Source: Gammaproteobacteria bacterium (GTDB lineage Bacteria; Pseudomonadota; Gammaproteobacteria; S012-40). From it: DNA of 64,000 bases. The stretch covers positions 15,791 through 79,790 of the forward strand of contig JAOUHV010000005.1 in NCBI GenBank assembly GCA_029884425.1. The letters are read 5' to 3'. Below are positions 1 through 64,000 of this stretch, in pieces; positions within the stretch are counted from its first letter, which is position 1, and each line of letters begins with the position of its first letter. The position numbers were made by a program, and so were the translations under genes. The notes under the pieces were generated by a model. That model ran no database searches, was not told the origin of the DNA, and saw nothing but the letters and a program-made list of their open reading frames with translations.

Positions 1-1081
1 GGCTGCAACGCAGTTGTGTGCCGGCGGACCGGCGCCGGGAATGGCGGATTCATGCTCGGGCGACAGCGGTGGGCCGTTGTTGCTGAATTATCCGCAGACA
101 CCGGTGTTGGCCGGCCTGGTGAGTTATGGGAGCGGGTGTTCGTCGGGTTTTCCAGGCGTTTACACCCGGGTGAGTGCCTACGCGGATTGGATTAACAGTT
201 ACGTTCAGGGAGTACGTGGCGTACAGGCTAATCACTCAATGGTTGATTTTTCCTACCAGGGGGTGGGCGAAAATGGCCTGCAAACGATCACCATCGTTAA
301 CCACAGCAATGGCCTGCGCAGTCTCGTCAACTCCAACGCTGTCAACAACAATTCGAACTACGTGACTCTGCAGTCCATCGGCTGCGATGCACTAGCCTCC
401 GGGGGCAGTTGCACGGTCAGGTTGAACCTGTACGTGTCGCCCAGTAGTAATCTGGAACAAACCATCGGTGTTGATTATCAGTTGCTGTTTGATAACGGTG
501 AAACGATAAATTTGCACGTTGGGGCGCATTTGCTGGCGTACAACATGGAGTTTAGCAATACGCTCGGGCTGAGTGATCCCGTCTACACCGGCAGTAACGC
601 GTCACGTGTCGGGGCTGGCTGGCAGCGGGTATATGACGACCAGGTAAAGCAATACGTGCTTTCCAGTGGCACGGTATTCGACAACGAGGAATCGGTGCTG
701 ATGACGCGGTTTGCAGGTACGGGATATCTTAGTTTTGACTGGAAAACATCGTCGGAACTGAGCTATGACGGTTTACTGTTAAAGGTGAACGGGCAGATCG
801 TTGCTAGTCTGAGTGGTGAGGCCGACATTTGGGATCGACGCACAGTCGGATTGACTGCCAGTAGCAACCGGGTGGAATGGGTCTATCACAAGAACGGGGG
901 AAATCAGGCCGGGTTTGACAAAGGCTGGTTGAAAAACGTGACCTGGAAGCCTGGCCCGGTGACCAGCGAGCCCAACGCTAAGGGTGGCCGATCGGCGCTG
1001 GATGCAGGGATGGTGATAGGGCTCCTGGTGCTGGCAGCCGCCCGCTTACGCCGACGCCAGGAACCCCATCAAACTCGTTAG
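1..1081 (+). CDS. Trypsin-like (S1) serine protease, C-terminal fragment; the gene starts upstream of the window. It has an extra ~280-aa C-terminal domain and ends in a hydrophobic helix plus RRRQ tail.
   Basis: The ORF opens with the catalytic-serine motif GDSGGPL and ...ADWIN, which marks the end of the S1 domain. C-terminus: [18 protein letters not shown]. Confidence 0.7.
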
Positions 1082-1359
1082 TGCATGGCTCTGGCCAGCA
1101 ACTCGTAGGCTGGCTGACGGCGCTCGTGCCAGCAAACCATTTTGCGCACACTGGGATGGGTTTGGTCGCGGCTGGAGTGCAAACAAATGTGGAATCCCAG
1201 TTCTATTTCCCGCTCGGCGCCAAACAGTTGCGGGTATTCGGCCTGTAACATCTGGTAGTGTTCGTGGCTGATGTCCAGCACATTGGCGGGTTCGCCGTGG
1301 ACCTTTTCGAAATGAAAGAACGCTCTGAGTATGTGTTCCAACATGGCTTTGCCCCTCAT
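1078..1359 (-). CDS. Hypothetical protein, 93 aa
   Basis: Intact ORF with no recognisable motif. Confidence 0.35.
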
Positions 1360-1705
1360 CTTTCGGCATAAAAAAGCGGTCTGTTTTGCCGTCTGTCCAC
1401 GCCTTGCAGCAGGGTGGATTTGTCGTACTCGCTTACTGTGGATTTAGCATATATTGGGCCGTTTTTTTTTATAACCACAATATGTAGTTGTTATCGGTGT
1501 TGAACAGGGATTCTTTAGTCGCCGCTGATGACGGGTCGAAAGTATTGTTTCTTGGCGTTTCAATACCTTACGCGTTGCTGAAAATGAGGGGTTGTGCAAG
1601 TGCTTATTTTTTTCTCATATCCCCTTGTTAATATCGGTTTTATTGCCGTGGGTGGTTATATAAGCTCCTGCGCCTGCTGTGGTCAGACGATAGACAAAAA
1701 CAATA

Positions 1706-2101
1706 ATGATCTCCCATCAAATCTTTCCCGAAGTCGAACTGGTGTCGGTTCGCCTTGAAGACAGTGTTGAATTTGCTGACGTAAAGCGTTCGTTGGCGGT
1801 ATTGGCGCGCAGTGACGAATATCGGCAGGGCTATGCCGTCATTGTGGATTTGCGCGACGCAAAACTGGGGTTTCACCCCCGAGACATGAAAAAACTGGTG
1901 TCGTGGAACCGCAGGCTGGGTCTGGCGGTGGGCAGTTGGGTGTTTTTGGTGCATACCCCACTGGAAACGGCGCTGGCTAAAACGTATCAGGCCAACGCCC
2001 GTGCGCTGCACACGGTGGAAGTGTTTTATACTGTGCGGGCAATATCGCAGTTTCTGGGGCGAAACGTCAGTGCCTACATTGCCGGCGGCGAGCTGGTCTA
2101 G
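1706..2101 (+). CDS. Hypothetical protein, 131 aa, possibly STAS/anti-sigma-antagonist-like fold
   Basis: ORF with alternating beta/alpha pattern (VIVDLRD...). The resemblance to STAS is weak. Confidence 0.3.
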   Translation: MISHQIFPEVELVSVRLEDSVEFADVKRSLAVLARSDEYRQGYAVIVDLRDAKLGFHPRDMKKLVSWNRRLGLAVGSWVFLVHTPLETALAKTYQANARALHTVEVFYTVRAISQFLGRNVSAYIAGGELV

Positions 2102-2667
2102 TGACGCTGGCCAGAACCTTTCACCGGTGTGGCCGAGGTGGTTTTACCCAGGCTGTCCAGCGCCTGGCGGCTGCCGGTATCCAGCCATAATTCCAGTGCG
2201 GCCAGCGGGTTGAGATTGGGCTGGTTTTGTCCCAGTTTGCGCACTGCCTGCAGCACATCCATCATCGGCACGAATTCTTCGCACAGCACCTGATACATGT
2301 CCGCCAGTTGCGCGTGATGTTCTTCTGACAATACCCCGTAGGCGCTGCGTCCCAGATTGACGTAATAGCTGACTTTCACCCGGCGGCGTTCGGCAATTTG
2401 CGGGAACAGGCCAGAGAACAGCAGACAGTGATCACCCACTTCGCGCAGGTTTTCCTTGCGTCGTTCGCCGTGGGCGAGAAAACTTTCCAGATAATCGGTG
2501 GCGAGAATGCGTGATCCCATTTCCGGGCGCTGCAAAAAACGCATCAGCAGGAACACCAGATAGCTTTCACTTTCCTGATGCAGATGCTGTTCGCATAAGG
2601 CTTCGGCTTCATGCACCAGCGAATGCCAGCCAGCGGTGGCGGTGGGTTCGACGACGATACTGCGCAT
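2098..2667 (-). CDS. Hypothetical protein, 189 aa
   Basis: Intact ORF, divergent from glyQ, no recognisable motif. Confidence 0.35.
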   Translation of the reverse strand: MRSIVVEPTATAGWHSLVHEAEALCEQHLHQESESYLVFLLMRFLQRPEMGSRILATDYLESFLAHGERRKENLREVGDHCLLFSGLFPQIAERRRVKVSYYVNLGRSAYGVLSEEHHAQLADMYQVLCEEFVPMMDVLQAVRKLGQNQPNLNPLAALELWLDTGSRQALDSLGKTTSATPVKGSGQRH

Positions 2668-2868
2668 AAGTAATCTTTCCCTTTGATCCTAAAAACAAAA
2701 TCGACCGGGATCGAGGTGGCCTTTAGCGTGGTACCCAACAAAAAAACGTATTTTGCTGACCAATTCCACTGCCAAGCGCATCACACTCGGCCACAAGGCG
2801 CTGATTCACGGACACAATCAAGGTATACTGTCGCCCATTTTTCTTCTGGGACACGCAAAGTTTCTTCC

Positions 2869-3783
2869 ATGACCAGTAAAACATTCGACCTGTCGACCTT
2901 TCAGGGCCTGATCTTTGCCCTGCAGGACTATTGGGCCCAACAGGGCTGCGTTATCACTCAACCGTTTGATATGGAAGTGGGTGCCGGTACGTTCCATCCC
3001 GCGACCTTTCTGCGTGCCATTGGCCCCGAGCCCTGGAGTGCTGCCTACGTGCAGCCTTCGCGTCGTCCCACTGACGGTCGTTATGGCGAAAACCCCAACC
3101 GTCTGCAGCACTATTACCAGTTCCAGGTGGTGATCAAACCGTCACCGAAAAATATTCAGGAGCTGTACCTGGGGTCATTGAAACACCTGGGCTTTGATCC
3201 GCTGGAGCACGACATTCGCTTCGTCGAAGACGACTGGGAAAGCCCTACCCTGGGTGCCTGGGGTCTGGGCTGGGAAGTGTGGCTCAACGGCATGGAAGTG
3301 ACGCAGTTTACTTACTTCCAGCAGGTGGGCGGTCTGGACTGCAAACCCGTGACTGGCGAGATCACCTACGGTCTGGAACGTCTGGCCATGTACCTGCAGG
3401 GCGTGCAGAGCGTTTACGATCTGGTTTGGGCCAAAGGCCCGCTGGGCACTGTCACCTACGGCGACGTGTTCCACCAGAACGAAGTGGAAATGTCCACTTA
3501 CAACTTTGAGCATGCCGACGTGCCGTCGCTGTTTTCCTGGTTTGACACCTGCGAAGCGCAGAGCCAGAAGCTGATCGAAGCCGGTCTGCCGCTGCCTGCT
3601 TACGAAATGGTGTTGAAAGCCTCGCACACCTTTAACCTGCTGGATGCGCGCCGCGCTATCTCGGTCACCGAGCGCGCCCGCTTCATCGGCCGCGTTCGTG
3701 CCCTGGCCCGCGCCGTGGCCCAGGCGTATTACGACAACCGTGAAAAACTCGGTTTCCCCATGGTGCAAGGAGGTCAGAAATAA
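2869..3783 (+). CDS. glyQ: Glycine--tRNA ligase alpha subunit
   Basis: [27 protein letters not shown]... matches GlyQ along its full length. The internal ATG at 2869 gives the canonical ~304 aa; the 2683 start in the ORF track is an upstream extension. Confidence 0.95.
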
Positions 3784-5873
3784 TGGCTGATGTACGCGAC
3801 TTCCTGGTTGAGCTGGGAACAGAAGAGCTGCCGCCCAAGGCGTTGGAAAAACTGTCCGATGCCTTTGCCGACGGCATCGTCGAAGGGCTGAAAAAAGCCG
3901 AACTGAAACATGGCGAAGTAATTACTTACGCCGCGCCAAGACGTTTGGCGGTAATGATCAAAGGTCTGCAAAGCAAGCAGGCGGACAAAGTTTCCGAACG
4001 TCGTGGTCCGGCGGTGCAGTCGGCCTACAAGGAAGACGGCTGCCCCACGCCAGCGACCGAAGGTTTTGCCCGTTCCTGCGGCACCACCGTCGAGGCGCTG
4101 GAAGTGCTGAAAACCGACAAGGGCGAATGGCTGGTGTTCAAACAGTCCGTCCAGGGGCAGGCGACTGCCGCGTTGTTGCCGGCGATGGTCGAAGAATCGC
4201 TGCACAAACTGCCCATCCCCAAGCGCATGCGCTGGGGCAGTGTTGATCATCAGTTCGTGCGTCCGGCGCATTGGCTGGTGATGTTGCTGGGCAAGGATGT
4301 GATCGAGTGCGAGATCCTCGGCTGCAAGGCCGGGCGCGAGACCTTGGGTCATCGCTTCCATCACCCGGCGGCGCTGACCGTGGCCGAGCCGGCAGCGTAC
4401 GAAACCCTGCTGGAAACCGAAGGCCATGTATTGGCCTCGTTTGAACGTCGTCAGGCGGCGATCAAGGCGCAGGTAGAGGAAGTGGCGTTGAAGGCTGGCG
4501 GTACTGCTGTCATTGATCCGGCGCTGCTGGACGAGGTGACTGGTCTGGTGGAATGGCCGCATGCGCTGATGGGCAACTTTGAACAAGCCTTCCTGCAGAT
4601 TCCGGCCGAGGCGCTGGTGTCGGCGATGAAGGGCCACCAGAAATATTTCCATCTGCTGGACAAGTCCGGCAAGCTGCTGCCCCATTTCATCACCGTCGCC
4701 AACATCGACAGCAAAAACATCACCTCGGTGCAAAAGGGCAACGAGCGCGTCATTCGTCCGCGTCTGTCCGACGCCGGTTTCTTCTGGAACCAAGACCGCA
4801 AAAAGCCGCTGGCAGCACGCCGCGAGCAGCTCAAATCGGTAGTATTCCAGAAAGACCTGGGCACCGTGTTTGAAAAAACCGAACGTATTGCCGCACTGTC
4901 AGGCTTCATCGCCGGGCAGGCCGGTGGCAACAAGGCCGAAGCCATCCGTGCCGGTGAATTGGCCAAGTGCGACCTGATGAGCGAAATGGTCGGCGAGTTC
5001 CCCGAACTGCAGGGCATTATGGGGCAGTACTACGCCCGTCACGATGGCGAGGCAGAGGCCGTGGCCGCCGCGATGAACGAACAATACATGCCGCGTTTTG
5101 CAGGCGATGAGCTGCCTCGTGGTGTGGCCGGTCAGGCGGTGGCGATTGCCGACAAGATCGATACCCTGGTGGGTATTTTCGGTATTGGTCAGCCGCCCAC
5201 CGGCTCCAAGGACCCGTTTGCGCTGCGTCGTGCGGCGATTGGCGTGCTGCGCATTATCATCGAGCGCGGTCTGAGCCAACTGGATCTGCAGGCGTTGGTC
5301 AACGAGGGTGTGGCTCGCTACAAGGCGGCGGGCAAATCGTTTGATGCCGGACTGGGCAAGCAGGTGTTCGACTTTATGCTGGAGCGTCTACGCGTTTATT
5401 ACAGCGACATCAACATTGGCGGCGATGTCTACGAGGCGGTATTGGCCACCCAGCCAACCCGTCCCTACGATTTTGACCAGCGGGTGCGCGCGGTTAACGC
5501 CTTCCGTCAGTTGCCACAGGCCGAAGCGCTGGCTGCGGCCAACAAGCGCGCCAGCAACATTCTGCGCCAGGCGGCGGAAAAGGGCATCACCGTGCCCGCC
5601 AGCGTGGACACGGCATTGCTGCAGGATGCCGCCGAACAGGCATTGTTCAAGGGCATCGTCAATGTCAGTGAGGCGGTGAAGCCCGCCATGGCGGCGTTTG
5701 ATTACACCAGCGCGCTGCAACAGATGGCGGTGCTGCGTGAACCGGTCGACGCCTTCTTTGATCAGGTCATGGTCATGGCGGATGACAGCAAAGTGCGGGA
5801 CAATCGTTTGGCGTTGCTGGGCAAACTGACATCACTGTTCACCGGTTGTGCGGACATCGCGCGGTTGCAGTAA
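3783..5873 (+). CDS. glyS: Glycine--tRNA ligase beta subunit
   Basis: 696 aa. Its ATG overlaps the glyQ stop (taATG); this is the classic glyQS operon. Confidence 0.95.
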   Translation: MADVRDFLVELGTEELPPKALEKLSDAFADGIVEGLKKAELKHGEVITYAAPRRLAVMIKGLQSKQADKVSERRGPAVQSAYKEDGCPTPATEGFARSCGTTVEALEVLKTDKGEWLVFKQSVQGQATAALLPAMVEESLHKLPIPKRMRWGSVDHQFVRPAHWLVMLLGKDVIECEILGCKAGRETLGHRFHHPAALTVAEPAAYETLLETEGHVLASFERRQAAIKAQVEEVALKAGGTAVIDPALLDEVTGLVEWPHALMGNFEQAFLQIPAEALVSAMKGHQKYFHLLDKSGKLLPHFITVANIDSKNITSVQKGNERVIRPRLSDAGFFWNQDRKKPLAARREQLKSVVFQKDLGTVFEKTERIAALSGFIAGQAGGNKAEAIRAGELAKCDLMSEMVGEFPELQGIMGQYYARHDGEAEAVAAAMNEQYMPRFAGDELPRGVAGQAVAIADKIDTLVGIFGIGQPPTGSKDPFALRRAAIGVLRIIIERGLSQLDLQALVNEGVARYKAAGKSFDAGLGKQVFDFMLERLRVYYSDINIGGDVYEAVLATQPTRPYDFDQRVRAVNAFRQLPQAEALAAANKRASNILRQAAEKGITVPASVDTALLQDAAEQALFKGIVNVSEAVKPAMAAFDYTSALQQMAVLREPVDAFFDQVMVMADDSKVRDNRLALLGKLTSLFTGCADIARLQ

Positions 5874-5987
5874 GTCATTGTAGGCCGGGAGCTTTTCCCG
5901 GCCAAAATCCCTAATAAAATCCTGCCACTGGCCGCTAAACCTGTGTGAAACCGAATACTTGCGCGGGCATTTGGATTTTGTAGAAAA

Positions 5988-7619
5988 ATGAAGCTATTCA
6001 ACAGGATGCTGCTTGCTTTTGGGCTGCTGGCGATGACCGCTGTCCAGGCGGACAACTTTGCCTACGTGGCCAGCGGTACCAACACCAAACAGCCCAAGCC
6101 GGAGCTGTCGATCGTCAATACCACCACTGGCAAACTGGTGGGTACGTTGGTGATGCCAAATGAGGCCGGTGCAGTGGCGACCTTGCCCAACAGCAAGGGC
6201 AATCGGGTGTATGTGGTAGCCTCCAGTCAGAACGGTAGCACCTACATCCACACCATCGACGCCAATCTGAACGAAGTCACCGATACAACCATCTTCAGTG
6301 TTTACAACCCCAATGACGGTTCGGGCATCCGCATCGATACCGCCGCGCTGTCGCCGGATGATCGCTGGCTGTTTCTGGCGACCAATCCCAATACGTCTAC
6401 CACCGCTGGTGCTTCGTTGTATCTGGTCGATTTGAAAAATCACGGCGATCGTTTTCCGGTTTTCACCATTGGTGGTGGCAGTACCGCCCAGGCGATGGCG
6501 GTGAGTCCGGATGGTCATTTTGTGGCTATTGTGCGTTCCAATTACTGGGAAGGCGGGCCTATTGTGCCTAGCGAGCAGAACAAGGCGCAGTTTGTGTCGG
6601 TGGTGACCTTGCTGGATTTGCAACGCGTTACCGCCATCATTGATGCGGCCAAGGCACGGGAGCCAGCCGAACTGGAGTCCGGGGTTGCCGAAGACAAAAC
6701 CACCCTGGCGTTTATCAAGGCGAATGCGATTGCCGGTGATACGGTGTTTACGATTCCAGCACCGATGGATTTGACCCGGGAAAATGCGTCGGCGGGGCTG
6801 GTGTTCTCACCGGATCCCACCGATCCTGATAACAAGCCCTTGCGGTTATTTGTGGCTAATTCCTGGGCTGATACGGTGAGTATGCTGCAAATCGGCGCTG
6901 CGGATTCACAGGCCTGGCTGGCAGATAATCCCTCCTACGATCCCAACATTCAGGCGCTGTATAACGAGTTTCCCAGTCAATATACGTTACAGCAGGCAGC
7001 GGCTCCCATCCCGTTTCCCAAGGACAGCGCGCCCTATGGCCTGGCGATGACACCGGATAATAAAACCCTGTACGTCACCTTGTCGCGGCGCTGGGACATG
7101 GAATGGAATACCAGCACCATTCCGTTTGACGGTGACATCATGCTCGCTGATGTGACTGACACTCTCACTCCGGGTGCGCCGAAAAAGCTGGCAGGCGTGT
7201 ATCTCTGGGCGCCGAAATACACCAGTTTTCATCCGCGGGCGATCAGCGTACTGGATGCCGGGTTAGGCAACGGCGCGGTAAATTTGGTGTTCATCAAACA
7301 GGTGGTGGGCAGTACCACGGACGACAAAAGTCAGGAAGACGGGTATTACGTGAGCACTGTTTTGGCCCGGTATGACGAATTGCGCGGCCAGACCTCGTAT
7401 GCCGAGGTGACCCCTAATGTGAAGGTGAATTCCAGCCAAAAGGCGCCCATTTTTTTTAATGGCGACTTTGTTGGTGAAGACTGCGAGAGCTGCCCCAAAG
7501 GCCCTGAGGATGACCGGCGTCGTCGGCTGAATCCACCCACGGCAGTTGATCCATGGTGGCTGTTGCTGGTCGGCGCAACGCTGTGGGCAACACGTCGTAT
7601 CTATCGGATCAGACACTGA
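5988..7619 (+). CDS. Secreted beta-propeller (YVTN/lactonase-like) repeat protein with a Cys-rich segment and a C-terminal hydrophobic helix plus Arg-rich tail
   Basis: Signal peptide MKLFNRMLLAFGLLAMTAVQA, then repeated blade-like segments. C-terminus: ...CESCPKGPEDDRRRRLNPPTAVDPWWLLLVGATLWATRRIYRIRH. Confidence 0.55.
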   Translation: MKLFNRMLLAFGLLAMTAVQADNFAYVASGTNTKQPKPELSIVNTTTGKLVGTLVMPNEAGAVATLPNSKGNRVYVVASSQNGSTYIHTIDANLNEVTDTTIFSVYNPNDGSGIRIDTAALSPDDRWLFLATNPNTSTTAGASLYLVDLKNHGDRFPVFTIGGGSTAQAMAVSPDGHFVAIVRSNYWEGGPIVPSEQNKAQFVSVVTLLDLQRVTAIIDAAKAREPAELESGVAEDKTTLAFIKANAIAGDTVFTIPAPMDLTRENASAGLVFSPDPTDPDNKPLRLFVANSWADTVSMLQIGAADSQAWLADNPSYDPNIQALYNEFPSQYTLQQAAAPIPFPKDSAPYGLAMTPDNKTLYVTLSRRWDMEWNTSTIPFDGDIMLADVTDTLTPGAPKKLAGVYLWAPKYTSFHPRAISVLDAGLGNGAVNLVFIKQVVGSTTDDKSQEDGYYVSTVLARYDELRGQTSYAEVTPNVKVNSSQKAPIFFNGDFVGEDCESCPKGPEDDRRRRLNPPTAVDPWWLLLVGATLWATRRIYRIRH

Positions 7620-7680
7620 TATTTGGCGACCAGCCACATCTCACGTATCATAGCCACGTTTTTTCAACAGATACGTAGTT

Positions 7681-8232
7681 ATGAAACTGATCATTCTCGA
7701 CCGAGACGGCGTCATCAACGAAGACTCCGATCATTTCATCAAAACCCCCGATGAGTGGATTCCTCTGCCTGGCAGTCTGGCGGCCATTGCCCGCCTGAAC
7801 CGTGCTGGCTACACCGTGGCGGTAGCCACCAACCAGAGCGGCATTGCCCGTGGTTTGTTTACGGTGGAAACGCTTCAGGCCATGCACGCGAAATTCCGTG
7901 CCTTGCTGGCGGCGGAAGGGGGCAAGGTGGATGCGATTTATTACTGTGACCATGGTCCCGCTGAGGATTGCAATTGTCGCAAACCGTTGCCGGGCATGTA
8001 TCTGCAAGCAGCGGCAGATTTTGACGCGGACTTGCGCGACGTGCCGGTGATTGGTGACTCATTCCGCGATCTGGAAGCAGCGCTGGCGGTCAATGCCCGT
8101 CCCATTGCGGTCAAGACCGGCAAGGGTGAGCGCACGCTGGAATCGCACGCGGCGGTGCTCAAAGAAAAAAATATTCCCGTGTATGACAATCTGGCGTCCG
8201 CGGTGGATGCCTTGCTCGCAGGAGAAGTCTAA
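7681..8232 (+). CDS. gmhB: D-glycero-D-manno-heptose 1,7-bisphosphate phosphatase (HAD family)
   Basis: HAD motif I (DRDGVIN) and the CDH...CNC zinc motif typical of GmhB/histidinol-phosphatase-like enzymes. The synteny glyQS-gmhB-plsC matches Pseudomonas. Confidence 0.85.
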   Translation: MKLIILDRDGVINEDSDHFIKTPDEWIPLPGSLAAIARLNRAGYTVAVATNQSGIARGLFTVETLQAMHAKFRALLAAEGGKVDAIYYCDHGPAEDCNCRKPLPGMYLQAAADFDADLRDVPVIGDSFRDLEAALAVNARPIAVKTGKGERTLESHAAVLKEKNIPVYDNLASAVDALLAGEV

Positions 8233-8234
8233 AC

Positions 8235-8993
8235 ATGTTGTGGATTCGCTCGGCCATTTATTTCGGCTTCATGGTGTTGTCAGCCATCGTGTTTGGCGTG
8301 CTCGCAGTGTTTGCCCGGGTGATGCCGTTTAACAAGCGCGCCGGCTTCATCGGCCTGTTCGCCCGCTCCAATATCTGGTTTTTGCAGTTGGTCTGCGGGC
8401 TGAAGTTCGAGGTCGAAGGCCGGGAGAACATCCCCAAGCAAGGCTTCATCTGCATGGCCAAGCACCAGTCCACTTGGGAAACCTACGCCTTTCAGCAGAT
8501 TTTGCCGCCGATCACCTGGATTTTGAAGCGCGAGCTGTTGCGCGTGCCGTTTTTCGGCTGGGGTCTGGCGTCGCTGGAGCCCATCGCCATTGAGCGTGGC
8601 AGCGGCAAGAAGGCCATTATGCAAATCATCAAGGAAGGCACCGATCGGCTGCAAAAAGGCCGCATGGTGCTGATTTTCCCTGAGGGTACCCGCATTGCGC
8701 CGGGCAAGCGCGGTGAATACAAAATTGGCGGCGGTATGCTGGCGGCCAAGTCCGGTTTTCCGGTGTTGCCCATCGCCCACAATGCCGGTGAATACTGGGC
8801 GCGGCACAGTTTTGTGAAAAAGCCCGGTGTGATCAAGATGGTTATCGGTAAGCCTATTGAAACCCAAGGCAAAAAAGCCGACGAAATCATGCGTGAAGTG
8901 GAAAGCTTCATCGAGGGTGAAATGGCGCGCATCACCACTCTCCGCGAACATCAGCATGGCGATCGTCCGCTGCAGACGGCTCCTCAAGCCTGA
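8235..8993 (+). CDS. plsC: 1-acyl-sn-glycerol-3-phosphate acyltransferase family protein
   Basis: N-terminal TM, acyltransferase motif KHQSTWE and motif III FPEGTR. Confidence 0.8.
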   Translation: MLWIRSAIYFGFMVLSAIVFGVLAVFARVMPFNKRAGFIGLFARSNIWFLQLVCGLKFEVEGRENIPKQGFICMAKHQSTWETYAFQQILPPITWILKRELLRVPFFGWGLASLEPIAIERGSGKKAIMQIIKEGTDRLQKGRMVLIFPEGTRIAPGKRGEYKIGGGMLAAKSGFPVLPIAHNAGEYWARHSFVKKPGVIKMVIGKPIETQGKKADEIMREVESFIEGEMARITTLREHQHGDRPLQTAPQA

Positions 8994-9102
8994 GTGGGCC
9001 GACAAACTGGCTGAAAATGCTGCAGAACCGTATAATGACGCCACTTTTGCGCCGCTTTGGATCGGCGCTCCGAATTTTTAGTACTCCACATAGGAAAGTT
9101 CA

Positions 9103-10107
9103 ATGGATAACACCAACACCTTGAAGCAGTTCCTGACCAATGCCATGCGCAATGGTGAGAAGAACATCGATGCGGACCTGATTGGTCTGATCGAAAATGT
9201 GATGTCAGCCTGCCGCCAGATCCACGCTGCCGTTAACCATGGCGCACTGTACGGCGTATTGGGCAGTGCCGAGAGCGAGAACGTTCAGGGCGAAACCCAG
9301 AAGAAGCTGGACGTGATGTCCAACGACATGTTCATCAAGAGCACCCAGTGGGGCGGTCAGCTGGCGGGTATGGCGTCTGAAGAAGAAGACGATGTCTACA
9401 GCATCCCTTCCCAGTACCCACGCGGCAAGTACCTGATGTACTTCGATCCACTCGACGGTTCTTCCAACATCGACGTGAACATCACCGTGGGTTCAATTTT
9501 CTCCATCACCAAGTGCCCAGAAGGCGTCACCAACCCCAAACTGGCTGACTACCTGATCCCGGGCAGCAAGCAGGTGTGTGCCGGTTTCGTTCTGTACGGC
9601 CCATCCACCATGCTGGTGCTGACCACCGGTAACGGCGTTAACGGTTTCACGCTGGACCCAGCCACTGGCGAATTCCTGCTGACCCACGCCAAGATGACTA
9701 TCCCTGCGGATACTGCCGAGTTTGCCATCAACATGGCCAACCAGCGTTTCTGGGAAGAACCCGTACAGCGTTACGTTGACGAGTGCATCAAGGGTAAATC
9801 CGGCAGCCGTGACAAAAACTTCAACATGCGTTGGGTGGCTTCCATGGTGGGCGACGTGTTCCGCATCCTGACTCGCGGCGGTATCTTCCTCTACCCATTC
9901 GACACCAAAGACAAGGCCAAGCCAGGCAAGCTGCGTCTGATGTATGAGGCCAATCCCATGGCGTTCATCGTTGAGCAGGCCGGTGGCGTGTGTTCTACCG
10001 GTCGTGAGCGTACTCTGGATATCAATCCAAAGGAAATTCACCAGCGCGTGCCGGTTATCCTGGGCTCCAAAAACGAAGTTGAGCGCGTGGTTTCCTACCA
10101 CAAGTAA
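9103..10107 (+). CDS. fbp: Fructose-1,6-bisphosphatase class 1
   Basis: [14 protein letters not shown] and a full-length FBPase I match. Confidence 0.95.
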
Positions 10108-10126
10108 TTCGTTTTACGATTCCGCG

Positions 10127-10156
10127 AAAAACCCGGCCAAGCGCCGGGTTTTTTGC
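10127..10156 (+). terminator. Rho-independent terminator after fbp
   Basis: cccggc-caagc-gccggg stem followed by a T7 run. Confidence 0.7.
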
Positions 10157-10226
10157 TTTGTACGTATGCCGCGTTCGTTGAGTTTTATTTGCTTGCGCCG
10201 CTAACAAACAGAGTGATTCTGGGGCG

Positions 10227-10901
10227 GTGCAGGCAGTGGATCGACTACAGATATGGGTAAAATTTTTAATGATTGGTGTGCTGGCGTACTTCGCCACCTC
10301 GCTGATTTTGTTTGCCAATGAAGCCCGCCAATTCAGACAGGCCATCGATAATCTGGTGGTACAAATCGGTGAGGCAGGCAAAACCCTGGACGTGCCACAA
10401 ATTCTTGAACGCGTGGACACGGTTGCGCAGCAGATCGAACAGACCCGCGAAATGGTGCCGGAGATACTCGCCGAGGTAGAAAAGACCCGTGATGCCATTC
10501 CGCCGGTGCTCAAGCAAATTGAACTGACGCGCCGCGCGATCCCGTCGATTCTGGATGAAAGCGCAAAAATCCGCGAAGAAATTCCGCCAATTCTGCACGA
10601 GGTGGCGCAGGCCCGTGAGCTGGTGCCGCAGGTACTGCAGGAATCCGCCGCTATCCGCGCAGATGTGCCGACCATTTTGGATAAAAGCGAGCAGCTGATT
10701 TCCAAGGCGCAGCAAGTGTCGTCCGACATGGGGACAGGCGTGGTGAAAGGAACAGTCAAAGGCGTGGTCACCGCCCCAATCACCATCATTGAAACCGGAC
10801 TGGAAACACTGGGTTCGGGGATTGATGCAGTCAGTTCCCAGACCAGTAAAATTCTGGACATAAAGTCCAGCGAGCCATCAAAGCCATCTGCCGTGGAATA
10901 A
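10227..10901 (+). CDS. Membrane-anchored protein with six to seven tandem 14-residue repeats ([IV]PxILxExxxxRxx)
   Basis: N-terminal TM (IGVLAYFATSLILF). Repeats: VPEILAEVEKTRDA / IPPVLKQIELTRRA / IPSILDESAKIREE / IPPILHEVAQAREL / VPQVLQESAAIRAD / VPTILDKSEQLI. These correspond to 42-nt DNA repeats at ~10392-10707. Confidence 0.55.
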   Translation: MQAVDRLQIWVKFLMIGVLAYFATSLILFANEARQFRQAIDNLVVQIGEAGKTLDVPQILERVDTVAQQIEQTREMVPEILAEVEKTRDAIPPVLKQIELTRRAIPSILDESAKIREEIPPILHEVAQARELVPQVLQESAAIRADVPTILDKSEQLISKAQQVSSDMGTGVVKGTVKGVVTAPITIIETGLETLGSGIDAVSSQTSKILDIKSSEPSKPSAVE

Positions 10902-10916
10902 TTCGTTAGCGTTGCT

Positions 10917-11956
10917 TTAGTTCAGTGCCGCCAAATACTGTTGGCTTTGTTGTTCGAACGAAAATTTTGCATAGTCCCGCATGGCTTTCGCTTTATTCGC
11001 CAACAGCTCAGGATGGGTAGCCAGGTCATGCAGTTGCTGTGGCAACTGTTGCTTGTCCAATGCAAATGCGCTGTGCTGAAAATCTTCAAAGGCCATGAAG
11101 GCGGGTTCAACTAGCATCGGAATGTGATAGGCGAATGCAAGATTAAATGCGCCAGATATGCCGGACTGAAGATAGCGCGGGTTGTCGCCCAGGCAGGGCA
11201 TAATCAAGTCGCATTGCTGAATGTACTGATGAAATTCAGTGTCGGAGACAAACTGGCGAAACACAATGAAGTTGTCGCGCAATTCACCTAGGCGAGCCTC
11301 GAAATCTTCACCGTCGCCATGAGCGTGACGACTGTTGCCCAGCAAAATAAATTTAATGTGTTTATCTGGCAAAGAGGAAAGCATGGCCAGCAGTTCCAGG
11401 TAGGCGCGGCGTTTGTATTCAAGTTGGCCGGGAATGCATATCCAGAATTCATTGGCTGGTTTGTGCAATTTTTGTTGTGGGTAGTTTGGGAAAAAAATGG
11501 GATAAAACGATTGCAGCTTGATGTCGTCAATGGGGTTGTTTTGCACGAGATAATCATTGAGTGCGAAAACGCGCCGAGCTTTTTTTGCCAGGGCGTGCCA
11601 GGTGCTTTTTTTAGTTTGTTAACTTCGTGACTGATTGCGCAAATGTGTAGATTTTTGCACAGCAGCATGAAAATTTGCACCATGCGGCCAGCAAAGGTGT
11701 TAACGATCACGCGCTGAATGTTGTGTTGCTTCAGGTATTTTTTCAAGCGCAGCACGGCAATAAATTGCGCAGCCCAGGATGAAGCATCGTGCAGGCGGTA
11801 AGTGTGCAATGGAATGCCGAGCTCGGCTTCGCGCTGCAGGTGACAGTCGGGAGCGACGAAGTGAATTTGATAATCAGCGTTGTGGAGAATTTTTGCTTGT
11901 GCGTACAGACATTCAAAATGGCCGTTACTAAATTCGATCGGGGCGATATTTTTCAT
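10917..11956 (-). pseudogene. Glycosyltransferase (GT-B-like), disrupted by a frameshift in an A7 homopolymer on the coding strand
   Basis: Two overlapping minus-strand ORFs (11288..11956 and 10917..11546) join into one ~345-aa protein (...ISHEVNKLKKAPGTPWQ|KKARRVFALNDYLVQNNPIDDI...). The shift is at the T7 run 11580-11586. This could be a sequencing error or a slipped-strand site. Confidence 0.55.
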
Positions 11957-12012
11957 TGGATCAGTATGGAGTCATTATTGAAAGTTACCCTAACAAAAAA
12001 GCGTAGCTGTTG

Positions 12013-12052
12013 GCAAAAATAAAAAGGCCCTGATCATCAATCAGGGCCTTCT
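12013..12052 (-). terminator. Terminator downstream of groL (hairpin plus U-run on the minus strand)
   Basis: aaggccctgat...atcagggcctt inverted repeat flanked by A/T runs. Confidence 0.65.
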
Positions 12053-12079
12053 GTTAGGCGAGAGAAGCCTGGGGGCAGA

Positions 12080-13726
<1,647 letters not shown>

Positions 13727-13756
13727 TTATTTTCCTTTTTAATCTGTAGTTTGTGG

Positions 13757-14044
13757 TTATTCGATTACAGCGACGACGTCGTCTTCGCGCATAACCAGCA
13801 GTTCTTCGCCATTGATTTTTACTTCGGTGCCGGCGTATTTGCCAAACATCACCTTGTCGCCAACTTTGACGTCCATGGGGCGTACGTCGCCGCTTTCCAG
13901 AATGCGGCCTTTACCTGCGGCGATGACTTTGCCTTGTGAGGGTTTTTCAGCAGCAGAGCCTGGCAGAACGATGCCACCGGGAGAGGTGCGCTCTTCTTCA
14001 ACACGGCGAACCACGATGCGATCGTGTAGAGGACGAATGTTCAT
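13757..14044 (-). CDS. groS: Co-chaperonin GroES
   Basis: [14 protein letters not shown]... (96 aa). The ATG at 14044 has a GGAG RBS; the ORF-track extension back to 14107 is not used. Confidence 0.97.
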
Positions 14045-14100
14045 AGATATCAATCTCCTGAATTGAATGGTTATTTCATTGAAAACTGGCGGCCTTGCAA

Positions 14101-14127
14101 TTAGCACTCGGGCTTGTTGAGTGCTAA
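14101..14127 (-). promoter_or_regulatory. CIRCE operator (HrcA binding site) in the groES leader
   Basis: Perfect TTAGCACTC-N9-GAGTGCTAA inverted repeat, 57 nt upstream of the groS start. Confidence 0.85.
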
Positions 14128-14170
14128 TGATAGGGGCGAAATCGTCGCAGTCAAGGCCAATGCTCCGCAG

Positions 14171-14199
14171 ATATGGGGATGCTGGCCGGGTTTTTCAAG
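14171..14199 (-). promoter_or_regulatory. Sigma32 (RpoH) heat-shock promoter of groESL
   Basis: On the minus strand: CTTGAAA - 14 nt - CCCCATAT. Consensus is CTTGAAA/CCCCATnT. Confidence 0.7.
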
Positions 14200-14209
14200 G
14201 ACCAGCAGG

Positions 14210-14659
14210 TTAATCTTCGCGACGATATTCGCCTTCGAGGGTGTTGGATTTGTGGGGTGAGGTAGGTCCCTGGTGGTTGCGATAGTGGACGTGGCTGGTA
14301 CGGATCACGTTGGCGTGACGCAGCATGCCCATTACCAGGCGGCGGCGAAAGACGGGTAGCAGTAGCAAAAAACCGAGAGTGTCGGTGAAAAAACCGGGAA
14401 TGATCAGCAATACACCGGCGATGACCAGGATGACGCCTTCGACCATTTCCAGGGCGGGGATTTCGCCGCGTTGCAGGGTGGTCTGCACTCTGGCCAAGGT
14501 GGACAGGCCCTGCTGGCGCAGCAAAAACGTGCCCGGCACGGCGGTGAGGATCACCAGGCCGATGGTAGACCATGCGCCGATTGCGCTACCTACTTGAATG
14601 AACAGGTAAATTTCAATAATGGGAACGGCGATAAGCAGCAACAGCAGTATACGGAGCAT
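14210..14659 (-). CDS. fxsA: FxsA family inner-membrane protein
   Basis: MLRILLLLLIAVPIIEIYLFIQVG... is the typical FxsA N-terminus. Adjacent to groESL, as in E. coli. Confidence 0.7.
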   Translation of the reverse strand: MLRILLLLLIAVPIIEIYLFIQVGSAIGAWSTIGLVILTAVPGTFLLRQQGLSTLARVQTTLQRGEIPALEMVEGVILVIAGVLLIIPGFFTDTLGFLLLLPVFRRRLVMGMLRHANVIRTSHVHYRNHQGPTSPHKSNTLEGEYRRED

Positions 14660-14769
14660 GATTTTCTCGAGGCTTGGTTGACGCACAAGCACCCACTATA
14701 AGGAAAAAGTTGGTTCACCGAAACCTTGAGGGGTAGAATCGTGCGTTTTTCATCGCCCGGGAGGGGGAC

Positions 14770-15102
14770 ATGAACGAACCGAGGGAGTTTTGTCTGGTGC
14801 TCAGTACCTGCCCGGACGAGGCCACGGCCAAGCGCCTGGCGGGGAGTTTGTTGGCAAAAAGACTGGCGGCATGTGTCAATATAGTGCCTGGGCTGCGCTC
14901 AATGTACCTGTGGAAGGGTGAGCTGCGGGACGATGCAGAAGTGCTGATGCTGATCAAAACGCGCGTGGACCACTATGATCGACTGGAAGCAGAGCTGCGT
15001 GCCGAACATCCCTATGAACTTCCCGAAATCGTGGCTGTCCCATTTGAGCATGGTTTAACGGGCTATTTTTCCTGGATTAATGACGTCGTAAAAAATAAAT
15101 GA
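14770..15102 (+). CDS. cutA: Divalent-cation tolerance protein CutA
   Basis: 110 aa with CutA1 fold motifs. Immediately upstream of and overlapping dsbD, as in E. coli cutA-dsbD. Confidence 0.85.
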   Translation: MNEPREFCLVLSTCPDEATAKRLAGSLLAKRLAACVNIVPGLRSMYLWKGELRDDAEVLMLIKTRVDHYDRLEAELRAEHPYELPEIVAVPFEHGLTGYFSWINDVVKNK

Positions 15103-17327
15103 AAAGAATAATTTTGCTGTTTTCCCTGTTACTGTCGGCTTTTTCTGTCGTTGCTGCCCAGCAACCGCTCAAGCCTGAAGATGCGTTTAAGTTGCGAGCA
15201 TATGCCAAGGACGCGCACACGATCACGGCAGAGTGGACCATCGCCGAAGGCTATTACCTCTATAAAGAAAAATTCAAATTTTCCACCCAGACTCCAGGCT
15301 ATGAACTGGATGTTGCGGCGGCAGTATTTCCCAAGGGCAAGATCAAGCAGGACGAATACTTCGGCCAGGTCGAGTCGTTCCGCAACAAGATCAGCATCGA
15401 TATTCCGTTGAGTCGGGCAGTGGATGCGCCAGAAGAGCTGGTGCTGGATACGGTGTCGCAAGGCTGTGCGGATTTGGGTTTATGTTATCCACCGCAGAAA
15501 GTTTCTGTCAGCTTGTTTATGCCGCCGCTGGAAGACGGCAGTTTTTCGGCATCGCCCGCGCAATCCGGGGCTGCGGGTAATTCGCTGTTGGGCAAACTTG
15601 GGCAATCACTGGGATTGGGTAAGGCCGCTGGCGGTAACGGCAGTTTTCTGGAGCCAGCCCAGGCATTTGCGCTGAGTACCGAAGTGACCAACGGTAATGT
15701 TATTACGGTCTCCTGGGATATTGCCGACGGCTATTACCTCTACAAAGACCGCATGGCATTTTCGCTGATGTCGGCGGATGGTGTGTCCTTGGCTGCGCCG
15801 GTGTTTTCCAGTGGCGCGAAGCTCAAACACGACGAATATTTTGGCGAAATGTCGGTGTACTACCATCAGGCGGTGGTGACACTGCCGTTGGAGCGCAGCA
15901 ATTTTGATCCCACCGATGTGCAGCTAAAAGTGAGTTACCAAGGCTGTGCCGAAGCGGGCTTTTGTTATCCGCCACAAACAGACACGTTGGGTTTGAGTCT
16001 GCCTAAGGGCAGCGCCAGCGCCTCGGGTATTGCCGCAGGTGCGGTGAGTGAATCTGACAGCATTGCGGCCAGTCTGGCGGGCGATAGTCTGGGCTGGATT
16101 ATTCTGAGTTTTTTCGGCTTTGGCCTGCTGTTGGCGTTTACCCCGTGTGTGTTTCCGATGGTGCCGATTTTGTCGAGCATCATCGTTGGCCAGGGTGAGA
16201 GTCTGACCACCCGCAAGGCATTTACCATGTCGCTGGTGTATGTGCTGGCGATGGCGGCGACCTATACGGTGGCCGGGGTATTTGCCGGAATGGTGGGCGA
16301 GAATTTACAGGCCGCGTTCCAAAATCCGTGGGTGTTGTCGGTATTTGCGCTGATTTTCGTCGCGCTGTCGCTGTCGATGTTTGGATTTTACGAGCTGCAA
16401 TTGCCGACATCCTGGCAAACCAAGCTGACCAGTATGAGCAACAGCCAAAAAGGCGGAACGCTGATCGGTGTTGGCATCATGGGCTTTTTGTCGGCGCTGA
16501 TAGTCGGGCCTTGTGTTGCTGCGCCGCTGGCCGGCGCGTTGATCTACATCGGCCAGACCGGTGATGCGGTGTTGGGCGGTACGGCGCTGTTTGCGATGAG
16601 CCTGGGCATGGGCGCGCCGCTGTTGGTGATTGGCACATCGGCGGGCAAGCTGTTGCCCCGCGCCGGTGTTTGGATGGAAAAGGTCAAGGCCGTGTTTGGT
16701 CTGATTCTGATCGGTGTGGCGATCTGGATGTTGGAGCGCATACTGTCAGTGCAGATCAGCATGCTGTTGTGGGCGGCGCTGGCGATCGGTTCGGGTATTT
16801 ACTTCGGTGCGATCCGTCGCGCAGCGGTGGGCAAAATCAGCAAAACCATCGGTTGGTTGTTGCTGGTCTATGGCGTGGCGCTGGCGGGAGCCGCGGTAAA
16901 AGGCGGCAACAATGTGCTTAATCCGCTGGAACCTTTTTTGTCAGCATCTGACGATCGTCCTCTGGTATTCAAGCGAATTAAGTCGCTGCAGGATCTGCGC
17001 GATGAGATTACCCAGGCTAATCGTGACGGCCGGCCTGTGATGCTGGATTTTTACGCGGATTGGTGTGTGTCCTGTATTGAAATGGAACACAAAACTTTTG
17101 CCAAAGCGCCGGTACAGGCGGCATTGCAACCGGGCGTGATGTTGCAGGCCGATGTGACTGCCAATGACGATATCGACAAGGAGTTGATGAAAGAATTCGG
17201 CATTATCGGCCCACCGGCGATTTTGTTCTTCGATCGCCAGGGCAACGAGCTGCGCGAGCTGCGCGTGGTGGGCTTCAAGCAGCCGGACGAGTTTCAGGCG
17301 ATTGTTAACCAGGCATTCGCACCCTAA
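15099..17327 (+). CDS. dsbD: Thiol:disulfide interchange protein DsbD with a tandemly duplicated N-terminal alpha domain
   Basis: TM core with CVFPMVP...CVAAPL cysteines and a C-terminal thioredoxin domain (WCVSC). There are two Ig-like alpha domains, each with a Cys pair (CADLGLCYPPQ and CAEAGFCYPPQ). 742 aa versus ~565 aa in E. coli. Confidence 0.9.
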   Translation: MKRIILLFSLLLSAFSVVAAQQPLKPEDAFKLRAYAKDAHTITAEWTIAEGYYLYKEKFKFSTQTPGYELDVAAAVFPKGKIKQDEYFGQVESFRNKISIDIPLSRAVDAPEELVLDTVSQGCADLGLCYPPQKVSVSLFMPPLEDGSFSASPAQSGAAGNSLLGKLGQSLGLGKAAGGNGSFLEPAQAFALSTEVTNGNVITVSWDIADGYYLYKDRMAFSLMSADGVSLAAPVFSSGAKLKHDEYFGEMSVYYHQAVVTLPLERSNFDPTDVQLKVSYQGCAEAGFCYPPQTDTLGLSLPKGSASASGIAAGAVSESDSIAASLAGDSLGWIILSFFGFGLLLAFTPCVFPMVPILSSIIVGQGESLTTRKAFTMSLVYVLAMAATYTVAGVFAGMVGENLQAAFQNPWVLSVFALIFVALSLSMFGFYELQLPTSWQTKLTSMSNSQKGGTLIGVGIMGFLSALIVGPCVAAPLAGALIYIGQTGDAVLGGTALFAMSLGMGAPLLVIGTSAGKLLPRAGVWMEKVKAVFGLILIGVAIWMLERILSVQISMLLWAALAIGSGIYFGAIRRAAVGKISKTIGWLLLVYGVALAGAAVKGGNNVLNPLEPFLSASDDRPLVFKRIKSLQDLRDEITQANRDGRPVMLDFYADWCVSCIEMEHKTFAKAPVQAALQPGVMLQADVTANDDIDKELMKEFGIIGPPAILFFDRQGNELRELRVVGFKQPDEFQAIVNQAFAP

Positions 17328-17340
17328 AAAAGGCAAGTAA

Positions 17341-17889
17341 ATGACAATGAAGTGGCTTAAAACGGCACTGATCGTGGCGTCCATGGGGCTGGCGTTTTGG
17401 CTGGGCATGGCTATTACCCAGCGCAGCGTACCGGTGGATGCCGAGGCAGAGGCTAGGGCGAATGCAATGATCCATGAATTGCGCCCGGGGTTTTTGTTGC
17501 CTGATCTGCATGGCCAGTTGTTTGATGCCAGGCAGTGGGACGGTAAAGTGCTGGTGGTAAATTTTTGGGCTACCTGGTGTCCGCCGTGCCGTCGCGAAAT
17601 GCCGGATTTTGTCGAGTTGCAGCACGCGTATGCCAGTCAGGGCGTGCAATTTGTTGGGATCGCACTGGATGAGCCCGGTGCAGTGCAGCAGTTTGTGCAG
17701 GAAATGAATGTGAACTACCCCTTGCTGTTGGGAGGGGTGAAGGCCACGCAGGTATCCGAAGCCTACGGCAACAGCGACGGTGTGCTACCCTATACGGCAA
17801 TTGTTGATCGACAGGGGCGTATTGCCTATATTCATCGCGGCTTTTTTCCTGGCGACCAAGCAAAGAAGGTCATCCTCTCCCTGCTGTAA
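17341..17889 (+). CDS. Membrane-anchored TlpA/ResA-like thioredoxin-family thiol:disulfide oxidoreductase
   Basis: N-terminal TM and a WATWCPPC active site. Confidence 0.8.
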   Translation: MTMKWLKTALIVASMGLAFWLGMAITQRSVPVDAEAEARANAMIHELRPGFLLPDLHGQLFDARQWDGKVLVVNFWATWCPPCRREMPDFVELQHAYASQGVQFVGIALDEPGAVQQFVQEMNVNYPLLLGGVKATQVSEAYGNSDGVLPYTAIVDRQGRIAYIHRGFFPGDQAKKVILSLL

Positions 17890-18039
17890 ACTTCAGCGAA
17901 GTGCGCCGAACGGGTGGCAACTTTCGGGAATTATCTGGACAAACCCCGCAGCGATGTTGCAGAATTCCTCAAAATTCATGCGCGTTGACTCTTCGCGAGG
18001 GGCCGCGCGCGTTTAATAACACGGTTGAATTCACTCAGC

Positions 18040-18477
18040 ATGGCTAAAATACTGATCCTAAACGGTCCCAATCTCAATTTGTTGGGAACACGGGAGCCAA
18101 AGCACTATGGCAAGCAGGGTCTGGATCAGATCAATGGCGCGCTAAAGCAGCTGGCAACCGATGCTGGCCATGAGTTCGATACGCTGCAAAGCAATGCAGA
18201 ACACGAACTGATCGATCGGATTCATCGTGCCCGAGGAGAGATCGATTTTATTATTTTCAATCCCGCCGCGTTCACCCACACCAGTGTGGCGTTGCGCGAT
18301 GCGCTGTCGGCGGTGGAGATACCGTTTATTGAAGTGCACTTGTCCAATGTGCACGCCAGAGAGGCGTTTCGACGTCATTCGTATTTTTCTGATATTGCAG
18401 TCGGTGTGATTAGTGGTTTGGGTCCGGTCGGTTACGAACTGGCACTGCAGGCCGCGATTAAGCACCTAAAAAACTAA
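18040..18477 (+). CDS. aroQ: 3-dehydroquinate dehydratase type II
   Basis: [20 protein letters not shown]... aroQ-accB-accC order is conserved. Confidence 0.9.
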
Positions 18478-18485
18478 CCGAGGAA

Positions 18486-18950
18486 ATGTTGACTACGATG
18501 GACATTCGTAAGATTAAAAAACTGATCGAACTGCTGGAAGAATCCGGTGTAGCGGAAATCGAGATTCACGAAGGTGAAGAGTCTGTGCGCATCAGTCGCA
18601 ACGGGGCCAACAGCGGGATGATGGTTCCGATGGCGGCTCCTCAAATGATGGCTGCGCCACAGCCAGCTGCTGCACCGGCTGCGGCTGCTCCTGCGGCAGC
18701 GCCAGCTGCGCCATCGGGTCACGCGGTTAAATCACCGATGGTGGGTACGTTCTACCGTGCACCATCGCCCGGCGCGAAATCGTTTGTTGAAGTAGGTCAA
18801 TCGGTTTCTGTGGGCGACACCTTGTGCATTATCGAAGCGATGAAGATTCTGAACCAAATCGAGTCAGATAAAGCTGGCGTGGTTAAGGCTGCGTTGGTGG
18901 AGAACGGTGATCCGGTCGAATACGGCCAGCCCATGTTCATCATCGAATAA
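18486..18950 (+). CDS. accB: Biotin carboxyl carrier protein of acetyl-CoA carboxylase
   Basis: Ala/Pro-rich linker and biotinyl-lysine motif [10 protein letters not shown]. Confidence 0.93.
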
Positions 18951-18985
18951 GTGTCAACGGCAACAACAAACATTGAGTTGTAAGC

Positions 18986-20335
18986 ATGATTAATAAAATT
19001 GTCATCGCCAATCGCGGCGAGATCGCCCTGCGCGTGCTGCGTGCCTGCCGTGAGATGGGCATTAAAACGGTTGCCGTGCATTCGGAGGCCGACCGCGAAC
19101 TCAAGCACGTTCGTCTGGCTGACGAAAGCGTCTGTATCGGTCCTGCACCGTCTTCTGAAAGTTACCTGAATGTACCTGCGCTGATCAGCGCGGCGGAAGT
19201 AACAGATGCAGAAGCCATTCATCCTGGTTACGGATTCTTGTCAGAAAATGCTGACTTTGCCGAGCGTGTGGAAAGCAGTGGCTTTATTTTCATCGGTCCG
19301 CGTCCAGAGACCATTCGCCTGATGGGCGACAAAGTGTCTGCCATCAACGCGATGAAAAAATCAGGTGTACCCTGTGTGCCGGGTTCGGGTGGTCCGCTGG
19401 GAGATGATCCCGACGAAAATATCCGCATCGCTCGTGACATCGGTTATCCGGTCATTATCAAGGCCGCCGGTGGCGGTGGTGGTCGCGGTATGCGCGTGGT
19501 GCGTTCCGAGGCTGCATTGCTGAATGCGATTTCGTTGACCAAAACCGAAGCGCGTACCGCTTTCGGTAACGACATGGTGTACATGGAGAAATTCCTGGAA
19601 AATCCACGTCACGTGGAAATTCAGGTATTGGCCGACACACACGGCAATGCGATTCATTTGGGTGAGCGCGATTGCTCCATGCAGCGTCGTCACCAAAAAG
19701 TGGTTGAAGAAGCGCCAGCGCCCGGCATTACCGCTGAAGTGCGCGCCAGAATTGGTGAGCGCTGCGCGGAAGCCTGCCGCAAGATCGGTTATCGTGGTGC
19801 GGGTACGTTTGAATTCCTCTACGAAAATGGCGAGTTCTATTTCATCGAAATGAACACTCGTCTGCAGGTAGAGCATCCAGTGACCGAGCTGATCACGGGC
19901 GTGGATCTGGTGAAAGAGCAAATTCGCATCGCCTCTGGCGAAAAGCTCAGCTACACCCAGGATCAAATCAAGCCGCGTGGTCATGCAATCGAATGTCGGA
20001 TTAATGCCGAAGATGCGCGTACTTTTATGCCATCGCCTGGTCGCATTACCCAGTATCACGCGCCGGGTGGTCCTGGTATCCGCGTTGATTCGCACATTTA
20101 CAATGGCTACATGGTGCCGCCGTATTACGATTCCATGATCGGCAAGCTGATTGCCTATGGTGACACGCGCGAAATCGCGGTAGCGCGCATGCGCACGGCG
20201 TTGAGTGAAATCGTGATTGAAGGCATCAAGACCAATATCGCGCTGCATGAAGACATTATGCGCGACTTGGGTTTTCAGGCCGGTGGAACCAATATCCACT
20301 ACCTGGAAAAGAAGCTGGAAATTAATAATCACTAA
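18986..20335 (+). CDS. accC: Biotin carboxylase
   Basis: 449 aa ATP-grasp protein; [23 protein letters not shown]... Confidence 0.97.
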
Positions 20336-20422
20336 CGTCATTTGCCACTTTGCGGCGCGAGAGCCCCTGCGCTTTCGCGTCGCGATGTTTCAATGGTCAA
20401 GTCAGCAGGGGTAGTTTGCCAC

Positions 20423-21304
20423 ATGGCGTGGAAACAACTGCAATTCCATACAAGCACCGATAAGGCCGGACGCCTGTCCGATTTGCTGACCAAGTACGGT
20501 GCGTCTGCGGTAACGTTTGTCGATGATGGTAATGAACCAGTGCTTGAGCCTGGTCCCGGCGAAGTGCCGCTTTGGGATCAGACTTGTGTGGTTGGTTTGT
20601 TTGAAGATGACGTTGATCTGGACGATGTCCTGCAAAAATTATCTGCCAAACTGGCGCCTGCACCACTCCCTGTTTACGAAATTTCTGATTTGCCGGACCA
20701 GGATTGGGAACGCGCATGGTTGGCAGATTTTAAGCCCATGCAGTTTGGTCAACGTCTGTGGATTGTGCCGACCGCTTACGATGCCCAGGATGAAAATGCG
20801 GTGAATATTCGCTTGGATCCGGGCTTGGCGTTTGGTACCGGTACCCATCCGACCACAGCGTTGTGTTTGACCTGGCTGGACGGTCACGATGTTCAGGGCA
20901 GGTCAGTGCTGGATTTCGGGTGTGGCTCAGGTATTCTTGCCATTGCTGCCGCCAAATTAGGCGCAAAAAAGGTCAGCGGTGTGGATATTGATCCGCAGGC
21001 GGTGACGGCGACGCGTGATAATGCCAGACTCAATGACGTAACTGCGATTGAAGTGTCGCTCAGCAGTGATTATCGCGGTGGGCTGGTCGATATCTTGCTT
21101 GCAAATATTCTGGCAAATCCATTGAAAATGCTGGCGGCGGAATTTGCGCAGCGCGTCAAACCTGGCGGTGATTTGGTGATGTCAGGCATACTGGCGGAAC
21201 AAGCGGCTGAAGTGGCTGCTGCCTATGTCCCCTGGTTTGACATGGATGCGCCGCAACAGCAAGACGACTGGGTGTTGCTGCATGGCAGGCGCCGCACAGA
21301 ATAA
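20423..21304 (+). CDS. prmA: Ribosomal protein L11 methyltransferase
   Basis: MAWKQLQFHTS... aligns to the E. coli PrmA N-terminus. SAM motif VLDFGCGSGILAIAA. Start is the internal ATG at 20423. Confidence 0.9.
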   Translation: MAWKQLQFHTSTDKAGRLSDLLTKYGASAVTFVDDGNEPVLEPGPGEVPLWDQTCVVGLFEDDVDLDDVLQKLSAKLAPAPLPVYEISDLPDQDWERAWLADFKPMQFGQRLWIVPTAYDAQDENAVNIRLDPGLAFGTGTHPTTALCLTWLDGHDVQGRSVLDFGCGSGILAIAAAKLGAKKVSGVDIDPQAVTATRDNARLNDVTAIEVSLSSDYRGGLVDILLANILANPLKMLAAEFAQRVKPGGDLVMSGILAEQAAEVAAAYVPWFDMDAPQQQDDWVLLHGRRRTE

Positions 21305-21333
21305 TGACAACGTAGACGGGTAATCAAAAAAGC

Positions 21334-22575
21334 ATGTTCACCAAGTGCAGTCATTGCAAGACCACATTCCGCATTCATCCCGAGCAGTTAAAACTGGCGG
21401 CGGGCAAGGTTCGTTGTGGCAATTGCCGTGAAGTTTTCAATGCGCTGGATAACTTGGTGGAAGACGTACCTCCGCAAGCTGCGTCACGTCCGGCAGATGT
21501 ATCGCCGCCGGAAACCGCAGATGAATTAATGGGCGCGCTGGATGACATCGCAGCCAATACTGAATCTGATGATCTGCTCAACCTGCTAGATGATCCTGCA
21601 CTGAGTGCGGCAGGTGAAGATGTTTTGGCGCAGAACAGCAATATTTTGTCCCGTCCCAATGAAATGCTTGATCAGTTTGATCTGGGTCAGGACGGCGATG
21701 CAGATAACTTGCTCGGTGAATTGGAACAATTTGGCGAAGAGCTGGATCAGTCACCAGCCAGAGTTGCGGAAGATCGATCCGCCGCCAGTGATGCCAACTT
21801 GTTTGATGAGCTGGAGCAGTTTCAGGAAGAACGTCGCCCCGACGATTTTGATCTGGATTCGCAAAAGAACAAAAAGGCGGATGATGTTTTTGATATCGGG
21901 GGTGACCTGGATACCAAGGACGATATCGTGTCACGCTTTGATCTGGCTGAAGAGCCGGTGGCGCAAGATCGATCGTTCGCTGAGGAGCCGGTCGCCAAGG
22001 TCGAGCCTGCAGAGAAAAAATCAGCGAAGGCCGAGGCGCGCAAAAAAGCTGCCCGGCAGAAATTTGTTAGTCAGGAGCTCGAAGGCGGTTCTGTCGTCAG
22101 CAAATCTGTGTGGAGCGCGGTAATCGTGCTGCTGATTGTATTGCTGCTGGGGCAGGTGCTGTACTTCAAGCGTGCCGATCTGATCAAGTATCCGGCATTA
22201 GCACCAGCGCTGGAAGCCATGTGCGGTGTGTTGGTGGCGCATGTGCCGTGTGACTTGCCCTTGCCGAAAAAACTGGATGCGATCGTGATGGAAGAGCGCG
22301 AGGTGCGTTCTCACCCCAATACCCCACGGGCGTTATTGATCAGTGCCAAAATTGTTAACAAAGCCGACTTTGAGCAATCCTACCCGTTGTTGGAGCTGAC
22401 CTTTTCAGACTTGAATCAGAAGCTTATTGCGCGCCGGACTTTCCAGCCCAAGGATTATCTGGGTAAAGAGGTCGAGCCAAATGAGCGTATGCCAATCAAC
22501 GTGCCGGTGCGGGTTTTACTGGAAATTGTTGATCCTGGCGCAGATGCAGTAAATTTCGAATTTAATTATCGTTGA
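21334..22575 (+). CDS. Zinc-ribbon (MJ0042-type) / DUF3426-like membrane protein
   Basis: N-terminal CxxC...CxxC zinc ribbon (MFTKCSHCKTTFRI...CGNCREVF), an acidic low-complexity region, one TM and a C-terminal domain. Sits between prmA and dusB, as does the equivalent hypothetical in Pseudomonas. Confidence 0.6.
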   Translation: MFTKCSHCKTTFRIHPEQLKLAAGKVRCGNCREVFNALDNLVEDVPPQAASRPADVSPPETADELMGALDDIAANTESDDLLNLLDDPALSAAGEDVLAQNSNILSRPNEMLDQFDLGQDGDADNLLGELEQFGEELDQSPARVAEDRSAASDANLFDELEQFQEERRPDDFDLDSQKNKKADDVFDIGGDLDTKDDIVSRFDLAEEPVAQDRSFAEEPVAKVEPAEKKSAKAEARKKAARQKFVSQELEGGSVVSKSVWSAVIVLLIVLLLGQVLYFKRADLIKYPALAPALEAMCGVLVAHVPCDLPLPKKLDAIVMEEREVRSHPNTPRALLISAKIVNKADFEQSYPLLELTFSDLNQKLIARRTFQPKDYLGKEVEPNERMPINVPVRVLLEIVDPGADAVNFEFNYR

Positions 22576-22715
22576 TAACTTCTTAATTTATAAGCAGTCT
22601 ATAAAAAAGACAGTTCTCCCTTTAGAATATTTTTTAATCATCCGCAAGGCTTTTCCGGCGACGAATTTGCCGGTATTATGAGCACCCTTTTTCGGACCCT
22701 ACTCGGTTTCCCTCT

Positions 22716-23702
22716 ATGCGTATTGGCCCGTACACCCTTTCCGGTCGCCTGATTCTGGCGCCGATGGCAGGCGTGACGGATCGCCCTTTCCGGCAGATGT
22801 GCAAGCGTCTGGGAGCGGCGATGGCGGTGTCAGAGATGGTGACCTCGGATGAGCGCCTGTGGGACACCCAAAAGAGTCGCCTGCGACGCGACCACGCGGG
22901 AGAGGTTGAGCCAATTTCGGTACAGATACTGGGTACCGATCCGGAAAAGATGGCGCAGGCAGCGCGGTTGAATGTGGCCAATGGTGCTCAGATCATCGAC
23001 ATCAACATGGGCTGCCCGGCAAAAAAGGTTTGTAGCGTTGCGGCGGGTTCGGCCCTGATGCGCGACGAGCCCCTGGTGGGGCGAATTCTTTCTTCGGTAG
23101 TGTCCGCAGTGGACGTACCGGTAACTCTTAAAATCCGTACGGGCTGGAGTCCGAGCGAGCGCAATGCGGTTAGGATTGCGCGGATTGCCCAGGAGGCAGG
23201 CATTGCCGCCCTGGCTGTCCATGGTCGGACTCGCGCGTGCGGCTATAAGGGGGAAGCGGAATACGACACGATTGCGGCCGTGAAGGCGCAAGTGTCGATT
23301 CCAATCATCGCCAATGGCGATATAGGTCATCCTGAGAAAGCCCAGCAGGTGCTGGCTTTGACCGGAGCAGATGCGTTGATGATTGGTCGTGCGGCGCAGG
23401 GAAGGCCATGGATATTCAGGGAGATCAATCATTTCCTGCAGACAGGTGAGTTATTGCCTGAGCCGGACGTGCATGAAGTGGGTTCTTTGTTACTGGAACA
23501 CGTGGAGAACTTGCATGCTTTCTATGGAGAGTACATGGGAGTTCGGATTGCACGTAAGCATATTGCTTGGTTTAGCGCGGCTCAGCCCAATGCGGCAGAG
23601 TTTCGCAGTCAGGTGGTACGCGAAGAGTCAGCGCAAAAACAGTTGGAATTGATCAGGCAGTTTTTCATGCGCAAAGAATTGAACAAAGGTGTAGCAGCAT
23701 GA
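22716..23702 (+). CDS. dusB: tRNA-dihydrouridine synthase B
   Basis: MRIGPYTLSGRLILAPMAGVTDRPFR... Confidence 0.93.
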   Translation: MRIGPYTLSGRLILAPMAGVTDRPFRQMCKRLGAAMAVSEMVTSDERLWDTQKSRLRRDHAGEVEPISVQILGTDPEKMAQAARLNVANGAQIIDINMGCPAKKVCSVAAGSALMRDEPLVGRILSSVVSAVDVPVTLKIRTGWSPSERNAVRIARIAQEAGIAALAVHGRTRACGYKGEAEYDTIAAVKAQVSIPIIANGDIGHPEKAQQVLALTGADALMIGRAAQGRPWIFREINHFLQTGELLPEPDVHEVGSLLLEHVENLHAFYGEYMGVRIARKHIAWFSAAQPNAAEFRSQVVREESAQKQLELIRQFFMRKELNKGVAA

Positions 23703-23992
23703 CAATGTTATTTGGGGGCAGTGCCGTGGAAACAGCGGAAAATATCAGAGCGTCAGAGTCAACCGGCAGAATCCGTCACAGTGTTACGGATGTGTTGGAA
23801 GCGTATTTTGCAGATCTGAATGGCTATCAGGGCGCCGAAGGCGTTTACCAGATGGTGTTGCGTGAAGTCGAACGCCCCATGCTGGAAGTGGTATTGAAGC
23901 ATACGCGTGGCAATCAAACCAAAGCTGCCGAGCTGTTGGGAATCAACCGCGGCACACTGCGCAAGAAACTGCGTGAGCACGGCCTGGATTAA
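23699..23992 (+). CDS. fis: DNA-binding protein Fis
   Basis: C-terminal HTH RGNQTKAAELLGINRGTLRKKL. Overlaps the dusB stop (dusB-fis operon). Confidence 0.9.
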   Translation: MTMLFGGSAVETAENIRASESTGRIRHSVTDVLEAYFADLNGYQGAEGVYQMVLREVERPMLEVVLKHTRGNQTKAAELLGINRGTLRKKLREHGLD

Positions 23993-24031
23993 TCCAGGCC
24001 TTTTTTTCTAAGCAAACAAACAGAGAGCAAC

Positions 24032-25588
24032 ATGGCTGTGATCAAACGAGCGCTGATCAGTGTGTCCGACAAGCAGGGCGTACTGGCGTTTTCCCGCTCC
24101 CTGCAGGCGATGGGCGTGGAGATTCTTTCCACTGGCGGAACCGCCAAGCTACTGGCCGCCGAAGGCGTGCCGGTCACTGAAGTTTCCGATTACACCGGTT
24201 TTCCCGAAATGATGGATGGTCGCGTCAAAACCCTGCACCCCAAGGTGCATGGTGGCATTTTGGGTCGTCGCGGCACGGATGACGCGGTGATGCAGGCCAA
24301 CGGTATCAACGCCATCGATCTGGTGGTGGTGAACCTCTATCCTTTCGAGCAGACCGTTGCGCGTGCCGATTGCGATTTGCCCATGGCAATTGAGAACATC
24401 GATATCGGTGGTCCAACCATGGTTCGCGCGGCAGCAAAGAACCACAAAGACGTGGCTATCGTGGTTAATCCCGCCGATTACGACGCGGTGGTTGCCGAGA
24501 TGAAAGCCAATGGCGGCGCCCTGAGCATGGCGACCCGCTTTGATCTGGCAGTGAAGGCGTTTGAGCATACGGCTCACTACGACGGCGCCATTGCCAATTA
24601 TCTGGGGCGTTTGGTGGGCGAGCAGGAGCAAACCTTCCCGCGCACTTTCAATCGCCAGTTCGTCAAGGCGCAGGAAATGCGCTACGGCGAAAATCCGCAT
24701 CAGGCGGCGGCGTTCTACGTCGAAGCCAATCAGGCGGAGCCATCAGTTTCAACTGCCAAGCAACTGCAAGGCAAGGAACTATCGTTTAACAACATCGCCG
24801 ACACCGATGCGGCGCTGGAATGCGTCAAACAGTTCGACGGCGCGCCAGCGTGCGTGATTGTCAAACACGCCAACCCCTGTGGTGTGGCGGTGGCTGGCAG
24901 CCTGTTGGAAGCCTACGACAAAGCCTACAAAACCGATCCCGAATCGGCGTTTGGCGGCATTATCGCTTTCAACCAGACATTGGATGCGGCCACGGCCAAA
25001 GCCATTGTTGAGCGCCAGTTTGTCGAGGTGATCATCGCCCCTGACGTGAGTGAAGAAGCCAAGCAAGTGGTGGCTGCCAAGCAGAACGTGCGTCTGCTGG
25101 CCTGCGGCCAGTGGGCCAAGGCCGCTGGGCGTTTGGATTTCAAACGTGTCACTGGCGGTTTGTTGGTGCAGGATGCCGATCTGGCCTTGTACAACGAGCT
25201 GAAGGTGGTCAGTAAGCGCCAGCCGACCGAACAGGAAATGGCAGACCTGCTGTTTGCCTGGAAAGTAGCGAAGTTCGTCAAATCCAACGCCATTGTCTAC
25301 GCTAAGGGCGACATGACCATCGGCGTCGGCGCTGGCCAGATGAGTCGCGTAAACTCCGCCCGTATTGCCGGCATCAAGGCCGAACATGCAGGATTGGAAG
25401 TGCCGGGCTCGGCGATGGCTTCCGATGCGTTCTTCCCGTTTCGCGACGGCATCGACGCGGCGGCCAAGGCCGGCATCAAGGCGGTGATTCAGCCAGGTGG
25501 CTCCATGCGTGACCAGGAGGTCGTCGACGCGGCCAACGAACACGGTATTGCCATGGTGTTTACCGGTATGCGTCACTTCCGCCATTAA
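24032..25588 (+). CDS. purH: Bifunctional AICAR transformylase / IMP cyclohydrolase
   Basis: 518 aa; MGS-like N-domain (VSDKQGV...) and AICARFT domain. Confidence 0.97.
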
Positions 25589-25613
25589 CACTGGCGATTG
25601 CCTTCAGCGTTAA

Positions 25614-25644
25614 CAAAAAAGCCCGGTAATGCCGGGCTTTTTTA
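25614..25644. terminator. Bidirectional rho-independent terminator
   Basis: aaaaaa-gcccgg-taatg-ccgggc-tttttt, a symmetrical hairpin. Confidence 0.75.
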
Positions 25645-26088
25645 ATGATGGGTCAGGGAGCGAATCTGTTCGGGAAACTCTCGTCGCGCCCGGCCTTCGT
25701 TGATTTGCAGCAGGGCCGTTAGGGCCATTTGCGAAGTGATCTGTTCTTCGTGGGAGGCCAGCTTGGAAAGCAGCGACCAGACGGTCTCATCGCCCATATA
25801 CCCCAAAATTCGTATGCCTTCATGGCGAGTGTTGTCGCTGCTGTGGATCAGCATTCCCGCCGCATAGCGGTGAACCTCTACCCGATAGGCCAACACGGCC
25901 AGGCCTATGCGCTCTTCCGGGGTGGCGCTGGCAAAAGCCTGATTCCATATCTCAATGAAGTACTTGGCGTGGCTTTTCTTAAGCGCAGGAATGGGGTTGG
26001 GAAGGGTGGTTTTTGCCTTCTCGATCAACGGGCGCCAAGTGGCCTCGCATTCAGTCTGAACTTTTTGTGGGCGAAACAGATCCAGCAT
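25642..26088 (-). CDS. Hypothetical protein, 148 aa
   Basis: Intact ORF, no clear motif. Confidence 0.3.
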   Translation of the reverse strand: MLDLFRPQKVQTECEATWRPLIEKAKTTLPNPIPALKKSHAKYFIEIWNQAFASATPEERIGLAVLAYRVEVHRYAAGMLIHSSDNTRHEGIRILGYMGDETVWSLLSKLASHEEQITSQMALTALLQINEGRARREFPEQIRSLTHH

Positions 26089-26301
26089 AAGTAGTTATCG
26101 ATTAGGGGGTTGTTGGTGTTTTTGCGACAACATACGGTGGCCGCACATTGATTAACGGCAGTTTTACCCACATGTTTAGTGGGCGCACAGAAAAGCTGTG
26201 GTTGGTGTTAAGTTTGAGCCAATACGGCCCAGGCAAGATGTTCAGAGCAAGGACGTTACATTACTCAGTGACCCTCTGAGAGAACGCAAGGCGGTGGAGG
26301 C

Positions 26302-27492
26302 ATGATGGACTACCAAACTTTGCTGGCAGTGTTAATTGGCGTGTACTGTCTTCAGGCGATGGCGCTGATTATCACCTGGTACCAAAGTCGGAATGAGGAC
26401 GGTACTCGCGAGTGGGCTGCGGGCGGGGTTTGCATGGCCGCAGGGGCGCTGGTGGTGTTGATTGCCAGCACGATTGCTCACGGCGAAGAAATCGGCCAGC
26501 GAATGGTGCCAGTGACCAGTGCCGGCATTGCGCTGATTGCAACCGGCTGGCTGTTTCTGTGGGCGGGGATACGCCGATTTGTTAATCACCTGGATTTTTC
26601 TTCACATTATCTGGGTCTATTTTTTGTCTTGTTCTATATCTTATTGTTACAACAGCAGTTTTTTACCCTGCCCCTCGGTTGGATTGTGTTCTGTCTGGCG
26701 ACAGTGGTGGCGATTGCCAGTAGCCTGATTTTGGCTGAACTCATGGTGAGCCGCGAGCGTGCAAGTTTGATCAGCCAGTTTATGATGCTGTGCTTTGGTT
26801 TGACGGCACTGCTGTGGGGCGGTCGGGCCGCGTTGGCGTTGCTGGACATGGCGCGGCCACTGGGGACCTTGTTTGATGGCTTGCTGATGTATCAGGCGGT
26901 GTTGGTGACGGTGGCGGTGACCTTGGGGATGATCCTGATGACCACCGAGCGGGTACAAAAGCATCTGCGTGAACAGGCCTCCATTGATTCCCTGACAGGT
27001 TTGTACAATCGTCGCGCATTTCATGATGTAAGTCGGGCAGTGATTGCTGCCGCCGAACGCGATAAACAGCCGGTGGCCTTGGCGCTGCTGGATCTGGATC
27101 ACTTCAAATCCATCAATGATACTTTTGGTCACGGCGTGGGTGACAAGGTGCTGATGCGCTTTGCCAATTTGGCCGAGCTGACTTTTCGTGACCAGGACAT
27201 CCTGGCTCGCTTCGGCGGCGAGGAATTTGTGGTATTGTTGTCCGGTGCGGACGCCGATCAGGCAATGCGCGCATTGCAGCGCCTCCGCCAACGTCTGGAA
27301 ACTGAGTGCATCGAATACCAAGGGGTTTGTGTGCCCAGTACCGTGAGCATAGGCGTGAGTTGTCGGCGTCGCGGAAAAATTGATTTGCATGCCATGCTGG
27401 AAGAAGCGGACAAGGCGTTGTACGACGCCAAGCGCGCCGGTCGTAACCAGGTCATTATGTATCACCTGGGGGATGCGGTGCCGGCAATATAG
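26302..27492 (+). CDS. Membrane-bound diguanylate cyclase (GGDEF) with a polytopic N-terminal sensor domain
   Basis: ~6 TM helices, then a GGDEF domain with active site GGEEF and I-site RDQD. Confidence 0.85.
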   Translation: MMDYQTLLAVLIGVYCLQAMALIITWYQSRNEDGTREWAAGGVCMAAGALVVLIASTIAHGEEIGQRMVPVTSAGIALIATGWLFLWAGIRRFVNHLDFSSHYLGLFFVLFYILLLQQQFFTLPLGWIVFCLATVVAIASSLILAELMVSRERASLISQFMMLCFGLTALLWGGRAALALLDMARPLGTLFDGLLMYQAVLVTVAVTLGMILMTTERVQKHLREQASIDSLTGLYNRRAFHDVSRAVIAAAERDKQPVALALLDLDHFKSINDTFGHGVGDKVLMRFANLAELTFRDQDILARFGGEEFVVLLSGADADQAMRALQRLRQRLETECIEYQGVCVPSTVSIGVSCRRRGKIDLHAMLEEADKALYDAKRAGRNQVIMYHLGDAVPAI

Positions 27493-27526
27493 CGGCATGT
27501 GCCAAATGTAGCGAAGTAAGGTTGAT

Positions 27527-28090
27527 ATGAAAGCGAACGAAATAAAAAAAGGCATGGTGATACAGGTGGATGGCCAGAATATTCTGGTGCGCTCAGTGAT
27601 GGTGCAGTCACCATCATCTCGCAGTGGCAATACCTTGTACAAAACCGTTGGCCAAAACGTGGTGACACGCGCCAAGTTCGAGCGCAGTTTCAAAGGTGAC
27701 GAACTGGTTGATGCGGTGGACTTTCAGCGTCGTGCGATTCAGTTGCTGTTCCGTGATGCGGACGGCTGCACGTTTATGGACGTGGAAACCTACGAACAAT
27801 TCGTGGTGCCAGAAAGTTTGATCGAAGACGAACTGGCTTTTATCACCGATGGCTTGGAAGGTCTGTACGCGTTGATCGCAGACGAACGCGTGCTGGGCGT
27901 AGCCCTGCCAGCGACCGTGGTGCTGGAAGTGGTTGAGTGCTCGCCCGGCATTAAAGGTGCGTCGGCTTCTGCGCGCACCAAACCGGCTACACTGAGCACC
28001 GGTTTGGTGGTTCAGGTGCCTGAATATCTTGAGTCGGGCGAAATGGTGAAGGTAAATACCGAAACGCGCGAGTTTGTTTCGCGCGCTTAA
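27527..28090 (+). CDS. yeiP: Elongation factor P-like protein (YeiP/EfpL paralog)
   Basis: 187 aa with KOW-like N-domain and OB domains; MKANEIKKGMVIQVDGQ... Confidence 0.85.
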   Translation: MKANEIKKGMVIQVDGQNILVRSVMVQSPSSRSGNTLYKTVGQNVVTRAKFERSFKGDELVDAVDFQRRAIQLLFRDADGCTFMDVETYEQFVVPESLIEDELAFITDGLEGLYALIADERVLGVALPATVVLEVVECSPGIKGASASARTKPATLSTGLVVQVPEYLESGEMVKVNTETREFVSRA

Positions 28091-28229
28091 GGAGCGTGCA
28101 GACAGGGCCATGTAGTGGTTGGCGTTGGTTTGCTTCAGCGACAGGTTAAGATAAAAAGCCAAGCACAGTAATGGTGCTTGGCTTTTTTGTTGGGGACAAA
28201 TCGCTATACTGGCAGAGGGATACTGGTGG

Positions 28230-29654
28230 ATGCACATGCAAAAAAATCATTCTGAGGTAATTGTTATCGGCTCTGGTCCAGGCGGTTATCGCGCAGCGGT
28301 ACTGCTCGCGCTGCAAGGAAAAAATGTTGCTATTGTTGAACGTCAGCAATGGGGAGGATGCTGCCTGAATCGCGGTTGCGTACCTAAAAAAGCATGGCAC
28401 CACACCGCCAAATTGATTCAGGCCAGCAAAAGATTTGCTGAGCGTGGATTGCACGGGACAATGCAAGTGAATTTTCTGCAGGCGTGGCAGCATCAGCAGC
28501 GAGTTGTAAAACAGGTGCGCGACAGCTATGAAAATTATTTACAGCGCCTGGGAGTGAAGCGCTACGTTGGTCATGGCCGCTTGCTGGATGCACACACGGT
28601 ACAGGTCGAGCATGATACTGATCCGCAGCTGTTGAGTGCCGATTTTATTATTCTGGCAACGGGATCGACGGCGAATTATCCCGAGCCATATTCGCTGCAG
28701 CAAAACAAGGTTATCGGAACTGATGAATTATTTGACCAGCCACCACCCGGTGGTGAGCGGGTAGCGATAATCGGCAGCGGTGTCGTCGCCACCGAGTTCG
28801 CATTTATTCTTCAGCAATTGGGTAAGAACGTGTTTTGGTACGCGCGTCGTTCGCCATTGTCCAATACGGAATTTAGTCAACAGGCCAAACGGTTATTGCA
28901 CGAGGCATTGCAAAAATCCGCTGTGACTGAAACCAATTTGCAATTGCCAGTAAATCTGAAAATAAATCCCAATGACGTGACCTTGCAGTTTGCTGACGCC
29001 AGTGAACAAGCGGTGGATTGGGTGCTGGTTGCGACTGGGCGTACACCGGCAACATCTCAGCTAGGATTGGAAAAAACAGCAGTGCAAGTGGATGGGGCGG
29101 GGTTTGTTGTGCGCAATGATTTTTTGCAAACTGCGCAGGAAAATATTTATGCCATTGGCGACTGTACCTCGCCCATTATGACGGCCAATCAAGCGCTGGC
29201 CGATGCCACGGTGGTTACAAGTAATATCCTGTACGGCAATCATAGGCAGCAATCTCCGCAATGGGTGCCGCAATTGATTTATTCGGCGCTGGAGTTGGCC
29301 AAGGTCGGTATGAATGAAGATCAGGCTGAAGACGCAGGCTACGAGCCTGCAGTGGGATTCTCCTCGTTTGACAGCTCACCTCGGGCTTTGGGACAAGATG
29401 ATGCCGAAGGGTTTGTGCGCATGTTGGCGGATATGGATAGTGGAGAATTTCTTGGTGCAGAAATTGTTGGTTCAGAGGCGGGCGAGTTGATACACAAACT
29501 GCTCAATGCAGAACTCCAGGAAACTATTTTGCGAGACCTGGCGGCTTCGCCCGTTAATCATCCTTCACGCTCGGAAGAAATTACTAACGCGGTGGAAACC
29601 ATGGCAGCCAAATGGGGATTGGCCGAGAAAATTCTGGCACCCGTCGATAAGTGA
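28230..29654 (+). CDS. Class I FAD-dependent pyridine nucleotide-disulfide oxidoreductase (dihydrolipoamide dehydrogenase / glutathione reductase family)
   Basis: FAD fold VIVIGSGPGG, redox CxxxxC (GGCCLNRGCVPKK), NAD fold VAIIGSGVVATE, and a C-terminal His-Pro interface motif (HPSRSEE). Confidence 0.8.
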   Translation: MHMQKNHSEVIVIGSGPGGYRAAVLLALQGKNVAIVERQQWGGCCLNRGCVPKKAWHHTAKLIQASKRFAERGLHGTMQVNFLQAWQHQQRVVKQVRDSYENYLQRLGVKRYVGHGRLLDAHTVQVEHDTDPQLLSADFIILATGSTANYPEPYSLQQNKVIGTDELFDQPPPGGERVAIIGSGVVATEFAFILQQLGKNVFWYARRSPLSNTEFSQQAKRLLHEALQKSAVTETNLQLPVNLKINPNDVTLQFADASEQAVDWVLVATGRTPATSQLGLEKTAVQVDGAGFVVRNDFLQTAQENIYAIGDCTSPIMTANQALADATVVTSNILYGNHRQQSPQWVPQLIYSALELAKVGMNEDQAEDAGYEPAVGFSSFDSSPRALGQDDAEGFVRMLADMDSGEFLGAEIVGSEAGELIHKLLNAELQETILRDLAASPVNHPSRSEEITNAVETMAAKWGLAEKILAPVDK

Positions 29655-29677
29655 CGGGTGCCAAACTCATTTGATGA

Positions 29678-30328
29678 TTAATGAATGTTGCGCCAGACTT
29701 TGCGTTTTAGCAGGTACAGCATGAATGATAGCAATAACAAGTACGCCATCACGTAATAGCCCATTTGGCGACGCTGATCAGCATGCGGGTCAGCAGCCCA
29801 TTCCAAGAATCGTGCGACTTGCTGGGCTTTATGTTCAATTTGCTTGCGTTCTTCTGGTTCGGTATAGACTGTGTAATTGAGCACATCGGGCATGCGCAAT
29901 CCAGGGAAAGCGTGATTGTCGATATGTCCTGGCTCTTTGGCATGATAGCTGGTGAGCAAGGAATAAATGTAGTCAGCCCCGCCCTTGCGAGCTTTGGCCA
30001 TCAGCGATAAATCCGGTGGGATCATGCCGAAATGATGTTCTTGGGCAGCGGGAGCCATACTGGCTTTGATCGTATCGCTCATTTTTCTGTCACCCCGCAA
30101 GGCATCCACTTGCTCCTGGCTATAACCGATTTGCAGTAAATTGCTGTACTTGATGTATTTCAGGTCATGGCACAGTGTACATACCTGCATGGCGATATGA
30201 GCCCCCTGACGAACTGTATCAGGGGACTGGTCTAGCTCAATTTTTTTTAACGCTACGCTTTCATTGGCGATGGCATTTCCACTACAGACGAGCAAAGAAA
30301 CGAGCAAAATGATAGAGCGGCGGTTCAT
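29678..30328 (-). CDS. petC: Cytochrome c1 of the ubiquinol-cytochrome c reductase complex
   Basis: Signal peptide, heme-binding CTLCH, C-terminal TM anchor. ATGA overlap with the petB stop. Confidence 0.85.
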
Positions 30329-31560
30329 TGCTTTTTGCTCCTCTGGGCGCGTTGTTTTTCTTCTTCGGCGATCAAATCCAGTACCGGTTGTGGCAGACCT
30401 CTGCGCATTAGCCACCGTTCCTCGGTTTTGGATAAGAATGGCAGCAAACAAAACAGCGCAAAATAAACAAAGGTTGCGACTTGGCCAATGGCAATCAAGT
30501 TTCCTTCTGGAGGCATAATGCCGACGTAGCTGAGTACCAGTATGTCAATGCAGAAAATATAAAACAAAGCGCGATAGGCAGGACGATAGCGAGCACCGCC
30601 TGGTATTTTTGAACGATCAAGATATGGCATGGCGGCGAAGATGACGACGGATAATCCCATAGCGACAACTCCACCTAGCAAGTCAGGAATGGCGCGCAAA
30701 ATGGCGTAGAACGGCAGGAAATACCATTCGGGTACGATGTGCGCGGGGGTTTGCATCGGATTCGCAGGAATGTAATTGTCTGCTTCGATGAATGTGTTTG
30801 GGCTGAAGAAAACAAAGTAACAATACACCAACAAAAACAGCGCTAAGCCATACAAGTCTTTGATGGTGTAGTAGGGATGAAATGGAATATTATCCTTGGC
30901 AGCTAAATTGATTCCTGATGGATTGCTGCTCCGCACCATGTGCAGTGCCACCATGTGGATGACAACGGCAGCGACGATGATAAATGGAAACAGGTAATGC
31001 AGTGCAAAAAATCTGGTTAAGGTCGCATCACCCACCGAGAAATCACCGCGTAGCCAGATAACTATCTGGTCGCCGATGATGGGGGTTGCTCCAAATAAAT
31101 TGGTGATGACTTGCGCGCCCCAATAAGACATTTGTCCCCACGGTAACAGGTAACCCATGAACGCCGTGGCCATCAACAGTAGCAGCAATCCTTGACCTGT
31201 CCACCACATCAGCTCTCTGGGGGCGCGATACGAGCCGTAGTACAAAGTACGCGCCATGTGGATGTAGATGACGATGAAAAAGAATGATGCGCCGGTGGAA
31301 TGCATGTAGCGAATCAGCCAGCCATAATTCACATCACGCATGATGTGTTCAACTGACTGGAAGGCTGTTGCTGCGTCGGCTTTGTAGTGCATCGCGAGAA
31401 AAATGCCGGTGATCAATTGTATGACCAGTACAAAAGCAGCCAGAGAGCCGAAATTCCACCAATAGCTGAGATTGCGAGGAACGGGATACTCGGTTAATTC
31501 ATGTTTGATAAAAAATGTGAGCGGAAAGCGCTGATCTATCCACTGAATCAGTTTGTTCAT
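30325..31560 (-). CDS. petB: Cytochrome b of the bc1 complex
   Basis: 411 aa; conserved heme-ligand His, PEWY motif. Confidence 0.95.
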
Positions 31561-31572
31561 CTGGGCACCTCC

Positions 31573-32106
31573 CTATGCCTTATCTTTGCCGATGAGAATT
31601 CGACTTTCATTGACGAAAAAATAAGGCGGTTTTGTCAGATTGGCGGGTGCTGGTCCTGATAAAATACGGCCGCTGTTATCGTATACACTGCCATGACAGG
31701 GACACATCCAGCCTTCCTCACGTCGACCTGGAACGCAGCCAAGATGGGTGCAAATGCCGACGACGACCAGCCACTGCGGAACGGCGACACGCGTAGCATC
31801 ATCTTGCGGGTCTTTACCTCCCTGTGATTGACGAACTTCGTCAATTTGCTTGTCGGTTCGATGCAGAACAAACACGGGCTTACCTTGCCATTCAACAGTA
31901 CGAACTTCCCCGGGGCGAATACCGCGTAAATCCACTTCGGTGGTGGCTTTGGAAAGCACATCGGTACTTGGATTCATGCTGGCGATAAATGGCCAGCTCG
32001 CTGCAGCCAAACCGCAGCCGGCTACCACCGTGGTGGCAGTTTCCAAAAAATGACGCCGGTCATGATCGTCAGGTGCGTCATTTTTCTCTGAGATATCATG
32101 GGCCAT
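31573..32106 (-). CDS. petA: Rieske [2Fe-2S] subunit of the bc1 complex
   Basis: CTHLGC...CPCHGS boxes and Tat-type signal (RRHFL). Confidence 0.93.
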
Positions 32107-32130
32107 GAGTGATTCTCCGGACGGATAGAT

Positions 32131-32430
32131 CTATGGACGTTTTAGTTGGCTGAAATAACTGGCCACTTGCTCAATGTCTGCATCGGTAAGGCTGGCAGCC
32201 ATGGCATTCATGGTGGGATTGTTGCGGTGGTTAGAGCGATAGTCTTTGATGGCCTTAATTAAATATTGTTTTTTTTGCCCTGCCAGATTTGGTATTTCAT
32301 CAGAGATGCTGATGCCTTGTTCGCCATGACAGCCGGCACATAGCACTACTGTTTCTGGTGCGACATTGTTTTCAGCAATAGCTCCCGAACTTAGCAGTAA
32401 CAAAACCGGCGTGATCCAATACTTCATCAT
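32131..32430 (-). CDS. Monoheme class I cytochrome c
   Basis: Signal peptide, CAGCHG heme motif, Met ligand region. Confidence 0.8.
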   Translation of the reverse strand: MMKYWITPVLLLLSSGAIAENNVAPETVVLCAGCHGEQGISISDEIPNLAGQKKQYLIKAIKDYRSNHRNNPTMNAMAASLTDADIEQVASYFSQLKRP

Positions 32431-32536
32431 GTGTTTCCTCTCCCGGTAACGTGGTGGTGAAAGCAGAGTCCATTACAGTGTAGTTGTCGTTGCTGCTAGG
32501 TTCGAGTTTTTACAACGTAACTAGAGATATCGACAT

Positions 32537-32710
32537 CTATGGGTGTTTGCTGGCTCCTAACTTTTGTGTAAAGCGTTTGACACCCTCCCAGCCAGCGAGC
32601 ACCGCAATCAACAACCCTATACCAAGTATGGGAGTCTTAATCACACTGACAATGCCGCCAAAAACAACGCCAAGAACAGGGATGATGATTTCAAAAGCAC
32701 GCTTGGACAT
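32537..32710 (-). CDS. Small (57 aa) two-TM membrane protein; absent from the ORF track because it is under 60 aa
   Basis: ATG preceded by GAGGA RBS; MSKRAFEIIIPVLGVVFGGIVSVIKTPILGIGLLIAVLAGW... Confidence 0.4.
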   Translation of the reverse strand: MSKRAFEIIIPVLGVVFGGIVSVIKTPILGIGLLIAVLAGWEGVKRFTQKLGASKHP

Positions 32711-32935
32711 AAATTTCCTCGATTATTCAGATACTGCTTGGGACTCATGTATCGGTAAATCCAGCCAAAGATAAAATTTTCTGCAGTAAACAATTGTTAA
32801 TTTCCCAGCGCTTGCCCAGATTGATGGATGAGATAGGTGTGTGCGTGCAGTTTTTTTGTTTGCGGGGCAGCGGCTTAAGTATTGCTACCAACAGGTCGAG
32901 ATACTGGAAAATTACCGGTATTTAATGAGTTGCCC

Positions 32936-34408
32936 ATGGTTCGTATTCTCCTGCTGCTGATGTTGCCGATCTCTGCCCTGGCATGGGACAGCATCGAGCA
33001 GTTGCCCATACCGGAAAGTCGGGCGATGGTGCCCCAGGAGCGTGGCACCTTCAATCAAGCGGTGACCGCAATGATGAGTGGCGACGATGCCACCGCACGC
33101 CAGTTGCTGGCGCCGATGGCGGCTTCCGGGATTACCGATGCGCAATTGTCGCTGGCTACCTTGTTATCGCGCTCGCAGGTAGAGGACGATCAAAAGGAAT
33201 CGGTTAAATGGTTCTATTTTTCCGCAAACGCTGGTGTGTGGCGTTCTCAGTTGGAAATGGCCAAAGCGTATCGGACAGGACGATATGTCGCCCAGGACAG
33301 ATTAAAAGCCTACAAATGGTTGGTGCGTGCTTTGCCCTTGGGGGGCATTGATGTTCTGCAGCAAATGGACGGGCTGGGCAAAGAGCTGTACGCAACCGCA
33401 ACGGCAGAGTTGGATAATGGCAAGACGGCGCGGGCAGTGGAAATACTGACGCCATTGGCAGAATCAGGAATGTTGCCAGCGCAAGAAAAACTGGCAGAAC
33501 TTTATGCCCAACCTCCCACCACTCAGGATAGGCGGCAAAAAATGCGGCTGTGGCTGGATAAGGCTGCCGCTCAAGGTTCACAGTCGGCGCAATATGCACT
33601 GGCGAACATGATTCTGACGATGCCAAGCACCGATGTTACAGAAAAAAATTACGCTATTTCGTTACTGGAAAAATCCGCCGCGCCCGGCAAGGCTGAAGCC
33701 CAATACCAGTTGGGGCGAATGTACATGACTGGCGATGGAGTGGCGAAAAACACCGAGAAAGGACTGTATTACTACCGAATTGCGGCTGAACAAGGTCATC
33801 GTGAGGCCCAGTACGCGTTAGGTGTGCGCTACACCTTGGGCGAGGGCGTTGCCAACGACGATTTCGAAGCCCACCGCTGGTTTAAGCAGGCTGCCAATGA
33901 AGGTCATGCCAAGGCGCAGTACAACCTTGCACTTAGCTATAAGCATGGGCTGGGAACGGCAGTACAGCCAGAAAAGGCGGACTACTGGTTTAAGAAAGCC
34001 GCAGCAGAAGGTCTGACGCGCGGTAACGATAGCAAGAAGGCAAAAAATTCAGATTTGACCAAGTTGCCGGCCGATGCCGGTAAAGGCACAAAAAAAAACT
34101 GGGTAGAGCAGGTGAACGGCGCTAAGTGGTTTGCTGCATTGCCCAAACAAGGTTTCACCATTCAGGTGGTGACAGGCAATGAAGCGGAAGCAATAAGGGC
34201 ATTCATTCAAAACAATAAGTTGGCTGAAAATAAATATTTTCACTACGTCCAGCATAGTGGCACCAATAGCCGTCATGTGGTGCAGTGGGGTTATTTCAGT
34301 AGCTACGAAGAAGCCAAAAAAGCGGCAATACAAATTTCCAAAGGTTATACCCAATTTAAGCCTTGGATCAGATCGGTCGACAGTGTCAAAAAGAGTCTGC
34401 ATAGCTAG
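32936..34408 (+). CDS. Secreted Sel1-like repeat (SLR) protein with a C-terminal SPOR (peptidoglycan-binding) domain; first gene of the stator/FliG-like operon
   Basis: Signal peptide MVRILLLLMLPISALA, multiple Sel1 repeats (AQYALGVRYTLGEGV, AQYNLALSYKHGLG...), C-terminal SPOR-like FTIQVVTGNEAEAIRAF...WGYFSSYEEAKKA. 19-nt gap to the motA-like gene. Confidence 0.7.
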   Translation: MVRILLLLMLPISALAWDSIEQLPIPESRAMVPQERGTFNQAVTAMMSGDDATARQLLAPMAASGITDAQLSLATLLSRSQVEDDQKESVKWFYFSANAGVWRSQLEMAKAYRTGRYVAQDRLKAYKWLVRALPLGGIDVLQQMDGLGKELYATATAELDNGKTARAVEILTPLAESGMLPAQEKLAELYAQPPTTQDRRQKMRLWLDKAAAQGSQSAQYALANMILTMPSTDVTEKNYAISLLEKSAAPGKAEAQYQLGRMYMTGDGVAKNTEKGLYYYRIAAEQGHREAQYALGVRYTLGEGVANDDFEAHRWFKQAANEGHAKAQYNLALSYKHGLGTAVQPEKADYWFKKAAAEGLTRGNDSKKAKNSDLTKLPADAGKGTKKNWVEQVNGAKWFAALPKQGFTIQVVTGNEAEAIRAFIQNNKLAENKYFHYVQHSGTNSRHVVQWGYFSSYEEAKKAAIQISKGYTQFKPWIRSVDSVKKSLHS

Positions 34409-34427
34409 GCAGAGGGAGAGATAGCTC

Positions 34428-35252
34428 GTGTTTATATCGTGGGACACCTTATTTGGAATGTTGGCAGGGTTCGGCCTGTTTGCCTTTGCCATTGTTTCAT
34501 CGACAGACAACGCAATGATTTTCTGGAGCGTGGCCAGCCTGGCGATGGTTATCGGTGGTACGTTTGCCTCGATCATTATTTCCTATCACTCGCGTTATGT
34601 GTTCAAAACATTTAAGGCGCTATTCGCGATGATGGTGCCCATGCAGGTTTCGCCAACAACATTGCTTGGTGATGTTAGGTTGCTGCTGGAGTGGAGTCAG
34701 GAAGTCAGACAAAACGGCACAGCGGTGTTGGATGACAAACTGGAAAATGCAAGCAACAAGATGGATGGCTTCACCAAATATGGTTTGCTATTGCTGACGA
34801 CGGGCTACAAGGGCGATGAGCTGCGTGAATTACTGGAAGAATTCAAAGAAACCATCTTTGAACGTGCACAAGTTCAGGTAGGCGTGCTGAAAACCATGGC
34901 GGCCTATGCGCCGGCATTTGGCATGATTGGTACGCTGGTTGGTTTGATCATTATGCTGGACAACTTGAAAGGGGATGTCAGCGGCTTGGGACAGGGGTTG
35001 GCACTGGCATTGATTACGACGTTATACGGTGTATTGGCAGCTAATCTGGTGTTTAAACCGGCGGCATTAAAAACCGACCAGAAAAACAATACTGCAAGAT
35101 TTAGAAATACATTAATGATCGAGGGTTTTGTGATGCTAAGTACCAAGACCGAGCCACTTAAGATGCAAGATAAATTGAATAGCTTTCTCGATCCCGAGTT
35201 GCATTTTGACATGCTCACTCCTGATGCCGGTAAAAAAGGGAAAAAGAAATAG
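34428..35252 (+). CDS. MotA/PomA-family stator protein (4-TM proton channel subunit), non-flagellar context
   Basis: Topology TM1-TM2, a ~110-aa charged cytoplasmic loop, then TM3-TM4 with PAFGMIGTLVGLI and ITTLYGVLAANL motifs. This matches MotA/PomA rather than the 3-TM TolQ/ExbB layout. Confidence 0.8.
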   Translation: MFISWDTLFGMLAGFGLFAFAIVSSTDNAMIFWSVASLAMVIGGTFASIIISYHSRYVFKTFKALFAMMVPMQVSPTTLLGDVRLLLEWSQEVRQNGTAVLDDKLENASNKMDGFTKYGLLLLTTGYKGDELRELLEEFKETIFERAQVQVGVLKTMAAYAPAFGMIGTLVGLIIMLDNLKGDVSGLGQGLALALITTLYGVLAANLVFKPAALKTDQKNNTARFRNTLMIEGFVMLSTKTEPLKMQDKLNSFLDPELHFDMLTPDAGKKGKKK

Positions 35253-35258
35253 CATCCT

Positions 35259-35975
35259 ATGTCGATTAAAAAACTGGGGCGTAGGCGCCGTGAACGCATG
35301 GAAAACAAGGATGAGGGTGAAGACTGGTTGCTTACCTATAGCGATACGGTCACGCTGATTATGACCTTCTTTGTGCTGATGCTGTCTGTGTCTACCATCG
35401 ATCAGGCAAAGTTCGATGCGGTTACCGAGGCGGTGAAAGAGCATGGTCTTTCCGGGAATGGCAAATATGTATCACCTTTTGAGGTTTTAAAAGAAAAAAT
35501 GGATCAGGTGACGACCAACTATCATCTGCAAAAAGACATGACGGTGGTACGAGAACCTAAGGGTTTGACTATCGAGTTGTCATCTTCAGCGCTGTATGAA
35601 GTAGGTAGTGCTGATATACAAGAAGAAGCCAAAAATGCCTTGAATGCTGTTGCTGAGGCCATCAAGAATTTTGAGTATCCACGCTATCGGATAGAAGTGG
35701 AAGGTCATACCGATGACGTGGCGATAAGTACACAGCGGTATCCATCCAATTGGGAATTGTCGGTACATCGTGCGACTAATGTGGTTCGTTATTTGACGCA
35801 GGAGGGCGTTCCACAAAGCAAGATGAAGGCTACAGGATATGCCGACACCAGACCTAAAGTGCCAAATTTGGACGACAACGGTGAACCAATTGCAGAAAAT
35901 CGGGCAATTAACCGAAGAATAGTTATACATGTGGAGCGTGACGACAACCCAGTCACCAAAGGGGATAAGAAGTGA
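35259..35975 (+). CDS. MotB/PomB-family stator protein with a C-terminal OmpA-like peptidoglycan-binding domain
   Basis: Basic N-terminus, single TM with the conserved Asp (LLTYSDTVTLIMTFFVLM), OmpA-like domain (NWELSVHRATNVVRYL...NRRIVI). Confidence 0.8.
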   Translation: MSIKKLGRRRRERMENKDEGEDWLLTYSDTVTLIMTFFVLMLSVSTIDQAKFDAVTEAVKEHGLSGNGKYVSPFEVLKEKMDQVTTNYHLQKDMTVVREPKGLTIELSSSALYEVGSADIQEEAKNALNAVAEAIKNFEYPRYRIEVEGHTDDVAISTQRYPSNWELSVHRATNVVRYLTQEGVPQSKMKATGYADTRPKVPNLDDNGEPIAENRAINRRIVIHVERDDNPVTKGDKK

Positions 35976-37090
35976 GTACGCAAACAACATATCACCAACG
36001 ACCGAATATGGTGCTGATGCTGATGATTGGTTTCGTTCTGCAAATGACCGTTTTTGGTGAGGTGCTGGCTGCTGAGACCGAAATCAAGCAGATCCGCTAC
36101 GGTGCACACAAGTCGGAAAATATGGCCTATGCCGATGAGTTAATGAAATTTAGTGAAATGCTGAATTCTGAGCAAATACTGTCGATGGCCGAATTGAATA
36201 AGATGGATTTCGCGGTTCGCTCGGTGGCGTTTTATCGCATTGGTGATCGACAGAATAAGTTGTTTGATCGTCATTTTTACGAAACGATCGAGCAGAAGAT
36301 GATTAACAAATTCACAGGTTTGAATCGTTTCTCCATACATGAATGTTTTGAATGTAAGACGACGCGGGTGTTGCTCAAGGAAAAGCAATTTTCAGTGCTT
36401 CGCCAATTGGATTCTAACGAGAGTCTAAAAGAGCTGGGTGAAAAAATAGGAGTAGATCACTTTATTCTGTGGGATGCCTACATGCACAAAGACAGCCCTA
36501 TGCTCAATATTCGTGTTGTGAGTGCGGCGAGTGGACAGGTTCGCTGGAGTCGGCAATATCAGGGTGAGCAGCAATTGCAAGAACTCAATTGGGAGTTTTA
36601 TACCTCGGTTTGGGGTGTTGAGGCGGTACGTCAAGCCAAAACAACGGCGAACTATGATTCTGTGGTTACGCCCATCATCGCGGTGGGTTTTCGTCGATTG
36701 GCAGAGTCGACGATTTCCAAGCGCTTATTCTACGGATATGGAGCTGAAGCTTTTTTTAACACCGAGGGACGCGCCGAAATTGATATATATGGTTTTGATG
36801 TTAACGGCCGCGTAGCGATTGAGTTGGATCCATCCCTGGGGATGGAAGATAAAACCTACGGTAACTGGTTGGCTTATTTTTCAGTGGGACAGGCATTTTT
36901 GTTGAATACGCCGACCCTGGTGATGCGTTCAGGTATCGAAATGCGGATCAATAAAAAGAGTTTTATCGATTTGGGAACGGTGACAATAAAAGAGAAAGAA
37001 TTTGAAGTGCGTGCCAATAGTAAATATGTCAGCAAGGCAACCATTGGCGGCACAAATTATGATCTAACCATTGGCTACCGATTTCAATGA
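35972..37090 (+). CDS. Secreted protein of unknown function, 372 aa, with a beta-rich C-terminal half
   Basis: Signal peptide; C-terminus ...NYDLTIGYRFQ is beta-strand-like. Translationally coupled to its neighbours by 4-nt overlaps. Confidence 0.45.
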   Translation: MSTQTTYHQRPNMVLMLMIGFVLQMTVFGEVLAAETEIKQIRYGAHKSENMAYADELMKFSEMLNSEQILSMAELNKMDFAVRSVAFYRIGDRQNKLFDRHFYETIEQKMINKFTGLNRFSIHECFECKTTRVLLKEKQFSVLRQLDSNESLKELGEKIGVDHFILWDAYMHKDSPMLNIRVVSAASGQVRWSRQYQGEQQLQELNWEFYTSVWGVEAVRQAKTTANYDSVVTPIIAVGFRRLAESTISKRLFYGYGAEAFFNTEGRAEIDIYGFDVNGRVAIELDPSLGMEDKTYGNWLAYFSVGQAFLLNTPTLVMRSGIEMRINKKSFIDLGTVTIKEKEFEVRANSKYVSKATIGGTNYDLTIGYRFQ

Positions 37091-37698
37091 GGATAGCAAT
37101 GATGAACAGAAAAAAATGGATAATTGGGCTGGCACTTCTGATGATATTGTCCGCATGCGGTACAACCGAAGAGCGACTGGATGCTGCTGAAAGTCAGGTA
37201 GCGGAATCATCGTCAGAAGAAGATTTGCCCGTGACACCCGAAGGAACGGCATTGACCAAGCAGCCAGGTATGATCAAGATTGAGCGGCACACACCAGGTT
37301 ACACCATCAGTATGATGCTGGATGCCACTGACGACAATGTATATTTTGTGATGGACTTGCCACCTGAGGAGCTGCAAAAGAATCAGGAGCCAGAGAATTC
37401 AAAGCAAACACCACAAAATAAGGCGTCCCAGTCGGTGCAAGACAATGGTTCTGGTGGTGCCAACAAACATGTCCTTTATGCCCAGACCTATTTTTTTGAA
37501 AAAAAATATGATCGCGCCATGAACGAAATAGATCGTTCGCTGGAAAAAGATCCAAACAATGCGGTGGCATATTCATTGAAAGGGTCGATCCACTATAAGC
37601 GTGGTGAAAAATCTAAAGCAGTACAGGCGTGGGAAAAGTCCCTGGAAATTGATCCAAACCAGGATAACGTCAAAAAAATGCTAAATAATCTGAAATAG
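37087..37698 (+). CDS. Outer-membrane TPR-repeat lipoprotein
   Basis: Lipobox LLMILSAC followed by G at +2; two C-terminal TPR repeats (YAQTYFFEKKYDRAMNEIDRSLEKDPNNAVAYSLKGSIHYKRGE...). Confidence 0.65.
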   Translation: MRIAMMNRKKWIIGLALLMILSACGTTEERLDAAESQVAESSSEEDLPVTPEGTALTKQPGMIKIERHTPGYTISMMLDATDDNVYFVMDLPPEELQKNQEPENSKQTPQNKASQSVQDNGSGGANKHVLYAQTYFFEKKYDRAMNEIDRSLEKDPNNAVAYSLKGSIHYKRGEKSKAVQAWEKSLEIDPNQDNVKKMLNNLK

Positions 37699-37712
37699 TT
37701 GGGTACGACACA

Positions 37713-39875
37713 ATGGCGTATTCGGTGAAGATAAGACTGGGTTCAATGCGGTGGCTGTTGCTGGGAATGATCGGCATGGTGTGGATGCCTGTGGCACAGC
37801 CGGAGGAAGAAACCCAGCGTGTTGCCGTAAGCCAGGTTGAGCAATCGCGATTTGACCGGGATCTTGAAGCCCGTTTAAGTCGAGACATTAAGGCATATTT
37901 GGATCACGATTTCTTTATCGTTCAAGCAAAATCTCTGCTGGAAAAATTAAACGCCTATGAAACCAGTAAGCAAAAAATAACCGTTCCGGTAGAACCATCG
38001 GCGCAGCAAGCCAAAGCGCAGCAGCAACAGGATGCAGCACGACAGGAGTTGCTGAATCAAATGGAGTTGGAAACAGAAGACGGCATTAATGCGCAAAATG
38101 CAGAGCAAGCCGAAGATGTGAGCGATCTTGCCTTGCCAGGCTTGCCAGTTTCAGAACAAACATTTGCACAGCAAACCAATGCGCAACAGAAACAACGTCA
38201 GGCTCAGAAACAGCCAATGATGTCGGCGCCGGTTCCACAAATGACCCCTGCATTTGAAACGCGTGAAGAAACCAAAAAAGAGTTGAAGGACTCGCGCATT
38301 GATATCAAACAATTGTCCGTCAAAGTGGTGTTGGATAATCATGTAACACCCGAGCAGGAAACGTTTATTCGCAATCTGGTAATTGAAAAAGCCAATGTGA
38401 ATTTTATCCGTGGCGATGAGTTACGGCTGGTCAGAACAAATTTTCCGGGTGCGACGGTGCTTGATCCCAAGCCTGTTGAAGAAAAGGCAGAAGATAAAGA
38501 AGAAAAATCAGTTGAGCCGGAAAAACCGCTGCCAACGGAGGCGGAGAAAGATGCACAACAGCGCGCACTGGCGTGGCTGGAACAATATTGGCCATATCTC
38601 GCAGCAATCTTAGCGCTGGTGTTGTTGTGGTTGATGTTGCGGCGCAACAATAAAGCTCAGACTAATGCCCCATCGGCTCAAACCACACCGGTGAGTGATT
38701 CCAAAGATAAGCTGGATGCATTTATCGAAAAATTGAGCTTTGCTCAGGATAATGTGGCCGACCAGAAATTGCGTGCACTACGCGAAGAGCTGGTGAGTAT
38801 GACGGTGACTGAGCGAAACCTGTTTACCGGGCAAATGGTGGATTGGTTGAATGCCGGCGGTCAGGAGGATGTGGCGCGTGTCGCGGCGGTAGTGAATCTC
38901 GTCGGTCCCGGCTTAATGGTAGGTTTGCTCAAGGGACAGATCGACGGCGAGAAATTAATGGGCCTGTTGGCCATGGCTGAGGAGTTGGCGCGGGATAATT
39001 CGCCATCTGAGTTGATGGAAAAAGTTGAACAGGCCTATCAAACCCTGGCACGTCGGCGCTTGCAGGAAAATATTACTGAGGAACATAAAATTCGGCCGTT
39101 CGATTTCCTTGAGCGCTTGAATGATGATCAAATTCTGTATTTGTTAAATGACGAGCGTATGCCTGTGCGTGCGTTGGTTTATTCGCAATTGCCAGCGGAG
39201 CGTGCAGCTGGATTGCTCAAGCGCATTGGTGGTGATGATCGTGCCGCCTTGGCCATGGAAATCAGTCGTTTTTCGCATTTGCCGGCAGCATCGTTCCGCG
39301 ATATCGCAAATCGTTTGGCGCGCAAGGCAGTGGATGTGCCCAGCTTTGCCAATATTGCGGTGGATGGCGTGGATGTGCTTATCGGCATGCTGGATCATCT
39401 CGATAGTTCTGAGGAAACAGCATTGTTGCTCAACGTCCGTCAGACCAATCCCGATTTGTACTATCGCATCAAGCAGGTGTACATCAGCTTTAATGATCTG
39501 GTGAGCTTGCCTACATTGGCGCTGAAGAATTTGATTCGCGAAGTCAGTCGCGAGGATTTGGCGATGGCTTTGCACGATGTTGACGATACTTTCCGTGATA
39601 CGATTCTGGCTTCTATGCTTGAGCGGCCGCGTGCCATGCTGGTTGCTGCGATCCGGGACTTGAAGGATGTGAATCCGCTGGCAGTGAATGAAGCCAAGCG
39701 CAAGGTAGCGCGCCGCGCCCGCTCCATGCTCAAAGCCGGTGAATTTAAATTGCCGTCGCCAGAAGCCAAAACCGCACAATCGACGCCTAAGCCCAAAGCG
39801 GCAACGGCTGAGGCTCCGTCAGGCAAGCCCGCGCCGCCTGCACCTCCTCCCCCGCAAGCGCCACCATCCAAATAA
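37713..39875 (+). CDS. Two-TM inner-membrane protein with a FliF-RBM3-like periplasmic segment and a cytoplasmic full-length FliG-like (N/M/C) module: a candidate minimal FliF-FliG-fusion-like rotor protein
   Basis: TM1 at ~aa 13-27; periplasmic aa 28-292 with a Gln/Ala-rich region and IDIKQLSVKVVLDNH...RGDELRLVRTNFPG (compare FliF IERLSVAVVVNY...RGDTLNVVNSPF); TM2 LAAILALVLLWLML; FliG_M-like IRPFDFLERLNDDQILYLLNDERMPVRALVYSQLPAERAAGLL; FliG_C-like FNDLVSLPTLALKNLIREVSREDLAMALHDVDDTFRDTILASMLERPRAMLVAAIRDL...; Pro-rich tail. Confidence 0.6.
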   Translation: MAYSVKIRLGSMRWLLLGMIGMVWMPVAQPEEETQRVAVSQVEQSRFDRDLEARLSRDIKAYLDHDFFIVQAKSLLEKLNAYETSKQKITVPVEPSAQQAKAQQQQDAARQELLNQMELETEDGINAQNAEQAEDVSDLALPGLPVSEQTFAQQTNAQQKQRQAQKQPMMSAPVPQMTPAFETREETKKELKDSRIDIKQLSVKVVLDNHVTPEQETFIRNLVIEKANVNFIRGDELRLVRTNFPGATVLDPKPVEEKAEDKEEKSVEPEKPLPTEAEKDAQQRALAWLEQYWPYLAAILALVLLWLMLRRNNKAQTNAPSAQTTPVSDSKDKLDAFIEKLSFAQDNVADQKLRALREELVSMTVTERNLFTGQMVDWLNAGGQEDVARVAAVVNLVGPGLMVGLLKGQIDGEKLMGLLAMAEELARDNSPSELMEKVEQAYQTLARRRLQENITEEHKIRPFDFLERLNDDQILYLLNDERMPVRALVYSQLPAERAAGLLKRIGGDDRAALAMEISRFSHLPAASFRDIANRLARKAVDVPSFANIAVDGVDVLIGMLDHLDSSEETALLLNVRQTNPDLYYRIKQVYISFNDLVSLPTLALKNLIREVSREDLAMALHDVDDTFRDTILASMLERPRAMLVAAIRDLKDVNPLAVNEAKRKVARRARSMLKAGEFKLPSPEAKTAQSTPKPKAATAEAPSGKPAPPAPPPPQAPPSK

Positions 39876-39880
39876 CCGCA

Positions 39881-39909
39881 AAGAGAGCTATTGGCTCTCT
39901 TTGTTTTTG
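39881..39909 (+). terminator. Rho-independent terminator ending the stator/FliG-like operon
   Basis: aagagagc-tattg-gctctctt hairpin plus a T-run. Confidence 0.7.
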
Positions 39910-40241
39910 GGCGAATAAAATCTTTTGATATCACGCAGATAAAAGCGCTTTGCTAAAAAGCGGGCAATAGTGGCAAATGCGTCACAAAATATACTCTGCC
40001 GAAAGCGTAGGATAACCCATTGTATTTATAGAAAAAAAATTTCTCCGTAGATCAAATATTAATTTTGTCACACATATTAAGCTTTGTATTACAAAAGTTG
40101 TTGAAAAAACGGTCGATGCAGTATTAAGGCCCGCTTTCTGCAGATGTAACTGTTGGACTGAACAAGGATTTGGCAATTTTGTCTGTCTGAATGTTGCACA
40201 TTAACGGCGCTGAACCCAGGACGGTGACTCGTACTCTGTGA

Positions 40242-41480
40242 TTGTTAATTGGACTGTCTATGTCAAAAGCTAGCAAACCTGTGATCCATAGGTTGCGGTG
40301 CTGCGTTTTAGTGGCATTGCTGGCTTTGCCGTTGCTCAGTTGGGCGGAGGACCGGGTGATGTCAGTCTATACGATGGGAGCTGTGACCATCCTGCCAAGT
40401 GTAGGCCTGGAATACCGGCATGACGATAATATTTTTTCCGCCAACCAGGGTCAGAAGGCATCTGATGTAGGTGTAGCAAATTCGAGCATTGCCGCCAAAA
40501 TCAGCAATGATATTAGCGAGGGCGCGCTGTTGTACTCGGTAGAGAAAGGCACTTATCAAAGCAGCCCCGAGGATGACTATCTGGATCAGCGAGCAGGACT
40601 TGGTTTTCATCATGCGTTTCGGCGATGGGCCATCATTGATCTCGCGTTAGGGCAAGATCAGTTGCACGAAGCGCGTGGGCAAGGTTACAGCCAGGGTAAA
40701 GCTGATTTACTGCCAGCGCCGGATTTATATGTCACAGATACGGCGAATTTCCTGTTTCGGCTGGGGACGCGGCGATCACAAGGTATGTTTGAATCGCAAT
40801 TGGCGGGAACTTCGCTGCGCTATACCACACGTGAGGCACAAACCGCGGGCCGGAATAACGATTACATTTCCGGACGACTGACCTACCATTTTAATCTTTC
40901 CAGCAAAACCAGTTTGCTCGCAGAAACGCGTTATGGGCAGTACGACTACATCAACGAAACCTCGCTCATTCGTCGTGACAGCAGTGAGCAGCACTATTAT
41001 CTCGGGTTGTCGTGGGAGCTCAGTAGTCTTAGTCGAGGTTCCATCAGAGTCGGACAGCAAAAAAAGATATTTGTTGATCAGGCATTGATGGCGGATAGCA
41101 GCAATAGTTGGGAAATGAAGCTGTTCTGGAAGCCAACACCACTGGCGAGCATCAAATTCGGTACGTCTGCAAAAAATCAGGAAAGTGTGGGAATGGGCAG
41201 TCATGTTTACAGTGAGGCTGGATTTTTCGCGATCAAAAACTCACTGACCAAGCGGTTGGGCATGGATATGAGTACGCAAATCACCAAGAACAGCTATCGC
41301 CCAAGCGGACGCAACGAGCTGTTGGGAGCAGTTGCAGCCAAAGTGATTTATAGCTCGAATCGCTGGATACATCTAGATTTCGGCATAGATCATGAACAAC
41401 GTAGAAGTGACCAGGCGATGATGAATTATCGCCGAAGCATCGTCAGCATGGGGATTCGAATCAGTCCGAAAGATGATTAA
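40242..41480 (+). CDS. Outer-membrane beta-barrel protein, putative partner of the short Wza-like exporter
   Basis: Signal peptide, alternating amphipathic beta-strand pattern throughout. 8-nt overlap with the downstream Wza-like gene. Confidence 0.5.
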   Translation: MLIGLSMSKASKPVIHRLRCCVLVALLALPLLSWAEDRVMSVYTMGAVTILPSVGLEYRHDDNIFSANQGQKASDVGVANSSIAAKISNDISEGALLYSVEKGTYQSSPEDDYLDQRAGLGFHHAFRRWAIIDLALGQDQLHEARGQGYSQGKADLLPAPDLYVTDTANFLFRLGTRRSQGMFESQLAGTSLRYTTREAQTAGRNNDYISGRLTYHFNLSSKTSLLAETRYGQYDYINETSLIRRDSSEQHYYLGLSWELSSLSRGSIRVGQQKKIFVDQALMADSSNSWEMKLFWKPTPLASIKFGTSAKNQESVGMGSHVYSEAGFFAIKNSLTKRLGMDMSTQITKNSYRPSGRNELLGAVAAKVIYSSNRWIHLDFGIDHEQRRSDQAMMNYRRSIVSMGIRISPKDD

Positions 41481-42225
41481 GCCAAACGTAGCACGGATAT
41501 GGATTGGGATATGGCTGTGCTTGCTGGTGGCAAGTGCTGGTGCGTTTGATCGCGCCTACACATTGGGTACCGGTGATGTAGTGTCTATTCAGGTATTTGG
41601 TGAACCGGAATTAAGCCTGCAATTGCGCATTGATGACAGTGGAAATATTGCCTATCCCCTGTTGGGAGAGTTACCCATCGCTGGTCAGACATTGAATGGA
41701 CTGGAACAAATTTTGATTACTCGCCTTAAAGGTGGCTATCTGATCGATCCCAAAGTCAGTGTGTCGGTGATCGAATATCGGCAGTTTTTCATAAATGGCG
41801 AAGTCAGCAAGCCCGGAGGGTATCCATACATTCCCGGTTTGACTTTGCGCAAGGCGATTGCTCTTGCCGGCGGCATGACTGAATTGGCGTCGGTTGATCG
41901 TATTACCTTGATTCGTGAACACGATGTATCACGCACCGAAGTTTCAGTAGATATGGAAGCCAAGGTATTGGCTGGCGATATCATTACGGTTAAAGAATAT
42001 AAAAAAATATTTATTCATGGCGAAGTAAGGAAACCGGGAAGCTATGGTTATAGCCCTGACTTGACCGTGAGAAAAGCGATCGCGTTGGCTGGCGGTTTAA
42101 CTGAGCGAGGTTCGGAAGGCAAGGTGACATTGCAGCCGGACAACGGAACAGGAAAGCGCGTCGAATTGCTGGACGAAAAAGTGACCCCCGGGGATTTAAT
42201 AACCGTTGGTGAACGGTTTTTTTGA
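41473..42225 (+). CDS. Short Wza-like periplasmic polysaccharide export protein (Poly_export plus SLBB domains, no C-terminal OM helix)
   Basis: 250 aa with signal peptide, a PES motif region and duplicated SLBB (ITLIREHD.../KVTLQPDNG...). Lacks the Wza D4 helix. Confidence 0.85.
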   Translation: MIKPNVARIWIGIWLCLLVASAGAFDRAYTLGTGDVVSIQVFGEPELSLQLRIDDSGNIAYPLLGELPIAGQTLNGLEQILITRLKGGYLIDPKVSVSVIEYRQFFINGEVSKPGGYPYIPGLTLRKAIALAGGMTELASVDRITLIREHDVSRTEVSVDMEAKVLAGDIITVKEYKKIFIHGEVRKPGSYGYSPDLTVRKAIALAGGLTERGSEGKVTLQPDNGTGKRVELLDEKVTPGDLITVGERFF

Positions 42226-42234
42226 GGGATGTAG

Positions 42235-44391
42235 GTGAAAAAACAGGATCATGCACGGCAGGAGCAGCCTGACGACGAGATCGACCTGCGCGAATATTGG
42301 CGAGTAATTAATCGACGCAAGTGGTCGATATTGGCGTTCGCCGGTAGTGTTTCACTGATTACCACGTTGGTGGTCTATTCTTTATCCCCGATATATCAGG
42401 CGACAGCGACTGTATTGATCGAATCGCCACAAAAAAATGCGACCAGTTTGGAGGAGGTTTATGGACTGGAACGAGTCGGCAATGAGTTTTTCAAAACCCA
42501 AGTCGAGATACTGAAATCCCGCGAATTGGTTGATCGAGTTGTCGGTGAACTAGGGCTGTTGGAGAATCCTGAATTTTCCATGAAAAACAATAATGGATAT
42601 CGGGAGAAGTTAGCATCTATTCTTCCATTTCTCCATCAGCCAGAGAAGGAATTAACAGTTGAAGAGCGGAAAAATGAGATTGTTCGTAGCATCTCGAGTA
42701 GTTTGAATGTTTCTGATATTCGCGGTACCCAGCTTGCCAAAGTTAGTTTTGAAAGCCATGACCCGGTGATGGCAGCCAAAGTAGCTAATAAATTTGTCGA
42801 TGCCTACATTGAGTACAATTTTGATATTCGTCTGGCAGCCCGAGACAAGTCATTGGCATGGTTAAATGAACGGTTGGGGCCGCTTAAAAATTCGTTGTCT
42901 GAGTCAGAAAAAAAGCTGCAGCAATATCGTGAACAGCAAGGGTTGGTGGATGTCGAGGGTGTCAGGAGTCTGGTAGCCAAAGAATTGAATGAAATCACCG
43001 TGGATTTTGTTGAAGCCAGGACAAAGCGGGCGCAGCTGGAAAACGTGCTTCAACAAATTGGAAATGGTGATGAATGGATCAACAATCCGACGATACTAAA
43101 TCACCCTGCGATGCAGAAATTGATTGGTCAGCGGGCCGATGCAGAGCAGCAGTTGTCCGAATTGGGGAAAAGGTATGGGGCAAAGCATCCGAAAATGGTT
43201 GCGGCACAGAACCAGCTTCTGGCCGTTCAGAAAAATATGCAGCAGCAGCTTTCAGGTGTGGTTGAAAGCATTAAAAAGGATTACCTGATAGCAAAAAATA
43301 ATGAAAATTCGCTACAAAAAAACATGGATAAAGTAAAGGAAGAAGTCCAGGATATAAATCGCAAGGAGCATCAGCTTAATGAGCTTGTGCGAGAGGTGGA
43401 TGCCAATCGCAAAGTATATGAGTCATTTTTAACCCGGTTTCAGCAAACGGGAGCACTTGGAAGTTATGATCAGGTGAATATTCGTTTGGCTGAAGCTGCG
43501 GCCGTCCCTATTTCTCCATCAAAGCCTAACAAAAAACTTATTATCGCACTGTCATTTATGGCAAGTATTATGTTGGCTGTTATGGCTGCTTTCTTTCTTG
43601 AGTTTATCAATAACGGTGTTCGCCGGATTGAAGATGTTGAAAATAAATTGTCGCAGCGATTGCTGGGTATTGTTCCCCAGGTTGCGGTTGATGATGAAAG
43701 CAGACTAAAACCAGAGAGCATATTTTCGGATGAAAATCTTCGTTCTATGGCGGAGTCAATGCGTGCCGTGAGAACGGCCATGTGTCGTTCAGGTGCGGAA
43801 AAATCCAAAATTATTTTGGTCACATCCTCTTTGCCTGGCGAGGGGAAGACGACGGTGTCATGCGCGCTTTCCTATGCATTCGCGCAGATTGAAAGGGTGC
43901 TGTTGATTGATGCGGATATGCGGAAGCCATCGGTTAGTAAACTATTTTCCATTCCGCATAAGCATAGGGGCTTGAGCAATCTGATTGTTGGTGAGCCCAA
44001 TGTTAGGGATTGTTTTTTAGTGCAGCCAAATGCCAATCTGACGGTTGTTCCATCTGGGGTTGTTCCTGCAAATCCATCGGAGCTTCTATCTAGCGATCGG
44101 TTTGCTATGATGCTGAAAAAATTGGCGAAACATTACGATCGAATAATTATTGACTCACCACCGATTCATGCAGTCAGTGATGCACTGATTATTTCTCGTC
44201 TGGTGGATGAGGTGGTGTATGTCGTTAAATCGGATGCGACGCCCTTGCCGGTTGTGAAGGAAGGTATTGCCCGTTTGCAGCAGGCGGATGTCAAAATGGC
44301 CGGGGTTGTTCTGAATCATTTTAACGTACGAGAGGCTGATTACTATCAGTACTACTATGGCAGTTACGACTACACTACAGCAAAGAGCTAG
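42235..44391 (+). CDS. Wzc-like polysaccharide co-polymerase / BY-family tyrosine autokinase
   Basis: Wzz-like N-domain with two TMs and a coiled-coil periplasmic region, Walker A SSLPGEGKTT, Walker A'/B, C-terminal Tyr cluster YYQYYYGSYDY. Confidence 0.88.
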   Translation: MKKQDHARQEQPDDEIDLREYWRVINRRKWSILAFAGSVSLITTLVVYSLSPIYQATATVLIESPQKNATSLEEVYGLERVGNEFFKTQVEILKSRELVDRVVGELGLLENPEFSMKNNNGYREKLASILPFLHQPEKELTVEERKNEIVRSISSSLNVSDIRGTQLAKVSFESHDPVMAAKVANKFVDAYIEYNFDIRLAARDKSLAWLNERLGPLKNSLSESEKKLQQYREQQGLVDVEGVRSLVAKELNEITVDFVEARTKRAQLENVLQQIGNGDEWINNPTILNHPAMQKLIGQRADAEQQLSELGKRYGAKHPKMVAAQNQLLAVQKNMQQQLSGVVESIKKDYLIAKNNENSLQKNMDKVKEEVQDINRKEHQLNELVREVDANRKVYESFLTRFQQTGALGSYDQVNIRLAEAAAVPISPSKPNKKLIIALSFMASIMLAVMAAFFLEFINNGVRRIEDVENKLSQRLLGIVPQVAVDDESRLKPESIFSDENLRSMAESMRAVRTAMCRSGAEKSKIILVTSSLPGEGKTTVSCALSYAFAQIERVLLIDADMRKPSVSKLFSIPHKHRGLSNLIVGEPNVRDCFLVQPNANLTVVPSGVVPANPSELLSSDRFAMMLKKLAKHYDRIIIDSPPIHAVSDALIISRLVDEVVYVVKSDATPLPVVKEGIARLQQADVKMAGVVLNHFNVREADYYQYYYGSYDYTTAKS

Positions 44392-44397
44392 GCGATT

Positions 44398-45090
44398 GTG
44401 TTTGTAGGAAAGATGAAAAAAATCGTAATTGTATTTGTCATGGTTTTCATCGCATATGTTGTCGTTCAGGCGAGTCGAATATTTTTAAGCAGTGCCAATG
44501 CATCCAGTGTTTACGCCCAGATTGCTTATTTGGAGTCCAAGCCATCGGTAGATGGCTTTCAGTGGCAAACTTTGGCGGAGAAGCTAAGTTTTTCACGTTG
44601 GCTGAATGGGGATAGCCCAGATTATCGTGATGTAGAGCAAATGCTTCTGCTGCGGTCGGGTGAAGTGCGGCCTGGAAGTGTCCTGGAGCAATATCGATTA
44701 CTGCTCAGGCAGCGGCCTTCGTGGCCCTATGCATGGTTAAATCTTCTGGTAGCCAAAGGTCACGCCAAAGAGTTTGATGAAGAATACCATCACGCCTGGG
44801 CGCGGCTGGCGGTGTTGGCACCGTGGGTCAAAAAAGTGAATGCCGCACTTCTGGTGGAAGGTTTGCGTGATTGGGATGAATTGGACGACGCTACCCGTGC
44901 ATTGGTAGTCGATGTTGTCGCAAACGGCTTGTCTATGCATCCCTCAATTGTCGACGTACAGTTGAAAGAATATCAACGGAGGTTCCAGCTTTGTGCGGAA
45001 CTGGAGGTAAATCAACGCGCCGTGCTGTCATGCACTGACGATGCATCATTCGATGCCGTTTTATCAACAGGCGACGAAGCGCATGAGTAG
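44398..45090 (+). CDS. Hypothetical membrane-anchored protein, 230 aa
   Basis: N-terminal TM; no recognisable motif. Confidence 0.35.
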   Translation: MFVGKMKKIVIVFVMVFIAYVVVQASRIFLSSANASSVYAQIAYLESKPSVDGFQWQTLAEKLSFSRWLNGDSPDYRDVEQMLLLRSGEVRPGSVLEQYRLLLRQRPSWPYAWLNLLVAKGHAKEFDEEYHHAWARLAVLAPWVKKVNAALLVEGLRDWDELDDATRALVVDVVANGLSMHPSIVDVQLKEYQRRFQLCAELEVNQRAVLSCTDDASFDAVLSTGDEAHE

Positions 45091-46564
45091 TCCTTATTTC
45101 TCTCATGAACGATGTGGTGTTGAGAAAGCGATTTTTACATTGCTGCTGGTCGTTTTGTTTATTGCGCCATGGCCACTGGGAAGTAATCGGGATTGGGCAT
45201 GGCCGGTGATTTCTGTCTTGCTGGCGATTGCCGCCTTGCTCTATGTTTGTTTTTACGGTATTTGCTTCACGGCCAGTGCGGCGCTGCGACAGGCGCGCTG
45301 GGCTGTTGCTTGTTTTTTGTTGCTCATTATCTGGCAAGTGCTGCAATCGTTGCCATTACCTACTGCTTGGATAAATGCTCTGTCGACTGGTGCGGCACAA
45401 CTTTATTTGGCAACAGATGCGCGACTGGAAAATGTGCCGTTATCGCTTGACGCTTATGCGACGTCGCTGGCTTGGATGAAGACGCTGACTTATGTGCTGA
45501 TGTTTGTGTTGTTGTTGCAACTGACAACCAATCGAACTCGTCTTCAATGGTTGTTTGGGGTGGTGGTGATCAGTGGCTTGTTGCAGGCGTGTTATGGCAG
45601 TTTAATGGCGTTGACCGGCGCGTCTCAGGGTGTCTTTATTCAAAATAATGATGTTTCATCAGCCACAGGCAGTTTTGTGAATCGCAATCATTTTGCGGGG
45701 TTCCTAGGTTTGTGTCTGGCAATGGGCACGGGCTTGTTGGTGGCAAAATTATCAACGACACCGGCAACAAATTTGCGCCAGTTTGCGCGCCAATCCCTTG
45801 TTACATTGCTGGGTGAAAAGGCGCGTCTACGCCTAGCGCTGGCGATGATGGTGATTGCATTGGTGCTGAGTCACTCCCGAATGGGGAATAGCGCATTTTT
45901 TATCAGTTTGTTGCTGACGAGTGTGCTGGCGTTGGTAGTGCTGTGGTGGCGACGCAAGCGCAATGGCAATCGGCGACATCATCGTCACTGGCGACCGGTG
46001 ATATGGCTAGTGACCAGTTTGATGGTGATTGACATTGCGATTGTTGGTGCATGGTTTGGGGTCGATCGAGTGGTTGAGCGCTTGCAAAATACCTCCATGC
46101 AGACTGAGTCCAGGGATGAGGTTAATCAGTACGGAATGGCGGTGCTGGAGGATTATTGGCTCACTGGGGTGGGCGGCGGAGCCTATTACGTGGTGTTACC
46201 AGGCTATCAAGATGAGAAATTCACTGGATTTTATGACCAAGCTCACAATGATTACCTGCAGTTTGCCATAGAACTGGGGGTGCCGGCCGCTATAGTTTTG
46301 GCAATGGTGGTGTTTTTGGCGCTGGCGGCGGCTTTGAAGGCGCTGTTGTTGCGCCGTTCCACGTTTTATTTTGGGGTGGCATTTGCAGGATTTATGGCTG
46401 TTTCGGGTTTATTGATGCACTCATTTGTCGATTTCAATTTGCAGATTCCTGCCAATGCGCTTTATTTTGTGACTGCGTTGGCGTTGTGTTTTATCGCTGA
46501 AACACTGGAGTCGAAGCGCTACCATCGTGGCGATGTGCCCACCCATGGAGAGCATTCATCATGA
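45083..46564 (+). CDS. O-antigen ligase / Wzy_C-family polytopic membrane protein (polymerase or ligase-like)
   Basis: ~10 TMs, FVNRNHFAGFLGLCLA and SHSRMG loop motifs typical of the Wzy_C family. An alternative upstream ATG lies at 45041. Confidence 0.65.
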   Translation: MSSPYFSHERCGVEKAIFTLLLVVLFIAPWPLGSNRDWAWPVISVLLAIAALLYVCFYGICFTASAALRQARWAVACFLLLIIWQVLQSLPLPTAWINALSTGAAQLYLATDARLENVPLSLDAYATSLAWMKTLTYVLMFVLLLQLTTNRTRLQWLFGVVVISGLLQACYGSLMALTGASQGVFIQNNDVSSATGSFVNRNHFAGFLGLCLAMGTGLLVAKLSTTPATNLRQFARQSLVTLLGEKARLRLALAMMVIALVLSHSRMGNSAFFISLLLTSVLALVVLWWRRKRNGNRRHHRHWRPVIWLVTSLMVIDIAIVGAWFGVDRVVERLQNTSMQTESRDEVNQYGMAVLEDYWLTGVGGGAYYVVLPGYQDEKFTGFYDQAHNDYLQFAIELGVPAAIVLAMVVFLALAAALKALLLRRSTFYFGVAFAGFMAVSGLLMHSFVDFNLQIPANALYFVTALALCFIAETLESKRYHRGDVPTHGEHSS

Positions 46565-47160
46565 AAAAATATCTGGTTGTGCTGATTTTGTTTGGCTGGT
46601 TGTTGGGTGCGCCAGTTCATGCCGGTGTGGCAGAGGATATTCGTGCTGGGGTGTCGTACAAAACGGCAATTGCCAAAGGTTTGCGGGCGGGTGAAACTAT
46701 TGAACAGGTGTTGCGACAAGCGTTATTTGCTGCCCCCAAGCAAAAAGCGGCGGTGCTTGCAGCTGCATTAAATACTGCGCCGAAGATGGCTGATCGTATT
46801 GTGCGTGCCGCTATTGGCATGGGTATCCATGCGGGCGATATGGTGAAACTGGCGGTGCGGGTTTTGCCAAAGCAATCTGAGCTGATTGTTGCGGCGGCGG
46901 TTGATGTTGCTCCAGCGAAATTGTCGCAAATATTAAAAGGCGCAGTGGCGGGTGGAATGTCGCAAGCTTCTGCAGTGGAAGCGGCAATAAAGCAAATGGG
47001 TAATTTGGCGATGGAGGGTCCGATGACTGCGGCATTGCGAAATAACAAAGCACTGGACGCAGTAGAGCCCGAGCTGGAAGAAGACGCCGTTGCGATGCCG
47101 GTAATGATTGTTATTCCGCCCAGCCGTGGTGGTGATGCGGATGTGGTTAGTTTTAACTAG
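46561..47160 (+). CDS. Secreted Ala-rich protein with internal ~33-aa repeats
   Basis: Signal peptide MKKYLVVLILFGWLLGAPVHA; repeats AAPKQKAAVLAAALNTAPKMADRIVRAAIGMG / VLPKQSELIVAAAVDVAPAKLSQILKGAVAGG. Confidence 0.4.
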   Translation: MKKYLVVLILFGWLLGAPVHAGVAEDIRAGVSYKTAIAKGLRAGETIEQVLRQALFAAPKQKAAVLAAALNTAPKMADRIVRAAIGMGIHAGDMVKLAVRVLPKQSELIVAAAVDVAPAKLSQILKGAVAGGMSQASAVEAAIKQMGNLAMEGPMTAALRNNKALDAVEPELEEDAVAMPVMIVIPPSRGGDADVVSFN

Positions 47161-47165
47161 GTTCG

Positions 47166-47912
47166 TCAGTGCGGTTTGGATTCGCTGATGAACGGTTGTG
47201 GGTTGCCTTGAATGCGCTGGATGCGTTTAGCCCTTTCTCTTTCCCAATCGCTGACAGGATCTGCACTGTTCCATTCATTAAATAATTGGCGTTGCTGATT
47301 ATTGATTGGCAGTCCATACGTTTTTTCAAAATAAAAATAGGTTCTGGCAATATCTCCCCGCAACGCGGGCGCAGGCTCGGTAATTTTTGCACGACTATTG
47401 ACTTCAAAATCGCAGGCGCCGTAGCGGCGTTCTTCGCCTTCAATTATGCCAAATGGGAAATTGCCCCGCTCGCTGTTGAGTTCGCCCACTGCAGGAACGA
47501 GATTGTATAAATCGCTGACCATGGCGTTGAACATCGGGTCGACTTTGCTGCAGCAATTTCGACCATTGAGCCATTTGCCATTGTTCTTCTGGCATTGGGA
47601 AAACTCGCGTGGATTTTTCCAGCACTGTCGCGTGTGACCAAAATCATAGGCGGGGACGACGTGTTCCCATTCGACATGCTGGCCGCGGCGCGGGTCTTTG
47701 GCGGCCTTGTAGCCGCACTTTTCAGCGGACACATTTTTCTTCGCATCAAAATCACAGCCGCAATAAAAGGTAGTGCGGCGATCGGCGTAAATTCCTTCAG
47801 CGAGTTTTTTTGCCTCCTGAAAGGAGCCAATGGCATGCGGCAGGGGAGGCTCTTGGTGCGAGCTGCAACCCATCAATAGAAACAGGCATATACAGGCGTA
47901 AAACGATTTCAT
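47166..47912 (-). CDS. endA: Periplasmic/extracellular endonuclease I family DNase
   Basis: Lipoprotein-type signal (LLMGCSS); TFYCGC... and EWEHVVP motifs of the EndA/Vvn family. Confidence 0.85.
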   Translation of the reverse strand: MKSFYACICLFLLMGCSSHQEPPLPHAIGSFQEAKKLAEGIYADRRTTFYCGCDFDAKKNVSAEKCGYKAAKDPRRGQHVEWEHVVPAYDFGHTRQCWKNPREFSQCQKNNGKWLNGRNCCSKVDPMFNAMVSDLYNLVPAVGELNSERGNFPFGIIEGEERRYGACDFEVNSRAKITEPAPALRGDIARTYFYFEKTYGLPINNQQRQLFNEWNSADPVSDWERERAKRIQRIQGNPQPFISESKPH

Positions 47913-48058
47913 GGGACATCCAGGCCGTTGGTGGATGGGATTGTAACGTCTTGAGCCGGGCGAAAACAGGCTCTGTGGCGCTTTGGCTAGGAAAAATAGC
48001 GGTCTAACGATACAATCAATCTGGATTGAGTCACCATTGGAGTCGGTTGGTTGGAGAG

Positions 48059-48514
48059 ATGAGAGCGCTTATATTTGTTACGGTTATTGCTATTGCCGCC
48101 TTTATCATCATACAGAGCATTAAAACGCCGCCGGAAAGCATGATGAGTGAGAAGGATAAGATTGAGCGATTCCTGACCGATTACACCTTCAATACGCCTG
48201 CAGAAATTACCGTGTTGCATGACCAGGAATCGTTGGATCAGGATACCCGAATGCGGGTCAGAACCCTGTTGTTGAAGAGTAACGAGGAATATCTGCCGAT
48301 GTCGCCGCGGATTTCGGATCAGGCGGACCGGGTGTTGGGCGCGCTTAAATCCACGGTTTCTGGCTATGACTTTGGTGTGCCGGTGGAGGGTGGTGCCAGC
48401 TACTTTCAGTGGCTATCGCCAACCTCAGAATGGAAAGTGTCATCACTCCAGACCGACAAAGGTCATTTTTCGCTGTGGGAACGGCGCGCTGATGTGTATC
48501 AGTTGACCAATTGA
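48059..48514 (+). CDS. Hypothetical membrane-anchored protein
   Basis: N-terminal TM (MRALIFVTVIAIAAFIII); no motif. Confidence 0.3.
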   Translation: MRALIFVTVIAIAAFIIIQSIKTPPESMMSEKDKIERFLTDYTFNTPAEITVLHDQESLDQDTRMRVRTLLLKSNEEYLPMSPRISDQADRVLGALKSTVSGYDFGVPVEGGASYFQWLSPTSEWKVSSLQTDKGHFSLWERRADVYQLTN

Positions 48515-48662
48515 TTTGTTGTCAGCGCGTCGCTGACAATGGCGCAGATGCCGTTTTTTCGGTGTCTGCGTTGACTTGATGAGCAATTAAGTTTGCGTTA
48601 AGCCCCTACCAAGCACAATCAGGCAACAAAAATATCTTGCCGCTGTTCCGGCGTGAACTGTT

Positions 48663-49256
48663 GTGTGGCTGAGTAGGGAGATGAGGCGCATGAAACAGAT
48701 CATACCGTGGCTGTGGTTACTCGTATTGTTCCCCATCGTCGTGTTGACGATATCCAATCCAATAAAAATTCTATTGCCCCAGCTGGCTGGCGTGAAATGT
48801 GTCGAGACCTGGCTTTGCGTGGAAGATCTTGCTCAGGCGGATAAAGCTCGGCAGTTGTATTTGCGGGCATTGGGGCGAGTGGAAAATAAATTATCCGCAT
48901 TTCAGAACAAGCCTTTGCTGGTTTTTTGTACAAGCCAGTCGTGTTTTTCCAGTTTTGGTTTTAAAAATGAGGCCGGGCAATCCATCGGTAGCATGGGTGC
49001 GGTGATTGCACCGCGAGGCTGGCTGCTGCATTTTGTGGAGCATGAGCTTATTCATCAATGGCAGGCGCAGCAGTTTGGGGTGGCGGCGACCTGGGCGGCA
49101 CCCCGGTGGTTGTCCGAGGGAATGGCTTATTCCATGAGTGGTGATCCCCGACACCAATTGGTGGCGCCGTATCAAGGCTATCGCGAGATATTCGAAGCAA
49201 AGTTTAGCCATTTGTCCAAAGATGTATTGCTGTTGATGTTGCGAGCGTCGTTTTAA
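48663..49256 (+). CDS. Hypothetical protein with an HExxH motif, possibly a metallopeptidase-like fold
   Basis: N-terminal TM/signal; VEHELIHQWQ. Confidence 0.35.
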   Translation: MWLSREMRRMKQIIPWLWLLVLFPIVVLTISNPIKILLPQLAGVKCVETWLCVEDLAQADKARQLYLRALGRVENKLSAFQNKPLLVFCTSQSCFSSFGFKNEAGQSIGSMGAVIAPRGWLLHFVEHELIHQWQAQQFGVAATWAAPRWLSEGMAYSMSGDPRHQLVAPYQGYREIFEAKFSHLSKDVLLLMLRASF

Positions 49257-49361
49257 TTAGCAGCACTTTTTTGCAAAAGAATGGGTGTTGCAGTTGTCAC
49301 ATTCTTGTAGTGAAACTATGATCATATTGGCCTTGTTTAAAGGCGTATACAAAATCAATAG

Positions 49362-50711
49362 ATGAGAAAACCTATGAGTTCCGAAGTTGTTTCCGGTGAG
49401 GGTCTTGTTCCAGGCCGTACTTTGCTAGGTGTTGCGGAACACAGTCAGCGTTATGGTTTACAAAACGAGTTGCATGTGGGTGCAGTTGAGTTGTTGAGTG
49501 CCCCAGTGCAAATTTCGCATTTGGCATTGTTGTGTCACAGTGGTCGCGCGGATGACGAGCGAAAATTAATTGCTGAGTTGTGCGAGCGTTTTGGCGTGTC
49601 GCCACCAACAGCGCAAAACTCGCATTTTAATGCGCAGTTAGGCATGTTCAAATTTAATTGGGAAAGACATACCGAGTATTCCACCTATACCTTTTTTCAT
49701 GCGGCGCCGTTTGATGTGCCGTTTGCCGAGCCGCCGATAAAATTGGTGCCCAAGGATTGGCTCGCCAAATTGCCAGGTGAAATTATTGTGGCGGTAAACA
49801 TTGCGATGGAAGACCGGAAGCGTCCTCGCCGTACGCTGGAGGAGTTGGCAGCGGTATTTGCCTCGAATACTGTCATCGGGGCGGAGGTGGCAGCGGGTAG
49901 TGCGGTGGTGTGGACGGATAACCAGATTCACCGGGATGGATTCGGGCGGATATTGATCCATGATGTGGATTTGAAAAAACGCCAGGCAGGACGATTGGTG
50001 CAGCGTCTGCTGGAAATCGAAACGTACCGTATGCTGGCGATGTTGCCTGTGCCGTTGATGCGCAGTTATATTCCGTTGTTGCCTACATTCGACCAGCGTC
50101 TTGCGCAGTTGACGGGGGATAATATCCGGGTGGGCTGCATTGAGGATGAGCAGCGACAATTGAATCAATTAATGGGGCTGGCGGCAGAAATAGAAAGTAT
50201 TTTTGCCAAGACGCATCAACGGTTTAATGCCTCATCCATGTACTACGAAATTGTTCGGCTGCGAATTTCCCAGTTGCGCGAGAAACGCATACAGGGTTTG
50301 CAGATGTTCGAGGAATTCATGGAACAGCGATTGTCTTCCGCCATGGGGACGTGCAAGCTGGTGAACCAAAAGCTGGAGACCTTATCAACCCGGGTTGAGC
50401 GAGCCTCGTCATTGTTGCGCGCGCAGATAGAAATTTCGATGGAAAAGCAAAGTCGCGATTTGTTGCGTTCGATGGATGAGCGGGCGCGGATGCAATTGCG
50501 TTTGCAAGAAGCTGTTGAAGGTTTGTCCATTGTGGTCCTCAGCTACTATTTGCTGGGATTGGTAACCTATGGATTGAAAGCGATCAAAGCCAGCGGATTT
50601 TATTTGGATGTCGAGGTGGCAACCGGCGTGGCGATTCCTGTTGTGGTGGGCGTTGTGTACATGTCAGTCAGTCGGTTTCGTCGCCGTGCCCACAAACGCA
50701 GCACTGAATAA
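49362..50711 (+). CDS. DUF3422-like membrane-anchored protein: large cytoplasmic coiled-coil domain plus two C-terminal TMs
   Basis: 449 aa; the C-terminal hydrophobic pair LSIVVLSYYLLGLVTYGL / VATGVAIPVVVGVVYM. Confidence 0.45.
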   Translation: MRKPMSSEVVSGEGLVPGRTLLGVAEHSQRYGLQNELHVGAVELLSAPVQISHLALLCHSGRADDERKLIAELCERFGVSPPTAQNSHFNAQLGMFKFNWERHTEYSTYTFFHAAPFDVPFAEPPIKLVPKDWLAKLPGEIIVAVNIAMEDRKRPRRTLEELAAVFASNTVIGAEVAAGSAVVWTDNQIHRDGFGRILIHDVDLKKRQAGRLVQRLLEIETYRMLAMLPVPLMRSYIPLLPTFDQRLAQLTGDNIRVGCIEDEQRQLNQLMGLAAEIESIFAKTHQRFNASSMYYEIVRLRISQLREKRIQGLQMFEEFMEQRLSSAMGTCKLVNQKLETLSTRVERASSLLRAQIEISMEKQSRDLLRSMDERARMQLRLQEAVEGLSIVVLSYYLLGLVTYGLKAIKASGFYLDVEVATGVAIPVVVGVVYMSVSRFRRRAHKRSTE

Positions 50712-50767
50712 GATTCGATTTGTCTGTTGCAGAGAAGGCGCAGTGAGATACTGCGCCTTTTATTTTT

Positions 50768-51859
50768 CTAGGGGCTGACTTTCCACAGAGCCGTCATGCC
50801 GGCGGTAATGTGGTCAGTGACATGGCAGTGAAACATCCATTCTTCGGCGGCATTGTCGGCAATCATGTCGACGGTTTTCATGCTGGTGGGTAGTAGTTCG
50901 ACGACATCGGTACGGCGGCCATTTTCCAGTACGGTCTCACCATGCCAGTGGGCGGTGTGTAGATCGACTTCGGTTCCCATGCCCAACAAATACCAGCGGA
51001 CCTTCTCGTTCTTCTTCGCCTCCAGGCCAGGTAGATTGGCAAAAATATAACCGTTGATGGCGTGCTTAAGATTGGACTCTTCCTTTTGTTCGTCGCTTAA
51101 TTCGACAAACTCGCCGCCGCCTGCCATGCGGTGCATGTCGCGCTCGCTGTGGTGGCGCTCGTGCATGCCATTTTTGGTGGTGGCAATGGGCACGGCTTCG
51201 CGGCCATTTTCGTCGAAGATCATGAACATGGTGGTGAACTCGCGATCAACATCTTTGGGGCGGGGATCGGATTCGCTGCGAGTCATGCCTTTTTTGGTGA
51301 TAACGATGGAGCCGATCAGACCATCATAAATTTCGGTGACCGAATCCACATGCGAATGGTAGGCCCAGACGATGGAGGACGGGTCGCTCGGGCCGGGGGC
51401 TGAACCGCTGTCAGCAGTCCAGGTGTAGGTGTATTTTTCCCCTGGTTTCACTGCGGAGCCGGGCTCACCATGCATGCCAGCACCTTCGTTATTTTTGTCG
51501 TAATGAACGCCGTGAGGATGAATGCTCAGGGGTTTATCGGCTTTGTTGTAAAAGTGGACTTTGATGGTGTCACCCTCTTCGGCGCGAATTTGTGGGCCGA
51601 GCATGCCCATCCAGGCAGGTTGCTCTACCGGCTGGCTGAAGCTGGCATCGGAATATTGCAGGTAACGATATTTTTTGTAGGTGGTTTGATAACCCCAAAT
51701 ACCCATGCCCATCTCGGGATGCATTTGGTTTTCGCCACTGGGGGCGTAGTCCCAGTCGACTTTTTCGGCGCTGATCCAGTATTCGCGGGTTGCGGCGCTG
51801 GCGCTGGTTGTTACGCAGGAGAGCAAAAGGCAGGCGCAAAGTAGCAGTTTTGACTTCAT
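50768..51859 (-). CDS. Two-domain multicopper oxidase
   Basis: Signal peptide; four copper-binding boxes HPHGVHY, WAYHSHVD, HTAHWHGE, HCHVTDHITAGM. Confidence 0.8.
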   Translation of the reverse strand: MKSKLLLCACLLLSCVTTSASAATREYWISAEKVDWDYAPSGENQMHPEMGMGIWGYQTTYKKYRYLQYSDASFSQPVEQPAWMGMLGPQIRAEEGDTIKVHFYNKADKPLSIHPHGVHYDKNNEGAGMHGEPGSAVKPGEKYTYTWTADSGSAPGPSDPSSIVWAYHSHVDSVTEIYDGLIGSIVITKKGMTRSESDPRPKDVDREFTTMFMIFDENGREAVPIATTKNGMHERHHSERDMHRMAGGGEFVELSDEQKEESNLKHAINGYIFANLPGLEAKKNEKVRWYLLGMGTEVDLHTAHWHGETVLENGRRTDVVELLPTSMKTVDMIADNAAEEWMFHCHVTDHITAGMTALWKVSP

Positions 51860-51994
51860 TGGTGAATTTCCAGGCTATGTCTCAATAATGGCCGGGATTA
51901 TGCCTTTGGCGGAATATAAACGCAAATGATTCTCATTAACTATGGAAGACAAAAAAAACAGCGCCCTGAGGCGCTGCTGAAGGGGGTAAGGCGA

Positions 51995-52387
51995 TTATTG
52001 CAGTGAGCTGAGTTCGATTTTGTCCTGGCGGCTGGGGGCGTGGTTGAGGTCGTGAACAATTCTCGCCAGGGTGCGAACATCGGTGCCGGCGTTTTTGTCG
52101 CTGATGATTTGCTGCAGTCTGGTTTTGTCCTGATTGGTGGCACTATGCTGCAGATTGATAATGGCCTGGGCGACGGAGCGCTCGGCCGGTGTATTGCTGG
52201 TGCCATCGACAATCTTTTGCAGCGTTTGTTTTTCTTGGGTAGAAGGGAAGTGATTGACGTTCATCAGAATTTTGGCCATGGCCTGGACGGCTGGCGAGGT
52301 TTGTTTGGCTTGTTCGCTAGCCATGACATCGCTGAGAAGATACATCGATGTGACGACGGCTACACACAGGCTGAATAGTGACTTCAT
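51995..52387 (-). CDS. Small secreted protein with three ~30-aa repeats
   Basis: Signal peptide; repeats ...AMAKILMNVNHFPSTQEKQTLQKIV / AQAIINLQHSATNQDKTRLQQII / LARIVHDLNHAPSRQDKIELSSL. Confidence 0.4.
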   Translation of the reverse strand: MKSLFSLCVAVVTSMYLLSDVMASEQAKQTSPAVQAMAKILMNVNHFPSTQEKQTLQKIVDGTSNTPAERSVAQAIINLQHSATNQDKTRLQQIISDKNAGTDVRTLARIVHDLNHAPSRQDKIELSSLQ

Positions 52388-52516
52388 GCGGACCCTCCAA
52401 TAGTTGTGCTGAAGACTGTTGTAACTATAGGCGAAATATTAGTTGAGCATAAAGGTTTGTTGCTGCTGCTCAAACCGCTTAAAATTAGGGGATTGGGCTT
52501 AGGTGCGAGGTGAAAT

Positions 52517-53044
52517 ATGGAAAGTTGTTTGGTAGTGACGGCCTTAGGGCGGGATCGTCCGGGAATAGTGAAATCGTTGACCAAGGCGTTGACTCGTCAT
52601 CAGGCCAATATTTCCGAAAGCCGCATGACGGTGCTCGGTGGGGAATTTGCGGTGATGATGCTGGTCGCGGCGTCAGATGCGGCAATTGCCAGTCTGGAGC
52701 AGGAACGCCCCGCGCTGGAGAGCGAACTGGGCTTGAACATTCACATGAAGCGCACGTTGCCCAGGCCGTTGGCATCCGGGGTGGTGCCCTATGTGGTGAC
52801 CGTGGTGGCGATGGATCATCCGGGTATTGTGCATGATGTGACCGACTTTTTTGCAGCCAAGGGGCTGAATATCGAAAGTCTGGAAACCACCAATTATGCG
52901 GCAGCGCATACCGGGACGCTGATGTTTTCGCTGAGTATGGTGGTGGCCGTGCCCAGCGCCATCAAGGCGTCGCAATTGCGCAGCCAATTTGTTGATTTCT
53001 GTGACGATCTAAATCTTGACGCGACTCTGGAATTGCACGATTAG
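52517..53044 (+). CDS. gcvR: Glycine cleavage system transcriptional repressor (tandem ACT domains)
   Basis: Two ACT-like halves (VVTALGRDRPGIV... / VVTVVAMDHPGIV...). Confidence 0.8.
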   Translation: MESCLVVTALGRDRPGIVKSLTKALTRHQANISESRMTVLGGEFAVMMLVAASDAAIASLEQERPALESELGLNIHMKRTLPRPLASGVVPYVVTVVAMDHPGIVHDVTDFFAAKGLNIESLETTNYAAAHTGTLMFSLSMVVAVPSAIKASQLRSQFVDFCDDLNLDATLELHD

Positions 53045-53053
53045 GAGTGAAGT

Positions 53054-53305
53054 ATGCCAACCTATGATTACAAATGCGAAGCCTCCGGTCAGGTGGTGGA
53101 AGTAAAGCACCGGATGAGCGAAACGGTGGAAACATGGGGACAGTTGTGTGAGCTGGCGGGAATTTCTCCTGGCGAGACGCCACTGACCGCGCCAGTAAAG
53201 CGTTTACCCACTGGCGGCAATATTGTGAAATCGGGTGGTGGGGAGTCTGTGCCGCCGTGTCAGATTGGCGGCGGTTGTCCGGGCGGAGGCTGCGGTAGCT
53301 TCTAG
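53054..53305 (+). CDS. FmdB-family zinc-ribbon putative regulatory protein
   Basis: MPTYDYKC... N-terminus and C-terminal CQIGGGCPGGGCG. The first knuckle has a single Cys, so it is degenerate. Confidence 0.55.
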   Translation: MPTYDYKCEASGQVVEVKHRMSETVETWGQLCELAGISPGETPLTAPVKRLPTGGNIVKSGGGESVPPCQIGGGCPGGGCGSF

Positions 53306-53308
53306 CAG

Positions 53309-54067
53309 ATGTCCGGCCCTCTTTTCGATCATTTGGCGCAACGGTTTGCCAGCAATATCTACGACAGCCCCAAGGGTTGGATTCGGCTGCAGCTATTGCT
53401 CGAGGATCTGGCGTCGCTGCCGGGCTACGAGCAGGGAGGCTGGTCGGTGCTGGATGGCGGCTGTGGTCAGGGCAATGCTGCCGAGTTTTTGCTGGCGCGG
53501 GGGCATACGCTGGATCTGTGCGATATCTCCGAACCGATGCTGGAGGTGGCGCGTCAGCGGTTGCAGGATTATTCAGCGGATCGGGTGAGATTTCATTGTT
53601 TGCCCGTGGAGCAGTTGGCTTCGCAGTTGCCGGGGCCATACGACTTGATTTGTCTGCATGCGGTGCTGGAGTGGTTGCCGGATCCCAGGGCGGGTTTGAC
53701 GGCGGCACTGTCGTTGCTCAAGCCCGGCGGTCATTTGTCCCTGCTGTTCTACAATCGGGATGCGCTGGAATATCGGCACTTGCTGCACGGCAATTTTAAT
53801 CGCCTGAAGCGGCCGCTGGAGGGGTTTGGCGGCACGCTGACGCCGATCAATCCGTTGATTCCGCAGGAAGTGGAGCAATGGGTGTCCCAGGCGGGCCTGG
53901 AGATCAAGGTTCGTACTGGTATGCGGGTGTTTTTTGATTACATGCAGCCTGCGATCCGCAAGGAGCGTTCGTTTGAAGACGTGTTTGCCATGGAGCGCCA
54001 ATACAGCCGTCGACAGCCGTTTCTATATCTAGCGCGTTATATCCATTTGCTGTGTGAAAAGCGCTAA
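53309..54067 (+). CDS. cmoM: tRNA cmo5U34 methyltransferase (SmtA/CmoM)
   Basis: Full-length match to E. coli CmoM (FASNIYDSPKG..., LDGGCGQG, LHAVLEWLPDP, LSLLFYN). Confidence 0.85.
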   Translation: MSGPLFDHLAQRFASNIYDSPKGWIRLQLLLEDLASLPGYEQGGWSVLDGGCGQGNAAEFLLARGHTLDLCDISEPMLEVARQRLQDYSADRVRFHCLPVEQLASQLPGPYDLICLHAVLEWLPDPRAGLTAALSLLKPGGHLSLLFYNRDALEYRHLLHGNFNRLKRPLEGFGGTLTPINPLIPQEVEQWVSQAGLEIKVRTGMRVFFDYMQPAIRKERSFEDVFAMERQYSRRQPFLYLARYIHLLCEKR

Positions 54068-54072
54068 CCGAA

Positions 54073-54561
54073 TCAGCGCCCGGCCATTTTGTCCTTGATG
54101 CGGTTGAACATTTTCTCGGTATCTTTGTCTACTATCTGAACTTTTTTGTTGGAGAGTTCTTTTTCCACATCCATCATCTTGTCGATTTCAGTGATGACGA
54201 TGCGTGATAGGTGAGAACCATTGAATTCGGTTCGCTGACACTTCTTTTTAATTTCCTGGATGATCTGGAGGAAGATTCCGTGTTCTTCTGACAATAGCTG
54301 GTGCTTGTCCTGAAGTCGCTTGTGATCGACCTTCAATTTGGCCAATTCGCGGCGCTCGCTTTGTAGTTCCATGACTTTGTCCATTTCCAGCTTGAGCAGG
54401 CGTTTCTGGTTGAGGACTTCGTGTTCCTGCTGCTGGACGCGCATTTCGGCGTCTTCGATTTTCCGTTTTATTGACATGGTGTTGTATTCGGCAGTGATCC
54501 ACACGCCCAGGAACAGCAGGATGAAGAATATACCGATGATGACGAGTGAGTTCAGTTCCAT
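54073..54561 (-). CDS. Membrane-anchored coiled-coil protein of unknown function
   Basis: N-terminal TM then a heptad-rich charged region. Confidence 0.4.
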   Translation of the reverse strand: MELNSLVIIGIFFILLFLGVWITAEYNTMSIKRKIEDAEMRVQQQEHEVLNQKRLLKLEMDKVMELQSERRELAKLKVDHKRLQDKHQLLSEEHGIFLQIIQEIKKKCQRTEFNGSHLSRIVITEIDKMMDVEKELSNKKVQIVDKDTEKMFNRIKDKMAGR

Positions 54562-54768
54562 GAGTATTGTTTTCTGAGGTTGGTCCCAAGGTTATCGATG
54601 AAACTGGCTTGAAGCTTTACCTGTGAATGCCAAATTGTGACCAATTAGTCGATGATTTTTACGGAAATGCGTTCGTCCAGGCCGGCGAGGGCGTGGCTGA
54701 AAGCCTGAGGTTTTTGCCGTATAATGGCCGGCATGGGTGTGGATATCTAAAAACTCTTTGTTTTCAAA

Positions 54769-54990
54769 TTGATAGGAGTGTTTATGCGGGATATGTTGCG
54801 GTTTTTGGGGTATGGCATCAGTTCGCTGGCGGTGATTTTTTTGCTGATTTACGTGAGCTCCAGTGAGTCGGGCGCCGGTGGCGGCGGGTTGCTGTTGGCT
54901 CTGTTTTTGGTGGTAGTCGTGCCGGTTGTGCTGGGGATTGCGCTGGTCAATCGCGCCAAGCGCAAGGAAGCTGCACAGGAGAGACGCTAA
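54769..54990 (+). CDS. Small two-TM membrane protein (start uncertain: 54769 or 54784)
   Basis: Hydrophobic helices LGYGISSLAVIFLLIYV / LLLALFLVVVVPVVLGIALV. Confidence 0.3.
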   Translation: MIGVFMRDMLRFLGYGISSLAVIFLLIYVSSSESGAGGGGLLLALFLVVVVPVVLGIALVNRAKRKEAAQERR

Positions 54991-55279
54991 GCCTTTTCCC
55001 GAAAAGGCATGGTTGAGGCCGTCATTTTTTTGGCAAATTTGTAAATTTATATCTTATAAAAAAACTCTATAAAGCGATTGATTGCGATTATGGGTTGCTA
55101 GGTTCTTGATCGCAAATGGTGATTTTTTGTTCGATACGGTTTTGTCGCGATTTTGCCGGCTTTTGTGGTGCTGGCATAGTCGATGCACCGTCCATTTTGA
55201 GGCTTAAGCAGTTTGTTTTTTAGCCGAATTGCTTAGTGAAGGGGCTCCCCTTTCGACTTTTACGTTAAGGAGGCTTGAA

Positions 55280-55438
55280 ATGGATATGGTGGGTTATATG
55301 GCGGAGATTGTGTTGGTGTCTTTCTTGGTGGGTGGAGTGGTTGGCGCAGTGATTACGGCGCATCTGTTGGTGAAGCCACGCCAAGTTAGTGCGACCGAAT
55401 CAGAAGCTGTTCCTGTTAAGGTGAAGGCCAAGCGTTAG
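55280..55438 (+). CDS. Small (52 aa) single-TM membrane protein
   Basis: AAGGAGG RBS 7 nt upstream of the ATG; MDMVGYMAEIVLVSFLVGGVVGAVITAHLL... Confidence 0.35.
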   Translation: MDMVGYMAEIVLVSFLVGGVVGAVITAHLLVKPRQVSATESEAVPVKVKAKR

Positions 55439-55439
55439 T

Positions 55440-55634
55440 TCAGGTGTCGTTGCTCTGTGGAGGAGCGTGCTGATCCAGATTCGGGGTTTCGTTGGTCGGT
55501 ATTTTGTAACTTTCGTCTGCCCAGGCGCCCAGGTCAATAAGCTTGCAGCGTTGGCTGCAGAATGGTCGCCACTTGGATTGATTATTCCAGGCAACATCCT
55601 GTCCGCAATGAGGGCACTGAACAATGGTGGTCAT
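55440..55634 (-). CDS. yacG: DNA gyrase inhibitor YacG (zinc finger)
   Basis: CPHCGQ...[17 protein letters not shown]. Confidence 0.85.
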
Positions 55635-57136
55635 AGCGAACAGCTACTTAGCAGAAATTGAACGTCTTTTTTTAGTGCAGTGGGGCGACTGGTGCCGTTA
55701 GGTTTTAGGAAGTGAATAGTAAAACGGTGCTGGCCCCCACTGATTTCTGCGCACAATTCTTCTTGTTCTTTTATCTCTACGCGAATCATGTTGTATGTTG
55801 ATCCTGGGTCAAGAGTGGCCTGATAAAAGCCGTTTTTGGCGGTCAACTCTTGTGGAATAGAGCTTTCTCTCAGAATTCGCAGTAGCAACTGTGTGCCGGT
55901 TTGAAGTGGTAAAAACTCGGCAAGCCACTGATCAATATCATTGAGACGGGTCTGACGCGGTGAATTCAGCCAGTGTGCAAAGCAGGGCACGTCCAGCGAG
56001 GTGGCTCCACCGGGAACGTTCTCTTTTTGTTTGAGCTGATTGATAAGATCATTTTTGCGAAAAATTTCACCTGGCTTGCCGGCCTGCGCGCGCAATGCAG
56101 AAGCTGTTTGGCGCAACTCATCACGTATCGCGCTGAGTTTTGATGCATCAATATTTTTGTGTTGCGTGTAGCGACCGAATAGCGCGTAAAAGCGGTCGCA
56201 GTCTTTGATCATTTCAGTTTTGGTGTCCGGCCGCTGATGAAATACCTGCTGAATGCTGAGTAATACGCGGATGGCGTTACGTGAACTCCAAATGCAATCA
56301 TCGCGGCGGTAGTGGTCGAGTTCAGCAAACAGGGCCTCCAGGCGCAGAAATGTGCGCAGGCGTTCTTGTAACGGAACTTCGAAAACATTGGCACTGGGCT
56401 TGTTATCTTCTGGCGTCATAGTGGTATTCGCGAATTGCGTAAGCCACGCGGGCGTTGCTTCTGGTTGGGTAGGCAGGACGCTGGTGTCGGATTTCTGTTT
56501 ATCTCCAAAGCTGGATGCACGAGCGGAAGTGCCTTTATGTTGGGCGAGTAGCCGGTATTTCTTGTCCAGTCTGTCTACCGCGTTATAGAGAGAGTCGATA
56601 TCGCCAATATTATGAATGACATCGTCGGCAAACGAAAGGCGGGTTTTACGCGTGGCTTGTGTCGCAATGATGGCTTGTATTTCTTGGCGCGAACAGCTGT
56701 CGCGCAGTGATGCGCGGCAAATCTGTTGTTCTTCGGCGGAATCAATGACCAGAACGCGGTCAACGGTTTGATGTTGTCCGGATTCGACCAGTAGTGGAAT
56801 CATGAAAACGCAGTAGGGCGCCTGCATGGTGCTGGTTCTTTCCTGCATTTCGCGCTGGATTAGCGGATGCAGGATATCTTCGAGCGTCTTGCGCAACTCG
56901 GGGTTGGCAAATGCCAGTTCGCGTAACCGCTTGCGATCGATGTGCCGCTCGGGATCCAGAATGTCATGGCCGGCGCGAACAATGATTTGCTGATAACCAG
57001 CCTGGCCAGGTTCGCACAGATCTCTGGCTACCTGGTCAGCGTCAATCACTGGAATGCCCAGTGCCTGGAAACGGGCGCCGGCGGCGCTTTTACCGCTGCC
57101 AATTCCTCCGGTTAGACCGACGATCAGCATAATCAA
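55631..57136 (-). CDS. coaE: Dephospho-CoA kinase (CoaE) fused in frame to cell-division protein ZapD: apparent coaE-zapD fusion
   Basis: N-terminal ~200 aa are CoaE ([11 protein letters not shown]-loop...); a ~40-aa linker follows; the C-terminal ~250 aa are ZapD ([23 protein letters not shown]... compare E. coli ZapD [23 protein letters not shown]). No stop codon separates them. Confidence 0.75.
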
Positions 57137-57991
57137 TTCGCTCCGTGCAGCATGTTTGTGTAGGCGCGCGTCATGTCATCCCCCCAGAGTAGCGCAATGA
57201 ACCCGGCTGAAGCAAGGTAGGGGCCAAAAGGGATTGGACGATCCTTGTCGTGCTGTTTGAAGGCGATCAGTGATAATCCTACCAGCGTCCCGCACAGTGA
57301 CGAGAGCAATATGATCTGAGGTAACATTTGCCAGCCTAGCCAGGCCCCGAGCAGGGCGAGTAATTTAAAATCGCCATGTCCCATGCCTACTTTGCCGGTT
57401 ATCAGTCGGTGCAGATGAAATACACTCCACAGCAGCCCATAACCCGCAACTGCGCCCATAATACTATCGATGCTGTTGGTAAAGAGTGATTGTGTGCTCA
57501 AAATTAACCCAAGCCAGAGGAAAGGCAGGGTGATGGCATCGGGGAGTAACAGTTGGTTCAGGTCAATGAAGGTCAGGCAAATCAATGCCCAGGTGAGCAA
57601 CAGTGCAGCCAGTCCCTGAGCGCTCAGTCCAAAGTGGTATGACTAGTGTGGTGAGTGACGCGCTGAGCAGTTCGATCAGTGGGTAGCGTGCGGGGATGGA
57701 GTGAGCGCAATGGCGGCACTTTCCCCGTTGCAACAGAAAAGACAGCAGCGGAATGTTTTCGGTGATTCCAAGGGGGTGCTTGCACGCTGGACAATGTGAT
57801 GCGGGTAGTGCCAGGGATAGTTGTGCAGTCTCGGATGTGGGCGAAACAGCGTCGTCTTGTGCCTGAATCAACATAAGAGGGAGGCGATAAATGACTACGT
57901 TAAGGAAGCTGCCAATGATTAATCCGAGGACGGCAGCAGTGCCCAACAGCAGGCTGGGATGGAGATTGAGGGTTGTGCTTAGTTCGTCCAT
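57133..57991 (-). pseudogene. pilD: Prepilin peptidase PilD, split by a frameshift near 57625-57640
   Basis: ORF 57563..57991 holds the N-terminal half (GSFLNVVIYRLP, CPACK...CRHC Zn site); ORF 57133..57600 holds the C-terminal half (GLAALLLTWALICLTFIDL..., GMGHGDFKLLALLGAWLGW). A single-nucleotide indel joins the frames. pilB/pilC are absent upstream. Confidence 0.7.
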
Positions 57992-58172
57992 GGGGTGTGT
58001 TTAGTGAACACGTCTCCAGATGTGTGGCCTTAACAATTGACTGAAAAGCATACAGTTTTAGACGAAGTTTGCAAAGACCTACAAACAGAGCGGCTAAATG
58101 GCGATTTCAGTGCGATACGCCCGGTAGCGACGGAAAACGTCACTGGCTTGAGCGTTCTGTGATCATTTTTGG

Positions 58173-58400
58173 TTATTTGGGGGCGTGTTCTCGGCAGTAA
58201 AAACGATTACCGTGCTTTTGCACGGCGACGTGCTCGGGTAGGTGGGCTCCACACTGAGTGCAGCGGACCATTTTTTGTTGGTCTTGCTGTGGCGGTATGT
58301 TCTGTTGGTTTTGAGCTTGATTCTTGCGCAGGTAATTTTTGATCATGAACCAAGCGATCCAGACCAAGAGGCCAATAGCGAGTATGCGCAACAAAGTCAT
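58173..58400 (-). CDS. Small membrane protein with a C-terminal Cys/His zinc-ribbon-like motif
   Basis: TM LLRILAIGLLVWIAWFMI, then CTQCGAH...YCREH. Confidence 0.4.
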   Translation of the reverse strand: MTLLRILAIGLLVWIAWFMIKNYLRKNQAQNQQNIPPQQDQQKMVRCTQCGAHLPEHVAVQKHGNRFYCREHAPK

Positions 58401-58429
58401 AATAGTTTCCGTGTTAAATAATGCGGGGC

Positions 58430-58506
<77 letters not shown>

Positions 58507-58512
58507 TCGTGC

Positions 58513-59526
58513 TTAATGGTTCCGGTTTACTGCGAATTCTGCTAGCGAAATCAATGCCGTTTTATAGGGCGACGGCGGGATCAAATCAAGCTGCGAGGTG
58601 GCCAACAGGGCTTCTTGCTGCGCAGCCTTGATCGTGTAGTCGATGGCCTTGGTGTCGTGAATGGCCTGAATGACGGCATCGATATGGTCGCGACCGCCCT
58701 GCTCAATGGCATTGCGAATCAGGGTGCGCTGCTGCTCATTGCCAACGCGCATGGCATAAATCAGTGGCAGGGTGGGTTTGCCTTCGGCAAGGTCATCACC
58801 GACGTTTTTGCCCATTTCCTCGCTGCTGGAGGTGTAATCCAGTGCGTCATCAATCAGTTGGAAGGCGGTGCCCAGGTGCATGCCGTAGCTGGCCATGGCG
58901 CGGATTTCGCGTTCACTGCGCTGTGCCAGGATTGCGCCCAGCTGCGATGCTGCTTCAAACAGCTTGGCGGTTTTGTAGCGGATGACTTCCAGGTAGCGTT
59001 CTTCGGTGGTGTCGGGCTCATTGCAGTTCATGAGCTGCATGACCTCGCCTTCGGCGATGACATTGGTGGCGTCTGACAAAACGGCCATAATGCGCATGGA
59101 GTTGGCTTCTACCATCATCTGGAAGGCGCGAGAATAGAGGAAATCGCCTACCAGTACGCTGGCGGCGTTGCCAAACAGGGCGTTGGCAGTCTCGTTGCCC
59201 CGGCGCATGTCGGACTCGTCGACCACGTCATCGTGCAGCAGGGTCGCGGTATGGATGAATTCCACCACGGCTGCCAGCAGGGTATGATGGCTACCTTGGT
59301 AGCCAAAGGCGCGAGCGCTCAGTAGCAGGAGCTTGGGGCGTAGCCGTTTGCCGCCGCTGCTGATGATGTAATGGCCTAGTTGGTTCACCAATGCAACGTC
59401 TGATTGCAGCCGGGTACGGATGTGTTTATCCACCGCCTGGGTGTCGGTGGCGATTAGCGAGTTGATCTCCGAAACGCTCATGTGCTCGACTTCGGAAGAA
59501 CGTTGTTTAACCGTATCTAGATGCAT
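58513..59526 (-). CDS. ispB: Octaprenyl-diphosphate synthase
   Basis: Polyprenyl synthase motifs LLHDDVVDESDMRRG and a second DDxxD. Confidence 0.93.
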   Translation of the reverse strand: MHLDTVKQRSSEVEHMSVSEINSLIATDTQAVDKHIRTRLQSDVALVNQLGHYIISSGGKRLRPKLLLLSARAFGYQGSHHTLLAAVVEFIHTATLLHDDVVDESDMRRGNETANALFGNAASVLVGDFLYSRAFQMMVEANSMRIMAVLSDATNVIAEGEVMQLMNCNEPDTTEERYLEVIRYKTAKLFEAASQLGAILAQRSEREIRAMASYGMHLGTAFQLIDDALDYTSSSEEMGKNVGDDLAEGKPTLPLIYAMRVGNEQQRTLIRNAIEQGGRDHIDAVIQAIHDTKAIDYTIKAAQQEALLATSQLDLIPPSPYKTALISLAEFAVNRNH

Positions 59527-59620
59527 TGGGACACAAACTGTTAAAAAGCCTTAGAAAATAGTCGAGCGATTATATAGAATACGGGCTGGTCGTTAAAACG
59601 ATATTTTTTGATCAGGCCGA

Positions 59621-59649
59621 TTGACGGCAAAAGCCTTAATTTGTACAAT
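59621..59649 (+). promoter_or_regulatory. Sigma70-type promoter for rplU-rpmA-obg
   Basis: TTGACG - 17 nt - TACAAT, ~45 nt upstream of the rplU ATG. Confidence 0.55.
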
Positions 59650-59693
59650 TGCGCCCCTTTCATTGACCTGATGTCAAGTGGAGTAAACGAATA

Positions 59694-60005
59694 ATGTATG
59701 CGGTTATCAAAACCGGTGGTAAGCAATATCGCGTCACCGAAGGACAAACCATCCGTGTTGAGAAGTTGGAAACCGAAAAGGGTTCTACTATCGACCTGAA
59801 CGAAGTTCTGATGGTTGCTGATGGCGAAGCCATCAAAATTGGTACCCCATTTGTTGCCGGCAGCAAGGTTTCTGCCGAAGTGACTGCTCACGGCCGTGCG
59901 GACAAGATTACTATCATCAAGTTCCGTCGCAGAAAGCATCACCGTAAACAGATGGGTCATCGTCAGTATTTTACTGAATTGAAGATCACTGGTATCAGCG
60001 CTTAA
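59694..60005 (+). CDS. rplU: 50S ribosomal protein L21
   Basis: [14 protein letters not shown]... Confidence 0.97.
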
Positions 60006-60042
60006 GGCGTACCGGTATCCGAGAAACAAGAGGCTGTAAGAA

Positions 60043-60300
60043 ATGGCACATAAGAAAGCAGGCGGCAGTACACGTAACGGTCGCGATTCGGAATCCAAGC
60101 GCCTTGGTATCAAGCGCTTTGGCGGTCAGGAAGTATTAGCAGGTAACATCCTGGTGCGTCAGCGCGGTACCAAATTCCATCCTGGAAGCAATGTGGGTCG
60201 TGGTAAAGATGATACTTTGTTTGCAACTGCGGATGGCCGCGTTGTATTCGAGGTAAAAGGCCCTAAGAACCGCAAGTTCGTTAGCGTCGTATCCGCATAA
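60043..60300 (+). CDS. rpmA: 50S ribosomal protein L27
   Basis: [22 protein letters not shown]... Confidence 0.97.
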
Positions 60301-60366
60301 GTTTCAGGTTGCTTCTGCAATCTCGTGGATTTCCGCGTGGGTTGCTAGAGGGATGCTGACACAGTG

Positions 60367-60392
60367 AAAAGGTCCCTGAAGGGGCCTTTTTG
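60367..60392 (+). terminator. Rho-independent attenuator/terminator after rpmA
   Basis: aaggtccc-tgaa-ggggcctt hairpin (one G-U pair) plus TTTTT. Confidence 0.55.
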
Positions 60393-60420
60393 CGTTCTGG
60401 CTGTAAAATTACGTGGCTGA

Positions 60421-62614
<2,194 letters not shown>

Positions 62615-62657
62615 GTATTGGTGTGTGGCCACTTCCGTTGGGGGTGGCTGCAGGCAA

Positions 62658-62690
62658 TAAAAAAGCCGCTTTTCAGCGGCTTTTTTATAT
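62658..62690. terminator. Bidirectional terminator between proB and rpsT
   Basis: aaaagccgct-tttc-agcggctttt perfect palindrome with A/T runs on both sides. Confidence 0.75.
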
Positions 62691-62710
62691 AAAAACGTGC
62701 AAATCTGCAA

Positions 62711-62971
62711 TTACATTGCGCGAATGCTGTCGTTCAGACGGGATTTGTAACGAGCAGCGGTATTCTTGTGCAGAATGCCTCTGTTAGTCATGCTATCCAG
62801 TACTGGTGCAGCTGCGGCAAAGGCAGCCTGAGCGGCTTCTTTGTTGCCAGTGGCGATGGCAGCACGCACTTTTTTCACGAAGGTACGCATCTTAGAGCGT
62901 TGGCCGACGTTACGCTGACGACGGTCCTCGGCTTGACGAGCACGTTTTTTGGCTTGTGGAGAGTTAGCCAA
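62711..62971 (-). CDS. rpsT: 30S ribosomal protein S20
   Basis: MANSPQAKKRARQAEDRRQRN... Confidence 0.95.
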   Translation of the reverse strand: MANSPQAKKRARQAEDRRQRNVGQRSKMRTFVKKVRAAIATGNKEAAQAAFAAAAPVLDSMTNRGILHKNTAARYKSRLNDSIRAM

Positions 62972-63160
62972 GGTCTTTCTCCCGTTAAATTCTGTTCCAA
63001 AGAGCGCGGCATTATGCGGATAAGTTGAGCTTTTGTCAATTGTCGGCAGGAGCGAATTGTTAAGAAGTCGGCCAATCTGGCGATTATGGTGGATAAAACA
63101 GTCGCTTAGCTTTGGTGTAAACTAGCGGTGAGACGGTGTTGAAGGCTGAAGGAGAAGGGT

Positions 63161-64000
63161 TCTGACCGGGAAATTATTAAAATCGACCGCCGTGGTGAGT
63201 GCCATGACCATGGTGTCGCGGGTGTTGGGTTTTTTGCGTGATATCGTGGTGGCGCGGATGTTTGGCGCGGATGCGACCACGGATGCGTTCTTTCTGGCAT
63301 TCAAAATCCCGAATTTTCTCCGCCGTTTGACGGCAGAAGGTGCATTTTCACAGGCATTTGTCCCGGTTTTTACCGAATACAAGGAACAGCGCAGCGAGGC
63401 TGAGCTCAAGGAGTTGCTGGACCGGGTGGCGGGCGCCTTTGGTTTGGTGCTGTTGCTCATTACGCTGATTGGGGTGGTGGCAGCACCGCTGCTGATCATG
63501 GCGTTTGGGCCAGGATTCCTGGAGGACGAGCATAAGTACGGCCTGGCCGTCGACATGCTGCGAATAACCTTTCCCTACATTTTGTTTATTTCGCTGGTGG
63601 CGTTTGCGGGCGCGATTTTGAATAGTTTTGGCAAATTTGCGGTGCCGGCACTTTCACCGGTGTTGCTGAATTTGTGTTTGATCGCTGCCGCCATTTGGCT
63701 GTCGCCGATGATGGATGAGCCTGTCTACGCTTTGGCCTGGGGGGTGTTTGTCGCAGGGGTGGCGCAGTTACTGTTCCAATTGCCGTTTTTGATGAAAATT
63801 GGCTTGTTGCCCCGGCCTCGCTGGGGCGCAGCGCACGAAGGGGTGCGGCGGATTGGTCGTTTGATGTTGCCGGCGATTTTTGGCTCATCGGTGGTGCAAA
63901 TCAACCTGTTGCTGGATACGGTGATTGCCTCGTTTTTGGTGACGGGCAGTATTTCCTGGTTGTACTACTCCGACCGTTTGGTGGAGTTTCCGTTGGGTGT
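63161..64000 (+). CDS. murJ: Lipid II flippase MurJ (MviN), N-terminal part; continues beyond the window. Start codon uncertain (CTG/TTG near 63161 after a GAAGGAG RBS).
   Basis: ...LLKSTAVVSAMTMVSRVLGFLRDIVVARMFGADATTDAFFLAFKIPNFLRRLTAEGAFSQAFVPV... matches the E. coli MurJ N-terminus. Confidence 0.85.

Follow-up and report, generated by a model that had tools for sequence, protein, structure and literature searches.

Proteins of the DUF948/COG4768 type, among them YoxC of B. subtilis and FacZ of S. aureus, are built from an N-terminal transmembrane (TM) segment that leads directly into a coiled-coil-forming helix, in chains of 150–300 aa. An MCP-like domain figures in the COG name of YoxC, our literature search met this protein in transcriptome lists only, and the FacZ scaffold works with GpsB. 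In terms of topology, the coiled coil of FacZ is cytoplasmic, and it is predicted to assemble into 3–4-mers (PMC10914604). Braun's lipoprotein Lpp forms a parallel coiled-coil rod in the periplasm, of a length tied to envelope spacing; it has 56 residues and no prolines, carries a lipid anchor in the outer membrane and is linked to peptidoglycan. The spacers of TolA (domain II) and TonB are an Ala/Lys-rich single helix or a Pro-rich polyproline rod, the phage i-spanins (lambda Rz) are type II inner-membrane proteins with a periplasmic coiled coil, and apolipoprotein A-I contains tandem helical repeats that each start with Pro, lipid-lying 11/22-mers with 3.67 residues per turn.

Here we describe a protein that can be compared with all of these systems. 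It is encoded in a marine gammaproteobacterium, within a 64-kb window, by which we mean the whole stretch of DNA analyzed (64,000 nt). Like the DUF948 proteins, it passes directly from TM segment to helix; it differs from them in its Pro-marked 14-mer array, its Gly-zipper/AP motif and the secreted-type domain of its longer relatives, in its likely topology, which is opposite, and in occurring in Gammaproteobacteria, whereas the DUF948 proteins compared are from Firmicutes. Organisms with the repeat family also lack the GpsB of the FacZ system. The likeness to Lpp lies in a putative parallel coiled-coil rod, here with an Ile/Val-rich a/d core that suggests a trimer, whereas the proposed anchor is a TM helix in the inner membrane, the protein is about 2.5 times longer, and there is no lipobox. 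The likeness we propose to TolA and TonB (an N-terminal anchor, a repetitive spacer of ~20 nm and a distal element near the outer membrane) comes without sequence relationship: TolA_C and TonB_C had no match in Pfam or NCBIfam, the TM segment contains no His and hence no S-x3-H-x6-L-x3-S motif, neither tolQR nor exbBD lies near the gene or the homologue loci compared, and the spacer has a heptad coiled-coil character instead. In contrast to i-spanin genes, the repeat gene neither contains nor adjoins an o-spanin lipoprotein gene and has no phage context around it, and a PHROG scan of the protein gave no spanin match, only weak ones to families of unknown function.

The gene and its family

The gene and the hairpin that precedes it are located as follows.

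10132..10154, + strand: intrinsic-terminator-like hairpin 3′ of fbp (CCCGGC-caagc-GCCGGG, then TTTTTT), read directly from the sequence
10227–10901, + strand: repeat-protein ORF, 224 aa from GTG 10227, with the stop codon at 10899–10901

The in-frame GTG at 10236 (MDRLQIW...), which would give 221 aa, is more likely to be the true start because homologues start MEKLQI/MDKLQF, and their N-termini line up with MDRLQI in the family alignments. An independent Logan contig encodes an identical protein (P0001). The upstream gene is fbp, and the surroundings, which include groEL, are chromosomal housekeeping genes. The hairpin, which is not among the sites listed by a consensus terminator scan, probably sets the repeat gene apart from fbp transcription, and no neighborhood or partner gene was shared among eight lineages compared. 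We conclude that the ORF is a genuine, monocistronic gene.

A promoter scan found no sigma-70-like site upstream, and an antisense ORF of 268 aa overlaps the repeat ORF. These two observations are what could be cited for a chance ORF or a decaying, non-functional repeat, a reading to which we give almost no credence. It is effectively refuted by family conservation: the protein has an unnamed family around it that numbers 262 clusters at 50% identity (174 at E ≤ 1e-10), its motif is conserved position by position while third codon positions are free to vary, and the same architecture recurs in the cultured genera Vibrio, Photobacterium, Sinobacterium, Oceanicoccus and Pseudomaricurvus. The gene itself is real, in keeping with the original prediction.

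Members come from Vibrio (among them V. fortis), Photobacterium (P. sagamiensis WP_428442021.1), Cellvibrionales and many MAGs, and every one of them is annotated "hypothetical"; other current annotations in the family are 'surface antigen' or, spuriously, 'archaellum FlaC', and the UniRef label of one long form is 'Surface antigen domain-containing protein'. Two architectures are present, namely short forms, such as the window protein, and longer paralogues with an added two-cysteine "17 kDa surface antigen" domain. A search of GTDB genomes with the single window protein returned no relative, and a degenerate DNA pattern of the zipper motif described below retrieved the Vibrio and Photobacterium members. 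Three Anaerolineae MAG loci found with the same pattern look like chance matches; the one inspected (L009) contains no family member.

The protein had been considered unassignable to any known family. This is correct with respect to curated libraries, where no family lays claim to it, but the unnamed 262-cluster family exists. The best Pfam match is DUF948 at 19.7 bits (E = 0.001) against a cut-off of 37.2 bits, aligning aa 22–90 with profile positions 17–83 of 89. DUF948 matches 42 of 50 members at E ≤ 0.01 (best E = 1.5e-8), all below the cut-off; besides the window protein, ten members scored individually gave 24.8–33 bits or no match, so that the scores of these 11 lie within 19.7–33 bits. 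Other library matches are generic coiled-coil noise (Rad50, SMC, Laminin, ATG17), scans of NCBIfam, PHROGs and PADLOC gave nothing meaningful, and a literature search for 14-residue Pro-punctuated periplasmic coiled coils found nothing.

A heptad repeat marked by proline

The repeat array occupies the central part of the protein.

10392..10454, + strand: 21-residue unit of three heptads (VPQILERVDTVAQQIEQTREM), from motif positions and heptad listing
10455..10664, + strand: five canonical 14-residue (two-heptad) units, starting at 10455, 10497, 10539, 10581 and 10623
10665..10706, + strand: seventh, degenerate unit that closes the array (VPTILDKSEQLISK), its position kept family-wide as xPxxLD[KR]x

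The [IV]P motifs start at aa 56 (nt 10392), 77, 91, 105, 119, 133 and 147, exactly as in the predicted series of one 21-aa unit and six 14-aa units, the sixth of the latter being degenerate and without Arg. Canonical units in the window protein follow the consensus [IV]-P-x-[IV]-L-x-E-[VS]-x-x-[TIA]-R-x-x, which broadens to [IV]-P-x-[IV]-L-x-E-[VSI]-x-x-[TIV]-R-x-x. Specifically, 590 canonical units from 155 homologues have I/V at position 1 (85%), P at 2 (100%), I/V at 4 (90%), L at 5 (79%), E at 7 (83%), V/S/I at 8 (82%), T/I/V at 11 (82%) and R at 12 (85%). BLOSUM62 autocorrelation over aa 51–165, scored against 1000 residue shuffles, gives z = 9.9, 9.6 and 6.7 at lags 14, 28 and 42, and z ~3 at lags 7 and 21. 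Within the window, clusters of [ILVM]P.[ILVM][ILVM].[EQDK] are confined to this ORF. Of 1678 inter-motif spacings across the family, 86% are divisible by 7 and 60% equal 14.

At the DNA level, nucleotide identity at a lag of 42 is 48%, against 29% in codon shuffles (z = 6.1). The 42-nt periodicity originally described is present to this extent, but it is confined to codon positions 1 and 2 (47% and 66%, with a background value of 31% at position 3), and Tandem Repeats Finder (TRF) reported no 42-nt array. As the periodicity is confined in this way, the repeats must be old. Third-codon identity between units is 37%, and the units are closer to their positional counterparts in a 57%-identical orthologue (0.58) than to their neighbors (0.33), in agreement with the earlier suggestion of selection rather than recent slippage. 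By this comparison of sequences, the array is ancient and retained by selection.

Each 14-mer comprises two heptads, with Pro at the outward b position and thus outside the a/d core. In the core, a and d are occupied by β-branched Ile/Val, with a further contribution from Leu at position e of the first heptad. Apolar residues account for 98% of a, 100% of d, 79% of a′ and 64% of d′ positions, the remainder at d′ being mostly Thr. The conserved Glu(g)...Arg(e′) pair is spaced i to i+5, as are salt bridges between the helices of parallel coiled coils. The hydrophobic Fourier peak over aa 31–170 lies at 103.5 degrees (3.48 residues per turn), with a family median of 103 degrees (interquartile range 102.5–103), and power at 98–100 degrees is 6–9 times below the peak. 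This period of 3.48–3.50 is the heptad value, not the 3.6–3.67 of membrane-surface helices, and together with the in-phase apolar a/d positions it is that of a canonical left-handed heptad coiled coil.

The original prediction had envisaged an array of amphipathic helices, each begun by a helix-breaking Pro. The structure prediction it called for, an AlphaFold2 (AF2) model from a 50-sequence alignment, is indeed helical, with helices at 2–53 and 56–175, but the second runs uninterrupted through all of the prolines, so that neither the separate helices nor the breaks were borne out. Block-mean pLDDT is 92–98 up to residue 150 and 75 by residue 170. Five models were scored for each of two family members (mean pLDDT 82–88), and in the best model of each the helix is unbroken and makes no turn; these are monomer models with pTM ~0.4, and long isolated helices are a frequent output of AF2.

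The regular prolines, the clear hydrophobic face and a membrane anchor that holds the protein close to the bilayer would suit separate proline-punctuated amphipathic helices lying on a membrane or lipid surface, in the manner of apolipoprotein A-I, LEA proteins or perilipin, and serving in binding, stabilization or curvature. We consider this improbable. Over the whole family the period is 3.5, at which the hydrophobic stripe of a straight helix twists and therefore cannot lie flat; the 11- or 22-residue periodicity and broad apolar face of apolipoproteins and LEA proteins are replaced here by 14-mers and a narrow seam (a, d and alternate-heptad e) flanked by the coiled-coil-typical Glu/Arg pair. 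Moreover, the modeled helix is unbroken at the prolines, and Pfam gave no match to apolipoprotein, LEA or perilipin families.

Equally doubtful is a compact domain in which the repeat region folds back into an antiparallel hairpin, bundle or solenoid, whether MCP-like or resembling an α-helical barrel. Weak profile matches to coiled coils of designed antiparallel or barrel type (sc-apCC-6, E = 1e-10) and to MCP signaling domains (E = 0.003) point in this direction, as do the MCP-like domain in the COG name of YoxC and Leu at e, which broadens the core as in higher-order bundles. However, the alignment with sc-apCC-6, the best PDB match by sequence, reflects generic heptad similarity (LLEEIAxLL vs ILxEVxx), the AF2 helices of two members contain no turn, and the array has no conserved loop or glycine while its spacings remain multiples of 7.

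In terms of oligomeric state, from the Ile/Val core, the Glu(g)/Arg(e′) pair and the unbroken heptads we infer parallel coiled-coil self-association. The pairing and the β-branched core give indirect hints of 2–5 strands; Ile/Val at both a and d favors trimers under Harbury-type rules, and the family profile weakly matches GCN4-pII-type trimer fusion constructs in the PDB (E = 7e-4 to 0.9).

Membrane anchor, topology and distal elements

The remaining features flank the array on either side.

10257..10316, + strand: N-terminal TM helix, about aa 11–30 (WVKFLMIGVLAYFATSLILF), from Kyte-Doolittle hydropathy, alignment and AF2 (pLDDT 90–97)
10317..10391, + strand: membrane-proximal helical segment, aa 31–55, with less regular heptads, from the DUF948 stretch and heptad listing
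10737..10778, + strand: glycine-zipper/AP motif, aa 171–184 (GVVKGTVKGVVTAP), from conservation in alignment A1, TRF and motif position
10779..10898, + strand: C-terminal tail, aa 185–224, an amphipathic helix predicted with low confidence (IIETGLETLGSGIDAV), followed by a hydrophilic end

Hydrophobicity is highest in the 19-mer at aa 11–29 (mean Kyte-Doolittle 2.07), which confirms the predicted membrane anchoring by an N-terminal TM; the TM helix holds a family-conserved Y-[FL]-A-[TS] motif, with the consensus SLxYLA in alignment A1. We considered a cleavable signal peptide and rejected it, as the hydrophobic region extends over ~20 residues and homologues do not conserve the LFA-N site. Across 224 homologues the net charge of the TM flanks is +0.84 on the N side and −0.35 on the C side (Wilcoxon p = 1e-25). 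For Lys/Arg alone the bias is significant overall (p = 6.5e-6) and not in the 34 short forms, of which 6 have the higher count N-terminal to the TM and 13 C-terminal to it, with 15 ties. Since the short-form Lys/Arg counts do not favor an N-in orientation, the topology is carried over from the long forms. Considered together, the charge bias and the Sec-type signal peptide of a stand-alone homologue of the long-form domain (below) suggest an N-in/C-out topology with a periplasmic stalk.

The opposite arrangement would be that of a FacZ/YoxC-like protein, with the short N-terminus outside and the coiled coil in the cytoplasm, which would serve as a scaffold attached to the membrane, for instance one for factors of division or envelope synthesis. 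FacZ, the one characterized protein to which the family shows similarity, has this topology, which counts against our periplasmic reading. We regard the FacZ-like alternative as unlikely, while granting it more weight than the two readings of the array dismissed above. DUF948 is the top Pfam match of the window protein and of the 42 members noted, the match spans TM and proximal helix (profile positions 1–84 of 89), the sequence of N-terminal TM and long helix is shared, and the short-form Lys/Arg counts are compatible with N-out. On the other hand, no individually scored member reaches 37.2 bits, and profiles of TM plus coiled coil draw compositional matches. The net-charge bias favors N-in, the two-Cys domain of the long forms has a secreted stand-alone homologue and is not separated from the stalk by a TM, and the positively charged disordered tail of the FacZ type is missing.

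At the distal end of the stalk lies the most conserved non-repeat element of the family, of the form GxxxGxxxG...AP(F), in which conservation in alignment A1 is 90% or more at G175, G179 and P184; a 12-nt tandem repeat found by TRF at 10736–10770 encodes part of it. Its pLDDT is below 50 in both AF2 models. A role for it as a second TM was rejected on hydrophobicity, charge and the AF2 model: GxxxGxxxG at aa 171–179 carries 3 charged residues, with a Kyte-Doolittle maximum of 1.2, and across the family the segment has 2.5–3.8 charged residues and reaches 1.6 in no short form and in 9% of long forms, so that it is not TM-like. The glycine-zipper Pfam families (Gly-zipper_Omp and Rick_17kDa_Anti/SlyB-type) had no match in the window protein even at E ≤ 10. 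The tail helix that follows is conserved in the closest orthologues only.

In the long forms, the C-terminal domain was compared with 17kDa_Anti_2 (PF16998), an α+β domain with the pattern W-x-N-P...G...C-R...C...W, and exceeded its cut-off of 26.6 bits (36.2, 28.3 and 27.3 bits); by Pfam and alignment, the window protein, a short form, lacks this 'surface antigen' domain. Exactly two Cys are present in the domain of 190 of 209 long forms. For the long form P0005, AF2 gives a helix at 3–155, a low-confidence zipper and a confident α+β domain. A word-indexed search with the long-form-domain profile returned two proteins, one of them informative: P0270, which is a stand-alone homologue (hhalign probability 98%, E = 2e-13) and starts with the Sec-type signal peptide mentioned above. 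P0270 had no tblastn match among plasmids, the domain profile had none in the PDB, and we found no papers on '17kDa_Anti_2'. Foldseek searches of the PDB gave nothing below E = 0.09 for the long-form model and zero matches for the window-protein model, as expected for a single long helix.

A possible spacer or tether in the envelope

Building from these features, we tentatively favor a model in which the protein is an inner-membrane-anchored, continuous-helix, self-associating coiled-coil rod in the periplasm, for which our best guess of a role is that of spacer or tether. An N-terminal signal-anchor helix would hold the single-pass protein in the inner membrane, and the ~110–140 residues that follow would form one α-helix in unbroken heptad phase. 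Chains would self-associate into a parallel rod ~20 nm long, most probably trimeric, in which the periodic prolines serve as register marks or built-in bends rather than helix breakers. The far end of the periplasmic rod would bear the zipper motif, followed in longer paralogues by the disulfide-type 'surface antigen' domain, and as a rigid spacer the rod would place this end near peptidoglycan or the outer membrane.

The TM-to-zipper distance is 141 aa in the window protein and averages 153 aa in the family (sd 19, range 111–215), with 138 aa (sd 15) in short forms; over such a range, any 'ruler' is not tightly fixed. Taking ~0.148 nm per residue, these distances give ~21–23 nm for the rod modeled at ~20 nm, similar to the width reported for the periplasm of Gram-negative bacteria. 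A bolder version of the model, which we think rather unlikely, would make the rod a periplasm-spanning strut whose length, changing in steps of 7/14, matches the distance from inner to outer membrane, whose distal motif or domain engages the outer membrane or peptidoglycan, and whose prolines pre-bend or stiffen it. Were this correct, the family would be a functional counterpart of Lpp/TolA that acts from the inner-membrane side in marine Gammaproteobacteria, and outward-facing periodic prolines would be a new design principle for natural coiled coils.

If the rod is periplasmic, as in our favored model, Vibrio, Photobacterium, Cellvibrionales and abundant uncultured marine gammaproteobacteria would share a new envelope-spanning element, anchored in the inner membrane and relevant to the maintenance of envelope spacing and of contacts between membranes. 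With no partner genes and a conjectural role, the immediate impact is modest; at a minimum, an unnamed family, at present an annotation gap, is now defined by a clear signature. Counting against the model, a stable coiled coil would not usually carry a Pro at 14-residue intervals, and to our knowledge natural coiled coils almost never tolerate Pro in every second heptad. Its invariance at one position over hundreds of lineages offers a natural test of the effect of proline on supercoiling.

The repeat array and its age

The repeat protein is encoded in the following setting:

9103-10107: class 1 fructose-bisphosphatase gene (fbp), upstream of the repeat gene
10132-10154: hairpin plus T-run between fbp and the repeat gene, read from the sequence
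10227-10901 (+): repeat-protein ORF, 224 codons
10392 to 10665: [IV]P motif starts, at aa 56, 77, 91, 105, 119, 133 and 147

The repeat described in the original prediction is real: a 21-residue unit is followed by six units of 14 residues, the final one degenerate. Specifically, BLOSUM autocorrelation across aa 51-165 peaks at lags 14 (z = 9.9) and 28 (z = 9.6), with weaker maxima (z about 3) at 7, 21 and 35 residues, and the unit is therefore made of heptads. The 42-nt DNA periodicity that had been claimed is only partly borne out. Nucleotide identity at lag 42 is indeed 48%, versus 29% in codon shuffles (z = 6.1), but this comes from codon positions 1 (47%) and 2 (66%), with position 3 at background (31%), and no 42-nt repeat was reported by TRF. 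Between units, identity is 37% for amino acids, 49% for nucleotides and 37% at third positions. Moreover, the units are closer (0.58) to their positional counterparts in P0002, an orthologue 57% identical to the window protein, than to one another (0.33), which agrees with the earlier proposal of selection rather than recent slippage. Judged from these comparisons, the array is ancient, has a copy number fixed among the closest orthologues, and is maintained by selection on the protein. The gene's only DNA-level repeat, and the only one that looks young, is a 12-nt tandem repeat at 10736-10770 (2.9 copies, TRF consensus AGGCGTGGTCAA) encoding (G-x-V-K)x3, the GxxxGxxxG motif of the Gly zipper at aa 171-184.

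Heptad register and predicted structure

The 590 canonical units in the family share the consensus [IV]-P-x-[IV]-L-x-E-[VSI]-x-x-[TIV]-R-x-x, in which Pro is invariant (100%), while Glu is present in 83% and Arg in 85% of units. In heptad terms, I/V occupies a, P b, I/V d, L e, E g, V/S/I a′, T/I/V d′ and R e′. Motif spacings (n = 1678) are 14 residues in 60% of cases and a multiple of 7 in 86%; the 15-residue spacings (about 5%) cluster in a Vibrio-like subfamily. The hydrophobic Fourier peak across aa 31-170 lies at 103.5 degrees, or 3.48 residues per turn (family median 103 degrees, interquartile range 102.5-103). Such a periodicity marks a left-handed coiled coil and does not fit the suggested array of amphipathic helices, as a surface-lying helix has 3.6-3.67 residues per turn.

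With respect to the prolines, which had been thought to break the helix, AF2 run on the window protein with a 50-sequence alignment instead gave helices at 2-53 and 56-175, the latter continuous through the prolines rather than separated at them. In this model the prolines, which sit at the outward b position, leave the helix unbroken. Block-mean pLDDT is 92-98 to residue 150 and falls to 75 by residue 170; the zipper (173-184) is of low confidence, and residues 184-214 are weakly predicted as helical. Overall, the mean pLDDT is 84.8 and the pTM 0.39, as expected for a rod. In the model of the long-form homologue P0005, residues 3-155 form a helix, pLDDT stays below 50 across the zipper (155-176), and residues 186-277 are confidently predicted as an alpha+beta domain.

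A helix kinked by proline bends away from that residue, and this would be the direction required for supercoiling. Glu(g) and Arg(e′) are i+5 apart, as in the salt bridges that classically link the helices of parallel coiled coils. Under the rules derived from GCN4 variants, beta-branched residues at both a and d favour trimers, and the a/d residues here point to a putative trimer. Our reading is of a stalk on a membrane anchor, a continuous coiled coil that keeps heptad phase and is marked by prolines; it is a variant with periodic Pro of the known bitopic membrane-anchored coiled-coil stalk. Notable points are the regularly spaced proline, for a coiled coil of natural origin, and a possible envelope-spanning role.

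Membrane topology and possible role

In every family member a short N-terminus leads into a single TM helix that carries a conserved Y-[FL]-A-[TS] motif. A long stretch of Pro-marked units comes next, then a final xPxxLD[KR] unit and, ~20 residues further on, a [SA]xGAVxGxxxGIIxAP[F] motif. This zipper motif is the best-conserved element outside the repeats (G175, G179 and P184 each >= 90%). It was rejected as a second TM segment: no short form and 9% of the long ones reach a Kyte-Doolittle value of 1.6, charged residues in the segment number 2.5-3.8, and AF2 leaves it without structure.

Across 224 homologues, net charge is +0.84 in the N flank of the TM helix and -0.35 in the C flank (p = 1e-25). 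Lys/Arg alone are also higher on the N side (p = 6.5e-6), though not within the 34 short forms. The C-terminal domain of long forms scores above the Pfam 17kDa_Anti_2 cut-off, and 190 of 209 such domains contain exactly two Cys. P0270, a 122-aa metagenomic protein, is a stand-alone homologue of this domain: hhalign against the long-form domain profile gives it a probability of 98% (E = 2e-13), although it has no Pfam 17kDa_Anti_2 match at E <= 0.01. At its N-terminus P0270 has a typical Sec signal peptide (MVMGRRGLMVLLSAACMAHSALA|Q). Taken together, the charge bias, the non-TM zipper, the two-Cys domain and the signal peptide of P0270 favour an N-in/C-out topology with a periplasmic stalk, the evidence being transferred from long to short forms.

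Between the TM and the zipper lie 141 aa in the window protein (family mean 153, sd 19), a span that as a coiled coil would be about 21-23 nm long, similar to the width of the Gram-negative periplasm. The most likely role would be that of a periplasmic spacer or tether presenting the conserved Gly-zipper/AP element. We regard the whole package of periplasmic coiled-coil stalk and spacer or tether as plausible but slightly short of probable, with greater confidence in its structural part and less in its function.

Family membership and genomic context

Exhaustive phmmer against 1.84 billion representatives recovered 262 clusters at E <= 1e-3 (174 at E <= 1e-10), in a short (~180-230 aa, the window protein's type) and a long (~270-330 aa) architecture. 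A profile search placed members in Sinobacterium norvegicum, Oceanicoccus sagamiensis, Pseudomaricurvus sp., Kaarinaea lacus and Ca. Thiodiazotropha, as well as in numerous MAGs of Gammaproteobacteria and Tara contigs. Scanning GTDB genomes with a motif-based DNA pattern added members in Vibrio and Photobacterium, including:

L013 5490-6188 (-): Vibrio fortis homologue
L011 3074-3718 (-): Photobacterium sagamiensis homologue, WP_428442021.1, 'hypothetical protein'

These two, together with P0078, P0086, P0094, P0113, P0149 and P0154, belong to a Vibrio/Photobacterium-like subfamily with 15-residue units (x-T-V-P-x-V-L-x-E-V-x-x-x-R-x) instead of 14, which would alter the supercoil phase to 3.75 residues per turn.

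Members are named 'hypothetical protein', 'surface antigen' or 'Surface antigen domain-containing protein', or bear a spurious name ('archaellum component FlaC', for example). DUF948 recurs as the best Pfam match, at E <= 0.01 in 42 of 50 members and spanning the TM and proximal helix, yet scores (19.7 bits for the window protein, 25-33 for other members) lie below the 37.2-bit cut-off, and the family is DUF948-like at most. The sole characterised DUF948 member, S. aureus FacZ, comprises a TM, a cytoplasmic coiled coil and a disordered tail, and binds GpsB (PMC10914604), whereas the stalk described here is likely periplasmic. The window protein also failed to qualify as TolA/TonB, Lpp, an i-spanin, a glycine-zipper family member or an apolipoprotein-type repeat. 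The original failure to assign a known family stands as regards curated libraries, but the protein does belong to a sizeable, unnamed and uncharacterised family that is widespread in gammaproteobacteria.

Gene neighbourhoods differ in each lineage examined and consist of ordinary housekeeping genes. At locus L002, two small co-directional ORFs (138 aa, 5064-5480, and 116 aa, 5596-5946, both +) without a Pfam match lie upstream of the homologue P0004. The pair precedes this short-form homologue in four independent contigs, and is seen neither beside the window gene nor in any other lineage examined.

In the window, the repeat gene looks monocistronic because the next ORF downstream is convergent. 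Homologues begin with MEKLQI or MDKLQF, which makes an in-frame GTG at 10236 (MDRLQIW...) the likelier start. An identical protein, P0001, occurs with the same neighbours on an independent 6.9-kb Logan contig, and MDH5300148.1, from a MAG labelled 'Gammaproteobacteria bacterium', is identical to the product of the neighbouring fbp gene. An antisense ORF of 268 aa (10055-10861, -) spanning nearly all of the repeat gene is most probably a shadow ORF, arising from the repetitive and GC-patterned sequence of the coding strand. Two ORFs overlapping in different frames, 10917-11546 (-, 209 aa) and 11288-11956 (-, 222 aa), are probably one ~345-aa GT4-like glycosyltransferase split by a frameshift near 11550-11600, which would make it a genuine pseudogene or else reflect an error of assembly; the Glyco_transf_4 N-terminal match of the 222-aa ORF is weak (E = 0.004), and the C-terminal half of this ORF seems to be out of frame. 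Ordinary chromosomal context is provided by groEL (12080-13723, -), which encodes a tail of 13 residues, and by a single tRNA gene (58433-58506, -), the only Rfam gathering-level match in the window.

Follow-up and report, generated by a model that had tools for sequence, protein, structure and literature searches.

A gammaproteobacterial operon combining a flagellar-type stator, a predicted single-chain FliF/FliG-like rotor protein and outer-membrane partners: a candidate non-flagellar motor

Introduction

To our knowledge, rotor proteins of the flagellum have to date been associated with flagella. The stretch of gammaproteobacterial DNA analysed here in its full length of 64 kb (the window) carries six closely packed genes, p1 to p6, whose products include both a flagellar-type stator and a FliF/FliG-like protein, and the question it raises is whether such a pair may serve a machine other than the flagellum. 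Our answer is that the operon probably encodes a self-contained, non-flagellar, envelope-spanning motor made from a flagellar-type rotor/stator pair. A literature search found no description of the module, which looks like an undescribed machine derived from "half a flagellar motor".

Organisation of the operon

The ORF listing of the 64-kb window contains six co-directional ORFs on the forward strand between positions 32936 and 39875 (Table 1), with successive spacings of 19, 6, -4, -4 and 14 nt. The mechanical ORF of p1 begins at a TTG at 32882, and the ATG at 32936 leads straight into the signal peptide MVRILLLLMLPISALA. The terminator hairpin downstream of p6 (39879-39903) folds at -17.9 kcal/mol (z = -3.86), and none of 200 shuffled sequences (0/200) was equally stable. 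A first-pass annotation, made from the sequence alone, had described six one-strand genes with these gaps and overlaps followed by a terminator; the ORF coordinates match this description exactly and the hairpin is strong. Its domain calls also agree with Pfam and NCBIfam for Sel1/SPOR, MotA, MotB, TPR and FliG, the FliF part being sub-threshold. The same annotation had reported no fliM/fliN, flhA/B, fliPQR, rod/hook or flagellin genes in the 64 kb. A scan of the approximately 45 further ORFs of the window found none that is flagellar, so that every one of these groups, filament genes included, is missing from the window. Rfam and tRNA scans gave no match inside or beside the operon.

The GC content of the operon is below that of its upstream neighbourhood. 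A tie to the EPS export locus at 40242-46564 was considered and rejected, as that locus lies downstream of the terminator and is unconserved in any related locus.

Table 1. Coordinates of the operon genes, of sequence motifs in p6 and of the terminator (positions in the window).
Feature	Position	Strand	Description and basis
p1	32936..34408	+	Periplasmic Sel1-repeat protein with C-terminal SPOR domain, 490 aa, signal peptide; Pfam Sel1 4e-35, SPOR 2e-7
p2	34428..35252	+	MotA/PomA-like, flagellar-type stator A subunit, 274 aa, cytoplasmic torque-generating domain included; Pfam MotA_ExbB
p3	35259..35975	+	MotB-like stator B subunit, 238 aa; plug, TM helix with ion-binding Asp29, OmpA-like peptidoglycan-binding domain
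p4	35972..37090	+	Outer-membrane protein according to predicted structure, 372 aa, signal peptide; no Pfam/NCBIfam family
p5	37087..37698	+	Predicted outer-membrane lipoprotein, 203 aa; lipobox LSAC, acidic linker, conserved middle segment, C-terminal TPRs
p6	37713..39875	+	Predicted single-chain FliF/FliG-like rotor protein, 720 aa; Pfam and AF2 model
LPGLP motif	38133..38147	+	p6 residues 141-145; disordered loop between two long beta-hairpins (AF2)
RGD motif	38409..38417	+	p6 residues 233-235, second half of RBM3-like domain; R 73/74, G 74/74, D 74/74
Torque-helix equivalent of FliG_C	39615..39668	+	p6 residues 635-652; alignment to T. maritima FliG
Intrinsic terminator	39879..39908	+	Stem of 10 bp or more, 3-5 nt loop, then TTTTT

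A flagellar-type stator

The p2 protein aligns end to end with the MotA of PDB entry 6ysf (1.2e-35) and with PomA (5.5e-24), in keeping with an A subunit of four TM helices and a large cytoplasmic torque domain, and in NCBIfam it matches MotP at 4.5e-43 versus 0.0052 for ExbB. For p3 the matches are to the Pfam families MotB_plug (1.5e-17) and OmpA (8.8e-20) and to NCBIfam MotD (1.2e-50). Equivalents of P173 and P222 are kept in every module MotA (59/59), the position of MotA R90 (R94 in p2) is R/K in 49/59 and that of E98 (D102 in p2) is D/E in 47/59, while the TM Asp is present in 56/56 module MotBs. The Thr residues at the PomA T158/T186 positions are invariant in module MotAs; the 6ysf MotA has them too, so they do not tell H+ from Na+ as the driving ion. 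Best NCBIfam equivalog scores lie below cutoff both for p2 (MotA/PomA/MotP, 147 bits against a cutoff of 394) and for p3 (MotB/MotD/MotS, 172.5 bits against 283), so that the pair forms a distinct subfamily that is the ortholog of no named stator. Module MotAs score 185-231 bits against one another, compared with 126 bits against any solved flagellar MotA. Judged by sequence, p2 and p3 are thus a full-length flagellar-type stator with all key residues, not one of ExbB/TolQ or ZorA type.

A predicted rotor protein in a single chain

Pfam identifies FliG_M and FliG_C in p6, with YscJ_FliF_C below threshold. An N-terminal signal/TM segment (residues 5-28) precedes a periplasmic part in which the AF2 model places an RBM3 plus beta-collar fold at residues 32-92 and 181-244, split by a disordered loop; a second TM helix at about 291-311 is followed by cytoplasmic FliG domains N (330-460), M (472-542) and C (575-680). 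The claim that this gene encodes a FliF/FliG-like protein is upheld by structure prediction, according to which a single chain carries the FliF S-ring/beta-collar fold, a TM helix and FliG N/M/C. Likeness to FliF is seen in the RBM3/collar segments at AF2 pLDDT values of 82-93, alongside a sequence signal of 4e-4 and the sub-cutoff Pfam match. No FliF was matched in the PDB when the N-terminal part was used as a profile by itself, and support for a relationship to FliF therefore comes from fold and from weak whole-protein profile signals.

Two features of canonical rotor proteins are missing from p6. The RBM1 and RBM2 domains of FliF, which house the type III export gate, are absent, the periplasmic part consisting of the RBM3/beta-collar fold only. 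The FliM-binding EHPQR motif is lost in the family, where only its Glu (E481) is kept (74/74) and the H, P and Q positions vary (S/D, D/I/L/T and R/E/G, respectively). Within the disordered periplasmic loop, each of the five positions of LPGLP is kept in 68-73 of 74 family members, and this motif is a candidate docking site for periplasmic or outer-membrane partners.

As in the canonical flagellum, p6 carries all three FliG domains (N, M and C), including a charged torque helix (MLERPRAMLVAAIRDLKD). The equivalent of R281 (R638) is R/K in 72/74 members, and that of D289 (position 646) is E/D in 48/74. Position 646 is Ala/Ser/Thr in the window's own clade, which counts against the motor reading proposed below. 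Acidity at position 646 covaries with MotA R94 (42/5/0/9). The Fisher p-value, without correction for phylogeny, is 2.6e-7; the pattern is exactly that expected from the known R90-D289 pair and points to a FliG-type interface.

Outer-membrane and periplasmic partners

The first-pass annotation had called p4 a secreted beta-rich protein. Its predicted structure corrects this, showing an LpoB/TolB-N-like periplasmic alpha/beta domain (about residues 37-200) ahead of a C-terminal outer-membrane beta-barrel (about 207-371); the barrel is antiparallel and 8-stranded with a C-terminal aromatic beta-signal and fits the OmpA/OmpX/OmpW-like class. A CxxC (C125, C128) was rejected as a family feature of p4: it is invariant in the window's clade, and across the family each Cys is present in 28-29/64 members. 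The annotation of p5 as an outer-membrane TPR lipoprotein stands, given its TPR_2 match in Pfam (1.6e-11) and a lipobox Cys that 97% of the 67 homologs share. With a signal peptide that ends in this Cys, and with Asp never found at +2, p5 is a predicted bacterial lipoprotein of the outer membrane.

The remaining gene, p1, is found only in loci of gene order A (the window, L002 and L005-L007) and is a clade-specific accessory. Elsewhere, a Sel1 protein without SPOR adjoins the rotor gene at L035, and in L087, a distant variant, SPOR is fused to MotB. An echo of the MotX/MotY T-ring had been proposed for the Sel1-repeat and OmpA-domain components; for p1 this holds as an analogy, in that Sel1 repeats and peptidoglycan binding are combined, but p1 is not MotX, scoring 49.6 bits against the MotX equivalog NF047621 (cutoff 330), and the resemblance is therefore generic to Sel1 repeats. 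We regard p1 as a candidate scaffold between stator and peptidoglycan.

Distribution and co-inheritance

Rotor, outer-membrane barrel, lipoprotein, MotA and MotB occur together, in three gene orders, in 61/88 places, many of the 88 being near-duplicates or close relatives; 16 more are cut by contig ends and agree with the five-gene set as far as their sequence runs. Ten places are exceptions: in one subgroup, six loci (L075-L080) have rotor, barrel and lipoprotein without adjacent MotAB, and in L033, L035, L085 and L086 the rotor has other partners. Within the module, linkage is tightest among rotor, barrel and lipoprotein. Orthology holds for all five genes between the gene orders, and residues of catalysis and motifs are invariant across family sequences as low as 17-30% identical. 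The proposal that the genes are co-conserved across genomes is accordingly confirmed for five of them, and as a six-gene unit it fails at the Sel1/SPOR gene, an accessory of one clade.

An exhaustive HMMER search places the rotor family at at least 150 and up to approximately 230 clusters at 50% identity. A word-indexed protein search had returned 26 matches, and the tiny family that these implied was rejected as a sensitivity artefact, as shown by the exhaustive search; the word-indexed search, repeated with a broad alignment, gave no further members. Hosts, assigned for a minority of the metagenomic loci, span at least three phyla, comprising Gammaproteobacteria, one Bacteroidota MAG and one Elusimicrobiota MAG, the latter two named through exact-sequence cluster look-ups. 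Flanking genes are unconserved within the window's clade, and in the Oceanospirillales the module has housekeeping surroundings that are conserved between genera. Where flanks were inspected, the 8-10 kb around the rotor gene contain no other flagellar gene; the other loci were searched for module families only.

Cultured carriers are Thalassolituus hydrocarbonoclasticus, T. pacificus, T. maritimus DSM 24913 and Bermanella sp. R86531. As T. hydrocarbonoclasticus and T. pacificus are motile by a normal polar flagellum, the module is additional to the flagellum and does not replace it, contrary to the anti-correlation with classical flagella that the first-pass annotation had raised.

Discussion

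The reading of the operon as an undescribed rotor/stator machine draws support from the co-conservation of its genes and from the lack of canonical flagellar features; rotation, ion coupling and output are inferences. In the mechanism we propose, p2 and p3 would form an ion channel of MotA5B2 type, anchored to peptidoglycan and conducting whichever ion this stator may use. The p6 protein would sit in the inner membrane with its FliF S-ring/beta-collar domain in the periplasm and its FliG N/M/C domains in the cytoplasm, all in one chain, and would assemble into a ring, on which rotating MotA pentamers would push through the FliG_C torque helices in the fashion of the flagellar motor. Such a ring lacks both the export-gate housing (RBM1/2) and the FliM-binding motif, and would therefore carry no rod, hook, filament or switch complex. 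The periplasmic collar, with its almost invariant LPGLP loop, may instead engage the outer-membrane partners p4 and p5, and in the window's clade p1 may be an added peptidoglycan-bound scaffold, a functional analogue of MotX/MotY. No filament, adhesin, secretin or enzyme that could provide the module's output was identified, and cross-talk with the host flagellum is possible, the cultured carriers being flagellated.

Tethering to outer-membrane proteins could block free rotation.

The same parts could be arranged as a force transducer instead of a turning ring, with the MotAB-like unit acting like TolQR/ExbBD by pulling on or remodelling p6, which would pass proton- or sodium-motive energy through the periplasm to the outer-membrane barrel and lipoprotein; the module would then serve to tether the outer membrane, to mobilise lipoproteins or to maintain the envelope at septum or pole. 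We judge this unlikely. In its favour, several parts are Tol-Pal-like (an outer-membrane lipoprotein, an outer-membrane-anchored TolB-N/LpoB-like domain, and the peptidoglycan-binding OmpA and SPOR domains), the tightest linkage is that of the rotor-barrel-lipoprotein trio, and outer-membrane anchoring would hinder rotation. SPOR domains typically mark septal peptidoglycan. What speaks against a force transducer is that p2 belongs to the flagellar MotA type, with a full torque domain, rather than to TolQ/ExbB, that p6 keeps the torque helix of FliG_C together with the RBM3/beta-collar fold that builds rings, and that the charge covariation with MotA indicates a FliG-type interface. An elongated partner of TolA/TonB kind is also wanting, Pfam finding no TolA/TonB domain in any operon protein.

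Quite improbable, in our view, is a role as an accessory of the host's ordinary flagellum, whether as alternative rotor/stator, stator reservoir, brake or periplasmic scaffold. The swimming of T. hydrocarbonoclasticus and T. pacificus, the flagellar homology of the parts and the T-ring-like pairing of Sel1 with peptidoglycan-binding domains would suit such a role, but the module lies among housekeeping genes with no flagellar gene near in the loci with inspected flanks, has lost the FliM-binding motif and RBM1/2, misses the MotX equivalog threshold and brings its own outer-membrane barrel and lipoprotein. It is also present in the Bacteroidota and Elusimicrobiota MAGs, and we know of Bacteroidota as a phylum without flagella. 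The absence of RBM1/2, EHPQR and nearby flagellar genes, together with these two MAGs, likewise means that the operon does not look like a scattered part of a canonical flagellar system.

Zorya shows a defence role for MotAB homologs. An anti-phage or envelope-stress system of this kind, in which a MotAB-like sensor would detect perturbation of the envelope and signal through p6, has in its favour the variable flanks in the window's clade, an operon GC below that of the upstream neighbourhood and a KAP-family NTPase that adjoins one distant rotor homolog. We consider it very improbable. The p3 protein matches ZorB models (7.5e-19) via the generic MotB fold, but ZorA, which in Zorya has a long cytoplasmic tail, is reached at an E-value of only 0.0047, and PADLOC has no matches for p4, p5 or p6, among which neither ZorC/ZorD nor another Zorya effector gene was matched; no nuclease or other effector domain is present. 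The conserved housekeeping context across Oceanospirillales genera is unlike a defence island. Identity with Zorya was rejected, PADLOC yielding generic MotB-fold matches only. That the operon is what remains of a lost flagellar system, decaying and functionless in itself, is scarcely credible even though flagellar remnants are known in non-motile lineages (PMC12199754), given that every ORF is intact, that catalytic and motif residues are invariant at 17-30% identity and that the gene set, with two non-flagellar partner genes, survives three rearrangements and three phyla.

If the favoured reading of a self-contained motor is true, the module would give the 5:2 ion-driven motors a new class of output. 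Conserved and widespread, it is a concrete "half motor" that brings outer-membrane partners of its own, and this makes the working of rotor proteins apart from flagella testable; the cultured carriers allow genetics and cryo-tomography, and p6 offers structural work a predicted natural single-chain FliF-FliG ring. The module also bears on the stepwise evolution of the flagellar motor. We entertain, tentatively and as a doubtful proposition, that it is an independent, ancient sibling or early offshoot of that motor, a rotary engine consisting only of a FliF/FliG-type ring and MotAB stators, lacking both type III secretion apparatus and filament, which would turn against or drive an outer-membrane complex for a purpose other than swimming; were this so, it would be living evidence of a rotor-stator core working and selected alone, and a candidate model for a pre-flagellar stage.

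Comparison with known systems

The module resembles TolQR-TolA-Pal, ExbBD-TonB, GldLM/T9SS, AglRQS-Glt and ZorAB in combining an ion-driven inner-membrane motor with periplasmic or outer-membrane partners (lipoproteins, TPR proteins, outer-membrane barrels). These systems differ from it in their TolQ/ExbB/GldL/ZorA-type A subunits and elongated periplasmic transducers, and we know of no FliG/FliF-like rotor in TolQR, ExbBD, GldLM, AglRQS or ZorAB systems. With the Vibrio T-ring (MotX with Sel1 repeats, MotY OmpA-like), p1 shares the placing of a periplasmic Sel1 protein and peptidoglycan binder near a PomA-like stator; the binder of p1 is SPOR rather than OmpA-like, however, and p1 is absent from most module loci.

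Single-chain combinations of FliF and FliG have precedents. The natural FliF-FliG fusion of Chlamydiaceae (about 330 aa) has a shortened FliF and no flagellum in its context; it keeps RBM2 without the RBM3/SpoIIIAG-like domain, has a FliG_M-like segment only, lacks a MotAB partner and is thought to be injectisome-related (Bergeron 2016, PMC4768692). Like p6 it joins FliF and FliG sequence in a natural single chain, whereas p6 carries the opposite periplasmic domain (RBM3 plus collar), three FliG domains and its own stator. The engineered Salmonella/Vibrio FliF-FliG fusions (for example PDB 8z4d/8z4g) are laboratory constructs in which full-length FliF sits in a complete flagellum.

From the flagellar motor core (FliF MS-ring, FliG and MotAB/PomAB) the module differs in having FliF and FliG as one polypeptide without RBM1/RBM2 and without EHPQR, in its lack of linked FliM/N, export apparatus, rod, hook, filament and L/P-ring genes, and in its linked outer-membrane 8-stranded barrel and TPR lipoprotein, which have no flagellar counterpart. 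What it shares with that core is, in the stator, the plug, the Asp, the prolines and the charged torque-interface residues and, in p6, the FliF RBM3/beta-collar fold, the TM helix and FliG N/M/C with the torque helix.

Organisation of the operon

The six ORFs p1 to p6 are spaced by 19, 6, -4, -4 and 14 nt according to their coordinates, and the operon is closed by a hairpin with a T-run, so that the six-ORF operon with terminator described in the first-pass annotation was reproduced in its coordinates, gaps and hairpin. The start of p1 was taken as ATG 32936, rather than the alternative TTG 32882, because the signal peptide begins directly there. The next gene lies 333 nt beyond the terminator. 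The operon is flanked on its 5′ side by petABC and a cytochrome c gene on the opposite strand, and on its 3′ side by a separate polysaccharide locus encoding a BBP2_2 beta-barrel porin, a Wza-like Poly_export+SLBB protein, a Wzz/GNVR/tyrosine-kinase protein and a Wzy_C polymerase, for which linkage to the module was seen in none of the related loci. The remaining window genes are housekeeping.

Coordinates of the operon, its surroundings and rotor-family loci
Feature	Place	Coordinates	Strand	Remark
p1, Sel1/SPOR protein	window	32936-34408	+	ORF listing
p2, MotA-like	window	34428-35252	+	ORF listing
p3, MotB-like	window	35259-35975	+	ORF listing
p4, outer-membrane barrel	window	35972-37090	+	ORF listing
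p5, TPR lipoprotein	window	37087-37698	+	ORF listing
p6, rotor	window	37713-39875	+	ORF listing
Hairpin + T-run	window	39879-39903	+	-17.9 kcal/mol, z = -3.86
Polysaccharide export/polymerisation	window	40242-46564	+
GGDEF gene	window	26302-27492	+
GGDEF gene	L006	12048-13190	-
GGDEF gene	L084	1-651
GAF + HD (HD_5) gene	L003	1866-2957		3′ end overlaps rotor start; likewise L004, L069
Response regulators	L086
Rotor, barrel, lipoprotein	L075-L080			no adjacent MotAB
Rotor + KAP-family NTPase	L033	8001-11709
FliF-like protein (422-451 aa), TPR proteins, rotor	L035	6048-11746		no MotAB
FliF-like protein (422-451 aa), TPR proteins, rotor	L085	222-4994		no MotAB
Rotor, other neighbours	L086
TPR protein (995 aa), rotor, 177-aa protein, MotA, MotB with C-terminal SPOR	L087	5009-12699

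Pfam and NCBIfam models identified Sel1 and SPOR in p1, MotA_ExbB in p2, MotB_plug and OmpA in p3, TPR in p5, and FliG_M and FliG_C in p6, with a FliF C-terminal match below threshold; p4 had no match and has no model in either collection. At NCBI p6 is named only "FliG C-terminal domain-containing protein". Both the plug and the TM Asp are present in p3, and the lipobox Cys of p5 is found in 97% of homologs, with Asp never at the +2 position.

The 500-nt intergenic region 5′ of p1 contains a small hydrophobic ORF (MSKRAFEIIIPVLGVVFGGIVSVIKTPILGIGLLIAVLAGWEGVKRF..., about 32552-32710, minus strand), which at <60 aa falls outside the ORF list. The C-terminal tail of p6 (...APPAPPPPQAPPSK; 39765-39872, residues about 685-720) is Pro/Ala-rich in the window and in the closest relative, P0002, and is missing from the other aligned homologs. 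The operon, compared over 34001-38000, has a GC content of 0.45-0.46 versus 0.50-0.60 in the upstream half (1-30000); this and flanks that are not conserved in the clade suggest that the module may have been acquired laterally. Eight window ORFs of 155-543 aa had no Pfam match at the thresholds used (5988-7619, 44398-45090, 46561-47160 and 48663-49256; on the minus strand 10055-10861, 11288-11956, 54073-54561 and 59541-60113), some of which may be spurious and others uncharacterised genes. The mechanical ORF 55631-57136 (minus strand) joins CoaE (dephospho-CoA kinase) and ZapD domains, and is probably two neighbouring genes read through from an upstream start, or else a true fusion.

Distribution and gene orders of the module

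By word-indexed search, p6 had only 26 relatives and p4 only 21. Exhaustive HMMER comparison with 1.84 billion representatives gave 230 rotor clusters at E <= 1e-30, the best 150 of which are nearly all 560-780 aa and alike in architecture; the rotor family is much larger than the 26 relatives implied. A scan of 185,579 species, each represented by a single genome, identified 28 loci, 25 from Oceanospirillales (Thalassolituus, Oleispira, Bermanella, Oceanobacter and Bacterioplanoides) and three from MAGs labelled Ectothiorhodospiraceae or Gammaproteobacteria, and a metagenome scan added 46 further loci.

All loci were searched with iterated HMMs of the five core proteins, and gene tables were read for more representatives. 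Across 88 places (the window and 87 loci), which include many duplicates and close relatives so that counts are not independent, the five-gene set is complete in 61, truncated by a contig end and consistent in what remains in 16, and deviating in 11. Three gene orders were found: Sel1/SPOR-MotA-MotB-barrel-lipoprotein-rotor (order A; the window and four loci), barrel-lipoprotein-rotor-MotA-MotB (order B; 26 loci) and rotor-barrel-lipoprotein-MotA-MotB (order C; 30 loci). The core proteins are mutually orthologous between orders, over a range of locus GC of 0.33-0.70 and rotor identity down to 17-30%, and loci of the window's clade have only the six genes in common; the module genes are co-inherited. 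Named hosts are Gammaproteobacteria, an Elusimicrobiota MAG and a Bacteroidota MAG, the last called from flanking proteins >=90% identical to proteins of a named MAG.

One of the 25 Oceanospirillales-type loci (L028, contig JBLHVV010000051.1) is binned as a Crocinitomicaceae (Bacteroidota) MAG; its module is of Bermanella type, in order B with best scores to Bermanella loci, and the contig is probably misbinned gammaproteobacterial sequence. The MotA of L036 (10150-10939) is split into ORFs of 131 and 137 aa, which could reflect a frameshift, misassembly or a pseudogene. Genes for c-di-GMP and other signalling recur near the module, neither consistently nor universally. Among the variant rotor contexts, the FliF-like protein of L085 exceeds the PF08345 cutoff (27.3 bits).

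Conserved residues and the predicted rotor-stator interface

Among non-redundant module sequences the MotB TM Asp is present in 56/56 and both MotA prolines in 59/59, while the equivalents of MotA R90 and E98 are R/K in 49/59 and D/E in 47/59, respectively. LPGLP, which is placed in a disordered loop separating two long hairpins, RGD, F463, F465, E481, Q492 and A532 are invariant or nearly so in the rotor. Its torque helix has R/K at the R281 equivalent in 72/74 and E/D at the D289 equivalent in 48/74; Glu alone is kept of the FliM-binding EHPQR motif.

R90 contacts D289 between stator and rotor in E. coli. The equivalent residues were paired as basic/acidic in 42 cases, basic/non-acidic in five (all from the window's clade), non-basic/acidic in none and non-basic/non-acidic in nine (>=5 lineages, mutual identity <=41%), a covariation with a Fisher p of 2.6e-7, uncorrected for kinship. 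This pattern would be expected if a contact of the R90-D289 type existed in the module.

Proposed mechanism and alternatives

The best-supported model is a stator-driven p6 ring coupled to p4 and p5. Ion flow through a MotA5B2-type unit anchored to peptidoglycan would rotate the MotA pentamer, which would drive the FliG_C domains of the ring, and the periplasmic collar of p6 would touch the outer membrane-anchored p4 and p5 via the invariant LPGLP loop. The domain identities, the residue conservation and the joint inheritance of the genes are established; that p6 forms a ring and turns, that it meets p4 and p5, and which ion is used are inferred. In one clade p1 would provide an additional peptidoglycan-bound scaffold. 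SPOR recurs independently, fused to MotB, in the distant variant L087, and therefore suggests anchoring at denuded, typically septal or polar, peptidoglycan.

Four alternatives were considered, the most plausible being a Tol/Ton-like force transducer that does not rotate continuously. The p2 protein shares the MotA_ExbB model and scored only 0.005 against ExbB, versus 1.2e-35 against solved flagellar MotA and 5.5e-24 against PomA, aligning end to end including the cytoplasmic torque domain.

Second is an accessory of the host flagellum. Two carriers, T. hydrocarbonoclasticus alknpb1M-1 (CP054475, L001) and T. pacificus 59MF3M-4 (L012), are motile with a single polar flagellum (PMC9807766). Because both swim in this way, the module coexists with a canonical flagellum and does not replace it, and the anti-correlation with flagella raised in the first-pass annotation is not supported. 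Its view of the module as self-contained is supported: p6 is without RBM1/2 (export gate) and the FliM-binding motif, both of which the flagellum needs of FliF/FliG; flagellar genes were found neither among ~45 window ORFs scanned nor next to the module in loci with inspected neighbourhoods; and the module occurs also in the Bacteroidota MAG, from a phylum not known to have flagella.

A Zorya-like defence system ranks third, p2 scoring only 0.0047 against ZorA. A decaying relic is the least plausible.

Comparison with known systems

No description of this gene set was found in the literature, and recent surveys of stator evolution and of flagellar loss do not mention it. The nearest precedent for a p6-type fusion is the chlamydial FliF-FliG protein, which keeps RBM2 instead of RBM3, has a FliG_M-like segment only and lacks a stator (PMC4768692); engineered FliF-FliG fusions indicate that such chains are able to form rings. 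It is conceivable, at a low but appreciable probability, that the module represents a separate, ancient line of rotary motors. The nearest known system is the flagellar rotor/stator, and we rate the module as a motor of flagellar type that has no flagellum and comes with new partners in the outer membrane.

Follow-up and report, generated by a model that had tools for sequence, protein, structure and literature searches.

FliG and FliF are regarded as flagellum-specific proteins, and the interface between MotA and FliG is the textbook torque-generating contact. Among described stators, the closest to the pair considered here are the Na+-driven PomAB of Vibrio and MotPS of Bacillus, which belong to the 'FIT / TGI4' stator class (Puente-Lelievre et al. 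2025, PMC12505986). In PomA, three threonines (T158, T185 and T186) are of the kind conserved in Na+-driven stators, two of them being alanine in H+-driven stators, and D114 is reported to be indispensable for rotor coupling (PMC10374538). The window, that is, the whole 64-kb stretch of DNA analysed, encodes a stator pair resembling these units, and the pair lies in one operon with a protein that unites FliF and FliG domains in a single chain.

A stator pair of the flagellar type

The A subunit (34428..35252, + strand, GTG start) is a MotA/PomA-type protein of 274 residues, and the B subunit (35259..35975, + strand, ATG start) is a MotB/PomB-type protein of 238 residues. Both reading frames, and the 6-nt gap that separates them, lie where the original prediction, made from the DNA sequence alone, had placed them. 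A hydropathy scan of the A subunit gives four hydrophobic segments (residues 7-25, 34-52, 159-177 and 191-209), in agreement with the predicted topology of four rather than three TM segments. The charged loop between TM2 and TM3, expected to span ~110 residues, measures ~105 and carries 13 K/R and 14 D/E, while the two motifs described near TM3/TM4 begin at residue 162 (PAFGMIGTLVGLI) and residue 197 (TTLYGVLAANL). The B subunit likewise has the anticipated layout: a basic N-terminus (MSIKKLGRRRRER), one TM segment with its conserved Asp29 in LLTYSDTVTLIM at residue 24, a plug, and a C-terminal OmpA-like peptidoglycan-binding domain. Asp29 is invariant in all 28 modules of the type described below.

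Profile searches place both subunits among flagellar stators. The three domains to be expected of such a pair are present at scores far beyond chance, namely MotA_ExbB in the A subunit (2.2e-21) and MotB_plug (1.5e-17) and OmpA (8.8e-20) in the B subunit. The best NCBIfam models for the A subunit are MotP (4.5e-43), PomA (4.6e-35) and MotA (2.1e-33), all of them flagellar, with the ExbB model reaching only 5e-3; those for the B subunit are MotD (1.2e-50) and MotS (7.7e-42). All of these stator scores fall far below the equivalog cut-offs (147 vs 394 bits for MotP, 121 vs 341 for PomA, 115 vs 340 for MotA and 172 vs 283 for MotD), which indicates that the pair is flagellar-type and is not an orthologue of any named flagellar stator. 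A PDB search with the A subunit returned flagellar MotA/PomA chains only (1e-35), with no ExbB, TolQ, GldL or ZorA chain among the matches at E≤0.01, and the best matches of the B subunit are flagellar MotB (6ysf, 1.9e-30), MotS and PomB. Residues 6-257 of the A subunit align end to end with PomA and C. sporogenes MotA, and the alignment with E. coli MotA runs from TM2 through TM4, loop included, whereas E. coli TolQ (1e-4) and ExbB (1e-3) align over TM3-TM4 only. A neighbor-joining tree of MotA homologues, in which E. coli MotA is misplaced on a long branch and which is relied on for this separation only, parts all of them from TolQ/ExbB. The predicted flagellar rather than Tol/Exb identity of the pair is upheld by family models, PDB matches and alignment extent.

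The A subunit lacks ~15 residues of the E. coli-specific 103-124 (TGI5) insert, with the same gap pattern as PomA, and this suggests a short, PomA-like cytoplasmic domain of the 'TGI4' type. The rotor-contacting R94 (PomA R88, E. coli R90) is invariant in 29 of 29 modules, and position 102 (D in the window; PomA E96, E. coli E98) is D or E in the same 29. P162 and P211 (E. coli P173 and P222) are also invariant in all 29, as are T169, T197 and T198, the equivalents of the three PomA threonines, and the stator is probably Na+-coupled. Unlike these positions, the equivalent of PomA D114 is not kept, being never acidic in module MotAs. Between the two clades of modules the loop is 27% identical and the TM segments 66% identical, a pattern in line with adaptation of each loop to its own rotor.

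The FliF-FliG fusion and its operon

The rotor candidate (37713..39875, + strand) is a protein of 720 residues, characterized through Pfam, family profiles, hhalign, and AlphaFold modeling with Foldseek. From N- to C-terminus it consists of a signal peptide, a FliF-like RBM3 and beta-collar, a TM helix at ~291-313, a segment resembling the FliF C-tail, and FliG N, M and C domains, with the torque helix at residues 637-648. Pfam detects FliG_C (6e-19), FliG_M (4e-11) and YscJ_FliF_C (1.5e-3), and the TIGR00207 fliG model gives a score of 82.8 vs a cut-off of 226.7. With a profile of the family, T. maritima FliG_MC is matched at 3.2e-32 and residues 233-558 of Salmonella FliF at 4.2e-4; hhalign yields 96.2% for residues 373-550 of E. 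coli FliF and 96.9% for FliG 118-326. Structurally, the AlphaFold model (pLDDT 71.5) displays a beta-alpha-long hairpin ... long hairpin-alpha-beta pattern. Foldseek aligns it with full-length FliG (~320-330 columns) and with the FliF S-ring/RBM3-collar (E ~1e-5, prob 1.0), its FliG_C domain reaching TM scores of 0.91-0.92, including 0.92 against stator-bound FliG_C. The protein is therefore a natural fusion of FliF (RBM3/beta-collar, TM and C-tail) to a FliG that is complete. The original prediction had called the partner FliG-like; this description holds for the FliG domains, but the whole protein is a FliF-FliG fusion and sits within a larger, putatively envelope-spanning cassette.

RBM1 and RBM2 are missing from the fusion protein; its periplasmic part has only ~260 residues, and the whole of it is taken up by RBM3, collar and disordered loop. 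This collar loop carries an invariant LPGLP, and an LPGLP-type motif is found in 92 of 131 family representatives and in none of the shuffled sequences. In the torque helix, R/K638 (E. coli FliG R281) is conserved in 28/28 modules and in 148 of the 159 sequences of the wider family. The equivalents of FliG D288/D289 (positions 645/646) are Ala/Ala in the window and A/S and A/T across the window clade, which thereby lacks one classic charge pair, and position 646, the D289 equivalent, is E or D in all 24 Oceanospirillales modules. Taken with the non-acidic D114 equivalent of the A subunit, the Ala/Ala pair indicates a modified rotor-stator interface in the window. The FliM-binding EHPQR motif is reduced to E481, the rest being lost. 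A word-indexed protein search yielded 26 matches to this family, and an exhaustive profile search showed it to be much larger; at 50% identity, its metagenome sequences fall into at least ~130 clusters.

The stator pair is part of a terminator-bounded operon that encodes, in order, a Sel1-SPOR protein, MotA, MotB, an outer-membrane protein here called X372, a TPR lipoprotein and the FliF-FliG fusion. The Sel1-SPOR protein (32882..34408, + strand, 508 residues) is periplasmic, with a hydrophobic N-terminal segment (residues 17-35), Sel1 repeats (9.3e-35) and a C-terminal SPOR domain (2.3e-07), and its gene ends 19 nt before motA. It matches the Vibrio MotX model (NCBIfam NF047621) weakly, at 4.3e-13, its 49 bits lying below the 330-bit cut-off, and several other Sel1 families score equally well or better. 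Homologues occupy the same position in three further loci (L001-L003), and another (30% identity, E 8.5e-64) adjoins a distant FliG-like gene (L039); none was seen beside the Oceanospirillales modules. Within the cassette, the Sel1-SPOR protein counts as accessory.

X372 (35972..37090, + strand, 372 residues), whose gene overlaps motB by 4 nt, has a signal peptide and a C-terminal beta-barrel of eight strands; its periplasmic domain is of an LpoB/TolB-N-like alpha/beta type and carries a CxxC that is conserved. A word-indexed protein search for its relatives gave 21 matches, and none of the 20 family members contains a Pfam family. After a second 4-nt overlap follows the gene for a TPR lipoprotein (37087..37698, + strand, 203 residues; lipobox LSAC) with ~three TPR repeats (TPR_2 1.6e-11, TPR_1 1.4e-10) and a sequence that includes MNRKKWIIGLALLMILSAC. 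The fusion gene begins 14 nt further on, and directly 3' of its stop codon lies an intrinsic-terminator-like hairpin (39879..39908, + strand; 10-bp stem, 5-nt loop, TTTTT). The next gene starts at 40242, beyond a gap of 366 nt. The short gaps, the two overlaps and the position of the terminator confirm that the stator genes are co-operonic with the FliG-like gene.

Distribution of the cassette and competing explanations

Contig scanning with an alignment of the FliG-like family identified 28 genome loci; the same scan with a single FliG-like sequence gave no match. MotA, MotB and the TPR lipoprotein adjoin the FliG-like relative in all 28, and X372 is present in 27, the exception (L021) being a locus that starts inside the cassette. 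The order is MotA-MotB-X-TPR-FliGL in window-type loci and X-TPR-FliGL-MotA-MotB in those of the Oceanospirillales type, and a third arrangement, FliGL-X-TPR-MotA-MotB, occurs in two distant metagenome contigs (L038 and L041). MotAB adjoins the FliG-like gene in L042, L043 and L040 as well and was not seen near it in L037, L039 and L044; the TPR gene adjoins it in seven of eight distant contexts. Together with the conserved charge partners, the co-occurrence in 28/28 loci strengthens the predicted pairing of this stator with this rotor.

The cassette is carried by at least 28 species-level genomes, with Thalassolituus and Bermanella as cultivated carriers; Bermanella sp. R86531 (NZ_CP139003.1), Thalassolituus pacificus and T. 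maritimus DSM 24913 are examples. In Bermanella it is flanked by fumarase/pterin dehydratase on one side and pyrG/eno on the other, a location between housekeeping genes that marks it as self-contained. Beyond the fusion itself, no flagellar genes (FliM/N, export, rod or hook) were found in the 64-kb window, the Bermanella flanks or the metagenome contexts. The literature searched yielded no published description of the cassette, PMC8789113 containing PF01706 as a methods mention only; the cassette is apparently conserved and undescribed. The stator as such is not exclusive to it. Module MotAs form no supported clade (NJ support 11/100), and the window MotA is closer to homologues in other contexts (57% identity beside a two-partner secretion system, 51% beside an MCP gene) than to the module MotAs of L038 and L041 (38% and 32%).

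This last point bears on the view that the pair is an ordinary flagellar stator for a flagellum encoded elsewhere, the neighboring membrane-anchored FliG-like protein then having a regulatory role, such as that of a decoy or parking site where stator units are sequestered. Such a view would account for a stator that is flagellar-type throughout, for close relatives in chemotaxis-type contexts such as MCP-MotA-MotB (P0081) and for module stators that are not monophyletic, and the Oceanospirillales genera carrying the module are presumably flagellated. It is nevertheless unlikely: the FliG-like, TPR lipoprotein and outer-membrane barrel genes accompany those of the stator in 28/28 loci and through three gene orders, a decoy has no need of a FliF-type ring-building domain, a barrel or a lipoprotein, and the diverged MotA loop (27% identity), without the D114 equivalent, fits a dedicated partner better than a canonical C-ring. 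The cassette might instead be an ion-driven device for envelope maintenance or division, comparable to Tol-Pal, in which stator and ring would energize processes of the peptidoglycan or outer membrane through the SPOR, LpoB-like outer-membrane and TPR proteins and would not have continuous rotation as their output. In Tol-Pal itself a 5:2 motor acts alongside TolB, Pal and a TPR protein, CpoB, and every accessory part of the cassette has an envelope or peptidoglycan flavor, from SPOR and the LpoB/TolB-N-like fold to the TPR lipoprotein and the OmpA-like domain of MotB. These are analogies at the level of folds, however; the Sel1-SPOR gene is missing beside the Oceanospirillales modules, and the fact that the torque helix and the contact residues of MotA have been kept speaks for genuine generation of torque. 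We give this alternative only a slim chance of being correct, about one in eight put loosely. It differs from the explanation favored here in output only.

The surroundings of the operon suggest another role, in which the cassette would drive or gate exopolysaccharide export by the system whose genes come next (for an EpsL-like barrel, Wza, Wzc and a Wzy-like protein). In the window these genes follow on the same strand after 366 nt, but the terminator intervenes, tblastn places BBP2, Wza and Wzc homologues beside the cassette in 0/28 loci, and in Bermanella, as on the metagenome contigs, the cassette is flanked by housekeeping genes of no related function. With the adjacency not conserved and a terminator in between, a functional link was rejected as very unlikely. 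Least credible is that the pair is a Tol/Exb-type energizer or a Zorya-type anti-phage motor, to which we assign a negligible probability. The MotA_ExbB superfamily is common to all of these, and ZorB models match the MotB-like protein at 7.5e-19 because both share plug and OmpA domains. The A subunit, however, has four TM segments and a 105-residue loop, resembles ExbB/TolQ in TM3-TM4 alone, retrieves no ExbB, TolQ or ZorA chain from the PDB, and matches ZorA at just 4.7e-3 while lacking the long ZorA C-terminal tail. The B subunit has the OmpA-like domain that TolR and ExbD lack. The operon contains no ZorC/D-like or TolA/TonB-like gene, and its other proteins have no PADLOC match. Both identities were rejected on this evidence from the A subunit and the operon genes.

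The proposed machine and its relation to known motors

The favored explanation, which we consider probable, is that the pair is a genuine flagellar-type stator of the MotA5B2 class, similar to PomAB/MotPS and probably Na+-coupled, that powers a self-contained cassette with a FliF-FliG rotor and serves no flagellum here. The cassette is most likely a minimal, non-switching rotor-stator machine. In this machine the fusion protein would assemble within the inner membrane into a ring resembling the S-ring, beneath which the FliG_C torque helices would lie, while the stator would be tied to the peptidoglycan by MotB, and ion flow through the Asp29 channel would turn the MotA pentamer. MotA R94 and D/E102 would engage the torque helix through R/K638 and its neighbors, and the ring would be turned or strained. 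Because FliM/FliN are absent and the EHPQR motif is lost, rotation is predicted to be unidirectional and independent of CheY control. Neither an export gate nor a rod would be present, the gate-surrounding RBM1/2 domains being missing. The collar loop with its LPGLP would most likely contact the TPR lipoprotein, the outer-membrane barrel protein or both, giving a machine that spans the envelope, with the Sel1-SPOR protein, in the window lineage, perhaps serving as a peptidoglycan scaffold for the stator.

More tentatively, and at somewhat less than even chances in our estimate, the cassette represents a free-standing, axle-less rotary machine, the first FliF/FliG rotor with a flagellar-type stator outside the flagellum, in which the S-ring-like collar would hand torque on, through its LPGLP loop, to a complex of TPR lipoprotein and barrel at the outer membrane for work in the envelope. 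With the same reserve, this machine could have descended from the core of the flagellar motor by loss of parts, or it could be a relative of that core that has survived and works without a type III export apparatus. If the cassette works as proposed, a rotor-stator core can persist without type III export, rod, hook or switch complex. This bears on the evolution of the flagellar motor, namely on whether rotation could pre-date secretion or be separated from it. It would also offer a far simpler system for torque studies, with six genes, no switching and probably Na+ drive, and the few ion-driven machines that span the envelope (Tol, Ton, Agl-Glt, T9SS and Zorya) would be joined by a new one.

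Like PomAB and MotPS, the cassette stator has an A subunit with four TM segments, an enlarged cytoplasmic domain, the R88/E96-equivalent contacts, the two prolines and the three Na+-site threonines; its B subunit, encoded by the adjacent gene, has the Asp in the TM segment, the plug and the OmpA-like domain. Unlike them, it scores far under the equivalog cut-offs, has a non-acidic D114 equivalent, and is encoded with a FliF-FliG fusion and outer-membrane proteins instead of within a flagellar regulon. The fusion protein shares with flagellar FliF the RBM3 and beta-collar fold, TM2 and the FliG-binding C-tail, and with flagellar FliG the N, M and C domains and a torque helix with the R281 equivalent. 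It departs from both in being a natural single chain with a signal peptide in place of TM1; fusions of FliF to FliG have otherwise been engineered for structure work, PDB 8z4d being an example. The absence of RBM1/RBM2 sets it apart from FliF and implies that it does not house an export gate, whereas the lack of an EHPQR motif and, in the window clade, of the D288/D289 equivalents sets it apart from FliG. Unlike the flagellar MS-ring/C-ring core, the cassette has no FliM/N, export, rod or hook genes nearby.

The Sel1, peptidoglycan-binding, TolB-N/LpoB-like and TPR proteins encoded beside this Na+-type stator bear what we take to be a resemblance, by analogy only, to the periplasmic stator scaffolds of high-torque motors, namely the Vibrio MotX/MotY T-ring and FlgT H-ring and the TPR proteins PflA/PflB of Campylobacter; the searches did not recover FlgT, PflA or PflB. 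Unlike scaffolds of the MotX/FlgT/PflA/PflB type, Sel1 repeats are here fused to SPOR and the LpoB-like domain to an outer-membrane barrel. To our knowledge, none of the GldLM, AglRQS-Glt, TolQR, ExbBD and ZorAB motors uses a FliG/FliF rotor. The cassette resembles GldLM, AglRQS-Glt, TolQR-TolA-Pal, ExbBD-TonB and ZorAB in that an inner-membrane ion motor is encoded with periplasmic, lipoprotein and outer-membrane barrel partners. Unlike these systems, whose A subunits are TolQ/ExbB-like or otherwise distinct, both its stator and the partner of that stator are of the flagellar type.

A flagellar-type stator pair in a six-gene operon

The window encodes MotA (34428-35252, 274 aa) and MotB (35259-35975, 238 aa) on the + strand, separated by 6 nt, as described in the original prediction, which took the pair to be of flagellar rather than Tol/Exb type. 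The A subunit contains four hydrophobic segments (residues 7-25, 34-52, 159-177 and 191-209) and a TM2-TM3 loop of ~105 aa with mixed charge; the motifs quoted in that prediction begin at residues 162 and 197. The B subunit combines a basic N-terminus, a single TM segment carrying Asp29 and a C-terminal OmpA domain. Pfam analysis returns MotA_ExbB (2.2e-21), MotB_plug (1.5e-17) and OmpA (8.8e-20), and NCBIfam, PDB and E. coli comparisons all agree on the flagellar type. The top NCBIfam models for the A subunit are all flagellar (MotP, 4.5e-43; PomA, 4.6e-35; MotA, 2.1e-33), the ExbB model reaching only 5e-3, and those for the B subunit are MotD (1.2e-50) and MotS (7.7e-42). Across all PDB chains, the A subunit matches flagellar MotA/PomA only, with end-to-end alignments to C. 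sporogenes MotA (1.2e-35) and V. alginolyticus PomA (5.5e-24), and the closest matches of the B subunit are MotB, MotS and PomB. Among E. coli proteins, MotA covers TM2 to TM4 of the A subunit; TolQ and ExbB cover TM3-TM4 only. All NCBIfam scores of the pair fall far under the equivalog cut-offs: it is of flagellar type without being an orthologue of any named flagellar stator.

Alignments with PomA and E. coli MotA place R94 of the window MotA at PomA R88/E. coli MotA R90, D102 at PomA E96/E. coli MotA E98, P162 and P211 at E. coli P173 and P222, and T169, T197 and T198 at PomA T158, T185 and T186. The protein lacks ~15 aa of an E. coli-specific insert, which suggests a PomA-like stator of the 'TGI4' type (classification scheme of PMC12505986). 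Na+-driven stators keep the three threonines, two of which are Ala in H+-driven stators (PMC10374538), so that Na+ coupling can reasonably be inferred.

The pair belongs to an operon of six tightly packed + strand genes. A protein with Sel1 repeats and a SPOR domain (32882-34408) precedes MotA, and MotB is followed by X372 (35972-37090), a TPR lipoprotein (37087-37698, lipobox LSAC) and the 720-aa FliG-like protein (37713-39875); a 10-bp hairpin and TTTTT lie directly 3' of the final stop codon. The Pfam and NCBIfam searches assign no family to X372, an outer-membrane protein whose AlphaFold model (pLDDT 77.7) has two parts, an LpoB/TolB-N-like domain and an 8-strand beta-barrel. The similarity of the Sel1-SPOR protein to MotX is sub-threshold.

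Several neighboring features were also recorded. A short ORF of ~51 codons (32560-32715, - strand) between cytochrome genes and the cassette encodes a peptide that is, by eye, very hydrophobic (MSKRAFEIIIPVLGVVFGGIVSVIKTPILGIG...). A GGDEF diguanylate cyclase (26302-27492, 1.2e-43) lies ~5 kb upstream of the cassette beside a probable EF-P gene, with no evidence linking it to the cassette. Just downstream, a compact exopolysaccharide (EPS) export/polymerisation cluster (40242-46564) comprises an EpsL-like BBP2_2 barrel, a Wza/EpsE-like exporter, a Wzc-like Wzz+GNVR+P-loop protein, a 230-aa protein without assignment and a Wzy_C-domain protein. CoaE and ZapD are usually encoded by two separate adjacent genes; here a single 501-aa ORF (55631-57136, - strand) carries CoaE (dephospho-CoA kinase, residues 4-180) and the ZapD cell-division domain (264-475), either as a real fusion or as an ORF-call artefact.

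A FliF-FliG fusion as rotor candidate

The original prediction paired the stator with a co-operonic 'FliG-like' protein. The FliG homology and the shared operon stand, but the description falls short: the 720-aa protein fuses FliF and FliG parts and includes a torque helix. Pfam detects FliG_M, FliG_C and a weak YscJ_FliF_C, and the family profile (alignment A1) matches T. maritima FliG_MC (3.2e-32) and Salmonella FliF (4.2e-4). With hhalign, the protein scores 96.2% against E. coli FliF 373-550, corresponding to RBM3b, TM2 and the FliG-binding tail, and 96.9% against E. coli FliG 118-326. Structurally, the AlphaFold model (pLDDT 71.5) runs from a signal/TM helix through a beta-alpha-long hairpin unit, a disordered loop (93-180) and a long hairpin-alpha-beta unit to a TM helix (~291-313) and helical FliG-like domains. 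In Foldseek, the model matches full-length FliG across ~320-330 columns, FliF S-ring/RBM3-collar structures (E ~1e-5, prob 1.0) and stator-bound FliG_C (8ucs_H, TM 0.92). RBM1 and RBM2, which in flagella form the inner M-ring surrounding the export gate, are not present in the fusion. In NCBI, the protein bears no more specific name than 'FliG C-terminal domain-containing protein' or 'hypothetical protein'; the window's own genome, a Gammaproteobacteria MAG, carries locus tags beginning with OEW58_.

At the beta-collar tip, the disordered loop (residues ~99-180, window 38007-38252) carries an invariant LPGLP motif: L141, P142, G143 and P145 are identical in 26/26 aligned sequences, and an LPG[LIVM]P-type motif occurs in 92 of the 131 representatives of the family and in 0 shuffled controls. 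The sequence has the look of a short linear motif that binds a partner, perhaps the TPR lipoprotein.

Comparison of 29 modules reveals conserved stator-rotor contact residues. MotA R94, D/E102, P162 and P211 are unchanging across the modules compared, and MotB D29 is invariant (28/28). Position 638 of the FliG-like protein corresponds to E. coli FliG R281, which pairs with MotA E98; it holds R or K in 28/28 modules and 148/159 sequences of the wider family. At the D289 equivalent, 24/24 Oceanospirillales modules have E or D, and the window clade, in which E637 is invariant instead, has A or T; none has an acidic residue at the PomA D114 equivalent, and MotA between the two clades is 27% identical in the loop and 66% in the TM segments. 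Together, these conserved contacts, altered positions and loop divergence show an interface conserved at its core and otherwise modified. Of the EHPQR motif the Glu alone is retained, and no FliM or FliN gene lies near, which speaks for a switchless rotor. The locus contains no export, rod or switch parts.

Conservation and gene order of the cassette

When one genome per species was scanned, 28 loci proved to encode a relative of the fusion. In tblastn searches with the window's proteins as queries, MotA, MotB and the TPR lipoprotein were located in 28/28 and X372 in 27/28, the exception (L021) starting within the cassette. Linkage with the outer-membrane barrel protein and the TPR lipoprotein is obligate. 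The order MotA-MotB-X-TPR-FliGL (X, X372; FliGL, the fusion), with Sel1-SPOR ahead, is found in the window and three 'Ectothiorhodospiraceae'/Gammaproteobacteria MAGs, and X-TPR-FliGL-MotA-MotB in Thalassolituus, Oleispira, Bermanella, Oceanobacter, Bacterioplanoides and relatives; the Bermanella cassette is flanked by fumarase/pterin dehydratase and pyrG/eno.

An exhaustive profile search yielded 230 cluster representatives at E<=1e-30, ~130 of which are 540-780 aa long with a match beginning at the RBM3b region. Eight distant contexts were sampled (L037-L044), with TPR adjacent in 7/8 and MotAB in 5/8. L038 and L041 show a third order, FliGL-X-TPR-MotA-MotB, and L042 the Oceanospirillales-type order. 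L043 (10496-13573) has TPR-FliGL-MotA-MotB, with no adjacent X372 gene, followed by MoxR/DUF58/VWA genes; on this 2.2-Mb metagenome contig, same-strand MoxR-type AAA, DUF58, DUF4381 and VWA genes form a Bat/MoxR-like set. L040 reads MotB-X-TPR-(FliF-like paralogue)-TPR-FliGL and L039 TPR-(FliF-like paralogue)-FliGL-(Sel1-SPOR homologue). The extra proteins (L039:6725-7993, A1 profile 3.8e-18; L040:2828-3715, 6.3e-12) match only the rotor's periplasmic FliF-like portion and would represent a second ring-forming paralogue that lacks FliG. MotAB was not found near FliGL in the sampled L037 and L044 contexts; in L037 (9001-12709), a 771-aa family member precedes a KAP-family P-loop NTPase gene, with neither MotAB, TPR nor X372 in the vicinity. 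That linkage persists through gene-order permutation and at protein identities of 23-30% strongly supports a joint function of the cassette genes.

In L035 (904-10713, metagenome contig SRR24079474_11600), a MotA/MotB pair sits immediately 5' of the genes for a TpsB-type transporter (POTRA_2/ShlB) and a >2600-aa two-partner-secretion exoprotein with a TPS domain, so that a flagellar-type stator is again seen outside a flagellar setting. In a comparison with L034, L035, L038 and L041, the window MotA shares 57% identity with this L035 MotA, more than with most cassette MotAs, 51% with a MotA adjoining an MCP gene, and only 32-38% with the L038 and L041 module MotAs; an NJ tree recovers no supported module clade. 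Cassette stators thus appear not to be monophyletic, which suggests repeated exchange with other systems and weakens the case for a cassette-specific stator lineage.

A proposed mechanism and its alternatives

The cassette is probably non-flagellar, with a dedicated flagellar-type stator that acts on its fused rotor. The fusion protein would build an S-ring-like ring, turned in one direction by peptidoglycan-anchored, probably Na+-driven stators. The transmission path from the rotor is held with less confidence than this core statement: the collar loop, with its LPGLP-type motif, may touch the TPR lipoprotein or the outer-membrane protein. In the window lineage, the Sel1-SPOR protein may scaffold the stator by analogy with MotX/MotY. 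That the cassette is a non-flagellar rotary envelope machine is a tentative reading, a little short of even.

A Tol-Pal-like envelope or division device, which departs from the stator-rotor reading favoured here mainly in output, is unlikely, and an ordinary flagellar stator accompanied by a decoy FliG is quite unlikely. An EPS export motor would draw on the downstream EPS cluster, but a terminator stands between the two and their adjacency is not kept in other genomes, making it highly improbable. A Tol/Exb or Zorya identity is barely conceivable, given the confinement of the TolQ and ExbB alignments to TM3-TM4; Zorya was rejected because ZorA is a non-hit.

No description of the cassette was found in the full-text literature searched. 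The parts of the cassette are homologues of the flagellar motor core.

Follow-up and report, generated by a model that had tools for sequence, protein, structure and literature searches.

Two Outer-Membrane Proteins Encoded with a MotAB-Type Stator and a Predicted FliF–FliG Fusion in Gammaproteobacteria

Organization of the Locus

The stretch of DNA analysed here (64 kb, referred to as the window) carries a compact gene cluster, A to F, whose features are collected in Table 1. Genes D and E, the main subject of this work, were both found where the initial annotation had placed them, with open reading frames of 372 aa (D, start codon GTG) and 203 aa (E, start codon ATG). Since full-length homologues of both, 37–80% identical, occur in unrelated genomic contexts, they are real genes and not chance ORFs.

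Both genes had been described as overlapping their neighbours by 4 nt, and a stoichiometric partnership had been drawn from these overlaps. The GTG of D indeed shares the sequence GTGA (35972–35975) with the stop codon of the MotB-like gene C. It is preceded by an AGGGGA Shine-Dalgarno-like site and yields an n-region with an Arg, whereas the public gene call of D (P0001, 360 aa) begins at Met13 and has neither. The first ATG of E shares ATGA (37087–37090) with the stop codon of D; however, because a GAGGA sequence at 37089–37093 precedes two in-frame ATG codons, at 37099 and 37102, by 5 or 8 nt, one of these is probably the true start, 9–12 nt past the D stop, which is tight packing rather than a 4-nt overlap. 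Gene calls for the orthologous loci place the C-D, D-E, and E-F junctions anywhere between -29 and +79 nt (the E-F gap in the window is 14 nt, 37698 to 37713); tight packing is kept, but the 4-nt overlap is not. With the overlaps unconserved, and that of E doubtful even in the window, the stoichiometric argument is not supported.

The ORF of gene A opens at TTG 32882, and the ATG at 32936 yields the signal peptide MVRILLLLMLPISALA. At the other end, the transcription unit is predicted to close at an intrinsic terminator right behind F, which splits the cassette from downstream polysaccharide-export genes. The window genes 3' of the cassette encode EpsL-like barrel, Wza/EpsE-like, Wzc-like, VpsP-like, and Wzy_C proteins.

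Table 1. Genes and sequence features of the cluster in the window.
Feature	Position	Strand	Basis or remark
Gene A, secreted protein with Sel1 repeats and a C-terminal SPOR (peptidoglycan-binding) domain	32936..34408	+	Pfam; heads the operon
Gene B, MotA/PomA-type stator subunit	34428..35252	+	Pfam, NCBIfam
Gene C, stator subunit of the MotB type, carrying a plug and an OmpA-like peptidoglycan-binding domain	35259..35975	+	Pfam
Gene D, outer-membrane protein: signal peptide, FlgO/LpoB-like periplasmic domain, C-terminal 8-stranded beta-barrel	35972..37090	+	
D signal peptide, residues 1-33, predicted cleavage after VLAA	35972..36070	+	Sequence reading
D periplasmic alpha/beta domain, residues ~37-200, FlgO/LpoB/TolB-N-type fold	36080..36571	+	Secondary structure, fold matches, hhalign
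D conserved block HECFECKTTRVLLKEKQFSVLRQLDSNE with invariant CxxC	36338..36421	+	C125 at 36344-36346, C128 at 36353-36355
D outer-membrane beta-barrel, residues ~207-371, beta-signal YDLTIGYRF(Q)	36590..37084	+	
Gene E, outer-membrane lipoprotein: two flexible tethers, conserved beta motif, C-terminal 2.5-TPR domain	37087..37698	+	
E lipobox L-S-A-C	37147..37158	+	Cys at 37156-37158, Gly at +2
E motif GMIKIERHTPGYTISMMLDATDDNVYFVMDLP, three short beta strands	37267..37362	+	Conservation, predicted strands
E C-terminal TPR domain, five helices	37450..37695	+	
Gene F, inner-membrane protein: FliF-like RBM3b segment, TM helix, FliF-like tail, FliG middle and C-terminal domains	37713..39875	+	
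Intrinsic terminator, AAAGAGAGC-tattg-GCTCTCTTT followed by GTTTTTG	39879..39910	+	Directly 3' of the F stop

Gene D: a Barrel Protein with a FlgO/LpoB-Like Domain

All 11 orthologues of D begin with a hydrophobic stretch closing in an AxA-like site; these signals are of the signal peptidase I type and are devoid of a lipobox. The homologues terminate in ...YDxTxGxRF, and a GxRF or GxRY terminus was found in 18 of 19 full-length sequences. The window protein ends in RFQ, with an extra Q that makes the terminal Phe penultimate, which is unusual among the homologues. D had been read as a secreted protein with a beta-strand-like C-terminus; the signal peptide is present, and the homologue termini reveal a real outer-membrane beta-signal. 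Fold matches assign the C-terminal half to an OmpA-like 8-stranded antiparallel barrel; unlike a lipoprotein, D is held in the membrane by its integral barrel.

Searches of Pfam and NCBIfam with D returned no family; there was no match to the Pfam families OMP_b-brl and LpoB, and none to FlgO (PF17680) at E<=0.01. The D profile nevertheless aligns by hhalign with P0067, a protein positive for Pfam FlgO (31.6 bits, cut-off 22.6), at a probability of 98.1% (E 8e-14, D residues 39-194), and a search with this profile retrieves P0067 at E 2.9e-7. Among 40 distant relatives of D, Pfam matches were to FlgO in 10, LpoB in 4, and CsgG in 3, and only 3 matched OMP_b-brl. The fold of the LpoB C-domain is present in the periplasmic domain of D; the hhalign probability against E. 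coli LpoB is only 66.8%. This domain is thus predicted to have a FlgO/LpoB/CsgG-type fold and to be remotely homologous to FlgO-type domains. The initial annotation had stated that neither protein resembles one that can be named, which applies at the level of orthology (D belongs to no Pfam or NCBIfam family) and does not apply at the level of fold.

The two cysteines C125 and C128 are invariant in 32 sequences with identity down to 21%. The surrounding block is the best-conserved part of D (0.85-0.91), yet it has the lowest pLDDT (38-60), and it may constitute an interface or a metal/disulfide site.

Gene E: a Lipoprotein with a Small TPR Domain

The lipobox of E, reported earlier as LSAC with Gly at +2 and of the outer-membrane type, is conserved in 11 of 11 orthologues, with G, M, S, or A and never Asp at +2. 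Together with the signal peptide and beta-signal of D, it bears out the earlier view that both are outer-membrane-directed envelope proteins. The lipid anchor of E is followed by a disordered tether, a conserved beta motif of ~30 residues, an acidic linker, and 2.5 near-consensus TPRs. Two TPRs had been noted before; Pfam TPR_2 matches two stretches (43.8 bits, cut-off 27), and an AF2 model gives five helices, equal to 2.5 TPRs, at pLDDT >92, with disordered tethers. E has the non-Asp +2 lipobox and the TPRs that characterize TPR outer-membrane lipoproteins (PilF/PilW, PrsT, Tgl, BamD, LpoP), and its NCBIfam scores lie under the equivalog cut-offs of PrsT (42 bits vs 312), PilW (40 vs 154), and Tgl (19 vs 225). 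The TPR matches of E are generic.

In the beta motif, the G, I, R, I, D, A, D, N, F, M, D, L, and P positions are invariant in 19 sequences, and its strands are predicted at pLDDT 52-60. We infer that it is a docking motif. The conserved low-confidence segments, residues 121-150 of D and 61-90 of E, are the likely candidates for interfaces.

The Stator Genes and the Predicted FliF–FliG Fusion

Gene B matches Pfam MotA_ExbB (76 bits), and its best NCBIfam matches are MotP, PomA, and MotA, all under the equivalog cut-offs; the best matches recorded for the stator were MotP (147 bits vs 394) and MotD (172 vs 283). It keeps the equivalents of E. coli MotA R90 (R/K), E98 (D/E), P173, and P222. Gene C matches MotB_plug (63 bits) and OmpA (71 bits), and its channel Asp (D29, corresponding to E. 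coli D32) is kept without exception in all orthologues. From their domains, the channel Asp, and the FliG-contact charges, B and C can be assigned to a flagellar-type MotAB stator. Gene A shows Pfam matches to Sel1 (118 bits) and SPOR (31.5 bits).

In gene F, the Pfam matches to FliG_C (68.8 bits) and FliG_M (43.4 bits) both exceed their cut-offs. Compared with structures, the F-family profile retrieves FliG 1lkv at E 4.5e-30 and FliF 6scn at E 0.0026, and hhalign of F against residues 373-550 of E. coli FliF gives a probability of 94.5%. The FliF match spans RBM3b, TM2, and the tail, with an RGD motif in the RBM3b segment; the RBM3 match is partial, as only the RBM3b half aligns confidently. 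A low-complexity loop replaces the beta-collar, and most of the periplasmic part is a long loop of this kind with short conserved motifs. F keeps the equivalent of R281 but has lost the acidic pair D288/D289 of the torque helix and the FliM-binding motif EHPQ; its TIGR00207 score is 82.8 (cut-off 226.7). Canonical FliG is a soluble protein with FliG_N, in contrast to F, which is membrane-anchored. By this domain make-up, F represents a naturally occurring fusion of FliF(RBM3b-TM2-tail) with FliG(M,C) and a putative rotor or energy-receiving subunit. Because it has its own FliF-like membrane anchor and no EHPQ, it cannot sit in a normal C-ring.

Distribution and Gene Linkage

Both families are very rare: among 5.8 billion proteins, close homologues numbered 21 for D and 19 for E (E<=1e-5 for E). 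Linkage was assessed in about 30 loci, seeded from D or F, that come from several lineages of Gammaproteobacteria, cultured Moritella among them. In all D-seeded loci and in every F-seeded locus whose contig extends upstream of F, the three genes D-E-F are neighbours and keep a constant order. MotA-MotB lie either upstream (type 1, with gene A) or downstream (type 2; examples are Moritella sp. 28 and MAGs of Saccharospirillaceae and Legionellales); the exception is L011, a short contig with no MotAB in the 12.6 kb available. Gene A is confined to type 1 clusters, and its orthologues head the cluster in L001, L002, L005, L008, L009, L015, L016, L027-30, and L040. The module core can therefore be read as D-E-F-MotA-MotB, to which the window lineage appears to add the Sel1 and SPOR protein A.

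The cassette has no further conserved neighbour, its flanks being unrelated between loci, and other flagellar genes were found neither in the 64-kb window nor beside any of the loci. D was not found on plasmids and phages. The initial annotation had linked D and E to the Mot/FliG-like genes, and they are co-conserved with them, D-E-F in every informative locus and MotAB in all clusters except L011; D and E are therefore dedicated partners of the MotAB/FliF–FliG module. No Mot/FliG genes adjoin P0067, a FlgO+barrel protein of more distant relationship. In L011, the genes next after D-E-F encode a PorP/TraF-like outer-membrane protein and a PKD protein, and in L022 the one after MotB encodes an invasin-type barrel.

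A Possible Envelope-Spanning Machine

Because the D and E genes travel with MotAB and the FliF–FliG fusion, the products together look like an undescribed flagellar-type motor module without a flagellum. In such a module, MotAB would serve as an ion-driven, peptidoglycan-anchored stator of the flagellar type, the cytoplasmic FliG C-domain of F would take force from MotA, and the FliF-like RBM3 segment of F would probably build a ring. The OmpA-like barrel would hold D in the outer membrane, with the FlgO/LpoB-type domain hanging in the periplasm and the CxxC block as a likely contact or oligomerization surface. E would be lipid-anchored in the inner leaflet of the outer membrane, its beta motif may dock near the membrane, most simply onto D, and its TPR domain on the acidic flexible tether could span the periplasm and bind a partner, with the conserved acidic/Pro motifs in the periplasmic loop of F, or MotB/A, as candidates. 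With rotor and stator both tied to the wall and outer membrane, nothing could turn, so a D/E scaffold must not lock F.

We regard it as reasonably probable that D and E are dedicated outer-membrane subunits, scaffold or anchor, of a self-contained envelope-spanning module. It is a tentative and more doubtful proposal that D-E-F-MotA-MotB form an envelope machine that stands on its own without a flagellum and is rotary, or at least driven by MotAB, in which a stator-turned inner-membrane FliF–FliG ring would be coupled to D/E. The reality of the genes, the targeting signals, the folds, the remote homology, and the gene linkage seen from both D and F are established, whereas physical contacts, ring formation, rotation, and the output of the machine are inferred.

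Comparison with Known Systems

The role proposed for D and E would match by analogy that of FlgO/FlgP/FlgT (H-ring), MotX/MotY (T-ring), and PflA/PflB around flagellar motors. In Vibrio, FlgO and FlgP are outer-membrane-anchored H-ring proteins, FlgO being lipidated at Cys16, and MotX/MotY hold PomB (10.64898/2025.12.02.691832). These are, as predicted for D and E, outer-membrane-anchored periplasmic proteins encoded with a MotAB/PomAB-driven rotor and assembled around it. Sel1 repeats in MotX and a peptidoglycan-binding domain in MotY recall gene A. The likeness to accessory lipoproteins of the H- and T-rings was suggested earlier; the FlgO-like domain of D now provides a remote-homology basis for the H-ring analogy, but D scores under the Pfam FlgO cut-off and is not a lipoprotein, having an integral 8-stranded barrel and the CxxC block where FlgO and FlgP are lipoproteins of ~150-200 aa. 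In addition, there is no LP-ring, rod, or T3SS to surround here, and the cluster lies outside the flagellar regulon. In Campylobacter, the TPR proteins PflA and PflB hold MotB dimers, and a lipoprotein disk, with the basal-disk lipoprotein FlgP, lies beneath the outer membrane (PMC11870540). E combines the periplasmic TPR module and the lipid anchor of these proteins, yet PflA/PflB have at least 17 TPRs and no lipid anchor, E has 2.5 TPRs, and no sequence relationship extends past the repeat itself.

The barrel of D also differs from those of OmpA, OmpX, Ail, and OprF-N: the domain order of OmpA is reversed, the periplasmic domain coming first, and D has neither an OmpA_C peptidoglycan-binding domain nor a Pfam OMP_b-brl match. 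Like the flagellar MS-ring/C-ring, F unites FliF RBM3b-TM2-tail with FliG M and C, and engineered FliF-FliG fusions reportedly form rings (PDB 8z4d). F differs from flagellar FliF in having no RBM1, RBM2, or beta-collar and from flagellar FliG in the EHPQ motif and acidic pair, and the cluster has no FliM/FliN or export-gate genes.

Alternative Explanations

The cassette could instead be a proton-motive-force-energized trans-envelope link of the Tol-Pal/Lpo kind, with MotAB corresponding to TolQR, F to TolA through its long periplasmic low-complexity loop with short conserved motifs, and D/E to a pulled or signalled outer-membrane end, the outcome being outer-membrane tethering/constriction or control of septal peptidoglycan synthesis. 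The similarity to TolQRA-TolB-Pal-CpoB lies in a 5:2-type motor, an inner-membrane transducer, a TolB-N-type periplasmic domain, an outer-membrane lipoprotein, and a TPR protein, all envelope-spanning and in one operon. The LpoB/TolB-N fold of D, with the hhalign result for LpoB, and the peptidoglycan-binding domain of MotB agree with it, as does the SPOR domain of gene A, since SPOR domains bind denuded septal glycan; however, gene A, and hence SPOR, is missing from type 2 clusters. The stator belongs to the flagellar clade and has a plug and FliG-contact residues, coupling would run through a cytoplasmic FliG domain and not a TM helix, and to our knowledge such coupling occurs only in rotor rings. 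F also retains RBM3b, the ring-building segment, together with the RGD motif. As TPR and TolB-N-like folds occur widely, matches to them are unspecific; the TolA, TolB propeller, and Pal domains were not found with Pfam and NCBIfam, and only the TolB-N-type fold is shared. LpoB/LpoP, outer-membrane lipoproteins that activate PBP1B, differ from D, which has a barrel and no lipobox, and their genes are not linked to Mot or FliG genes. We consider this explanation rather unlikely.

It is improbable that D/E are accessory parts of an ordinary flagellum, that is, an extra H-/T-ring or stator scaffold encoded outside the flagellar regulon alongside a spare stator and a paralogue of FliG. The FlgO-type domain, the MotP/PomA/MotD-like stator, and the scaffolding of Vibrio and Campylobacter stators by TPR and Sel1 proteins fit such a role, and Moritella is a flagellated genus; but F, membrane-anchored and devoid of EHPQ, has no place in a normal C-ring, the five genes move as one unit, and no other flagellar gene accompanies them. 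Even less probable is service to the adjoining polysaccharide-export locus or another surface-polymer/adhesin pathway, with the Mot/FliG link due to shared regulation only. The export genes after the cassette in the window and the outer-membrane and PKD proteins of L011 and L022 point that way, whereas the terminator behind F, the unrelated flanks of other loci with no conserved flanking gene, and an 8-stranded barrel without an export pore argue against it. Finally, we give hardly any credence to a Zorya-like anti-phage defence built on a MotAB-type motor. ZorAB are MotAB homologues, and the window MotB matches ZorB models at E 1e-19; however, MotA has no ZorA match, the cassette lacks a nuclease or helicase effector, the stator carries the plug of flagellar stators and their residues for FliG contact, and D is absent from plasmids and phages, its flanks being housekeeping genes. 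Zorya systems comprise ZorA with ZorC/D or E/F/G effectors; B, D, E, and F matched no PADLOC model, and C shows a generic ZorB/MotB similarity only.

Significance of the Cluster

We know of flagellar-type stators and FliG only within flagella. The known non-flagellar relatives ExbBD, TolQR, AglRQS, GldLM, and ZorAB belong to other stator clades and have other partners. In a recent survey, the stators of flagella are treated as one clade that is confined to flagella (PMC12505986). In the literature searched, no description of the D-E-F-MotAB cluster was found. This compact and conserved cluster joins a flagellar-type MotAB to a membrane-anchored FliF–FliG fusion and two private outer-membrane proteins, with export, rod, hook, and switch genes all missing. 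If a free-standing machine is indeed encoded, it would represent a new class of bacterial nanomachine in which the flagellar torque core is reused for a new purpose, at the cell surface or wall. The cluster could also offer a pared-down example for studying the fit between rotor, stator, and periplasmic scaffold. What the machine acts on would be revealed through D and E, and the occurrence in cultured Moritella makes genetics and cryo-tomography feasible. By their predicted architecture, the two proteins define two new families, one with a FlgO-like CxxC domain and a barrel and the other a mini-TPR lipoprotein with a conserved putative docking motif.

Layout of the gene cluster

Six co-directional genes, designated A to F, are tightly packed between 32.9 and 39.9 kb of the window. 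The stop codon of C is overlapped by the GTG start of D (GTGA) and that of D by the first ATG of E (ATGA); E and F are separated by 14 nt. An AGGGGA site lies 5' of the GTG of D, which opens an n-region containing Arg, and neither such a site nor such a region is present at Met13, where the public gene call (P0001) starts. For E, a GAGGA sequence at 37089-37093 stands at an ideal distance from the ATG codons at 37099 and 37102, which is why its translation more likely begins 9-12 nt past the D stop. The initial annotation had treated 4-nt overlaps with the neighbouring genes as a feature of both D and E; in orthologous loci, the junctions vary between -29 and +79 nt, and only close packing is conserved. 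Directly 3' of the F stop, a stem-loop followed by a T-run closes the transcription unit ahead of polysaccharide-export genes.

Public calls shorten both proteins (35972-36010 and 37087-37160). For E, the start chosen in the NCBI entry P0106 (185 aa, annotated as "tetratricopeptide repeat protein") falls within the signal peptide, and the lipobox context is thus hidden.

Features of the window discussed in the text
Feature	Position	Strand	Content
GGDEF gene	26302-27492		Diguanylate cyclase
Gene A	32882/32936-34408	+	Sel1 repeats and SPOR domain (32936-34408)
Gene B	34428-35252	+	MotA-type protein
Gene C	35259-35975	+	MotB-type protein
Gene D	35972-37090	+	Predicted outer-membrane barrel protein
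Gene E	37087-37698	+	Predicted TPR lipoprotein
Gene F	37713-39875	+	FliF–FliG fusion
Stem-loop and T-run	39879-39910		Putative terminator
Polysaccharide-export locus	40242-46564		Genes named in the text
CoaE-ZapD ORF	55631-57136	-	501 aa

Co-conservation across genomes

D and E are inherited as a single unit with the stator and the FliF–FliG fusion. The partnership proposed in the initial annotation hinged on this linkage in other genomes, and it was found both from D and from F. Loci reached from D homologues repeat the order A-B-C-D-E-F in several lineages of MAGs, and their flanks are unrelated. More distant homologues of D lie in clusters that lack A and run D-E-F-MotA-MotB; among the genomes that carry them are the complete genome of Moritella sp. 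28 and one MAG each of Saccharospirillaceae/Pseudomonadales and Legionellales. For Moritella sp. 28/5/36, the cluster position is about 2.721-2.727 Mb of CP056121.1. The one exception concerns MotAB: in locus L011, D-E-F gives way to genes for other surface proteins, and MotAB is absent from the 12.6 kb available. When F was used as the seed, E and, beyond it, D were the immediate upstream genes in all 20 metagenome loci as far as the contigs reach, with MotAB on one or the other side. No further (sixth) conserved gene was found around the clusters of the second type, and no D was found in plasmid or phage collections. The outgroup protein P0067, which combines an FlgO-like CxxC domain with a barrel, is encoded without Mot/FliG neighbours in its locus, L023.

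In L011 (7303-12639), genes for an outer-membrane protein resembling TraF_2/PorP-SprF, an unknown protein of 583 aa, and a protein with PKD repeats lie 3' of the module, and in L022 (5129-6868) this position is taken by an invasin/intimin-type beta-barrel (IAT_beta). These surface-protein genes may hint at a surface-related output.

Protein D

D and E are both directed to the outer membrane. The relatives of D share a signal peptide followed by an N-terminal half with the invariant block HECFECKTTRVLLKE, and the family terminates in a classical outer-membrane beta-signal, YDxTxGxRF. AlphaFold2 modelling on the family alignment (mean pLDDT 77.7) predicted an alpha/beta domain at approximately 37-200 and a beta-barrel at approximately 207-371, in agreement with the initial description of a secreted protein with a beta-strand-like C-terminus. 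The window copy ends in GYRFQ (37082-37090), and in all other full-length homologues the aromatic residue of RF or RY comes last; the extra Q, present in this copy alone, means that its beta-signal is not strictly C-terminal.

D is covered by no Pfam or NCBIfam family, and a PDB sequence search with its profile gave no significant match. A hit to DUF3389 (Pfam; 20.8 bits, under the cut-off, and 27 residues only) was regarded as noise. Among 5.8 billion proteins, no more than 21 relatives were recovered, each of them from an uncultured gammaproteobacterium, and the narrow alignment identified only four species representatives in a genome-collection scan. Searching 1.84 billion cluster representatives with the profile extended the set to 78 relatives, 23 of these below 1e-30; among 40 more distant ones, Pfam matches were to FlgO (10), LpoB (4), and CsgG (3). 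The D family aligned to the FlgO-positive P0067 with an hhalign probability of 98.1%, the CxxC being at the same place, and the link to E. coli LpoB was weaker (66.8%). Foldseek was concordant, returning OmpA, Ail, LpoB (TMt 0.66), and TolB. D shares the folds of FlgO, LpoB, and OmpA, with detectable remote homology for FlgO-type domains; judged by lipobox, profile thresholds, and genomic context, it is an orthologue of none of them. The initial statement that D resembles no nameable protein therefore holds at the level of orthology and family and fails at that of fold.

In 32 sequences with identities as low as 21%, only C125, C128, W167, W192, and G321 are invariant. Conservation within D peaks in the block 121-150, where model confidence is lowest, and this block is a candidate partner, oligomerisation, or metal/disulfide site.

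A wider uncharacterised set, comprising P0048 (768 aa), P0058 (647 aa), and P0067 (544 aa; L023 8001-9635), matches the D profile over the N-terminal periplasmic domain, some members in two or three stretches. P0067 carries ECxxC at the D-equivalent position, and P0058 and P0067 also give weak outer-membrane-barrel matches.

Protein E

The E family is small, with 19 members at E<=1e-5. Its lipobox is present in all 11 orthologues taken from the loci, none of which has Asp at +2. In the alignment, a variable linker is followed by the near-invariant motif GMIxIERHTxxYxISMxLDAxDxNVYFVMDLP, an acidic linker that varies in length, and a conserved TPR domain. AlphaFold2 predicted both linkers to be disordered, the motif to form three short strands (pLDDT 52-60), and the TPR domain to consist of five helices (pLDDT >92). 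The lipobox and these helices bear out the earlier reading of E as a TPR lipoprotein, and its lack of a nameable relative is matched by NCBIfam, where E belongs to no named TPR lipoprotein family. The TPR domain is close to the EEVD-binding TPRs of Hop, Tom70, and SGT, and a conserved acidic periplasmic motif occurs in F; because E has two repeats rather than three, a carboxylate clamp is only a lead.

Stator, fusion protein, and gene A

B and C, which carry MotA_ExbB, MotB plug, and OmpA domains, form a stator of flagellar type. In NCBIfam, they come closest to MotP/PomA and MotD/MotS, with every score under its equivalog cut-off. The stator looks functional in keeping the channel Asp, the equivalents of MotA R90/E98, and both conserved prolines. 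F contains the FliG middle and C-terminal domains (family profile against 1lkv, E 4.5e-30), preceded by a segment collinear with FliF RBM3b, TM2, and C-terminal tail (PDB 6scn, E 0.0026; hhalign to E. coli FliF 373-550, 94.5%); F is a natural fusion of the two. In the torque helix, the R281 equivalent is kept and D288/D289 are lost, and the EHPQ FliM-binding motif is missing. At the position of the FliF beta-collar, F has a long, low-complexity, Q/P/E-rich periplasmic loop with the short conserved motifs SQMELETEDGI and PLPGLP.

Gene A, whose SPOR domain is of the septal peptidoglycan-binding kind, occurs only in the A-B-C-D-E-F type of cluster. Its match to MotX (49 bits against a cut-off of 330) reflects generic Sel1 similarity, as do those to MerG, ExoR, and AlgK.

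Proposed role and alternative explanations

We rate the cluster as a flagellar-type rotor–stator core that lacks a flagellum and has outer-membrane partners of its own. F would oligomerise through its RBM3-like segment and receive force from MotA through its FliG C-domain. D would be fixed in the outer membrane and present its FlgO/LpoB-type domain, and the beta motif of E may dock near the membrane with the TPR domain reaching inward. Together, D and E would form an outer-membrane-tethered scaffold or anchor, and a role of this kind for a rotor is, in our assessment, the probable one. It would parallel those of Vibrio FlgO/FlgP/FlgT and MotX/MotY (10.64898/2025.12.02.691832) and Campylobacter PflA/PflB (PMC11870540). 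For the H-ring, the analogy of the initial annotation finds support in the remote homology of D to an FlgO-type domain; D itself is no FlgO orthologue and has no lipobox.

The main alternative is a Tol-Pal/Lpo-like system, in which F would be a TolA-like transducer and D and E would serve, at the outer membrane, as the end of a process directed at the wall or membrane. Modest support comes from the LpoB-like build of D, the LpoP-like build of E, and the SPOR domain carried by A, but F retains rotor-specific parts, and we consider this explanation rather unlikely. Still less probable is that D and E are accessories of an ordinary flagellum; outside the cluster, the window encodes housekeeping functions and no other flagellar gene. 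Similarly small weight is given to a defence system and to polysaccharide-export accessories. PADLOC gave no match to Zorya or any other system past generic MotB similarity. The polysaccharide-export locus directly past the terminator encodes an EpsL-like outer-membrane barrel, a Wza/EpsE-like exporter, a Wzc-like tyrosine kinase, and VpsP-like and Wzy_C/O-antigen-ligase-like proteins; its adjacency is not kept in other genomes.

A description of the cluster was found neither by full-text searching nor in a recent MotAB evolution survey, which treats flagellar stators as exclusively flagellar (PMC12505986). MotV/MotW (PMC8789113) are unrelated to it. That the cluster represents a new class of machine is conceivable, although we lean against it.

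Other features of the window

The cassette is preceded, at a distance of a few kb, by the GGDEF gene, and in locus L009 a GGDEF protein is likewise encoded upstream of it; such a gene is not a consistent neighbour. Dephospho-CoA kinase (CoaE) and cell-division (ZapD) domains are joined in one ORF, which could reflect either a fusion or an artefact of assembly or frameshift; in E. coli, CoaE and ZapD are encoded by separate neighbouring genes. In nearly all 2-kb bins the GC skew is positive, and its cumulative value climbs steadily over positions 1-64000, consistent with a single replichore whose origin and terminus would lie outside the window.
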